A stretch of DNA of 64,000 bases, taken from positions 868,001-932,000 of the forward strand of contig NIVC01000073.1 of NCBI GenBank assembly GCA_002269645.1, written 5' to 3'. The notes under the pieces were generated by a model that worked only from the letters and a program-made list of their open reading frames with translations, did not search any database and had not been told where the DNA came from. The translations under genes and the position numbers were made by a program. Below, piece by piece: positions 1 to 64,000 of this stretch (within the stretch, counting starts at the first letter, position 1; every line of letters starts with the position of its first letter). Source of the DNA: Macrostomum lignano. Lineage: Eukaryota.

Positions 1-1
1 G

Positions 2-2284
2 CGGTACAACAAGCTGCCCACCTTCTTCGGCCCAAATGGACGGACCACCAGGCTGGACTGGATTTTGTGCCCAACGGCAATCAGGTCTCGACTGCGCAAA
101 GTGGTCAATATCCGCCCCAGCTGCGTGAGGTCCGACCATTCTCTGCTGGCCTGCGACATCGACTGCCGTTGGAAAAAGTTCAAGGCTGGCCCACCGCACC
201 CCCTCTGGGCAGATCTGAGAAACCCAGACACGCGCAGTGCGTTCATTGAAAAGCTGCAAAATGCTACTCCGGCCCTGAATGAATCGGCGGACGCCTTCAC
301 CAGAGCTGTTGAGAAAGCTGCCTCGACCCTACCAAAACGAACACCGCACCAGCCAAAAGCCGCCTGGGACTCCGACGAGGAGATCTCCATCGCTAGGCGC
401 GACGTGCAAAGAACAACCGCAGTCTTTGGCCAAGACAGTGAGCAGGCTGAAACAGCCCGGGCCCATCTTCGCGACACGCATGCCCGGAGGACCGAAGCCT
501 TTGTCCAGGAGGCTGTTGCTGAGATTCAACTAGCAACAGACAACTGCCGGCACACAGCGGCCTGGCGCGCCATCAACCGCCTGACTGGCAGGAAGCAGAG
601 GCCCAATGCCGCTGTAGGTGCTGAGTCTATACACCATCGCAAAGCCCTGCTGGCCACTCACTATCACAATGTGCTCAACGCCTCACCACCCTCTGCTGAT
701 TTGCTACCGATCGAAAACTTTACCCCGGCCGAGCCCTTGGCTTTTAACTCCGGCCCGCTGACTGCCTACGAGGTGAACCGAGTGCTCAGAACCATGCGCC
801 CCGACGCTGCCGCCGGAGTAGATGGCATTCCACCCAGGGTGCTCAAGCTGCCAGAGCTGACACAGGACATCACAGCTGTGCTCAACAAGCACTGTCCGCT
901 TGGAGGCAACCCAGGTGCTACTGCTGCTGACAGCTGGCGCACCTCTAAGATCGTCTCCATCCCCAAGAAGGGCGCATCCACCAGTCTGGACAACCAACGC
1001 GGCATCGCTCTGGAATGCACTCTGGCTAAGCTGCTCAATGCTATACTGCGTAATCGGCTGCTGCCTGGCCTCAACCAAATGATCCTGAGCCTCCAAAGTG
1101 GCTTCAGGCCCGGTCGCTCGACAACAGAGCAGATTGCAGCCCTTCGAGCAGTCGTCGAGGCCTGTAAAACTCACCAAAGAGCTGTGTCAATTGTCTTTGT
1201 GGACTTCCGCAAAGCTTTTGACTCAGTGTGCCGGCGCGCGATCGCGTGGCTGCTCGAACACTATGGCGTCCCCCCGGCTCTTATCGTTGCAGTGATGGAC
1301 CTCTACAACAACAGCAAAGCCTTTGTCCAAACCAGCGATGGCCCAACTGAGGACTTCTGCACCAGCTCTGGAGTCCTCCAAGGTGACACGTTGGCTCCAC
1401 TGCTCTTCATCCTTGTCGTCGACTACGTGCTGCGCCGAAGCCTCACAGAGGAGGACAGCTACCTGCTGGCGTCACGCCGGAGCTCCCGCTGCGGTGCTGC
1501 CCCTCTGCCCGCCCTCGCATACGCCGACGACATCGCCCTGCTGTGCCGCAGTCCGACTGCCGCCCAGAGAGCGCTCTCGAGACTCTATGAGGAGAGCGCC
1601 CGAGTCGGACTGCAAATCAACGCACGCAAGACGGAAGTGCTGCACGTGGGCACCGATGCAGCACCAATCCTGACCCTACCAGATGGACAAGTCATTTCAG
1701 CCTGCAGAGACTTCCGGTACCTGGGCTCCTTCGTGATGAGCCCTGACTCCATCATCGCCGACCGGAGGTCACAGGCCTGGCGCGCGGCTCATCTCCTCAG
1801 GGAGGTCTTCAGCTCAGCTGCCAACGACGACCTGAAGATGCGCCTGTTCCGCGCTGCCGTAGAGCCAATCTTCCTGTACGGACTGGAGGCAGTGCCAATG
1901 ACCGACTCGAGGTCCCGAGCCCTGGACGCTGCCTACCGATCGCTGCTGCGGTTCGCCCTTGGCATCCATTACCCAGAGCGGCTGCCAACGGACCAGCTGA
2001 TGGCGAGAGCCCGTGTGCCTCAGCTCAGTGCCACTCTCCAGCGGCGCCGGCTAATGCTCGTCGGCCACTGCCTCCGCAGCTACGGCAGAGGGGAGCAAAA
2101 CCCGCTGGCGCTAACCTTGCTACATCAGCCAACCGAGCGTCTCCGACGGGGCCAAGGCCGGACCGCCACGCTGACCGCCACGCTTGAGTCTGACCTTCAA
2201 GCCATTAACCTGACCCCACAATCTGCCACAAACTGTCCTTCTCGTCTCTTCTGCGAGCGCGTGCGCGCAAGACGCCCACCATAA
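2..2284 (+). mobile_element. Non-LTR retrotransposon ORF (end of AP-endonuclease + reverse transcriptase + C-terminal domain), RTE/RTEX-like; 5' end outside window
   Basis: Frame is open from base 2 (RYNKLPTFFGPNGRTTRLDWIL...SDHSLL = APE C-terminal motifs). RT motifs IPKKG, QSGFRPGRST, FVDFRKAFDSV, GVLQGDTLAPLLF, LAYADDIALL, FRYLGS follow, then LYGLEA...RRRLMLVGHCLR, typical of RTE-like elements. No stop until TAA 2282-2284. Confidence 0.93.
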
Positions 2285-3780
2285 TATCTTTGCGTCCTTA
2301 TATATATAAGGGCTATATATCTTTTAGGCTTGGACTATATATAAAAGCTATTCTGGACACATTATAAATTAAGTAGCTACAACTTGTTCTTCGAAACAAT
2401 CACATTCATGCTTTATAGACTGAAAGTACAAAAAAATTAAAAATTACAAAGGCATTCATGTAGCTTAGGAATTCAACTTTCCAAGACCTCAACATTTGTA
2501 GCATCACAAAGAAACGCAATTTTAGGTTAGTAAAAACGTTGTTTACTAGTGATTACTCATTTTCTACTTCATGACCTTTATATTAAGCTTCCTTTAATTT
2601 TTTTTCGTTTATCTTCCATAGGCCAGGTGGCCAGCTGGGTATTATAGGTCTATATTTTATAATAACATTAAATAAACACATTTTTAGATTTTCAAGCTTC
2701 TTAGTTAAAAAAGATACTTTATTGACGACAAGAGAAAAGAGCAATAAAACTCTATTTAGAGATTTTTTACCAAAAATAAATGATGATCTACACAACTTAA
2801 TTTCATTCTAAACTTAAACTGTAGATTGTCAATAAAAATGTTTAAATCCGCCTTGCTTTACTAGATGTGAATTATTTTTGAAAAGTTCTAATATGCTCTG
2901 GGGTTTATAGAACAAGTATAAATAAATGGTTTCAAGAAAGAAAAATATTAATTCGATGCTTTTTTGAGAAACAGACAACCAGTTTATAATTAACTGTGTA
3001 CATATAAAGCATTCATCGGGCTTGCATTAAAACATGCGATTTAATATGTATGTATAGCCAGCTAAATATTAAGGACATATAATTCGGCTTCTTTTGAATT
3101 CTGTTAAAAGAAATGTCAAAATATTTAGTGCCCATTGAACCCTTTTTTGAAGACAGAAACGTATAAAACAAACTGACAATTATTTTTAGCTCGTAGTTTC
3201 TTTTCTGATATAGCGTGGTTGAAAAGTAAATGAGATCGTAGATACGAAATCAAACTTTTGCGATGAAAACTATTGTTTGAATGCTTTTTTGCAGCATATT
3301 TTTTACTGTTGGATTATAATTTGTTAAATTATAACTAGCTTTAAATAGAACAACCCCCTAATTGTTCGTGTTTCATTTTTTTGCTTTTTTTGTTTAAATG
3401 TGCTAGTAATTGATTATTTTCGTTCCGGCATTGCTCATTATTGATTTACGGAAGCTGAGGACAGCATATCTAACACAGAGAAATTTATTCCATTTGTCTC
3501 ATTCTTCCTGTCTTTCTTTTCTCGTTCGTCTCCCTATATATGATATAAATTATGCGAGCTCAACTTTATTTCTGTGTACATTCTGTGTCCAAACTGGGAA
3601 GCTCAACTTTCCTAGTTTATACCAAACACAATTTGGAATAAATAAGAAAATTGGTATAATTTGCGCAATACTAATAGTAGAATTAGAACAAAGCCTAAAT
3701 TATTTATTCTTTAGACAGATTCACAAAAATGAAGTACACAAATGCGAGCGAATACTACGAGTTTTAACTATATAATAAGT

Positions 3781-5570
3781 TGTGACGAATTTAGATCGAT
3801 TATTTATGATAATGAACGATGTCGTTGCGTCATGCTGATCGAGTTTATATATTTAAATTAATTCACATTGATAATAATCTACTCTTAATATTATCGATAG
3901 CAACGAGCGTAGCATAGTAGTATTGCAATGAAACGGTGTGAAGGAAGGAGAACGAGAGAGGGAGCAAGCGCGTGTAAAATACATGTAGATTCGAATAAAT
4001 TTTATATACATGTACTGCGAGATGTTTCTTTGAATTATATACGGTATAACAAACAATACGTTAACGCTAAAAAGGAAAGTAAACTTTAAGTCTAATTTAG
4101 AATACTATGCTGTACGAGACGAGATAAGAAAAGAAAGGTGAAATAAAGAAAGCGACATCGTCACACTCGCCTCCTTCCAGAAAGAGGTTAGCTACACTAC
4201 TTACAAGTAGAAGGGTGTGCGCATACTAATTATCGAAAGAATATCGAACGTCCTAGAGCGAAAATATAGTTTTCTTTAAAAAGCATATTGTTGAGTGTAC
4301 GTCTCGTAAATAGAAAAATTTCAGAACAAAACGTCAAATTGAAGATTGTACGCTCAGCTAGTAGGGCAAACAACGATTAATAAGCGAATCAATATTAGTA
4401 AACAGTTTTTATATTAAAATGCGTGCACAACTTATTAGGTGACGGCAACTACAAAATAACTAAGAATAGTACAAAATTCTTAGTGAAAGCAGTCTGTACA
4501 GAAGGTAATTGGAGTTATAAGAAACGCAGGTGAAAATCGCAGCGTTCAGAAAACGATAATTACCAGTACGTCAGACTTCGACGCGCGTAAATAAAATGTA
4601 TGCGGCCATATGTACATGGACAATATACATGTAAAATAACAACTTATCTGCACTTGACAGTAAAAAACTAACAGCTTAAGCTGACTACCACACTGGCATA
4701 GCAGGTAGCGCGATTCAGGCTGCGATTCAGGGCGCGCAAACACCTAGCGAGACTGGGTAGGGTACGTGATGACTCAGTGATAGACAGCGCACGCCTGTGG
4801 TGCCATAGTTGAAGGCCGTAATCAGGACACGTACTCAGGACACGTAATCAGGACACGTACTCAGGACACGTACTCAGGACACGTACTCAGGACACGTACT
4901 CAGGATACGTAATCAGGACACGTACTCAGGACACGTACTCAGGACACGTAATCAGGACACGTACTCAGGACACGTACTCAGGACACGTACTCAGGACACG
5001 TACTCAAGACACGTACTCTACGTACTCAGGACACGTACTCAGGATACGTAATCAGGACACGTACTCAGGACACGTACTCAGGATACGTAATCAGGACACG
5101 TACTCAAGACACGTACTCTACGTACTCAGGACAAGTGCAGCGGTGGATCACTACTGCTTCCTCTCACAGTGATCTGGGACTCGGAATTGCAGAGTCGACC
5201 TAAGTCGGTTTGATCGGTGGGACCTCCAGAAATTGTGTCGAATTTAGATCGATTGTGCTGAGAGTTTATTTCAATCAATTCACAATGATAATAATCTACT
5301 ATACTCTTAATATGATAGAAAGCAACGAGCGTAGCGTAGTAGTATGGCAATGAGACGGTGTGAGGGAAGGAGAGCGAGAGGGAGCGAGCGCACGTAAAAT
5401 AGATTCGAATACATTTTATATACTGCTGGATATTTCTATGAATTATACGGAATAACAAAAAATACGCTAACGCTAAAAAGGAAAGTAAATTATAAGTGTA
5501 ATTTCGAATGCTATGCTGTACGAGACGAGATAAGAAAGAAAGGTGAAATAAAGAAAGTGACATCGTCACA
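3781..5570 (-). mobile_element. Non-autonomous LTR element (TRIM-like): LTRs 3781-4165 and 5234-5570, PBS(tRNA-Gln), PPT, no coding capacity
   Basis: Two diverged direct repeats bounded by TGTG(A/T)CGA...TCGTCACA (TG..CA with short inverted ends). 5214-5228 (+) TCGGTGGGACCTCCA matches the 3' end of eukaryotic tRNA-Gln. 4166-4178 reads GGAAGGAGGCGAG on the minus strand and abuts the 3' LTR. Confidence 0.8.
4822..5131. repeat. 13-bp tandem repeat (CAGGACACGTACT)n inside the LTR element
   Basis: Directly visible, a little over 20 copies with minor variants. Confidence 0.95.
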
Positions 5571-6216
5571 GAGTAAACAAAGCTAAAAAAACCTCCAATT
5601 ATAGTTCGTATGTCCGCCGGAAGGACAACTTACGAATAATGAATCTCAAATTAACAAATAAATGCTGCTTCTGGCATGTACATTTGCTAGCTAATTCTAA
5701 CATCTGAATTCTTATGGTGTCTATATATATCTTTAGCTTCTGAGCATATTTAGATTTTTGTTTAAATAATCCAGTCATAGGCATACCTGTACGTGCAATA
5801 GAAGAACATAGTTCAAGATCTATTCTTTCTATGCGTGCGCATGTAGTGACATACTATATGCAGCGCACAGTTTAACCTCATTTTTATGACACAATACTGA
5901 AAGAGAAAGCATTCCCATAGATCCAAAATGACCCCCTGGGTTAAAAGACCTATCTACTATAGTAGCCATCGAGGAAGCTGCACTGAACTTTGATGACCTG
6001 ATTGGACCCTTGACCAGGAACCAATAAAACCCCAGCTTTAGCTTCCTATATAGTCCTTCAATTCAGATCCCTTCATTTTATATACTCCTTGCTTAGAGCG
6101 GAAAAGATTTTATGAGTTTTTAGTTTATCTTTGTTTATCTATTTAAAGCCTAAAAACTTTCTATTGAATCTGATACAACAGTAATATAGCATTACTGTTT
6201 AGGCTTTATAGTAGTC

Positions 6217-9200
6217 ATGAACTGGTTCACTATACTGCGGGCAGTTCTGGTTCGAATACTGTTTGCCACTCACGGCATTGTGACGATCACCTACCTTTAC
6301 CGGCAATCCAGAAAGCCTGAGTACTGGTATTTGGCCTCGTCCGTTGTCGGATTAGTGCTTGAGTCCATTGTCACCTTTGGAGCTAACCAGGGCCGCGAGT
6401 GGAAATGGTGAGGCATGATTTAACCGCATTTGTGCATGTGTCTTATGGAGGTCACTAGCTTGTGTCCTATGGGGGTCACTAGCTTGTGTCCTGTGGAGGT
6501 CACTAGCTTGTGTCCTATGGAGGTCACTAGCTTGTGTCCTATGGAGGTCACTAGCTTGTGTCCTATGGAGGTCACTAGCTTGTGTCCTATGGAGTCACTT
6601 TGTGTCCTATGGAGGTCACTGGCTTGTGTCCTATGGAGTCACTTTGTGTCCTATGGAGGTCACTAGCTTGTGTCCTATGGAGGTCACTAGCTTGTGTCCT
6701 ATGGAGGTCACTAGCTTGTGTCCTATGGAGTCACTTTGTGTCCTATGGAGGTCACTGGCTTGTGTCCTATGGAGTCACTTTGTGTCCTATGGAGGTCACT
6801 AGCTTGTGTCCTATGGAGGTCACTAGCTTGTGTCCTATGGAGGTCACTAGCTTGTGTCCTATGGAGTCACTTTGTGTCCTATGGAGGTCACTAGCTTGTG
6901 TCCTATGGAGTCACTTTGTGTCCTATGGAGGTCACTGGCTTGTGTCCTATGGAGGTCACTAGCTTGTGTCCTATGGAATCACTTTGTGTCCCATGGAGTC
7001 ACCCTGAGTCCTATTAGGTGTCGCACCTTGTGTCCTATGGAGTCACTTTGTGTCCTAGGAAGTCACTTTGTGTCCTATGGAGTCACTTTGTGTCCTAGGA
7101 AGTCACCTTTAGTCCTATTAGGTTTCGCACTTTGTGTCCTAGGAAGTCACTTTGTGTCCTATGGAGTCACCTTGTCTCCTATGTAGTCACAACTTGTGCA
7201 CTATAGAGTTACTGTGTAAACATACTAATGCATAAAGTATGTTTATGATACACAATATAAGTGTTCTTTCTCATAAGCATTATCATAAATATCTTTTACA
7301 TGGCTCAGAGCATCTGTGCATCCCGGCAGCCAGCTATAACTGGTTCTCTAGTCAACGAAAGAAATAGTTACCCTTAACAATGCAGCCTAGCAATCAGTTT
7401 CTCCACAACTTCCTGCCTCAGTGACAGACTCCTCAACCGGGCTAAGGGTTATTCAACGCTGCAGTCATGGACACCCGGAACCAGGCATCTGGATTGGGCT
7501 GACTCTTCACACACTGAATCCTCATTTTCAAGATCCATCAAGGCTGGCTTCAGTGGTGAAGGCGTCTGACTCTCACGCCACGACCCAGCTGAAATTGGGT
7601 GCATGAAAATTGGCCCGGGGAGGGGGGTTGTCGTGCGATTCACAGCCATGAGGACCGAGCCCTATGGCTCAGAGACTGTACATCCTGACGAACGATTTTA
7701 TGAGTGCGTGCCTGTGTACAGTATTGGCGCGCTTGCATGTGCTCAGGGTCTGCGGAAGTTGGAGTTGCCTTGGAGTTGGTTGAGGGACGATGTAGCAGAG
7801 AAGGCGTTGCGCTAGGGCGACCAAAAATGTCCTGAAAGTATTCAGTTAATTTTTTATGCAAAGGGGTTGTAGTCTAGTGGTTAGAGCATCGGAATCCCGA
7901 CTGAAAGGTCGGAGGTTCGATTCCCGACCCACTCGGAACAATTTGTGTCCTTGAGCAAGACACTTATAGCTGTAAAATCGGTGCCAGCATTAGCGACCCC
8001 CCAGTCCTTGGACTGAACAGCCGTACGCAGCCTTCAGATGCGCCGCGCAATAGCTGCGGCTGAGCTGTCGGTTGCACATCTGGCCCAATTGGGTCAGGTG
8101 TAAGCAATTTTTATTCTAATTATTATGAATTATGCATCACAACTATTTGACATCTAGTTTAAAAACTTCTTAGAGAATCTAAAATAATATTTTAAACGCG
8201 ATAATGAGACTTGAATTTTACTAAACCGCAGAAAACCGTCCTTATAAATTGTGTCCAGAAGCGAGGAGTTGTCCTTGACTGCAATGCCGAGAGATGCAAT
8301 GCCAATGCTGAGCTCTGCACTTCCTGACCTGTCTCACCGGCTTGCTGAGCGGTCTGGTAGTTCTTAGCTGCACAAAGAAATTGAAAGTGGAGTAGTGGAG
8401 TCTTTCTACCCCCATCCTTAGTCGGAAGAAAATGTGTGGTTGGGTCTGCGCTGGAAGGTGAATAAGATTGATACGAGCGTAGACTGCGATCATCCTGGAT
8501 TCCGGGATTTGATCCCGTTGTGAATGGTTAACTCAGTGTTAGTTCTATACAAATTTTTCATCTAAATCAGATTCCTCCTGCAGTTCAATATATGGCCTGC
8601 AGTCGGCCTCGAGCCACCATTCCCAAAAATGTTAAAGCGTTAAATTACAGCTTAGGTAGACAGTCACAATTTGTCATTTTTACTGGATTAGCGAGATGCT
8701 GAGTTTTTTTAACACTCAACTGCCAATACCTTCTCAGTTAGCAAGTTTTGTCAGAGATTACTAAAATTTCCATCATGGTATAATATTTTAAAGAAATTCT
8801 TCACACTACCAGAGCGATATTCAGTGTGTGGTGCGGGAAATGGCTCCCCTTTTGACCATAGACTACTTAGTTCTTGAATGAGTCACACTACCAGAGCGAT
8901 ATTCAGTGTGTGGTGCAGGAAATGCCCCCCCCCCTTTGACCATAGACTATTTAGTTCTTGAATGAGTCACACTACCAGAGCGATATTCAGTGTGTGGTGC
9001 GGGAAATGGCTCCCCTTTTGACCATAGACTACTTAGTTCTTGAATGAGTCACACTACCAGAGCGATATTCAGTGTGTGGTGCGGGAAATGGCTCCCCTTT
9101 TGACCATAGACTATTTAGTTCTTGAATGAGTCACACTACCAGAGCGATATTCAGTGTGTGGTGCGGGAAATGGCTCCCCTTTTGACCATAGACTACTTAG

Positions 9201-11347
9201 TTCTTGAATGAGTCACACTACCAGAGCGATATTCAGTGTGTGGTGCGGGAAATGGCTCCCCTTTTGACCATAGACTATTTAGTTCTTGAATGAGTCACAC
9301 TACCAGAGCGATATTCAGTGTGTGGTGCGGGAAATGGCTCCCCTTTTGACCATAGACTATTTACATGTAGTTCTTGAATGAGTCACACTACCAGAGCGAT
9401 ATTCAGTGTGTGGTGCAGGAAATGCCCCCCCCTTTGACCATAGACTATTTAGTTCTTGAATGAGTCACACTACCAGAGCCATATTCAGTGTGTGGTGCAG
9501 GAAATGCCCCCCCCCTTTGACCATAGACTATTTAGTTCTTGAATGAGTCACACTACCAGAGCGATATTCAGTGTGTGGTGCGGGAAATGGCTCCCCTTTT
9601 GACCATAGACTATTTACATGTAGTTCTTGAATGAGTCACACTACCAGAGCGATATTCAGTGTGTGGTGCAGGAAATGCCCCCCCCCTTTGACCATAGACT
9701 ATTTAGTTCTTGAATGAGTCACACTACCAGAGCCATATTCAGTGTGTGGTGCAGGAAATGCCCCCCCCCTTTGACCATAGACTATTTAGTTCTTGAATGA
9801 GTCACACTACCAGAGCGATATTCAGTGTGTGGTGCGGGAAATGGCTCCCCTTTTGACCATAGACTATTTAGTTCTTGAATGAGTCACACTACCAGAGCGA
9901 TATTCAGTGTGTGGTGCGGGAAATGGCTCCCCTTTTGACCATAGACTACTTAGTTCTTGAATGAGTCACACTACCAGAGCGATATTCAGTGTGTGGTGCG
10001 GGAAATGGCTCCCCTTTTGACCATAGACTATTTAGTTCTTGAATGAGTCACACTACCAGAGCGATATTCAGTGTGTGGTGCGGGAAATGGCTCCCCTTTT
10101 GACCATAGACTATTTACATGTAGTTCTTGAATGAGTCACACTACCAGAGCGATATTCAGTGTGTGGTGCAGGAAATGCCCCCCCCCTTTGACCATAGACT
10201 ATTTAGTTCTTGAATGAGTCACACTACCAGAGCCATATTCAGTGTGTGGTGCAGGAAATGCCCCCCCCCTTTGACCATAGACTATTTAGTTCTTGAATGA
10301 GTCACACTACCAGAGCGATATTCAGTGTGTGGTGCGGGAAATGGCTCCCCTTTTGACCATAGACTATTTAGTTCTTGAATGAGTCACACTACCAGAGCGA
10401 TATTCAGTGTGTGGTGCGGGAAATGGCTCCCCTTTTGACCATAGACTACTTAGTTCTTGAATGAGTCACACTACCAGAGCGATATTCAGTGTGTGGTGCG
10501 GGAAATGGCTCCCCTTTTGACCATAGACTATTTAGTTCTTGAATGAGTCACACTACCAGAGCGATATTCAGTGTGTGGTGCGGGAAATGGCTCCCCTTTT
10601 GACCATAGACTATTTACATGTAGTTCTTGAATGAGTCACACTACCAGAGCGATATTCAGTGTGTGGTGCAGGAAATGCCCCCCCCTTTGACCATAGACTA
10701 TTTAGTTCTTGAATGAGTCACACTACCAGAGCGATATTCAGTGTGTGGTGCAGGAAATGCCCCCCCCTTTGACCATAGACTATTTAGTTCTTGAATGAGT
10801 CACACTACCAGAGCGATATTCAGTGTGTGGTGCGGGAAATGGCTCCCCTTTTGACCATAGACTATTTAGTTCTTGAATGAGTCACACTACCAGAGCGATA
10901 TTCAGTGTGTGGTGCAGGAAATGCCCCCCCCCTTTGACCATAGACTATTTAGTTCTTGAATGAGTCACACTACCAGAGCGATATTCAGTGTGTGGTGCAG
11001 GAAATGCCCCCCCCCTTTGACCATAGACTATTTAGTTCTTGAATGAGTCACACTACCAGAGCGATATTCAGTGTGTGGTGCAGGAAATGCCCCCCCCCTT
11101 TGACCATAGACTATTTAGTTCTTGAATGAGTCTGGTTGAGTCCAGACTAGACTATATGCTCTAGCTGTCCGGAGAATGGAAAGCCTATGAAAGATACAGA
11201 AAGCAAGTGTCAGAGGGTGCTACGCTGGGGTCTGTGGCGAACCCCGAACGTAAATAATTGCCTGCATCATCATCATCATAATCCGGCCAATCGGATTTTT
11301 CATATTTCCCCTTAGCAACTGGCAAAGGGTCCACTGAGGCATCCGTT

Positions 11348-11387
<40 letters not shown>

Positions 11388-11950
11388 CTCCTTTTTTCTT
11401 TTGCCCACACTTTAATTGCTAGCTAAAGTCTATATAGGAGCCTGTACGGGTATTTTTTGATTCAACGGAGAGGTACAACAAGCACGCAACTGCTGATGAG
11501 TATAGATGATCTCTCCCGGCTTTATATTTATGAATATATATATACCTAACATTATTATGAATAGCTATACTGCTGCTATAAAAATACTTTGGCTAGAGAT
11601 AGTTGGGGAGCAGATATGGATAAGCAATGCGGAGATCTTTGGGTTCATATTTATATATATATATGTAGCCTTATAGTTTATATAGCATTGAGTACTTGGG
11701 CCTCATAAATCTTAACTGGTAAAAATAACTCCAAACTGTCTCAGGCATCGCCGGTGCTCGCAAATTCTCATTTTTTCTTTCGAATCATTCATATACAGCT
11801 CAGAGCCGTCTCACTGCTTGCCTCTGTGGGGAATAGCTGCAGGAAATTCTCCCATTTACCGGTGGGGAGTCCCACATGAGGCTCTGTTATCATGGAGGCT
11901 GGGCCGCCCGAAAACACCGATAATTGGAATATTGAGAGAGAGAGAAAGAG

Positions 11951-12027
<77 letters not shown>

Positions 12028-15000
12028 TAGTATCGGAATTAGAGTATATCTAGTCTAGACCAAGTGCCTCCGTTCTGGGGCTTTTTATCGAAATTGATCA
12101 TTACAAAAAAATTTGCAAGACAATTCTCTAAAATGGCACTTTTTGGGACTCGAACCAATGAAAATGGCGTTAAGATACGAGCTTCCTGGCACTCGGACAG
12201 TAAAAAAGACACTTCTAATTCGAAGAATGGCATTCAGACATCCAAAATTGCACCAAGAAATCAAAAACACCATCAAAACATCAGAAACGACGTCCAGACA
12301 TGCAAAATGCATCCAGACATACAAAATGGCATCCAGACATACAAAATGGCATCCAGACATACAAAATGGCATCCAGACATACAAAATGTCATCGAGGCAT
12401 CCAAAACGTCATTCAAACATACAAAATGGCATCCAGACATACAAAATGGCATCCAGACATACAAAATGGAATTCAGACATACAAAATGGCATCCAGACAT
12501 ACAAAATGGCATCCAGACATACAAAATGGCATCCAGACATACAAAATGGCATCGAGGCATCCAAAACGTCATTCAAACATACAAAATGGCATTCAGACAT
12601 ACAAAATGGCATTCAGACATACAAAATGGCATCCAGACATACAAAATGGCATCCAGACATACAAAATGGCATCCAGACATCCAAAATGGCATCCAGACAT
12701 CCAAAATGGCTACAAAAAGACCAAAAATGGTACCACAACACTAAAAATATTCACCCCAGACACCAACAAAAATGGCAATAAGCCGCTCAAAATGGCATCC
12801 AGACACCCACAATGTCATCTCCAATCACGCATAGCAGCGGAAGCAGTCGGTAGTCCTCAATCTACATGGAAATATTTGCTTTAATTTCCGTCAATTTCGG
12901 CGAGTGCCACAGAGGATTAAGCCACTGAAAGAGAGAGGGGGGATGAAGAGAGAGAATAAATAAATTTTTACGACCCGACCAGGAGAGCTCAAACTGGCAG
13001 GGCTGTAAATCCGAGGGCTGTAAAATTCTCAGCGGCCCCGCGGGGGCATCCATCAAGCTCAGCTCAGCTCAGCGTCTGGTAATCTTGATCGACTCAAACC
13101 ATGGCATATGGGAGGGAATTTCTCCCCGCCTTCTATGGCGCTAATTCTTTGCCTATCAACGGAACAAGCAGCTAGTGCTCACTTTGAGCACAGAATCCCT
13201 CTCCCCTCTCTACTCTCCCGTCTCCCCTCTCTACTCTCCCGACTCCCTTCTCTACTCTCCCGACTCCCTTCTCTACTATCCCGTCTCCCCTCTCTACTCT
13301 CCCGTCTCCCCTCTCTACTCTCCCGTCTCCCCTCTCTACTCTCCCGACTCCCTTCTCTACTCTCCCGTCTCCCCTCTCTACTCTCCCGTCTCCCCTCTCT
13401 ACTCTCCCGTCTCCCCTCTCTACTCTCCCGACTCCCTTCTCTACTCTCCCGTCTCCCCTCTCTACTCTCCCGTCTCCCCTCTCTACTCTCCCGTCTCCCC
13501 TCTCTACTCTCCCGTCTCCCCTCTCTACTCTCCCGTCTCCCCTCTCTACTCTCCCGTCTCCCCTCTCTACTCTCCCGTCTCCCCTCTCTACTCTCCCGTC
13601 TCCCCTCTCTACTCTCCCGTCTCCCCTCTCTACTCTCCCGTCTCCCCTCTCTACTCTCCCGTCTCCCCTCTCTACTCTCCCGTCTCCCCTCTCTACTCTC
13701 CCGTCTCCCCTCTCTACTCTCCCGTCTCCCCTCTCTACTCTCCCGTCTCCCCTCTCTACTCTCCCGCTCTCTCTACTCTTTCGTCTCCCCTCTCTACTCT
13801 CCTCCCTCTACCCTCCCGTCTCCTCTCTCTACTCTCCCTTCTCTCCTCTCTACTCTTCCGCCTCCCTCTTTATCCTCCCCTATCTACTCTCCCCTACATA
13901 CCATCTACTCACTCTACTCTTTTCATTATTCTTCTATTTCATCTTTTCATTATTCTTCTATCTCCCCTCGCTCCTTAATCATCTCAATGTCAATCTGACA
14001 TTTACTTCTTTCGCTGAAAATGTTCAACCTTTGTATCATGAAGAAATTTGCCCTTCAAATAATAAGCTAATGTAATTAATTCCCCAGGACGATATGCAGT
14101 TTGCTAGTACATTTGCTAGACATTTCTCCCAAAAATTACTTTGCTCAGTAAGCCCCACCGGAGGCCAGACCGTATGCCATATTTCCAACAAAAGTTCAAC
14201 AGTCTAAGAGAAAAAAGACAGACTGACTTTGAGCAAACACAGACCGGCACTGAGCCAGGGCCTCCAGAATTCCTCTTGCTCGGATATTTGATCCCGCCTC
14301 ATCGAGATCGGTTTGAGGCCTCATCTGCCTAGCAACTGAGATGCCGAAGTGAATAAGGATAACCGGATAGGGGCAGGAGTTCGAGTTCTGACTCCATCTC
14401 TGAGTTTTTCTTTTCTACTCAAATCCAAAAACCTGTTCTCGGAATTAACAGAATTCCGCTAAATAATTGCGATTTTGTGTTCTTAAAATATGATGATTTT
14501 TTGTCCCTAAAATATGATTTTGTGTCCCTCAAGTATGATGATTTTGTGTCGCTAAAATATGATGATTTTGTGTCGCTAAAATATGATGATTTTGTGTCGC
14601 TAAAATATGATGATTTTGTGTCACTAAAATATGATGATTTTGTGTCGCTAAAATATGATGATTTTGTGTCGCTAAAATATGATGATTTTGTGTCGCTAAA
14701 ATATGATGATTTTGTGTCGCTAAAATATGATGATTTTGTGTCGCTAAAATATGATGATTTTGTGTCACTAAAATATGATTTTGTGTTGCTAAAATATGAT
14801 GATTTTGTGTCGCTAAAATATGATGATTTTGTGTCACTAAAATATGATTTTGTGTTCCTAAAATATGATGATTTTGTGTCACTAAAATATGATTTTGTGT
14901 TGCTAAAATATAATGATTTTGTGTCGCTAAAACATGATGATTTTGTGTCACTAAAATATGATGATTTGTGTCACTAAAATATGATGATTTTGTGTCGCTA

Positions 15001-18000
15001 AAATATGATGATTTTGTGTCACTAAAATATGATTTTGTGTTGCTAAAATATGATGATTTTGTGTCGCTAAAATATGATGATTTTGTGTCACTAAAATATG
15101 ATTTTGTGTTGCTAAAATATGATGATTTTGTGTCACTAAAATATGATTTTGTGTTCCTAAAATATGATGATTTTGTGTCACTAAAATATGATTTTGTGTT
15201 GCTAAAATATAATGATTTTGTGTCGCTAAAACATGATGATTTTGTGTCACTAAAATATGATGATTTTGTGTCACTAAAAAATAATGATTTTGTGTCGCTA
15301 AAATATGATGATTTTGTGTCGCTAAAATATGATGATTTTGTGTTTCTAAAATATGATTTTTGTTCAACCGTGTTCTATAATAGCACAGAAAACCATCTTA
15401 TTTTGTGGTCACAAAGACATTATTTCAGCAATAGCGATATTTTTTGCGCAAAGTTACCCTTAACTAACAAGACAAAAGTCAAAGTGAAATCAAGATGTTA
15501 AAGGTGCATATGGGTCCAGTTGTAAAAGTACAACTGGCATTTGCCCGCCGACTGCCTATTTGAATAATTGCGCTCGTGCAAAGAAATAATTGCGCATCGC
15601 ATCAAGACTTTTGCTTTGTTGCAGAAAACTGAAGCATACTTTGTGCATACAGTGTAGTGTAAGGTTAGGATGGGGTGTACTCTAATTATAGACAGGCTTA
15701 CATGTAAGCACAGAATGGTGTCTGCGGTACGAGATGCGACTCTTCCATTAGGGAGATGCGACTCTTCCATTAGAGAGATGCGACTCTTCCATTAGGGAGA
15801 TGCGACTCTTCCATTAGGGAGATGCGACTCTTCCATTAGGGAGATGCGACTCTTCCATTAGGGAGATGCGACTCTTCCATTAGGGAAAGGCGACTCTTCC
15901 AATAGGGAGGTGTGACTCTTCCGTTAGAGAGATGCGACTCTTCCATTAGGGAGATGCGACTCTTCCATTAGGGAGATGCGACTCTTCCATTAGGGAAAGG
16001 CGACTCTTCCATTAGGGAGGTGCGACTCTTCCATTAGGGAGGTGTGACTCTTCCATTAGGGAGGTGCGACTCTTCCATTAGGGAGGTGTGACTCTTCCAT
16101 TAGGGAGCTGTGACTCTTCCATTAGGGAAAGGCGACTCTTCCGTTAGAGAGATGCGACTCTTCCATTAGGGAGGTGCGACTCTTCCATTAGGGAGGTGTG
16201 ACTCTTCCATTAGGGAGGTGTGACTCTTCCATTAGGGAGCTGTGACTCTTCCATTAGGGAAAGGCGACTCTTCCATTAGAGAGATGCGACTCTTCCATTA
16301 GGGAGATGCGACTCTTCCATTAGAGAGATGCGACTCTTCCATTAGAGAGATGCGACTCTTCCATTAGGGAGATGCGACTCTTCCATTAGGGAGATGCGAC
16401 TCTTCCATTAGGGAAAGGCGACTCTTCCATTAGGGAGGTGCGACTCTTCCATTAGGGAGGTGTGACTCTTCCATTAGGGAGGTGCGACTCTTCCATTAGG
16501 GAGGTGTGACTCTTCCATTAGGGAGCTGTGACTCTTCCATTAGGGAAAGGCGACTCTTCCGTTAGAGAGATGCGACTCTTCCATTAGGGAGGTGCGACTC
16601 TTCCATTAGGGAGGTGTGACTCTTCCATTAGGGAGGTGCGACTCTTCCATTAGGGAGGTGTGACTCTTCCATTAGGGAGCTGTGACTCTTCCATTAGGGA
16701 AAGGCGACTCTTCCGTTAGAGAGATGCGACTCTTCCATTAGGGAGGTGTGACTCTTCCATTAGGGAGGTGTGACTCTTCCATTAGGGAAAGGCGACTCTT
16801 CCGTTAGGGAGATGCGACTCTTCCATTAGGGAGGTGCGACTCTTCCATTAGGGAGGTGTGACTCTTCCATTAGGGAGGTGTGACTCTTCCATTAGGGAGG
16901 TGTGACTCTTCCATTAGGGAGGTGTGACTCTTCCATTAGGGAAAGGCGACTCTTCCGTTAGGGAGATGCGACTCTTCCATTAGGGAGGTGCGACTCTTCC
17001 ATTAGGGAGGTGTGACTCTTCCATTAGGGAGGTGTGCCTCTTCCACTAGAGAGATGCTACTCTTCCATTAGGGAAAGGCGACTCTTCCGTTAGAGAGATG
17101 CGACTCTTCCATTAGGGAGGTGTGACTCTTCCATTAGGGAGGTGCGACTCTTCCATTAGGGAGCTGTGACTCTTCCATTAGGGAGCTGTGACTCTTCCAT
17201 TAGGGAAAGGCGACTCTTCCGTTAGAGAGATGCGACTCTTCCATTAGGGAGGTGTGACTCTTCCATTAGGGAGGTGTGACTCTTCCATTAGGGAGGTGCG
17301 ACTCTTCCATTAGGGAGGTGTGACTCTTCCATTAGGGAGGTGCGACTCTACCAGATAGAAGATCATTTTATTACGTAGATGATTTCATAAGGCAAAATAA
17401 GGGCAGAAAATTTTACTGTCCATAAATTTAACTAATCTAACAAACTACTCAAACAAATGCCAGGTTCTGCCCGTCTGCCTTTTTCTACCTGTTAGTAACT
17501 GTGCCAAGCACCTGGTTTCTGGAACTGGAACTGGTGGACTGGCGAATCGAATGCAACAGGACCTACAGAACTACAGACGATATTCTGTGCAAGCATAGGC
17601 GAACTGCTAATGCTTCTGCGGTGCACGTGAGTGGTCAAAAATTGTGTCCGGCTGGGGTGTCAGGTTAGGGTGTCCGGATGATGTGTCCGGATAGGGTGTC
17701 CGGATAGGGTGCCCGGATAGGGTGCCCGGATAATGTGTCTGGATAGGATGTACGGACAGGGTGTCGGCCGGATAGGGTGTCCGGTTAGGATGTACGGACA
17801 GGGTGTCGGCCGGATAGGGTGTCCGGTTAGGATGTACGGACAGGGTTTCGGCCGGATAGGGTGTCCGGTTAGGATGTACGGACAGGGTGTCGGCCGGATA
17901 GGGTGCCCGGATAGGGTGTCCGGATAGGGTGTCCGGATAGGGTGTCCGGATAGGGTGTCCGGATAGGCTGCCTTGATACGGGTGTGACCAGAGCATCATG

Positions 18001-19156
18001 CTGCAGTGTCAGATTCATCTGTCAATCAAAAAGTACATAGGGAACTTTCATACGCTTGACTCCGCATCGCCTCCGTCCACTCTTCGTCCAGACCAAAGGA
18101 GACGAGGACTTTCTGGGCGCTCAGGACTTTGAGCAGACAATACGGACTCTCGAACAGCTGCTTCTGCTTCTACTCATCCTGGGTCGCTGGATGCTGCCCA
18201 AGGGCAAGCTGACTCACGACCAGCTGTCCCAGCTGCTTCTCGTGTACATCGGCACCGCGGCCGATATTGTCGAATTCTTCGAAGCCTTCAAAGAGGAAGT
18301 GGTGAAACGCGATCGAAACCTCATCATGTTGATCCTGACCATCTGGACCTGGTCACTGCTCCAGTTCGTCCTGGTCATAACGGCGCAACGAGCGCGCAAA
18401 GACCACTCAGGCCTGGTGGCGTCTCGACGTCGCACTGTGAAGGAGTCGCCAGCAACGCCAGAAGAAGAGGAGAATTACTGCTACTGCTCACCCGAGGTGT
18501 TCGGCATCGTGATCTCCATGCTGCTGCAGGACCTGCCCTACCTAGTGACGCGGCTGTACATGATGTTCAACTACAACACCACCAGTTACACAAACGTGTT
18601 CTTCACCCTCAAGAACAGTCTGGTCTGCAGCCTGCTGACTTACCGTCTCGTGGTCATCTACTCGGAGCGATTCCGTCGAATTAGAAAGGCCAGACGGGCC
18701 AAGCTGGCCGGAGCGCCCAGAGTCGTGCTGCTGGATGACGGGTCCGAGGCTGGCGGCGACGTGCCCGAATCGATGCTCACCAGCGCTGGGGGAGATGCTC
18801 GAGGCTCCTTGCTGGCTAACGGCGGCGGAGCGTCCAGCAGCACCAGCTTGGTGAAGCTGTGCCTCCGGGAGAAGTACCAGCAGCCCGGGCCTCCTGAGCC
18901 GGAGCAGATGCCCCGCTCGGTGTCCCTGCGGCTGGTGCGCTACTCATCCTCGGATAGGAACCCCCCGACGGCGATGTCGCATTCGGCCACGACGGCTGGC
19001 CTGTCGCCGACACCGCCGCGGTTGACTCTGCGGCCGCACCGGCCGGCTTCGTTAGCGGGCGACGAATCAGTGCCGGTGGACAGCGGCAAACTGGCTGGTG
19101 GCGGAGGCAGGCCAGCGATTGCAGCTGCGCACCTGGCTGACAAGTCCGACTTGTAG
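6217..19156 (+). CDS. TMEM26: Transmembrane protein 26 homologue; exons 6217-6407, 17464-17626, 18092-19156 (472 aa)
   Basis: Exon 1 [20 protein letters not shown]...YWYLA...GREWK(W); exon 2 (W)[22 protein letters not shown]; exon 3 [43 protein letters not shown], the TMEM26 hallmark. GT/AG sites have matching phases (TG|gtgagg...ccag|G; CAC|gtgagt...ccag|ACC). Confidence 0.9.
6436..7190. repeat. 24/20-bp minisatellite (TGTGTCCTATGGAGGTCACTAGCT / TGTGTCCTATGGAGTCACTT), TMEM26 intron 1
   Basis: Visible array starting about 30 nt after the donor. Confidence 0.95.
7862..8130 (+). mobile_element. tRNA-derived SINE, copy 1
   Basis: Pol III A box (TAGTCTAGTGG) and B box (GGTTCGATTCCC), followed by GTGTCCTTGAGCAAGACACTT, a body and an AT-rich tail. 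Homologous to 53388-53684 on the opposite strand. Confidence 0.8.
8802..11132. repeat. ~83-bp satellite (~28 copies) with a 500-bp higher-order repeat
   Basis: Unit AGTCACACTACCAGAGCGATATTCAGTGTGTGGTGC(G/A)GGAAATG...TTTGACCATAGACTA(C/T)TTAGTTCTTGAATG. Variant copies at 9615, 10115 and 10615 recur every 500 bp. Confidence 0.95.
11355..11383. repeat. (CT)n microsatellite
   Basis: Direct. Confidence 0.95.
11933..12023. repeat. (GA)n microsatellite
   Basis: Direct. Confidence 0.95.
12220..12810. repeat. 20-bp minisatellite (ACAAAATGGCATCCAGACAT)n
   Basis: Direct, with degenerate flanks. Confidence 0.93.
13195..13800. repeat. 21-bp polypyrimidine minisatellite (CTCCCCTCTCTACTCTCCCGT)n
   Basis: Direct. 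Confidence 0.95.
14472..15362. repeat. 24/21-bp minisatellite (TTTGTGTCGCTAAAATATGATGAT)n
   Basis: Direct. Confidence 0.95.
15733..17350. repeat. 22-bp minisatellite (GCGACTCTTCCATTAGGGAGAT/GT)n, ~73 copies
   Basis: Direct; ends about 110 nt before TMEM26 exon 2. Confidence 0.95.
17643..17970. repeat. 13-bp-based minisatellite (CCGGATAGGGTGT) with ~39-bp composite units, TMEM26 intron 2
   Basis: Direct. Confidence 0.9.
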
Positions 19157-19212
19157 CTTCTCCGGCCGGCGTTGTGCACTGATCCAGGGGCTGGTAGAAG
19201 GCTTTTTCATGG

Positions 19213-19385
19213 CTTTAGAATTGAGGGGCTTTAGCACCATGGGCTTTAGCACCGGTGGCTTTAGCACCATGGGCTTAAGCACCAGGGGCTTTAGCACCAG
19301 GGGCTTTAGCACCAGGGGCATTAGCACCGGTGGCTTTAGCATCAGGGGCTTTAGCATCAGGGGCTTTAGCACCAGGGGCTTTAGG
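19213..19385. repeat. 15-bp minisatellite (GGCTTTAGCACCAGG)n in the TMEM26 3' flank/UTR
   Basis: Direct. Confidence 0.9.
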
Positions 19386-21504
19386 CCGAAAATGGAAACT
19401 GTCTTTAGTAAAACAAAGTACATTTACAATGCTGAAACTCAATGCTGCAGCTCTCTAATGGTGTCGTCAATTGTTTTGTACCAGTATGTGCGTTGTACCT
19501 CGCAGTTTTTCTTATTGGTCAGAGACTTTTTAACTGAACTAAATATTGCATTAACAGAATTCTAGTTGATGTCTAGGAGACACTGTCGTTATCACTTTTC
19601 TACTTTTGTACTAGCTTATACCTAATCATATATCCCTAGTATATTCCATTGAATTGCTTTTGTTGTCAATTGTCAAAGACATTCGGTGTCCGGTCTGGAA
19701 CGCCCTGGTCGATCAGCTACGTTGCTATTGTCAGTCAAGTTTATAGTAAATCCAACCAACTTTGAGAAATGCCATTTGGCAGCAGTAGATTCGGTCTTGC
19801 CCATAGACATAGACATAGACGGGAAAAGGCAAGCAACTTGATACTGCCTATGTCTATGGCCAACAGCCCATTCACTGATTTCTGCTTAAAAGTACATTTA
19901 TCTAATAGATTTTTATCGATGTCACAATTTTTGAAAAGAATTACTGCAATTTTAAACAAATTATATCTGTACAAGTAAATGCACAATTTACCGTGTCTTT
20001 TCACATTTCAATAAATTTGTTATTATTGTATCAAATGCGAAATCAATTATTGTACCAGTAGTAGTCATGGACAGCGCTGTACTCGAAATCGTGATAAAAT
20101 GTTGCTGTTGGTTGCGGTTTTCGATGCTAAAAATTCATTTTTTTCAATTTTATTTAAAATATTAACTCCCGGCTTCCCTAATAGTGCATTGCGAGTTCCG
20201 AATATACTATTATACTACAAGTATCTATCTGAATTGCCATTTATCAAACTATATTGTAATGGAACATGATTATTTGTTATGCATCAATCAGTGTATTGTT
20301 TTGTCTTAGTTATAGTTAGCCGCATGTACCTGAATCAGCCTCTCTCAGTCCTTCATTCCGCTATCTAACTTGTGGCGTCTTGTAGCAAGCCACGCCAAAG
20401 TGTGCAGTAGGATGCATACAAGTGGCTTCAGATTTGGAATAAATTCTTTTTGCTCTCTGGCTTCGGCTACAGGATTTAAACCCGTAGAAACTACAAGGCA
20501 TAGCATCAAGATTGTGTATTATATATGCAGTATTGGTAGTAGCTCGATGTAGGTAATATCGGTATATCCGTCTGCCACTGTAAATAAACATCAGTAGGTG
20601 AAAAGTACTTTATTATTAACTACTGTGTAGCTAAAAAGATGGCATCACCAAGAAAGTAGCATAAAATTGCTACCACCTGTGGCGACTAACCGGTAGGTAT
20701 AGTAATTATTGGAAAAAATAATTTCCACAATATGCTACTGTTAAGTAACAAAAATAAGTAGTATAGCTTATGATTAAAAGGCTATACACGCTAAACAATA
20801 AATTGGTTGAAGGGTCAAAATTTTTCTACCTTACAAAAGTTCTTTAATTTAAGCATCATATTGAAATTTAAATTGAAGAAATATAAATAGAACAGACCCC
20901 GCATCTATGCTACTTTTAGTAGCTTACTAACTGCACTTGCAACCTGCTTTGCTTCCCAACCAGTTGATCTGATGGTCCATGACATAAACAGCAGTGGGCT
21001 TGAAAAAATTTAAAATTTTTCTTTAAATTTAGATTATATTGGTAAAAAGCTACTCAGTAAAGTAGGCAGTTAGTTTGCAAAACTAGAATTGTTAAGGTTT
21101 CTATAAATAGCAACATTTTTAGGAAGGTTAACAGCTTTGCTATGCTTCATTAAGACTCATTAAGAGATTTCTACTTGATAAAAATTCGAGTTTATTTAGT
21201 TTGAAACGAAAATTTGCGTTGTTTGGTCCAGAGCTGAAGGGTAAGCGTGATTGACGCTCGAGTCACGGGTCATGGTTGGGGCTTGTGTGCATAAAAAATG
21301 GACCAGGTTGGTTTTCCTGCGACTGCGAGGCACAGTGTACATGCCTGACCGATTAGAAAGTCAGGGCCACTGTTCACCCTGCATGAGCGAGTGTACAGCA
21401 TTGGCGCGCTTGTACTCATGTGCTCAGGAGTCTGTGGATTGGGCAGAATTGCCTCTCGGCTGTGGGACGATTATCATTTATACGATTTTGAGTCATCCCG
21501 TCAG

Positions 21505-22323
21505 TCAGATTCGCACCAACTTCATCCAGTCGGGCTTCTCAAACTCCAGCTCTGTCTCCGAGTCGCTGAACTCCGTCACCCGGCACCGCATGAGCCCGCC
21601 GTGGTACAGGAGGCTGCGACTGAACGGCCTCAGAGCAGCCAGCAGGGTGCAGTCGTCCAGGCTTGGCACGGGCCGATCCGCCTCCCAGAAGCAGTAGCGC
21701 TCGGGCTTGTTGAAGCCAGTCGTTGGCACTTCACGCCGGGCTGCCCATCGCCAACGCGATTTCGTCGGGCAGCCGCCGTCATCGGCTGCTGGCGGCTGCA
21801 GTTCGCAGACAAATCCGCTGAGCTCTTCGCACTGTTTGTCCATCAGCCCCACACCGCGGGTGCCGTTTGAGAGCATCAAACAGTCCTGCTGGCCGTTGAA
21901 GTTGTTCGGATCAAAAGAGTACCAGATCGAGTCGCTCTCGGGCATTTGGCCTCGTCCGTTGACCAGCTGCCAGCCCAGCTTTGAGTTGACTCTCTCCTCA
22001 GCCAGGTCGCTGACTCCAATCCAGAACTGGGCGCCCGGCTCAGCTACCAGAGAGCTCAGATTGCCGACCAGCGACCAGCTCGTGACGAGTTCGGCTCCCA
22101 GAGCGGCGCATCGATGGTTGGCCTCGCACCAGCTCACCTTGGCTGTCAGGTTGATCAGTACGCAGTGGCTTCGGATTCTTGAAAAGCCAGGTGGGCAGCT
22201 TGCTCCAAGCGCATCCGATACAGCTTGTACTGTTCCCAGTGTATCGAGTAAATTTGCGATAGCCCCCTGTAGAAGAACAGCTGACAACGCAACGATGGCA
22301 GTAGACTGGCAGAGCAGCCGCAT
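21505..22323 (-). CDS. Secreted C-type lectin domain protein with a C-terminal Cys-containing (PAN/apple-like) module, 272 aa, single exon
   Basis: Hydrophobic signal peptide. CTLD pattern CPPGFSRIRSHCVL..VSWCEANHRCAALGAELV..FWIGVSD..W..NG..DPNNFNGQQDCL..DKQCEELSGFVCE. Confidence 0.88.
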   Translation of the reverse strand: MRLLCQSTAIVALSAVLLQGAIANLLDTLGTVQAVSDALGASCPPGFSRIRSHCVLINLTAKVSWCEANHRCAALGAELVTSWSLVGNLSSLVAEPGAQFWIGVSDLAEERVNSKLGWQLVNGRGQMPESDSIWYSFDPNNFNGQQDCLMLSNGTRGVGLMDKQCEELSGFVCELQPPAADDGGCPTKSRWRWAARREVPTTGFNKPERYCFWEADRPVPSLDDCTLLAALRPFSRSLLYHGGLMRCRVTEFSDSETELEFEKPDWMKLVRI

Positions 22324-22907
22324 GACAACCGACAGTGTTGTCTGTTAAGATTTTAACTTCAGCTAGTTCGAGTGAAGAAACTCACTGGAAAAGTTCCAGC
22401 TAACACATGTAGATATAGCTATTAGTGCCAGTCACAGGAAAGTGAAAGGAAATCTTTCTTCCTTTCGTAGGTACTAAAATCGATGCTATCACAAAGGGAA
22501 GTCAGACAGACAATGCCTCAATGCGATTAGTTTCTCAGTCTGTCATTGCTTGTTTGCTTCAACTTGCTTCTCAACTCCGGAAGCCATGTCCGGGAAATCC
22601 CCTCCGAGACTTTTTGGAACAGGCGAATCGATTTAAGCTTTCTTCTACGCTAATCCTGATTCAACACTTTTGGCTGTTTTTGTAAGGAATCAAAGCCCCC
22701 GCCCCCCTCACAATATTGACTGTTGGGCGAAAAGTTAGCAGCTGCATCAGACCCATGGATGAAGCACGAAAAGGTGTTTCTAGTGAGCAACAAATGCGAC
22801 TTGTTGCTAGTTTTATAAGCACAAAGCCTTGGAATTGTAAATGGCAACGCCCAATGACGTAAGCAGCAGTTTTTCTGGGACCGCAACCCTACGGGGCGCC
22901 AATATTT

Positions 22908-23600
22908 GGTGATTTGGTGGGCGGCCCCTGTCTCTTGGTGGGCGGCCCGTGTCTCTTGGTGGGCGGCCCGTGTCTCTTGGTGGGCGGCCCGTGTCTCTTG
23001 GTGGGTGGCCCCTGTCTCTTGGTGGGTGGCCCCTGTCTCTTGGTGGGTGGCCCCTGTCTCTTGGTGGGTGGCCCCTGTCTCTTGGTGGGTGGCCCCTGTC
23101 TCTTGGTGGGTGGCCCCTGTCTCTTGGTGGGGGTGGGTGGCCCCTGTCTCTTGGTGGGGGTGGGTGGCCCCTGTCTCTTGGTGGGTGGCCCCTGTCTCTT
23201 GTTGGGCGGCCCGTGTCTCTTGGTGGGCGGCCCGTGTCTCTTGGTGGGCGGCCCCTGTCTCTTGGTGGGCGGCCCGTGTCTCTTGGTGGGCGGCCCGTGT
23301 CTCTTGGTGGGTGGCCCCTGTCTCTTGGTGGGTGGCCCCTGTCTCTTGGTGGGTGGCCCCTGTCTCTTGGTGGGGGTGGGTGGCCCCTGTCTCTTGGTGG
23401 GTGGCCCCTGTCTCTTGGTGGGCGGCCCGTGTCTCTTGGTGGGTGGCCCCTGTCTCTTGGAGGGTGGCCCCTGTCTCTTGGTGGGGGTGGGTGGCCCCTG
23501 TCTCTTGGTGGGTGGCCCCTGTCTCTTGGTGGGGGTGGGTGGCCCCTGTCTCTTGGTGGGTGGCCCCTGTCTCTTGGTGGGTGGCCCCTGTCTCTTGGTG
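22908..23600. repeat. 21-bp GC-rich minisatellite (GGTGGGTGGCCCCTGTCTCTT)n
   Basis: Direct. Confidence 0.95.
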
Positions 23601-24200
23601 GGCGCCCCAGCTGTCTCTTGATAGGTCCCCTACGTCTATCTCCTTGGTGGGCGCCCCAGCTGTCTCTTGATAGGTCCCCCTACGTCTATCTCCTTGGTGG
23701 GCGCCCCAGCTGTCTCTTGATAGGTCCCCCTACGTCTATCTCCTTGGTGGGCGCCCCAGCTGTCTCTTGATAGGTCCCCCTACGTCTATCTCCTTGGTGG
23801 GCGCCCCAGCTGTCTCTTGATAGGTCCCCCTACGTCTATCTCCTTGGTGGGCGCCCCAGCTGTCTCTTGATAGGTCCCCCTACGTCTATCTCCTTGGTGG
23901 GCGCCCCAGCTGTCTCTTGATAGGTCCCCCTACGTCTATCTCCTTGGTGGGCGCCCCAGCTGTCTCTTGATAGGTCCCCCTACGTCTATCTCCTTGGTGG
24001 GCGCCCCAGCTGTCTCTTGATAGGTCCCCCTACGTCTATCTCCTTGGTGGGCGCCCCAGCTGTCTCTTGATAGGTCCCCCTACGTCTATCTCCTTGGTGG
24101 GCGCCCCAGCTGTCTCTTGATAGGTCCCCCTACGTCTATCTCCTTGGTGGGCGCCCCAGCTGTCTCTTGATAGGTCCCCCTACGTCTATCTCCTTGGCGG
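23600..24200. repeat. 50-bp tandem repeat (~12 near-identical copies) related to the adjacent 21-mer
   Basis: Period 50 (e.g. 23641/23691); shares TTGGTGGGC and CTGTCTCTTG with the 21-mer. Confidence 0.95.
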
Positions 24201-24707
24201 GTGGACAGCGCGTCCAAGATTTGGCAAAGAAAACTCCAAAATAAAAGCGTTTCCGATTCTGCTACGAAACGTTGAATTTGTCGGTTTTGGCCATAGATAA
24301 AAGCTCAGAGCCAATGAAAAGTTCGATTATAATTGGCTGTGGAAGCTCTGAACAAGCGATTAAATGAAATTCTAGACAGTTAACTAATAAAAAATAATTA
24401 TGAAACTTCTACTGGCTTCATTGTGAGAAGCCATTAGCTAAAGGTGTTCGATGATACTTCGCACAAAATGACAAAAATATCAGAAAAAAGGGTGTAGGTC
24501 TACGACAACCAACCTTGTAGGATAAATATTGTAATACTTAGTGGAAGGAAACTTTATCGTTCTTGTTCTTGTGTAAATCCACTCAATGCACTTGAGTATT
24601 CGTAAGTTGCTTAGAGAATATACATGGGTTCACTGGCTTAATTTGGCATAGTTTAACCGGATTAAACAAGTCGAAAAATTTCAGTTAGTCACCTCTCGAC
24701 CGGCAAT

Positions 24708-26612
24708 TCAGTCAGCTGTCGGGGGCACACCTCTTGTCAGCGTGCAGTTCAGGTTGCTGAAGTGACGAGACATGTTCGTACTTCTATAATAGTTGATCAG
24801 TCCTTCCATGGTGGGGAACCAGCGCTTCTGGTTGAGGCCCAGTCCGTACTGGCCGTCCTTTCGGAGTATCTCAATATGTACAACGTCGCCTGAGACATTG
24901 AGAGACAGCACTCTGCCCTCATCACTGCTGCCTTTCGGTCGAATTAGAAAGGCGCCGTTCTCTTTGTACTTGAGCAGCTCGGCCGCTCTATCTCGGTTCG
25001 CTGTTCGATGAAAGAAGTCTTCCGAACAAAAATTCGACGGCTGAGAGATGCGCCGTGGCTGGCAATTCTTTTTGGCTTGGGCCTCGAAGCAGGCCCGGTC
25101 AACACGGCAGCCGCAGTTGTTGCACAGGTAGCCCTGCAGTACGGTGCCGTTCATGATACCGCCGCAGCCCTGGCATTCCGTGCCAGACGAGAATGTAGTG
25201 AGCTTGAACTCGTGCCCGTTCTTATCCCAGCCAGTTGGGAAACAGTCGGCCTTGGCCTTATTGAGCAACTCGATCCAATCAGCCGGGTCGGCATCCCGCG
25301 GTGACTTGTGCTTCTCGAGCTTCAACCGAGCCCCGGCCTCGAGAGCAATCTCCAGAGTTGTCGCGTCCTTGCGTTTCACGCCCTGCACCTGATCCATTGG
25401 CACGGACATCCAATGGCACAGAGGATCTTTCTTCGTAGCTCTGGACGCTACAAAGAGATACTTGGTTGTGAGAATGCAGTTGCACAGCTCTCTGATCTCC
25501 TTGCGCTCCCCCTGGCTGCCCGAGGCCCGGTAGCGAACACGAAACGACGCGTCCGCCTGCAGCAGCCCGATCTCGGACGGCTGCCTGAGCTCCGCCTTCA
25601 GACCAGTAACCTCGGACAGCACCACGATGGTGTCGTCAGTCTGTTGAGCCTCGCTCTGGTAGACGTCGGCCCTAGTCAGCAGGGACTTCAGGTCGGAGAG
25701 AGCCTTGGACACGGATGGCAGAGTTTCTGGAGCCTCCTTTTTAGCGGTCTTTTCTAACCGGATGAAAAGCTGCTGGTAGTTGGGCAGCTGACGAATTGGA
25801 GCGTCGTAAACGTAGTTAAAGGTGTTTGGGTCACAGATAAGCTTCTCAAGCATCTCCAACTGGTCGTTCTTCTCAGGAAACCGCTCCAATTCGGCCTTCA
25901 ATCTAGCATTAGCCGTTGGCAGGTGCGAAAAATACTGAAAATAGATTTCAATTCGAGGCAGCATGCCGGCGAATACGGAGGAAATGTTCTGGCAGAAGTG
26001 CTCGCAACCCTTCGAAGCTAGAGCGGTGAGCTTGCTGTGGAGCTGCTTGTGCAGCAGGTAGAGCTGGTCAGTGTACCTGAACACAACAGCGACCAGCTCC
26101 TCGTCCCATTCGGACAGGATGCCCAGGAGTTCTTTGCGAAATAGTAGCACTTTGAGCAGCTTCTCAGTGAGCTGCCTCTCGTGATCGCAGATCTCCTGCA
26201 CAACATTGGCCAGGATTCCGCTGTCTCGCGATTGAGCAGCTTTCGATCTCCGCTGGAGCAGGCCGTGCAAAACCCACACGACGCGATCGGGGTCGTTCAT
26301 CTCTACGAGGTCGTCCACTTCGAACAGCTCCTTCTCGCTGGTGCCGAATGCGGTCCAGCATTGACGCAGGAAGTTGCGAATATTGCGCCTGGCCAACAGC
26401 TGCGAGTTGCGCATGTAGTAGGACGTGTAGGCCACCTCGGCCAGGTCCTGTCCTTGGCTCAGCTCTGCCAGCACGCTGCAAAGAATCTCGCCATCGCTTA
26501 GCAACTCGCACAGCTCCGAAGAGGTGGCGCACCCGTCTGCAAAGTCTGGCGACGATAGCAGAGCTCGGATATGCTCGATGCACTCCTTGACTCGCCGGCT
26601 TTCAACTGACAT
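24708..26612 (-). CDS. Vav-like guanine-nucleotide exchange factor (CH-DH-PH-C1-SH2), 634 aa, uninterrupted CDS
   Basis: CH domain (LSDGEILCSVL...SQLLARRNIRNFLRQC...LFEVDDL), helical DH-like and PH-like regions, C1 (HEFKLTTF...CQGC...CNNC), SH2 (GAFLIRP...LSL...VVHIEI...FPTMEGLINYY). Putative 5'UTR intron 26618-26902 (gag|gtaagc...ttccag|aggccATG). Confidence 0.88.
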   Translation of the reverse strand: MSVESRRVKECIEHIRALLSSPDFADGCATSSELCELLSDGEILCSVLAELSQGQDLAEVAYTSYYMRNSQLLARRNIRNFLRQCWTAFGTSEKELFEVDDLVEMNDPDRVVWVLHGLLQRRSKAAQSRDSGILANVVQEICDHERQLTEKLLKVLLFRKELLGILSEWDEELVAVVFRYTDQLYLLHKQLHSKLTALASKGCEHFCQNISSVFAGMLPRIEIYFQYFSHLPTANARLKAELERFPEKNDQLEMLEKLICDPNTFNYVYDAPIRQLPNYQQLFIRLEKTAKKEAPETLPSVSKALSDLKSLLTRADVYQSEAQQTDDTIVVLSEVTGLKAELRQPSEIGLLQADASFRVRYRASGSQGERKEIRELCNCILTTKYLFVASRATKKDPLCHWMSVPMDQVQGVKRKDATTLEIALEAGARLKLEKHKSPRDADPADWIELLNKAKADCFPTGWDKNGHEFKLTTFSSGTECQGCGGIMNGTVLQGYLCNNCGCRVDRACFEAQAKKNCQPRRISQPSNFCSEDFFHRTANRDRAAELLKYKENGAFLIRPKGSSDEGRVLSLNVSGDVVHIEILRKDGQYGLGLNQKRWFPTMEGLINYYRSTNMSRHFSNLNCTLTRGVPPTAD

Positions 26613-27469
26613 GGCCTCTGGAAGCCGAAGTTAGCGTCAAATTTGGATAAAAAAACAGTATTATTTGAGAAGGTTTTGGTAGAAACTTCTCGCTGACACT
26701 TTATACAGCAACTTACAGTAAGTCTGCCTCTTCCAACAGTGTACACTCGTTGAAAGCCATTGTGCAAAACTATTATATTGTGCTGTACAAAGTTCGCGGC
26801 TTTTTATAGTAATTAAACTGTACTGAAAGCAGCTGCAGGATAGAAAAGAATGGATGCAGGGGCCGGGCGAGACAGGTCGAACTTCGGTTGTCACTTGCTT
26901 ACCTCCTCATTAGCTTGCGAAGTTCTGCCTTTGACTGTCTGCCAAAAGACTAACTAAATTGTTATTTTCTTCTTACTCGTAATACAGGTGCCAGTTGAAT
27001 AAGCAATGAGCAGACTTCGCCTCAGCCTCTTGGTAGGCGCGATCCTGTCTCCTAGACAGGTGGGTGCCACATCCAAGAGATAGCAAACTTTCAAAAGCTG
27101 TCATTCGTCGAGATTAACCAGCCTGCAATTTTTTACCGGCTATTGTGGAGGGGGACCTCTGCCCCCCTCTGCGTACGTTACGCTTTTTCTTAAGAGTCAA
27201 CCGCCCAAAATTATCACTGGGCCACTCTGTCCCTCTCTTAAAATTGAACTTTAGACGAACTTCACGAACGGGCACATCATTCACTTAATGTAATACTAAT
27301 AGTAGAAAAAAGTCACGAGAGCAAAGTAGAGCCAAGTATGAATAGAATTCATATATTTCTGACAATTTTTCACGGGTGTTAGCAACTAGCAGGACAATCA
27401 CCAACCAGCAGACAAACGGAAGCTAACGAAGGCCCTGAAGCCGGCGATAACGGCGCAGTCTCGGACAGC

Positions 27470-27790
27470 TCACAACTGGCGAGAGGCATTACTGCCCACT
27501 CCGCAGACTCCCCTGAGCAGGCACACTAGCGCTCGGATACGTACGCGGTCATACGCACAGGAACACTCACACAGGAGTGTACAGCGGCCCTAACTTTATT
27601 TATCGTTAGGCATGTACACTTCACTGTGCCTTGGGGGTTGGTTCTCAAGCTGGGCGTTAATTGCACGAGCAGAGCCAAGCCGAGATTCCAATTCAGCCCC
27701 AAATTAATGTGACTGCACTTGGAATCGAGCCTGGGCCGCTGGCACATCACATTGACCACATGGACCATGCACTGGGCTACGGCAGCCTGT
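27470..27790. repeat. Dispersed repeat, copy A (related copies at 46790-46925 and, inverted, 52455-52740)
   Basis: Shared blocks such as CACTCACACAGGAGTGTA(C/A)AGCGG(C/T)CCTAACTTTAT and GCACGAGCAGAGCCAAGCCGAGATTCCAATT. Confidence 0.85.
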
Positions 27791-28374
27791 CAGTTGTACC
27801 TCTCTCACCTGCCACGGGTCGATCACACTGATTCAGGGGTTTTTATTTGAGCCCTGACTTTCTAATCGTCAGGCATGTAGACTTAAATTTTTCAGAGTAT
27901 TTTTTGCATCGATGCATTCAGACTACTACTACTCTATAGTAAGTAATAAGTATGATCGTGTCCGTGTGCTGTTTTACACAACTAGACTATATAACAGCCT
28001 GTCACTTTCACAATGTTTATTTTCAAATTCACAGATCGAATGAAACAAATCGAATTTGGACCTCTCCAGTTAATTAAAAAGGAGGTACATAAGTTTATGC
28101 ATAAAAAGAAGAGTAGTAATTAATAATTATTTTTGAATGACTACAATTGCTTCAGCTCAATTTAAGTAGATTTTAATTAAATAAGTAATTTCGAAAACAC
28201 AGATAACTAAAAACAGACACTAAAAACTGTTAAAAATGACAATGGAAAAGTATAAGAAAAGTATAAACAGTTCAACGAAAATTGATAAAAATAAACGAAC
28301 AGACAGAAACTTAAAGACCAACGAAAAATTCCTAGTAGGCAGAGCTCAAACACTACTGTCTTGAGTAGCTTCTG

Positions 28375-31300
28375 GAATGTATTCCTACTTCATCTGCTAC
28401 TCTACCCAATCTGCCGCTCTACCCCATCTGCCACTCTACCCAATCTGCTACTCTACCCAATCTGCCGCTCTACCCAATATGCCACCTTACCCAATCTGCA
28501 ACTCTACCCAATATGCCACTCTACCCAATCTGCCGCTCTACCCCATCTGCCACTCTACCCAATCTGCTACTCTACCCAATATGCCACTCTACCCAATCTG
28601 CCGCTCTACCCCATCTGCCACTCTACCCAATCTGCTACTCTACCCAATATGCCACTCTACCCAATCTGCCGCTCTACCCCATCTGCCACTCTACCCAATC
28701 TGCTACTCTACCCAATATGCCACTCTACCCAATCTGCCGCTCTACCCCATCTGCCACTCTACCCAATCTGCTACTCTACCCAATATGCCACTCTACCCAA
28801 TCTGCCGCTCTACCCCATCTGCCACTCTACCCAATCTGCTACTCTACCCAATATGCCACTCTACCCAATCTGCTACTCTACCCAATCTGCCGCTCTACCC
28901 CATCTGCCACTCTACCCAATCTGCTACTCTACCCAATCTGCCGCTCTACCCCATCTGCCACTCTACCCAATCTGCTACTCTACCCAATCTGCCACTCTAC
29001 CCCATCTGTCACTCTACCTTATCTGACTCTACCTTATCTGTCACTCTACCTTATCTGTCACTCTACCTTATCTGACTCTACCTTATCTGTCACTCTACCC
29101 CATCTGCCACTCTACCTTATCTGGTACTCTACCCAATCTGCCACTCTACCCCATCTGCCACTCTACCCAATCTGCCACTCTACCCAATCTGCCACTCTAC
29201 CCAATCTGCCGCTCTACCCAATCTGCCGCTCTACCCAATCTGCCACTCTACATTATCTGCTACTCTACCTAATCTGCCACTCTACCTTATCTGGTACTCT
29301 ACCCAATCTGCCACTCTACCCCATCTGCCACTCTACCCAATCTGCCACTCTACCCAATCTGCCACTCTACCCAATCTGCCGCTCTACCCAATCTGCTACT
29401 CTACCCAATATGCCACTCTACCCAATCTGCCACTCTACCCAATCTGCTACTCTACCCCATCTGCCACTCTACCCAATCTGCTACTCTACCCCATCTGCCG
29501 CTCTACCCCATCTGCCACTCTACCCAATCTGCTACTCTACCCAATATGCCACTCTACCCAATCTGCTACTCTACCCAATCTGCTACTCTACCCAATATGC
29601 CACCTTACCCAATCTGCTACTCTACCCAATATGCCACTCTACCCAATCTGCTACTCTACCCAATCTGCCGCTCTACCCCATCTGCCACTCTACCCAATCT
29701 GCTACTCTACCCAATCTGCCACTCTACCCCATCTGTCACTCTACCTTATCTGACTCTACCTTATCTGTCACTCTACCTTATCTGTCACTCTACCTTATCT
29801 GACTCTACCTTATCTGTCACTCTACCCCATCTGCCACTCTACCTTATCTGGTACTCTACCCAATCTGCCACTCTACCCCATCTGCCACTCTACCTTATCT
29901 GGTACTCTACCCAATCTGCCACTCTACCCCATCTGCCACTCTACCCAATCTGCCACTCTACCCAATCTGCCACTCTACCCAATCTGCCGCTCTACCCAAT
30001 CTGCCGCTCTACCCAATCTGCCACTCTACCTTATCTGCTACTCTACCTAATCTGCCACTCTACCTTATCTGGTACTCTACCCAATCTGCCACTCTACCCA
30101 ATCTGCCACTCTACCCAATCTGCCGCTCTACCCCATCTGCCACTCTACCCAATCTGCTACTCTACCCAATCTGCCACTCTACCCCATCTGTCACTCTACC
30201 TTATCTGACTCTACCTTATCTGTCACTCTACCTTATCTGTCACTCTACCTTATCTGACTCTACCTTATCTGTCACTCTACCCCATCTGCCACTCTACCTT
30301 ATCTGGTACTCTACCCAATCTGCCACTCTACCCCATCTGCCACTCTACCCAATATGCCGCTCTACCCAATCTGCCGCTCTACCCAATCTGCCACTCTACC
30401 TTATCTGCTACTCTACCTAATCTGCCACTCTACCTTATCTGGTACTCTACCCAATCTGCCACTCTACCCCATCTGCCACTCTACCCAATCTGCCACTCTA
30501 CCCAATCTGCCACTCTACCCAATCTGCCGCTCTACCCAATCTGCTACTCTACCCAATATGCCACTCTACCCAATCTGCCACTCTACCCAATCTGCTACTC
30601 TACCCCATCTGCCACTCTACCCAATCTGCTACTCTACCCAATATGCCGCTCTACCCCATCTGCCACTCTACCCAATCTGCTACTCTACCCAAAATGCCAC
30701 TCTACCCAATCTGCTACTCTACCCAATCTGCTACTCTACCCAATATGCCACCTTACCCAATCTGCTACTCTACCCAATATGCCACTCTACCCAATCTGCT
30801 ACTCTACCCAATCTGCCGCTCTACCCCATCTGCCACTCTACCCAATCTGCTACTCTACCCAATCTGCCACTCTACCCCATCTGTCACTCTACCTTATCTG
30901 ACTCTACCTTATCTGTCACTCTACCTTATCTGTCACTCTACCTTATCTGACTCTACCTTATCTGTCACTCTACCCCATCTGCCACTCTACCTTATCTGGT
31001 ACTCTACCCAATCTGCCACTCTACCCCATCTGCCACTCTACCTTATCTGGTACTCTACCCAATCTGCCACTCTACCCCATCTGCCACTTTACCCAATCTG
31101 CCACTCTACCCAATCTGCCACTCTACCCAATCTGCCGCTCTACCCAATCTGCCGCTCTACCCAATCTGCCACTCTACCTTATCTGCTACTCTACCTAATC
31201 TGCCACTCTACCTTATCTGGTACTCTACCCAATCTGCCACTCTACCCCATCTGCCACTCTACCCAATCTGCCACTCTACCCAATCTGCCACTCTACCCAA

Positions 31301-32114
31301 TCTGCCGCTCTACCCAATCTGCCGCTCTACCCAATATGCCACTCTACCCAATCTGCTACTCTACCCAATATGCCACTCTACCCCATCTGTCACTCTACCT
31401 TATCTGACTCTACCTTATCTGTCACTCTACCTTATCTGTCACTCTACCTTATCTGACTCTACCTTATCTGTCACTCTACCCCATCTGCCACTCTACCTTA
31501 TCTGGTACTCTACCCAATCTGCCACTCTACCCCATCTGCCACTCTACCCAATCTGCCACTCTACCCAATCTGCCACTCTACCCAATCTGCCGCTCTACCC
31601 AATCTGCCGCTCTACCCAATATGCCACTCTACCCAATCTGCTACTCTACCCAATATGCCACTCTACCCCATCTGTCACTCTACCTTATCTGACTCTACCT
31701 TATCTGTCACTCTACCTTATCTGTCACTCTACCTTATCTGACTCTACCTTATCTGTCACTCTACCCCATCTGCCACTCTACCTTATCTGGTACTCTACCC
31801 AATCTGCCACTCTACCCCATCTGCCACTCTACCCAATCTGCCACTCTACCCAATCTGCCACTCTACCCAATCTGCCGCTCTACCCAATCTGCCGCTCTAC
31901 CCAATCTGCCACTCTACTCCATCTGTCACTCTACCTTATCTGTCACTCTACCTTATCTGTCGCTCTACCTTATCTGTCACTCTACTTTATCTGTCACTCT
32001 ACTTTATCTGTCACTCTACCTTATCTGTCACTCTACCTTATCTGTCACTCTACCTTATCTGTCACTCTACCCAATCTGCCACTCTACTCAATCCGCCACT
32101 CCACCCCATCAGCC
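28375..32114. repeat. 17-bp satellite (CTCTACCCAATCTGCCA)n, ~3.7 kb, with recurring variant blocks
   Basis: Direct; the many long ORFs here are repeat translations. Confidence 0.97.
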
Positions 32115-32834
32115 GGTCAGCACCTTGACAAACTTGCGCCAGTCGGGATTCTTCTCAATGCCATCCCCAACGCTCGCATCCGAATAGTCCAACATGCGGC
32201 AGCGGCCCAGCTTTGTGTTGACCAGCGCGGCCCGGCACTCCCAGCGGGAGGCGCAGGCGTCCAAACAGCGGAACAAGCCGGCCTTCACATCTTTCTCAAC
32301 CTCAATATCCGTGGAGCAGTAGAATGGAGTAATATCACCCAGCTGCAGGAAGTCGGCCGGCTCAAAAGTGCTGCTGTTTGGCGTCTGCACAGGCTGGCAC
32401 AGGCAGGCCTTCTTACATTTAGTACAGGCGTCCCTCAGACCGTTTCCCCTGACGGCCATGCAGTCGTCGTTCTGGGATTGGTCGTCCGGCATGCCTGACT
32501 CCCAGTCGGAATCGCCCAGTTCGGGCAGCTGGGTGCCGTTGGCCCACAGCCAGCCGGTGCGGTTGCGGTAGCGCTCGACTAAGAAGTCGTTGGCGCCGAT
32601 CCAGAGCTGCGAGCCGCCAATCAGCGGCCTGACGGCTCTGGCGCGCTCGATGCCGAGTGCCAGCTCCCCGTTGATGCTCTGGCAGAACTTGGCCGAGTCC
32701 CACCAGGACCGCTTTGTGTCCGACAGGTTCCAGAACAGGCAGAACCCATTCACCAGGGTGTAGGGTGATGGACAGGCGGCCAAGGAGGCTGGAAGGATCA
32801 CCAGCGCGATGATGACTGCGAATGGTTTCTTCAT
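32109..32834 (-). CDS. Secreted C-type lectin domain protein with a C-terminal PAN/apple-like module, 241 aa, single exon; probable paralogue of 21505-22323
   Basis: Signal peptide MKKPFAVIIALVILPASLA. CTLD CPSPYTLVNGFCL..SWWDSAKFCQSINGELA..LWIGAND..WLWANG..MPDDQSQNDDCM. C-terminal CLDACASRWECRAAL...GRCRML. Confidence 0.88.
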   Translation of the reverse strand: MKKPFAVIIALVILPASLAACPSPYTLVNGFCLFWNLSDTKRSWWDSAKFCQSINGELALGIERARAVRPLIGGSQLWIGANDFLVERYRNRTGWLWANGTQLPELGDSDWESGMPDDQSQNDDCMAVRGNGLRDACTKCKKACLCQPVQTPNSSTFEPADFLQLGDITPFYCSTDIEVEKDVKAGLFRCLDACASRWECRAALVNTKLGRCRMLDYSDASVGDGIEKNPDWRKFVKVLTG

Positions 32835-33254
32835 GACGAAATTTGTCGTATGGCAGATTCAACTGTTCGCTCCAGCCTCAGACTGACTTTGATGACGGCC
32901 GACAGAATATATAAATTGCTCTGGCTCTAGAATTCCTTTGTCTAAAGCGGATCACTTCTCTGTTTGCTTAGCAACAGAAAGATATCAGATTAAAAAATTG
33001 CTTACTCCTGTCTGCGCCCCCTTGGTTTATCTTGATTGCCATGCAATAAATGCTCTGAGAATCTGGGAATCGCCATCAAAGGCTTCCAGCCGCCGAACCT
33101 GTTTTTCTCTATTGTTTGTTTTATTGTTTCAATACAATGCTTCTGGTAGAAAATGATAGAAAAATCATTTGATAAAGAATTGGCTAGACTATACGAGTAT
33201 CTCCTTTAAATTGAAGCAGATCCCACACTGCAAATCGATGCGGGTTAACCTATA

Positions 33255-33795
33255 TGAATTTGTGACAGGCGGCCCAACCTAGATGATTTTGTGACAGGCG
33301 GCCCAACCTAGATGAATTTGTGACAGGCGGCCCAACCTAGATGAATTTGTGACAGGCGGCCCAACCTAGATGAATTTGTGACAGGCGGCCCAACCTAGAT
33401 GAATTTGTGACAGGCGGCCCAACCTAGATGATTTTGTGACAGGCGGCCCAACCTAGATGATTTTGTGACAGGCGGCCCAACCTAGATGAATTTGTGACAG
33501 GCGGCCCAACCTAGATGATTTTGTGACAGGCGGCCCAACCTAGATGAATTTGTGACAGGCGGCCCAACCTAGATGATTTTGTGACAGGCGGCCCAACCTA
33601 GATGATTTTGTGACAGGCGGCCCAACCTAGATGAATTTGTGACAGATGCCCCAACCTAGATGAATTTGTGACAGATGCCCCAACCTAGATAAATTTGTGA
33701 CAGGCGCCCCAACCTAGATGGATTTGTGACAGGTGCCCCAACCTAGATGGATTTGTGACAGGTGCCCCAACCTAGATGAGTTTGTGACAGGCGCT
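33255..33795. repeat. 29-bp minisatellite (GTGACAGGCGGCCCAACCTAGATGAATTT)n
   Basis: Period 29, ~18 copies. Confidence 0.95.
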
Positions 33796-33879
33796 CATCT
33801 TTGCTTATTTTATTTATTTTTATGTTTAACATTGAATCGTTTTTAGCATTTCGTATTTTTATTGAACTGAGGCTCTGAT

Positions 33880-34452
33880 TCTTAATGAACAGGTGTCATT
33901 CTTAATGAACAAGTGTCATTCCTAATGAACAGATGTCATTCTTAATGAACAGGTGTCATTCTTATTGAACAGGTGTCATTCTTATTGAACAGGTGTCATT
34001 CTTAATGAACAGGTGTCATTCTTAATGAACAGGTGTCATTCTTAGTGAACAGGTGTCATTCTTAGTGAACAGGTGTCATTCTTATTGAACAGGTGTCATT
34101 CTTAATGAACAGGTGTCATTCTTATTGAACAGGTGTCATTCTTAGTGAACAGGTGTCATTCTTATTGAACAGTTGTCATTCTTAGTGAACAGGTGTCATT
34201 CTTATTGAACAGGTGTCATTCTTAATGAACAGGTGTCATTCTTATTGAACAGGTGTCATTCTTAGTGAACAGGTGTCATTCTTATTGAACAGTTGTCATT
34301 CTTAGTGAACAGGTGTCATTCTTATTGAACAGGTGTCATTCTTATTGAACAGGTGTCATTCTTAATGAACAGGTGTCATTCTTAATGAACAGGTGTCATT
34401 CTGAATGAACAGGTGTCATTCTTAATCAACAGGTGTCATTCCTATTGAACAG
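33880..34452. repeat. 20-bp minisatellite (TCTTAATGAACAGGTGTCAT)n
   Basis: Period 20, ~28 copies. Confidence 0.95.
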
Positions 34453-35073
34453 GAAGCAGCAGTGATATAAAAGGGGAAAAATAAATAAGAGAATTGAAAG
34501 ATCCAAAAAAGAAATCTAAAAAAAACATTTAACAATTCATTATTAGCTAAATTTAGTCAACTTATTTTTATTTATTATTGATTAAATACTCTGTATTTGG
34601 CATAGAACTAAAATAACAACTAGTGCTAGCATACAAAATATATTGGAAAAATGGCAGACAACTGTCAATCAATGCATCAATTAAAAATGCCAACCTACAA
34701 GAACTGGAAATTTTATCATACATTCATAATTGGTTCAAAATCATAAAGATGGTCAGTCAACATACCAAAACGAATTAAACAAACTACATTCATGTGATAT
34801 AAACTATAACTATAAATCAATTTAATGACGTAATTAAAAAGACTAAAAAAACTGAAATTTGCATTGAAAAACATACAAATAAAATCGTGACAATTATTAC
34901 CGAACAATATGAGATTATTGTTTGTGGCTGTAGTGGAAATGCTTAATGCATAATTGATTCAACTAGGATTACAGAGATACTAGATAGTTTTCGACCTTGA
35001 TAGTTCTTATTAAGTTGCAAGTCGCATATATTAATATTGATACTCGCAAAATAGTTTGAGCAGCTTCAGTCTT

Positions 35074-38000
35074 TCATTCGGTCTCGCAGCAGAACTCGTA
35101 GGCGTTGACAAACATTTTAAACCAAGGCGACGCCAGATTATTGTCATCACTACTATTAGTAGACGCTTGCTGTCCAGCCGGACACTGCCAGGTGAGGAAG
35201 CTGCGCTCCGGATGCGGCATCATCGCCAGGTGACGGCCGCAAGGGCTGCAGACGGCCGCCAAGCCTTTAGGCGAGCCGTTCGGATTGCACGGATACGACT
35301 CGGTGGCCTCGCCGGCCTGATCGACGTACACCAGCGGCACCCGGCCAGCCGCCAGCAGGCTGTCGGCCGAGGCCACCGAGAACCGACCCTCGCCGTGGGC
35401 GCTCCACACGCCCAGCCGGCTGTCCGACATGCCGCGAAGCAACGGACAAGAAGTTGGCAAAACTCGGACAGTCGGATAGCGAGACTCGAAACGGCCGCTC
35501 AAGTTCGGCTCCAAGGTCACCGGGGCGCTGGAGTCGCTGCTGCCGCTATCGGAGTCGCCGTCAAGCCAGCCGATGCGAGCCATGAGCTGGCAGCCGTTGC
35601 ACACGCCCAGGCTGAAACTGTTGCCACGGCGACGGAGGGCGTCCAGTTCGCGATGAACGCTGGGATGAAATTGCACCTGCGCGGAGATTAGTGGGAATCT
35701 TGCTTTGCATTGGGAATTGAAAGAGACAAGGGGACTTAAAATTGGATGAAGGACATGGGATTAAGGACTGATATGGGATATTTCTCCGCTGGGGTTAAGG
35801 ACTGATATGGGATATTTCTCCGCTGGGATTAAGGACTGATATGGGATTTTTCTCCGCTGGGATTAAGGACTGATATGGGATATTTCTCCGTTGGGATTAA
35901 GGACTGATATGGGATATTTCTCCGCTGGGATTAAGGACTGATATGGGATTTTTCTCCGCTGGGATTAAGGACTGATATGGGATATTTCTCCGTTGGGATT
36001 AAGGACTGATATGGGATATTTCTCCGCTGGGATTAAGGACTGATATGGGATATTTCTCCGCTGGGATTAAGGACTGATATGGGATTTTTCTCCGCTGGGA
36101 TTAAGGACCCCTGATATGGGATATTTCTCCGTTGGGATTAAGGGGAGAAACGGGATATTTCTCCGTTAGGTTCAGCGGGAGATATATTATTGTAGGGTAT
36201 TTTCCCCGTTGGGATAAAAGGGAAAATAGGGGATACTTCTTCCTTGGGATTTGGGATTCGACTTTAGCCGTGAGCACATCTCTCACCTGAGCTGCCCAGC
36301 CCTTGGCGGAGCCCAGCACGTCGGCATAGCTGAATCCGCCAACAAACGCCACGCCGCGACAGTCGGCTAGGCTGACCCCGTCTTCGCCGTCGCCGTCGGC
36401 AGCCAGGTCGCCAGTGGTGACGTCCAAGACTCGAAAGCCAGCGGCGTAGAAGGCGGCGGCCATCTCCCTGTCGCCGTTGGACCCCTCCTCGCGAATGATG
36501 GCCACAGTGAAGCGCCGTTCCATAGCCAACAGTCGGTCAACGCTTGGCAACAAGCAGGGTTCCGTTGCCGTGGCAACGTACTGATTGGCGCCGCCGGCTT
36601 CTCTTAGGTAGCGCAGCTCGGACCTGGCGCAGTCCGGCTGGCACTGAGCCAACTCCAGCTGGTGCGACGGCCGCTCCCAGGCTTCTCGAAGGTCTGCGAG
36701 GCTGACTTTGTCCAGCAGCTGCGGTGAAAGTGTCAAATCATCATCATCTGACACTAATTCAAGCCATCATCTGACACTAATTCAAGCCATCACCTGACAC
36801 TAATTTAAGCCATCATCTGACACTAATTCAAGCCATTACCTGACACTAATTTAAGCCATCACCTGACACTAATTCAAGCCATCATCTGACACTAATTCAA
36901 GCCATCATCTGACACTAATTCAAGCCATCATCTGACACTAATTCAAGCCATCATCTGACACTAATTCAAGCCACCATCTGACACTAATTCAACCCATTAT
37001 CTGACACTAATTAAAGCCACCAACCGACACTTTGAAGTTATTGTCTGACACTCACCACACGATCCCCGGCAACGATCCTCAGTTCCCCGGCAACGGTTGC
37101 TAGGCCAACAATGCGCACTCCAGTCGATAGTCCGGCGGAGTTCAGCCGATCCAACACCTGATTGGCTGCCTCATTAGACGCGGCCTGAAGCAGCCAGCCC
37201 GGCTCTTCGGACATCAGCCAGGCTGTCGGACAGGCGACACTGTCCGGCACTCGAAGCTCCAAGCCGCAGCGGCCGCCAGCAGCCAGAGCCATCTCGATAG
37301 CCGCCACGGCCAGGCCGCCATCGCTGATGTCGTGCCCGGCAGTCAGCAGCTTCGGCGAAGTCTCCGACAACAACGATTGGACAGCGGCGAATCCGGCCGC
37401 TAGTCGGAGGGCGTCCGGGTTTGGACAGTCCCGGCCGAAGATGTCGCCGCCGCCGGAGCTGCAACGGGCGAAAGCCGAGCCGCCCAGGCGGCAAGCGTCG
37501 GGTAGGTCGCCGAGTGGCACGTGGATCAACGGTCCAGCGTGGGGTTGCAGCACCGGCTGTAGGGTCAGCGTGATGTCCGGACACACGGCATAGACCGAGA
37601 CTACAAGCTGTCCGGGACTGCGGATCACCTGCACCAGTTTGAAAAAAAATTCTTTACATTTTTTATGCTATTTTACTTGTATTTTACTTGCATTGCTACT
37701 AACAGTAGTGTATCTAGAGTAGCTATTTTTGGAAATATTTTCGAGCGTCACACCTGCGTCTCTCCCGTAGTCTGATTAGTAACGCTGGCGGCCATACTCA
37801 GGGAGTCTTTGCCTCCGTCGATGGCCACGCCAAGCTGTTTCATAAAATCCACCGTAGCCAAGGCCGTAGCAACCAGCTGGCCGCCATCGGCGCCGCGTTT
37901 ACCTGGCCACATCCAATTAGTGGAGCATTTCACATCGGCCAGACTTGTGACCCGGGCCATCGCCAGGTTAGTGAGAGCTTCGCAGACGGCCATACGACCG

Positions 38001-41000
38001 GCGCGCGACGGGTCTAGCAATCCTTTGATTGGCTGCTCGCCAATAGCGGTGGCGCCGCCGACGCGGTCGAAATAGCTCAGAGCGACAACGGCCACGTCGG
38101 CTAGAGGCGTGTGCAGCGGCCCGACGCACTGCTGCTGGGCCACAAGGCCGGTGACAGAACGATCCACCTTGTTAGTTAGGAACCGCTTGCTGCCGACGTC
38201 TGGGCAGGAGAGAACTGAGAGCAGGCTGGCTAGGAGATATGATTGGCTGCACTCCAGCGGCGAAGGCGGTTGCTGGGGGAGAAGGGGAATATAATAGTAA
38301 CTACGGTGCGATTAGGAATCCGTTGTTATTATTTATAGTCTGAATAGGCCAGATTAGCAATCCGTTTCTATTATTTATAGTCTAGATAGGCTAGATAAGC
38401 AATCCATTCTCAATGCCTATTAACCCATAGACAGGCTAGATTAGCAATCCATTCTCAATGCCTATTAACCCATAGACAGGCTAGATTAGCAATCCATTCT
38501 CAATGCCTATTAACCCATAGACAGGCTAGATTAGCAATCCATTCTCAATGCCTTTTAACCCATAGACAGGCTAGATTAGCAATCCATTCTCAATGCCTAT
38601 TAACCCATAGACAGGCTAGATAAGCAATCCATTCTCAATGCCTATTAACCCATAGACAGGCTAGACTAGCAATCCATTCTCAATGCCTATTAACCCATAG
38701 ACAGGCTAGACTAGCAATCCATTCTCAATGCCTATTAACCCATAGACAGGCTAGATTAGCAATCCATTCTCAATGCCTATTAACCCATAGACAGGCTAGA
38801 CTAGCAATCCATTCTCAATGCCTATTAACCCATAGACAGGCTAGATTAGCAATCCATTCTTAATGCCTATTAACCCATAGACAGGCTAGACTAGCAATCC
38901 ATTCTCAATGCCTATTAACCCATAGACAGGCTAGACTAGCAATCCATTCTCAATGCCTATTAACCCATAGACAGGCTAGACTAGCAATCCATTCTCAATG
39001 CCTATTAACCCATAGACAGGCTAGACTAGCAATCCATTCTCAATGCCTATTAACCCATAGACAGGCTAGACTAGCAATCCATTCTCAATGCCTATTAACC
39101 CATAGACAGGCTAGATTAGCAATCCATTCTCAATATCTATTAACCCATAGACAGGCTAGATTAGCAATCCATTCTCACACACCTCATCCGTCAGTCGATA
39201 CGGCTTCAAGTTGCTGCAATCCAACAGGAACTCCTTCTGTGGCACCCCGCTGAGCACGGCGTCCAATGGCAGACAGACGGGAGTTGCCTCCGGATCTCGC
39301 ACTCTGGCCCGCTTTGCTCCATCTCCACCGTCGCTAACAACGCTGTCGCCGCGGCCGAAGCTGTACAGCGTGACCACACCAGTGTCGCGTACAACTCCAA
39401 CATCGATGGCAGGACACCGTTCTCTGGCTCCAATCCGCCTGAGCCGCTCCATCAAGTCTGGCGGTACGAGGCAAGCGTCAGACTCTTGATACTCGGCGCC
39501 CCAGAGTTCGAGAGGGCTCAGTGTTGGATCGCCTAATTGAAATTTGTCGGCGTAGATATCGGCGCCAAGCGGCTCGCAGATCTCTTTTAATACGTTGGCG
39601 TTGCCGCCAGCGCCCTGAGCAAAGAATGAAAAATTGCGCTATTAGTTTTATTTCAGGTATTTTAGCATTGAAAGCTACATTCTTAGGGGCGTTTTAACAT
39701 TATCTCAATCAGGGGGTATTTCAGCTTCAAAAGCAGATATCAATCAGGGGGTATTTCAGCTTCAAAAGCAGATCTCAATCAGGGGGTATTTCAGCTTCAA
39801 AAGCAGATCTCAATCAGGAAGTATTTCAGCTTCAATAGCAGATCTCAATCAGGGGGTATTTCAGCTTCAAAAGCAGATCTCAATCAGGAAGTATTTCAGC
39901 TTCAATAGCAGATCTCAATCAGGGGGTATTTCAGCTTCATTAGCAGATCTCAATCAGGGGGTATTTCAGCTTCAATAGCAGATCTCAATTAGGGGGTATT
40001 TCAGCTTCAATAGCAGATCTCAATCAGGGGGTATTTCAGCTTCAATAGCAGATCTCAATCAGGGGGTATTTCAGCTTCAATAGCAGATCTCAATCAGGGG
40101 GTATTTCCGCTTTAATAGCAGATCTCAATCAGGGGGTATTTCAGCTTCAATAGCAGATCTCAATCAGGGGGTATTTCAGCTTCAATAGCAGATCTCAATC
40201 AGGGGGTATTTCAGCTTCAAAAGCAGATCTCAATCAGGAAGTATTTCAGCTTCAATAGCAGATCTCAATCAGGGGGTATTTCAGCTTCATTAGCAGATCT
40301 CAATCAGGGGGTATTTCAGCTTCAATAGCAGATCTCAATCAGGGGGTATTTCAGCTTCAATAGCAGATCTCAATCAGGGGGTATTTCAGCTTCATTAGCA
40401 GATCTCAATCAGGGGGTATTTCAGCTTCAATAGCAGATCTCAATCAGGGGGTATTTCAGCTTCATTAGCAGATCTCAATCAGGGGGTATTTCAGCTTCAA
40501 TAGCAGATCTCAATCAGGGGGTATTTCAGCTTCAATAGCAGATCTCAATCAGGGGGTATTTCAGCTTCATTAGCAGATCTCAATCAGGGGGTATTTCAGC
40601 TTCAATAGCAGATCTCAATCAGGGGGTATTTCAGCTTCAATAGCAGATCTCAATCAGGGGGTATTTCAGCTTCAAAAGCAGATCTCAATCAGGAAGTATT
40701 TCAGCTTCAATAGCAGATCTCAATCAGGGGGTATTTCAGCTTCATTAGCAGATCTCAATCAGGGGGTATTTCAGCTTCATTAGCAGATCTCAATCAGGGG
40801 GTATTTCAGCTTCAATAGCAGATCTCAATCAGGGGGTATTTCAGCTTCAAAAGCAGATCTCAATCAGGAAGTATTTCAGCTTCAATAGCAGATCTCAATC
40901 AGGGGGTATTTCAGCTTCATTAGCAGATCTCAATCAGGGGGTATTTCAGCTTTAATAGCAGATCTCAATCAGGGGGTATTTCCGCTTTAATAGCAGATCT

Positions 41001-44000
41001 CAATCAGGGGGTATTTCAGCTTCAATAGCAGATCTCAATCAGGGGGTATTTCAGCTTCAATAGCAGATCTCAATCAGGGGGTATTTCAGCTTCAATAGCA
41101 GATCTCAATCAGGGGGTATTTCCGCTTTAATAGCAGATCTCAATCAGGGGGTATTTCAGCTTCAATAGCAGATCTCAATTAGGGGGTATTTCAGCTTCAA
41201 AAGCAGATCTCAATCAGGGGGTATTTCAGCTTCAATAGCAGATCTCAATTAGGGGGTATTTCAGCTTCAAAAGCAGATCTCAATCAGGGGGTATTTCAGC
41301 TTCAACAACAGGATTTACCTGATCATGCACGCTCTGTATGGGGTTGCAGTCCGCCCCCAGCTCGGCGCAGGCCCGCACCAACCGGTTGAGTTTGCCGCCC
41401 ATCTGCGCGTCGCCGCGCTGCACGGCGTTAAAGTTCAACTCGTCAGCGGCCGCCCCGCCTTCGCCTTGGACGCCGACTGAGCTGGCGGCGCCGCCACCGA
41501 CGCCGATCCGATAGGCCGGCCCGCCCAGCTTGACTACCAGATCGCCTGGCTTGGCCGGTCGCTTAGCAACCAATCCGTCGTCAAGGGCGCCGATACCGCC
41601 GCTGAACATGACCGGTTTGACCCATTCCCGACGCTCGCCGCCTTGAAAGACGTCGCCGAATGCGCGGCAGAAGCCGGCAATCAGCGGCTCGCCAAATTTG
41701 TTGCCGTAGTCGCTGGCGCCGTCCGAGGCTTCGAGTAGAACTCGGCGAGGCCGAGCCATGCCGGCTGCGTAGCCTTCGACAGCGAATCGTTCGTCTAAGT
41801 CGCCGACGCAGTAGCCCGCTGTGCCCGCGATGGTGTACCTGAAGCCATGTGTTGAAGCTCGAGGCTGGCCCAGCAACTGAGGATCTGGGAGGCTGGCCCA
41901 GAAACTGAGGATCTGGGAGGCTGGCCCAGCAACTGAGGATCTGGGAGGCTGGCCCAGCAACTGAGGATCAGGGAGGCTGGCCCAGCAACTGACACTCTGG
42001 GAGGCTGGCCCAGCAACTGATACTCTGGGAGGCTGGCCCAGCAACTGAGGATCTGGGAGGCTGGCACAGCAACTGAGGATCTGGGAGGCTGGCCCAGCAA
42101 CTGAGGATCTGGGAGGCTGGCCCAGCAACTGACACTCTGGGAGGCTGGCCCAGCAACTGAGACTCTGGGAGGCTGGCCCAGCAACTGAGGATCTGGGAGG
42201 CTGGCCCAGCAACTGAGGATCTGGGAGGCTGGCCCAGCAACTGAGGATCTGGGAGGCTGGCCCAGCAACTGAGACTCTGGGAGGCTGGCCCAGCAACTGA
42301 CACTCTGGGAGGCTGGCCCAGCAACTGATACTCTGGGAGGCTGGCCTAGCAACTGACACTCTGGGAGGCTGGCCCAGCAACTGACACTCTGGGAGGCTGG
42401 CCCAGCAACTGAGCATCTGGGGGGGGGGCTGGTGGCCAAGCAACTGAGCATCTTGGGGGGGGGCTGGTGGCCAAGCAACTGAGCATCTGGGGGGGGGGGC
42501 TGGTGGCCAAGCAACTGAGCATCTGGGGGGGGGGGGCTGGTGGCCAAGCAACTGAGCATCTGGGGGGGGGCTGGTGGCCAAGCAACTGAGCATCTTGGGG
42601 GGGGGCTGGTGGCCAAGCAACTGAGCATCTTGGGGGGGGGCTGGTGGCCAAGCAACTGAGCATCTGGGGGGGGGGGGGGGGCTGGTGGCCAAGCAACTGA
42701 GCATCTTGGGGGGGCTGGTGGCCAAGCAACTGAGCATCTGGGGGGGGGGGCTGGTGGCCAAGCAACTGAGCATCTGGGGGGGGGGGGGCTGGTGGCCAAG
42801 CAACTGAGCATCTGGGGGGGGGGGCTGGTGGCCAAGCAACTGAGCATCTGGGGGGGGGGGCTGGTGGCCAAGCAAACAGCTGAGCCATTAACCAGCTTCA
42901 TAAAGCAGAAATCTTTCATACCCGCCCCGACCAGTCGCGTGCACGTCCCGAATTCTACCGCCGGCGCCAGTTGCCGCGCCCTCAAACGGCGCCACAGCGG
43001 TTGGGAAATTGTGCGTCTCGGCGGTGAGGATCACGTGACGCAGCTGGGGATCTGGCAACAGGCGGAGCTCGGAGCCGCGAGCGGGGTCAACGGGGCACAA
43101 GACGGGCACACGGAGGCCGCGGATGGCGCTGCTGTTGTCGCACATGGCCAGCACGCTGTTGGACGCCGATTCGGCCAGAGTTGATGAGACCAGCGCCATC
43201 AGATGGGGATATTTGTTGCCTAGCAACGGCTCGCGAGTCGATGCGTTGAGTAGGCGGCCTGGTTTGAGATTTTTTAAGATCTATAGTAGAACTTGAAAAA
43301 AACATCCAATTTTGGGATTTTTAGGTATCTGGAACTTTAGATATCCCAGTTTGGATTTTTAGGAATCTGGAACTTAGGATATCCCGTTTTAAGATTTTAA
43401 GGATCTGGAACTTGCGATATCCGGCTTTGGGATTTTTAGGGATCTGGAACTTGTGATATCCCGCTTTGGGATTTTTAGGTATCTTGAACTTGAAATATCC
43501 CACTTGGGATTTTTAAGGATCTGGAACTTGGGATATCCCGTTTTAAGATTTTAAGGATCTGGAACTTGAGGTACCCCATTTTGGGATTTTTAGGGATCTG
43601 GAACTTGGGATATCCCGTTTTAAGATTTTAAGGATCTGGAACTTGCGATATCCGGCTTTGGGATTTTTAGGGATCTGGAACTTGTGATATCCCGCTTTGG
43701 GATTTTTAGGTATCTTGAACTTGAAATATCCCATTTGGGATATCTAAAGATCACACGTTTTAAAACAGACTGCGAACCTTTAAAGAACCAATGCCTGCAG
43801 TGCTCGCTATTAGACTGGGCCAAATCGAAGCATTCAACGCTAGTAGGATTTCTGCCAATAGTTTCAGCAAACAATTTCGTATAATAGTCCAAATCCCAGT
43901 CGTCCATAGACAGGCCCATAGTAGCGTTGACTTCGGCCAGGGCTTCCCTGCCTCGGCCGCAGACGTCAACTTCGAAGACCGGCTGAGGCGGACAGCGCAG

Positions 44001-44558
44001 CAACTCGGATCGGTAGGAGTCGGCAGTGAGCGGCGCCGGGTACACAGACTGGGTCATGCGATCGCACAGTTTGTCGCTGTGTACAAATTCAGTCAATCTA
44101 CGATGCACAACGCTATCTGGCCAGTTGCTAAGCAACCTATTATAAACAAACCGATAAACTATGGAGCTTTCAACGCGTTGAACAGGCGGAGCCAAACCGA
44201 TGCCGGAGCAAATCGCTACGCAGTTAGTTGAGAAAGCGGTGGTGACGCTTAGCCGAGGCCCGACCTCGGCTCTATAGGCACCGTGGAATGCTGCTTCAAC
44301 GCTTGAAGATTCCGATGAAGCTGACAGCTGGGAACTGGTTTTATCTGTGCCCAGCAGGTAATGCAGCTGACACTGCTGCTCTGGGCTAAGCTGCTGGCTG
44401 CACTGGACATAGAAGCAGCGCTCTGTGGCTACAGACTCAACTGGTGGACAGGCATCGCGGCAGCTGGCTAGCAGGTTAGACAGCTGCTCAGCTGTGTGAC
44501 AGTCCGACAGGTAGAGCCGATAGAAGGCCTGCAGTGTCCAGGTGCGAACAAAATAAGC
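35074..44558 (-). CDS. PFAS: Phosphoribosylformylglycinamidine synthase (FGAM synthase, PurL-type); exons 44558-43778, 43258-42922, 41838-41319, 39614-39183, 38272-37754, 37628-37056, 36718-36287, 35676-35074; start probably in micro-exons near 46221-46314
   Basis: Phase-consistent GT-AG model of ~1400 aa. Motifs [97 protein letters not shown], glutaminase GVCNGCQ and MPHPER. Confidence 0.96.
35757..36140. repeat. 34-bp minisatellite in last PFAS intron
   Basis: GGGATTAAGGACTGATATGGGATATTTCTCCGCT, period 34. Confidence 0.93.
36740..37030. repeat. 23-bp minisatellite in PFAS intron
   Basis: ATCTGACACTAATTCAAGCCATC, period 23. Confidence 0.93.
38345..39178. repeat. 45-bp minisatellite in PFAS intron
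   Basis: TAGCAATCCATTCTCAATGCCTATTAACCCATAGACAGGCTAGA(T/C), period 45. Confidence 0.95.
39705..41305. repeat. 35-bp minisatellite in PFAS intron (~45 copies)
   Basis: CAATCAGGGGGTATTTCAGCTTCAATAGCAGATCT, period 35. Confidence 0.96.
41860..42875. repeat. 28-bp minisatellite grading into a poly-G-containing derivative, PFAS intron
   Basis: CTGGGAGGCTGGCCCAGCAACTGAGGAT to ~42415, then GCAACTGAGCATCT(G)nCTGGTGGCCAA. Confidence 0.94.
43300..43745. repeat. ~39-bp minisatellite in PFAS intron
   Basis: GGATCTGGAACTTG.GATATCC..TTTGGGATTTTTAG; a longer block recurs at 43381/43612. Confidence 0.9.
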
Positions 44559-44562
44559 CTGC

Positions 44563-46220
44563 AAAATGTACTTCCCAAATCTTAAATACCCCTAGAAATG
44601 TACTTTCCAAAGCTTAAATACCCATAGAAATGTACTTTCCAAAGCTAAAATACCCCTAGAAATGTACTTCCCAAATCTTAAATACCCCTAGAAATGTATT
44701 TCCCAAATATTAAATACCCCTAGAAATGTACTTTCCAAATCTTAAATACCCCTAGAAATGTACTTCCCAAAGCTAAAATACCCCTAGAAATGTACTTTCC
44801 AAAGCTTAAATACCCCTAGAAATGTACTTCCCTTCCCAAAGCTTAAATACCCCTAGAAATGTACTTTCCAAAGCTAAAATACCCCTAGAAATGTACTTTC
44901 CAAATCTTAAATACCCCTAGAAATGTACTTCCCAAATCTTAAATACCCCTAGAAATGTACTTCCCAAAGCTAAAATACCCCTAGAAATGTACTTTCCAAA
45001 GCTTAAATACCCCTAGAAATGTACTTCCCTTCCCAAAGCTTAAATACCCCTAGAAATGTACTTTCCAAAGCTAAAATACCGCTAGAAATGTACTTTCCAA
45101 AGCTTAAATACCCCTAGAAATGTACTTCCCTTCCCAAAGCTAAAATACCCCTAGAAATGGATTTCCCAAATCTTAAATACCCCTAGAAATGTACTTCCTA
45201 AAGCTTAAATACCCCTAGAAATGTACTTCCCAAAGCTAAAATACCCCTGGGAATGTACCCGTCAGAGCTAAAGTACCCCTTCGAATGAGCCCCCCAACCT
45301 CTAGGAATGTACCCCTCAGAGCTAAAATAGCCCTAGCAGTGGCGTAGCTAGGATTTTGAAAAGGGGGGGGGATAACTTTCAGGGACAAAATTATAGACTA
45401 ATAAAATATTTTCTTCGTATTTTTTGCTGAAATAATGCATTTTAAAAGTATCAAAACCATGTTTTTAGGCTAAAAATACTTTACTTTGGTAAAATCAGAA
45501 TAAAGTCTGTCCTGACTAGATCCGTTTAGGAACTAGGGATTCGCGGAAATATCATTTAAAACATTTTATTAGTAATTTCCGAGTGAAATAGGCCAATTTT
45601 TGGCAATTTTGCAAGTCTAAGCCTCAGAAGTCTAAGCCGCTTTATTCGCATTTTTTCAAAAAACCTTATTTTCGTTTCCTATAAATCATCAAAATGGGGG
45701 GATATATCCCCGTATCTCCCCCCTAGCTACGCTACTGAGCCCTAGGAATGTATCCTTCAGAGCTAAAATACCCTAGGAATGTACCCCTCAGAGCTAAAAT
45801 ACCCTAAGAATGTAACCATTGAAGCTAAAATACTTATAGAAATGTATCCTTCAGAGCTAAAATACCCAAGGAATGTACCCCTCGGAGCTAAAATACCCAA
45901 GGAATGTACTCCTCGGAGCTAAAATACCCTAGGAATGTACCCCTCGGAGCTAAAATACCCTAGGAATGTACCCCTCGGAGTTAAAATACCCTAGGAATGT
46001 ACCCCTCGGAGCTAAAATACCCTAGGAATGTACCCCTCGGAGCTAAAATACCCTAGGAATGTATCCCTCGGAGCTAAATACCCTAGGAATGTACCCCTCG
46101 GAGCTAAAATACCCTAGGAATGTACGTATCTCTGAGGTTAAATACCCTAGGAATGTATCTCTCAGAGCTAAAATACCCCTAGGAAGGTACCCCTGAGCTA
46201 AAATACCCAAAGAAATGTAC
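44563..46220. repeat. 32-bp and 31-bp related minisatellites filling the PFAS 5' intron, interrupted by a MITE
   Basis: AAATACCCCTAGAAATGTACTTTCCAAAGCTT to the left and AAAATACCCTAGGAATGTACCCCTCGGAGCT to the right of 45337-45737. Confidence 0.94.
45337..45737. mobile_element. hAT-type MITE (401 bp) with 16-bp TIRs and 8-bp TSD
   Basis: Left CAGTGGCGTAGCTAGG, right CCTAGCTACGCTACTG (1 mismatch). AGCCCTAG is duplicated at 45329-45336 and 45738-45745. No ORF. Confidence 0.9.
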
Positions 46221-46789
46221 CTGAACCGCGAGCGTCAGAATTCCTTGGTAATACCTAGTTAAGATTCATTTTATAAGATTTTATTTAATATACATACCTA
46301 TCGGATGTTATCATAAATGTCTACTGAAAGAAGCACAAAAAATAATAGAGAAAACGGACACAGTGTTATTTTAGATTAAAGAAAGATTTTATTTATTTAT
46401 TAAGCATTCTACGAGTATACACCAGATTAAAAGTCGTAACAAAGACTAGATTGTAAACAATTGTATGGGAATTGTTAACAACATGCTACCAATAGTTAGT
46501 GGCATGCTACTAACTATAGTTACAACCGGGACTCGGACTCATTAACTCAGAAATGAGATCACAATTCATAGACAGACAATATAAGCAACAGAAGACCTTC
46601 TACAGAATACAGAGTTGATTAGATTATGCAGCGTTAAAATTTGAAAATACTTGAAATAATTGACAGCATGATTAGTCACTATATTACACAACTAAGCATA
46701 TCTCATATCAACAATGACAGCCTAAGCCAACTATGACGTAGGATTATCACAGTTATAAAGTGCAAGTCAAATAGTCAGGGGGCGGGGCT

Positions 46790-46925
46790 GTGTGCGCCCT
46801 GGCGCACTTTAAGCGACATTGTCACACAACCGGCGAGATGCAGTACTTCTCATTCCACCGACTCCCCTGAGTAGGCACACACTCACACAGGAGTGTAAAG
46901 CGGTCCTAACTTTATCTATCGTTAT
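46790..46925. repeat. Dispersed repeat, copy B (partial)
   Basis: Matches 27470-27600 and the reverse complement of 52620-52735. Confidence 0.8.
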
Positions 46926-46944
46926 TTAAAGGGATGTGGGATGT

Positions 46945-48200
46945 ACCGTATCATAGGGATCCGGGATTTGGGATCTACTATCATAGGGATCCGGGATTTG
47001 GGATCTCCACTCATAGGGATCCGGGATTTGGGATCTCCACTCATAGGGATCTAGGATTTGGGATCTACTATCATAGGGATCTGGGATTTGGGATTTCCTA
47101 TCATAGGGATCTGGGATATTCTATCATAGGGACCTAGGATTTGGGATTTCCTATCATAGGGACCTGGGATTTGGGATTTCCTATCATAGGGATCTAAGAT
47201 ATCCTATCATAGGATCTAGGATTTGGGATCTCCACTAATAGGGATCGAGGATTTGGGATCTACTATCATAGGGATCTGGGATTTGGGATTTCCTATCATA
47301 GGGATCTGGGATATTCTATCATAGGGATCTAGGATTTGGGATTTCCTATCATAGGGACCTGGGATTTGGGATTTCCTATCATAGGGATCTGGGATATCCT
47401 ATCATAGGATCTAGGATTTGGGATTTCCTATCATAGGGATCTGGGATTTGGGATCTACTATCATAGGGATCTGGAATTTGGGATTTCCTATCATAGGGAT
47501 CTGCGATATTCTATCATAGGGATCTAGGATTAGGGATTTCCTATCATAGGGACCTGGGATTTGGGATTTCCTATCATAGGGATCTGGGATATCCTATCAT
47601 AGGGATCCGGGATTTGGGATTTCCTATCATAGGGATCCGGGATTTGGGATCTCCTATCATAGGGATCCGGGATTTGGGATCTCCTATCATAGAGATCTGG
47701 GATTTGGGATCTCCTATCATAGGGATCCGGGATTTGGGATCTCCTATCATAGGGATCTGGGATATCCTATCATAGGAATCTAGGATTTGGGATTTCCTAT
47801 CATAGGGATCCGGGATTTGGGATCTCCTATCATAGGGATCCGGGATTTGGGATCTCCTATCATAGAGATCTGGGATTTGGGACTTCCTATCATAGGGATC
47901 CGGGATTTGAAATCTCCTATCAAAGGGATCCGGGATTTGGGATTTCCTATCATAGGGATCTAGGATTTGGGATCGCCTATCATAGGGATCTGGGATTTGG
48001 GATCTCCTATCATAGGGATCTGGGATTTGGGATCTCCTATCATAGGGATCTGGGATTTGGGATCGCCTATCATAGGGATCCGGGATTTGGGATCTCTTAT
48101 CATAGGGATCTGGGATCTCCTATCATAGGGATCTAGGATTTGGGATCGCCTATCATAGGGATCCGGGATTTGGGATCTCCTATCATAGGGATCCGGGATT
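46945..48200. repeat. 30-bp quasi-palindromic minisatellite (CATAGGGATCCGGGATTTGGGATCTCCTAT)n
   Basis: Period 30, with shorter variant units. Confidence 0.94.
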
Positions 48201-48273
48201 TAGGATCCTCTATAGTTTTCGGAAAGGCAAGTTTATCTACTGAACCTATTTACGCACACAATGCAGCAATATA

Positions 48274-50798
48274 TTAGCTAGGAGAAACTGACTGCAGCCT
48301 TGGCAACCTATCCAATATCTGGCAGAGCTCCCCGTGACTAAGGTAAACAATGGACTCGCGCAGCATAGGCGGCAGATTAGTTAAAGTTGCTACGCGTTTT
48401 TGAAAATGAACGCCGCCAATGCAACGGCGAACAGAATTCCTGGCTAGCAAGTAGAGCGGCAGTGGCTGCACAAACAGTTGGCCGACTTTGCTCACCCGAT
48501 CGTAGAACACTCTTCGCTGTCGGACGAACAGCGCCTTCTCGGCGTCGTTGTGAAATTTTCGACCGTGTAAAAATGAGGCCACGTGAGAGAAATCGTTTAA
48601 AAAATCGTCCATGGTGATGTTCATGTCCGTGAGGTGCTTCACCTGTGTACAAATAAGGGCAGTGTGTTAGTTGTTTAATGGCTTTATTTTATTTTTTATT
48701 TACTAACGCAATGTTTTTATGTCAATATTAAACCTGTATAGCTAAGGTCTTTGTTGTAGGATACTGGACCTGCATAACTAAGGTCTTTGTTGTGGGATAC
48801 TGGATCTGCATAACTAAGGTCTTTGATGTGGGATATTAAACCTGCATAACTGAGGTTTTTGTTATGGGACATTGGACCTACAAGTACATGTAAGCTACCA
48901 AAAAGTAGGTCTTTGTAGTGGATACTGAACCAAATGAAACATTCACCTGCGCGGGAGTTCCGCAAAATGTCAGAAACAGATTTAGAAAAGCGTCCTCATA
49001 GCCAATGACATCGCAGGCGGTCATAATGTCCACCAGCAGCCGTATTAGACAGAGCGAGAACTCCCGCTGTTCCGGGCGAATCTTTGGACAGCCAACGCAG
49101 GTGTCATGCAGATGAAGCCCATTGCGCAATAGCGGCTCAAGCATCTGTAGTCGAAGCTTGAAATGCGATTTCCAATCAACCTGGTGCTGCAATAGGCAAT
49201 TAACATTGTTGCCAATGCGAACTAGTTCGGCTAACTCGTACTCCATTCGGTCCAGCACGATCTTCCGCCCGAATACCATGCGGGCGCCGATGTCGAACCA
49301 GAATGCTAACAGAGGGAACCGGCAGTCCCTGCGTATTGGAGTGGCGAGTTAAAGACTGCGTTTACCGTCGCAAATTATTCGGTAATCTGACTTTCTAATC
49401 CTAGGCATGTACACTACACTCTCTGTGGCTTGGGGGTTGGCACTCGGGGCTGCGAATCGCACGACAATCCACCAGCCAATTTTCGTGAGCAAGTCCCGAA
49501 AAATGTGTATCCGGGATACGGGTGAATGGCCGGATCAGACAGGAGACCCGGGGGTGAATGGCCGGATCAGACAGGAGATCCGGGGGGGTGAATGGCCGGA
49601 TCAGACAGGAGACCCGGGGGTGAATGGCCGGATCAGACAGGAGACCCGGGGGTGAATGGCCGGATCAGACAGGAGAACCGTGTGAATGGCCGGATCAGAC
49701 AGGAGACCCGGGGGTGAATGGCCGGCTCAGACAGGAGACCCCGGGGGTGAATGGCCGGATCAGACAGGAGACCCGTGTGAATGGCCGGATCAGACAGGAG
49801 ACCCGGGGGTGAATGGCCGGCTCAGACAGGAGACCCGTGTGAATGGCCGGATCAGACATGAGACCCGGGGGTGAATGGCCGGCTCAGACAGGAGACCCGG
49901 GGGTGAATGGCCGGCTCAGACAGGAGACCCGTGTGAATGGCCGGATCAGACATGAGACCCGGGGGTGAATGGCCGGCTCAGACAGGAGACCCGGGGGTGA
50001 ATGGCCGGATCAGACAGGAGACCCGGAGGGGGGGAGAATGGCCAGATCAGACAGGAGACCCGGGCGTGAATGGCCGGATCAGACAGGAGACCCGGGGGTG
50101 AATGGCCGGATCAGACAGGAGACCCGGAGGGGGGGGGGGAGAATGGCCAGATCAGACAGGAGACCCGGGCGTGAATGGCCGGATCAGACAGGAGACCCGG
50201 GGGTGAATGGCCGGATCAGACAGGAGACCCGGGGGTGAATGGCCGGATCAGACAGGAGACCCGGGGGTGAATGGCCGGATCAGACAGGAGACCCGGGGGT
50301 GAATGGCCGGATCAGACAGGAGACCCGGGGGTGAATGGCCGGATCAGACAGGAGACCCAGGGTTGAATGGCGATCAGACAGAAGACCGGGGGGTGAATGG
50401 CCGGGTCAGACAGGAGACCCGTGTGAATGGCCGAACACACAAAAGACACACCTATGCAGAGCATAATCTTCAGCTTCGTCTAATCGCCTGTCAACTCGTT
50501 CCACGTGATGCGGATTAAGACCGGCCGCCACCAGCTGTCTCAAGACGTCAAAGCTGTTCACCTCCAGAGCGTAGGCCAGGGGACTAATACATCTAGGCTT
50601 GTACATTGGCGCCATTATTGATCGATTATTTTTAATAGGCGAATACCAGCCCCACATGATCTCTTCATTCTGGTCATTGTCTTTCAATACGCGTCTAACC
50701 AGTTGAGTTAGCTGGTTAATCTCTTTGCTATCAATCAGTTGCCTGATTTGCTTGGTGAGCTCCTCGACTTGCTGTTGTTGTTGTCCGGATTGGGCCTC
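48274..50798 (-). CDS. Ankyrin-like/SOCS-box protein (ASB-like); exons 50798-50452, 49328-48947, 48642-48274; possible ATG micro-exon 50911-50891
   Basis: Phase-consistent splicing (CAT AG|gtgtgt...cgcag|G GAC; CAG|gtgaat...acag|GTG). Ankyrin-like ISPLAYALEVNSFDVLRQLVAAGLNPH. C-terminal SOCS box PLPLYLLARNSVRRCIGG...VATLTNLPPMLRESI. Confidence 0.72.
48725..48925. repeat. Degenerate ~36-bp tandem repeat in an intron of the SOCS-box gene
   Basis: AAGGTCTTTGTTGTGGGATACTGGACCTGCATAACT-like units, about 5 copies. Confidence 0.75.
49520..50432. repeat. 32/33-bp minisatellite in an intron of the SOCS-box gene
   Basis: GTGAATGGCCGGATCAGACAGGAGACCCGGGG. Confidence 0.94.
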
Positions 50799-50937
50799 CT
50801 GAAATTGAAATATTAATTAGAAATATTAATTGGGCTAATGGCACACAATAGAAACTCTGGACCGGTATTAAATTAGTATTATTACATTACTGTTATTATA
50901 TTCTCGACCATAAATATTATCCATATGTAATCAAGTT

Positions 50938-51232
50938 TTGCAAGCTGGAATCTGTTACAAGCAGGAATCTGTTCCAAGCTGGAATCTGTTACAAGCTGGA
51001 ATCTGTAACAAGCTGGAATCTGTTACAAGCTGGAATCTGTTACAAGCAGGAATCTGTTACAAGCTGGAATCTGTTACAAGCTGGAATCTGTTACAAGCTG
51101 GAATCTGTAACAAGCTGGAATCTGTAACAAGCTGGAATCTGTTACGAGCTGGAATCTGTTACAAGCAGGAATCTGTTACAAGCTGGAATCTGTTACAAGC
51201 TGGAATCTGTAACAAGCTGGAATCTGTTACAA
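50938..51232. repeat. 17-bp minisatellite (ACAAGCTGGAATCTGTT)n
   Basis: Direct. Confidence 0.94.
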
Positions 51233-52454
51233 GTAGAAAATTTTACACACTGTCCAAAACTATATTTGAAGCAAAAACTTTGGCGCTGGCCTATGAAAAT
51301 TATAACCATCCTACTCCTACAGTTGTAATATAAAATAGACGAAATTAATGGGCAAAACGCAAAAGTCCAAACACGGGTAGTGCTGCTTCTTTTACTTCAA
51401 AATTTAATAAGTAGAAAGAAACGAATGTTCTCTCAGATCCAAACAGGTTAGCGATTTTATTTGGTGTCGTCATGCAACCACTTGACGAGCGTGTCTCAGT
51501 AGTGTCTATCGTAAAAATTACCCGTAAAAAATTGCCCAGCGAACCAATGCGTTATCTAGCTTTGTATACAAATAAGCAACGTTTATTTACAGAAAAAAAC
51601 CAAAAAGCAAACATTAAAAGACACTTATGAAGCAGGCAAAAGCACAAAGAAAAGCAAACAAGAAAAAGCAAACAACTACAGTTAGCAATATACAAGCAAG
51701 CAAGCACGCACTCAACAATTACCATTGATATAAGAAATTTGTCTCTCTAGCTGTCAGTTCTACTTTGGGCACTCCGTTTAAACGAAAATGAACCGATAAA
51801 ACAAAACAATTGTTTATATTTAAATTTGAAAAACAAACAATCCAACATGTTACGACCCAAGCGGACGTCTAAAATGAGAACTAGTAAAAAAGCAACACAT
51901 CATTCCTATACAGGAATTGGCACGAAATGTTAATGAATTTGTGGCATTATATTAAAAACCAACTCAAAGCATGCATTTTGGTTTGCGCAAACATTTCTAA
52001 AGATAGCAATTTTTGCACCACAGCCGAAAAAAATAACAAAATTAACAAAGTGCACACAAATTCGAAACATTTTTTATAACTGGGTCACGGGCCAGACGCC
52101 TCAACAACAAATATTGAGCCAAGTTTCGGAATGACAGACAGGACTAATTGTACAAATTTTCGTATTAGTTTAATAAACAAAATTTAATAAACAGAAACCG
52201 AAATAATTATAAATAAACATGGAACCGATTTTATACGCAAATAATGAAATGATTTCTATATGATTTCCTCCACTCTACAATCGTTAACACAAAAGAAAAA
52301 CACACATTTTACTTGAAGCAACAGAAAATATCGCATTAATTATATATGAATAAAAGGACCAATCTCTCCCCCCCCCCACAAACAACTGACTAGGTAAAAA
52401 ATATTTCATAGGCAAAATATGAGGATTTTATTAACAAAAGGTGTTCAGGATGCA

Positions 52455-52740
52455 GTAGCCCAGGGTGGCGCTCTCAGGTGCCAGCGGCCCAGGCTCGATT
52501 TCAAGTGCAGTCGCATCAATTTGAGGCTAAATTGGAATCTCGGCTTGGCTCTGCTCGTGCAATTAACGCCCAGCTTGAGGCCCAAACCCCCAAGGCACAG
52601 TGAAGTGTACATGCATAACGATAAATAAAGTTAGGGCCGCTGTACACTCCTGTGTGAGTGTGTGCCTGCGCGTATGACTGCGTACGTATCCGAGCGCTTG
52701 TGTGACAATGTCGCTTTAAAGTGCGCCAGGGTGCAGACAG
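52455..52740. repeat. Dispersed repeat, copy C (inverted relative to A and B)
   Basis: Reverse complement matches 27525-27785 over most of its length. Confidence 0.85.
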
Positions 52741-52881
52741 CCCTCCTGCCTACAAATAGAAAAGGTACCAAGGATACTGGGTAAAAGGCGAGAACTTAGC
52801 TGCCTCGTCAGCTAATTAGTTCACTCATCCTGAACTTATATTGAATGCCAGTAATTTATGTGCAAAACAACAACAAGACAA

Positions 52882-63827
<10,946 letters not shown>

Positions 63828-64000
63828 TTACAAAAATTACTAGCGAAATGAGAGAACAGACTCCATAAAATGTGTCTTAATATTTTACTGACCTTTCAAA
63901 GCTACCTACAGACTTACAGGTCAACACTACAGCCTTACAGACTAAAGCTAAAGCCTTACAGATCAAAGCTACAGACACTTACAGATCAAAGCTACACACA

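Follow-up and report, generated by a model that had tools for sequence, protein, structure and literature searches.

Excision footprints in the Tc1/mariner superfamily

CA and TG are the canonical tips of Tc1-family transposons, and the excision footprints of this family in Caenorhabditis elegans are usually heterogeneous, with a mix of partial forms. The four bases in the scar of Minos, from Drosophila hydei, derive from the tips of that element (CGAG/CTCG). Excision of Tc1/mariner elements leaves 3′ overhangs of 2–3 nt, and the footprint consists of the overhang framed by the TA target duplication (PMC3878927; PMC7827188). Minos leaves a characteristic 6-bp footprint, made up of the TA duplication and four terminal transposon bases, which preserves the reading frame and is diagnostic of hit-and-run events (PMC3386967). 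In the flatworm Macrostomum lignano, DNA transposons represent 3.05% of the genome, and Minos did not mediate integration (PMC5730564). The sole Tc1/mariner family documented in this species is MS-Mali (DD37E/Mosquito family), a 1334-bp element with a TA duplication and the termini CTGGG...CCCAG; it has 35 copies, six of them intact, and encodes a 348-aa DD37E transposase, so that a transposase of the superfamily is documented in the lineage (PMC10379824).

We analyzed a 64-kb window of M. lignano contig NIVC01000073.1 together with two homeologous copies. The octamer TACATGTA starts at positions 3980, 4007, 4626, 9362, 9615, 10115, 10615, 15699, and 48885 of the whole window (n = 9), exactly where the sequence-only reading had placed it. 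Those at 3980 and 4007 and in the satellite at 8801–11132 are probably fixed germline excision scars of a Tc1-like cut-and-paste transposon, and those at 4626, 15699, and 48885 may be scars of the same kind.

A Tc1/Tc3-type element whose ends are CA...TG and whose 3′ stagger is short would be expected to leave TA-CA-TG-TA. Tc1 and Tc3 of C. elegans share with this locus the TA target, the TA kept on both sides, and the addition of CA and TG, which equal the canonical tips of such elements. Given a 2-nt stagger and CA...TG termini, the logic of stagger and footprint described for the superfamily (PMC3878927) fits TACATGTA. However, every scar here was the complete TACATGTA, and an element with CA...TG tips was not found in this sequence. 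Minos shares the net gain of 6 bp, but its scar bases are not CATG, and the overhangs of a CATG...CATG element would be self-complementary, whereas those of Minos are not.

Sleeping Beauty, Frog Prince, and mariner belong to the same superfamily, use the TA target, and are repaired by end joining (PMC7827188; PMC3878927). However, their canonical scar is TAC(A/T)GTA, with a gain of 5 bp from a 3-nt stagger. TACAGTA occurred twice and TACTGTA not at all in the window, and a 3-nt stagger therefore does not fit. MS-Mali was rejected as the source, since its CTGGG ends would leave a different scar; the predicted forms TACTAGTA and TACT(G/C)AGTA were absent from the window or found once. A full-text literature search returned nothing relevant on TACATGTA as a footprint.

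Short and long alleles at three TA sites

A 390-bp direct repeat carried two of the sites. Local alignment of copy 1 (3777–4165) with copy 2 (5230–5570) gave 305 matches, 31 mismatches, and 9 indels, with 90.8% identity outside gaps. Copy 1 holds both long alleles and copy 2 both short ones. At site 1 (3980–3987), copy 1 has AAAA-TACATGTA-GATTCG and copy 2 has AAAA-TA-GATTCG, with the single TA at about 5400–5401. At site 2 (4007–4014), copy 1 has TATA-TACATGTA-CTG and copy 2 has TATA-TA-CTG, with the single TA at about 5421–5422. Both differences had been noticed by the sequence-only reading, which called the two copies LTRs, and both were reproduced by the alignment. The label itself was not supported. 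The 1.06-kb interval between the copies contains a 13-bp minisatellite and yielded no match to gag/pol or to any other domain; no primer-binding site or polypurine tract was visible at the repeat, and no matching target duplication surrounded it (GCGTCA vs. GAGTAA under one parse).

The third site lies in the satellite. The array at 8801–11132 comprises 28 monomers, and Tandem Repeats Finder gave scores of 96% for a 500-bp period and 94% for an 82-bp period. The monomers measured 82–84 bp, apart from four identical 88-bp copies termed type D, and their order was ABACACDEFDGFCACDGFCACDEECGGH. The block CACDGF recurs within the array, which is thus a satellite with a higher-order repeat, and type D monomers are confined to the core of that repeat. 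Type C is the commonest monomer, and type D differs from it by ACATGT alone. The type D monomers lie at 9295–9382, 9548–9635, 10048–10135, and 10548–10635, and their octamers at 9362–9369, 9615–9622, 10115–10122, and 10615–10622, respectively. The whole array sits within the span of a Tmem26-like gene (exons 6190–6408 and 18056–19156). The proposal that one scar had been amplified by the satellite was borne out: the four type D monomers were copied through the 500-bp higher-order repeat. They carry TACATGTA as had been claimed, but they count as one event, and the unit is 82 bp rather than 83 bp.

The short allele thus consists of a single TA wherever the sites could be aligned, at three places in all, and TA-CATG-TA stands in its long counterpart. 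The added CATG could not be copied from either flank, and the flanks differ among the three sites. Every other length variant in the 35 arrays measured was a local duplication or a homopolymer slip, which makes the ACATGT gain the only untemplated insertion among these arrays. The 6-bp difference at TA had originally been described as the same gain at three independent sites; the difference was seen at all three, and the direction of the gain is unrooted. We infer that the change was an insertion and that its agent was a transposon. The nesting of type D within type C and its restriction to the core favour the polarity of an insertion, though unrooted.

In the proposed mechanism, an element would insert at TA and duplicate it. 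The transposase would cleave the 3′ ends right at the tips of the element and the 5′ ends a few bases inside, so that each flank would retain TA and the terminal bases of the element as a 3′ overhang, and the two flanks would then be sealed by end joining. Two variants would give TA-CATG-TA with a net gain of 6 bp: in the first, the element has CA...TG ends, the stagger is 2 nt, and both overhangs are kept; in the second, CATG stands at both ends, and a stagger of 4 nt produces self-complementary overhangs. In the satellite, one scar would have arisen in a type C monomer and would then have been copied four times as the six-monomer block CACDGF was amplified.

Octamer excess, homeologous copies, and the search for a donor

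Nine copies of TACATGTA were observed in the window vs. 0.74 expected, and none of 100 shuffles reached nine or more. The 36.4 kb of non-array sequence held five vs. 0.25–0.75 expected (Markov orders 1–4), an excess of 7–20 times. In the same sequence, T and A flanked ACATGT in five of eight hexamers, compared with 5% expected (binomial P = 1.5e-5). One-mismatch relatives of TACATGTA were not enriched (22 vs. about 22 expected); the partial forms TACATA and TATGTA had raw counts of eight each. The observation is real: a TA/TACATGTA difference exists at three independent sites, and TACATGTA is locally in excess.

Of the five octamers in non-array sequence, three fall inside 650 bp of AT-rich, TA-rich DNA, with a chance of about 0.003–0.01 by rough estimate. 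The third of them (4626–4633) has no sister sequence and is located in AT-rich spacer DNA, at a distance of 600 bp from the other two. Local hopping would produce such tight grouping, as would a preference for bendable TA-rich DNA. The octamer at 15699–15706 is intronic and lies within a 14-bp palindrome, GCTTACATGTAAGC, 25 bp ahead of a 22-bp array. The one at 48885–48892 belongs to a 36-bp array, in its final, degenerate monomer, and adjoins the splice donor of a minus-strand ankyrin/SOCS-box gene. Both extend as TACATGTAAGC. No TA-only counterpart was found for the octamers at 4626, 15699, and 48885, save for a weak case at 48885, where sister monomers show TA at the aligned place in a weak alignment.

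A hand-spliced PurL model matched PAA91816.1 exactly and led to two homeologous loci, equivalent to 24–54.6 kb of the window, on NIVC01000023.1 and NIVC01000660.1. The homeologous DNA compared was the equivalent of 14.2–54.6 kb, and the focal sites (3.8–11.1 kb) fall outside it. Sequence divergence among the three copies is about 1.1%. Only two octamers, those at 15699 and 48885, were comparable; they are identical in all three, which indicated that they are old. Over about 40 kb, no TA/TACATGTA difference was found among the three copies, and none of the 36 indels between them was of this type. With both octamers shared, nothing in this comparison thus pointed to activity later than the genome duplication.

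Homeologs also differed by the presence or absence of segments of 135 bp, 74 bp, and about 620 bp; these differences were microhomology deletions or the loss of a foldback element, and were rejected as TA/CA...TG events. Neither the 390-bp repeat nor the 82-bp satellite had an outgroup copy in the homeologous loci compared. Homology searches with Tmem26, the LINE reverse transcriptase, and the lectin placed no M. lignano protein on contigs, look-ups of the Tmem26 exon and an 83-aa reading frame matched no record, and P0202, the top match of the PurL exon among representative proteins, was on no contig. The GenBank annotation of M. lignano leaves out genes that overlap repeats (PMC5730564).

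No TA-flanked CA...TG inverted-repeat element was found in the 64-kb window, where scans for TACA...TGTA pairs whose inverted ends measure 16 nt, and for TA-flanked inverted ends of 13 nt whatever their sequence, gave chance-level matches only. Pfam scans of all window reading frames of at least 70 aa outside arrays revealed no transposase domain, and the homeologous copies contained neither a TA-flanked CA...TG element nor a transposase. The occupied allele, TA-element-TA, was seen at no site, and the window contained no tRNA genes or Rfam families. The search for a TA-flanked CA...TG element, which the sequence-only reading had proposed as a check, was therefore without a find in the window or the homeologous copies. 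The interpretation of the octamers as Tc1/mariner excision footprints received partial support: it held for the TA site, for the TA kept on both sides, and for the form TA-CATG-TA, but the donor element and its transposase were absent from the window.

A dispersed repeat with the core GTGTACATGCCTRACGATTAGAAAGTCAGGGCC was found at 21338 and 52608 on the plus strand and at 27611, 27874, and 49406 on the minus strand. It was considered as the end of a CATG-tipped, TA-flanked element and rejected: in four of the five copies, conservation continues for 60–130 bp beyond the TA, which places TACATG in the interior of the repeat there. All its copies were also found in the homeolog, and it is not a strong hairpin (folding z-scores of −2.5 to +0.3). 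One inverted pair of these repeats brackets 6.5 kb with lectin and Vav-like genes.

Alternative origins and implications

The short allele might instead be the derived one, with an ancestral TACATGTA losing 6 bp by slippage or by microhomology-mediated joining between its two TAs. We regard this as unlikely. The two TAs do offer a ready 2-bp microhomology for the loss, and polarity is unrooted at each focal site. Copy 1 of the direct repeat is longer at eight of the nine indels, so that copy 2 is as short as a deletion-prone copy would be, and a run of deletions in copy 2 could equally account for this pattern. A lone deletion at the array's root would account for the satellite in a single step, at the same cost as one insertion. 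However, the insert is absent from the seven other monomer types (24 of the 28 monomers), including both edges of the array, and it is all that separates type D from type C. Loss would also require at least three ancestral TACATGTA octamers, two of them just 27 bp apart, at 7–20 times chance, and would leave the excess itself unexplained; moreover, no such deletion has touched the octamers at 15699 and 48885, which are intact in all three copies despite a divergence of about 1.1%.

Another TA-specific process of breakage and repair would be a domesticated transposase, a nuclease with CATG-type ends, or a fixed-outcome insertion of the polymerase-theta type. The unusual uniformity of the scars, their grouping in one AT-rich kilobase, and the failure to find a donor element nearby would all suit such a process, which we nevertheless consider quite unlikely. 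No repair pathway known to us inserts a fixed CATG whatever the flanks. Templated insertions copy neighbouring sequence, to which CATG had no match here, and known transposase chemistry explains the signature fully.

It is improbable that TACATGTA is a palindromic motif under selection, such as a protein-binding site of promoters or introns, that recurs by function rather than by mutation. The first exon of the Tmem26-like gene (6190–6408) has the octamers at 3980, 4007, and 4626 upstream of it, and the lack of enrichment among one-mismatch relatives is what constraint predicts. All three homeologous copies have kept the octamers at 15699 and 48885, which extend as the same longer sequence, one of them within a 14-bp palindrome. 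Yet conservation across homeologs is also the neutral prediction at about 1.1% divergence, and an AGC tail common to two of the five octamers is not significant (P about 0.16, a rough estimate). Selection gives no account of the same single 6-bp indel at TA three times, one of them in a satellite monomer. An artefact of the PacBio/Illumina/454 assembly or its polishing is highly improbable, since a 6-bp palindromic insertion is atypical of long-read error, two octamers recur in three separately assembled contigs, and four type D monomers stand in register within a regular higher-order repeat, even though the genome is hard to assemble, with 50% repeats and redundant contigs (PMC5730564).

A wider version of the transposon explanation, which we consider unlikely, would make TACATGTA a mutational signature of unusual uniformity throughout the M. 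lignano genome, left by a TA-specific transposase, mobile or domesticated. Its self-complementary CATG overhangs would allow error-free resealing of excision sites, scars would be common enough to give rise to new satellite variants, and one element hopping locally would have left the octamers at 3980, 4007, and 4626 as its trail. If this were true, the scars would be datable markers of array turnover.

If the octamers are excision scars, they form a fossil record of cut-and-paste activity that is invisible to ordinary repeat annotation. The satellite case would be a clean single-event marker with which to date the amplification of the higher-order repeat. Counting TACATGTA against a background model would measure past transposon traffic across the genome; without a genome-wide elevation of the count, the finding would be reduced to a local curiosity. 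As excision scars, the octamers would testify to past germline mobility of a Tc1-like family in a flatworm that serves as a model of regeneration and transgenesis. A native element that targets TA and leaves a tidy 6-bp scar, with the reading frame preserved, would be a candidate transgenesis tool for M. lignano.

Occurrence of the octamer and its single-TA alleles

The octamer TACATGTA occurred nine times in the window, against 0.74 expected from dinucleotide shuffles, and all nine positions listed in the sequence-only reading were recovered. Outside the arrays (36.4 kb) there were five, versus 0.25–0.75 expected under Markov orders 1–4. The hexamer ACATGT itself was not enriched there (eight observed, 5–8 expected); T...A flanks were found on five of these eight, compared with 5% expected (binomial P = 1.5e-5). 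Relatives of TACATGTA with one mismatch were at expectation (22 vs. ~22), so that decayed copies formed no halo around it. Of the five octamers outside arrays, three lay within 650 bp of each other in an AT-rich segment, a cluster compatible with local hopping or with a preference for TA-rich DNA.

The gain reported to be equal at three sites (3980, 4007, and the type D monomer of an 82-bp satellite) was indeed the same at each: CATG framed by a duplicated TA, within unrelated flanks. This points to a common external source. Sites 3980 and 4007 belong to a pair previously read as LTRs, of which the two-copy repeat (3777–4165 and 5230–5570) was retained and is established here as a direct repeat. 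Its alignment showed 90.8% identity outside gaps and nine indels, two of which were the clean differences between TA and TACATGTA at 3980 and 4007. Copy 1 was longer at eight of the nine, among them a 30-bp block (3801–3830) missing from copy 2; this one-sided pattern could reflect serial insertion into copy 1 or serial deletion from copy 2. The octamer at 4626 had no counterpart sequence for comparison.

The satellite (8801–11132) comprises 28 monomers, which fall into eight types and follow the order ABACACDEFDGFCACDGFCACDEECGGH. The four copies of type D are identical to one another and equal type C plus ACATGT, with no other difference. Type D recurs within the block CACDGF, and therefore the four satellite octamers represent one event multiplied by higher-order amplification, in agreement with the earlier proposal of a single scar amplified by the satellite. 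Because the insert was missing from the seven other types, 24 of the 28 monomers and both array edges, parsimony favours insertion as the direction of change. The indel spectrum of repeats, to which the sequence-only reading had also drawn attention, was tabulated as length variants over 35 arrays with measured monomers: the TACATG gain stood alone as an insertion untemplated by its surroundings, and the remaining variants were either homopolymer changes or tandem duplications of local sequence (TTCCC, GGTGGG, ATG).

The octamer at 15699 is intronic and lies within a 14-bp palindrome, with a 22-bp array starting 25 bp on. The one at 48885 falls in the final, degenerate monomer of a 36-bp array and adjoins a minus-strand splice donor; sister monomers carry TA at a roughly equivalent position, a weak fourth TA/octamer case.

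Genes, arrays and homeologous copies

Tandem arrays made up 43% of the window, and nearly every intron of four genes held its own private minisatellite array (unit 13–82 bp): a Tmem26-like gene (6190–19156, +), PurL (35074–44591, −), an ankyrin/SOCS-box gene (48270–50818, −), and an IRE1-like gene (54990–64000, −). The Tmem26-like gene is unannotated because the annotation excludes repeat-overlapping transcripts (PMC5730564). The eight-exon spliced model of PurL matched exactly the GenBank protein PAA91816.1, which is partial and begins RLYLSD. Its reading frame had no genomic ATG (44520–44535, −), and the sequence CTGCAG|GCCTTCTATCGG at this place resembles an acceptor site. The start codon may be supplied by a trans-spliced leader ending in ATG. 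An intronless Vav-like gene (24708–26612, −) consisted of a single 634-aa reading frame with CH, RhoGEF, C1, and SH2 domains and no SH3 match; its protein was identical in two homeologous copies, whereas in the third the annotation differs (401 aa, split). This frame is recorded on two contigs of GCA_002269645.1, one of which, NIVC01000073.1, matched the window at 100% identity in the flank and so places the window at 868001–932000 of that contig. The GenBank annotation lacks two C-type lectin reading frames, each a single exon (21505–22323 and 32109–32834, −); a word-indexed homology search with the first found nothing at E ≤ 1e-8. A LINE reading frame (1–2284, +; 60% G+C) was interrupted by the window start; its relatives encode endonuclease and reverse transcriptase, and its closest contig-bearing relatives (64% identity) came from metagenome assemblies. 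The 17-bp array at 28392–32114 (~220 copies) showed extreme strand asymmetry, with a GC skew of −0.64 to −0.71.

According to papers that cite it, GCA_002269645.1 is the Mlig_3_7 assembly, and Macrostomum lignano is a neopolyploid flatworm. Two further homeologous copies were found, on NIVC01000023.1 and NIVC01000660.1, and the PurL protein led to two more homeologous loci; intron arrays kept their positions across the three copies and varied in copy number. The three-copy comparison spanned the equivalent of 14.2–54.6 kb of the window, with the three focal sites falling outside. Each comparison covered ~9 kb in which unique sequence could be aligned; homeologs diverged there at 1.1% of bases, and none of the 16 and 20 indels it held was of the TACATG type. 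All three copies carried the octamers at 15699 and 48885; thus, there was no evidence of octamer-generating activity after duplication within the compared loci. No further copies of the direct repeat or satellite were found in the compared homeologous DNA, and therefore polarity is unrooted.

Presence/absence differences between homeologs at 20097–20232 (135 bp) and 20950–21021 (74 bp, flanked by the direct repeat CTTT) were rejected as mobile-element events; both resemble microhomology deletions. The NIVC01000023.1 homeolog carried a ~620-bp foldback element with inverted arms of ~260 bp (~1900–2540 of compared locus L006, minus-strand view). The window holds just 24 bp there (51983–52006), resembling the two element tips, and probably lost this hairpin-prone element by internal deletion. 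The third copy had similar extra length, judged by length.

Source of the octamers

Tc1/mariner elements insert at TA, and their excision produces 3′ overhangs of 2 or 3 nt whose bases, after end joining, remain between duplicated TAs (PMC3878927; PMC7827188). Minos, of the Tc1 family, leaves a characteristic 6-bp footprint (PMC3386967). M. lignano carries Tc1/mariner copies with TA duplications (PMC10379824), and DNA transposons constitute 3.05% of its genome (PMC5730564). An element with CA...TG tips and a 2-nt stagger would yield TACATGTA. Alternatively, CATG tips with a 4-nt stagger would yield it through self-complementary overhangs, which would explain the uniformity of the scars. The 3-nt-stagger scar TAC(A/T)GTA was not enriched in the window.

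A search for a TA-flanked CA...TG element, the donor anticipated from sequence, found none in the 64-kb window, and domain scans detected no transposase domain in its reading frames. MS-Mali, a Tc1/mariner (DD37E/Mosquito) family documented in M. lignano, has CTGGG termini (PMC10379824) and was rejected as the scar source; its predicted scars were absent or occurred at most once in the window. A dispersed TACATG repeat of up to ~230 bp (21332–21368, 27586–27618, 27850–27885, 49383–49412, and 52607–52638; five copies, both strands) was rejected as a CATG-tipped end, the sequence outside the TA being conserved among copies. Its conserved core was GTGTACATGCCTRACGATTAGAAAGTCAGGGCC, including a 6-bp stem (CCTGAC...GTCAGG), and the three copies within the span of the homeologous locus L004 were all found in L004 as well. 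Several copies lay directly upstream of genes in sense orientation.

The main rival explanation is that the short allele is derived, through deletion between TA microhomologies of ancestral octamers; this would still not account for the octamer excess. By match of signature, the best available explanation is the one first proposed from sequence, that the octamers are excision scars of a Tc1-like element, which we regard as somewhat likely. Excision footprints of the Tc1 family are already well known, and the fixed, repeated, and satellite-amplified case in this flatworm is a new instance of them.
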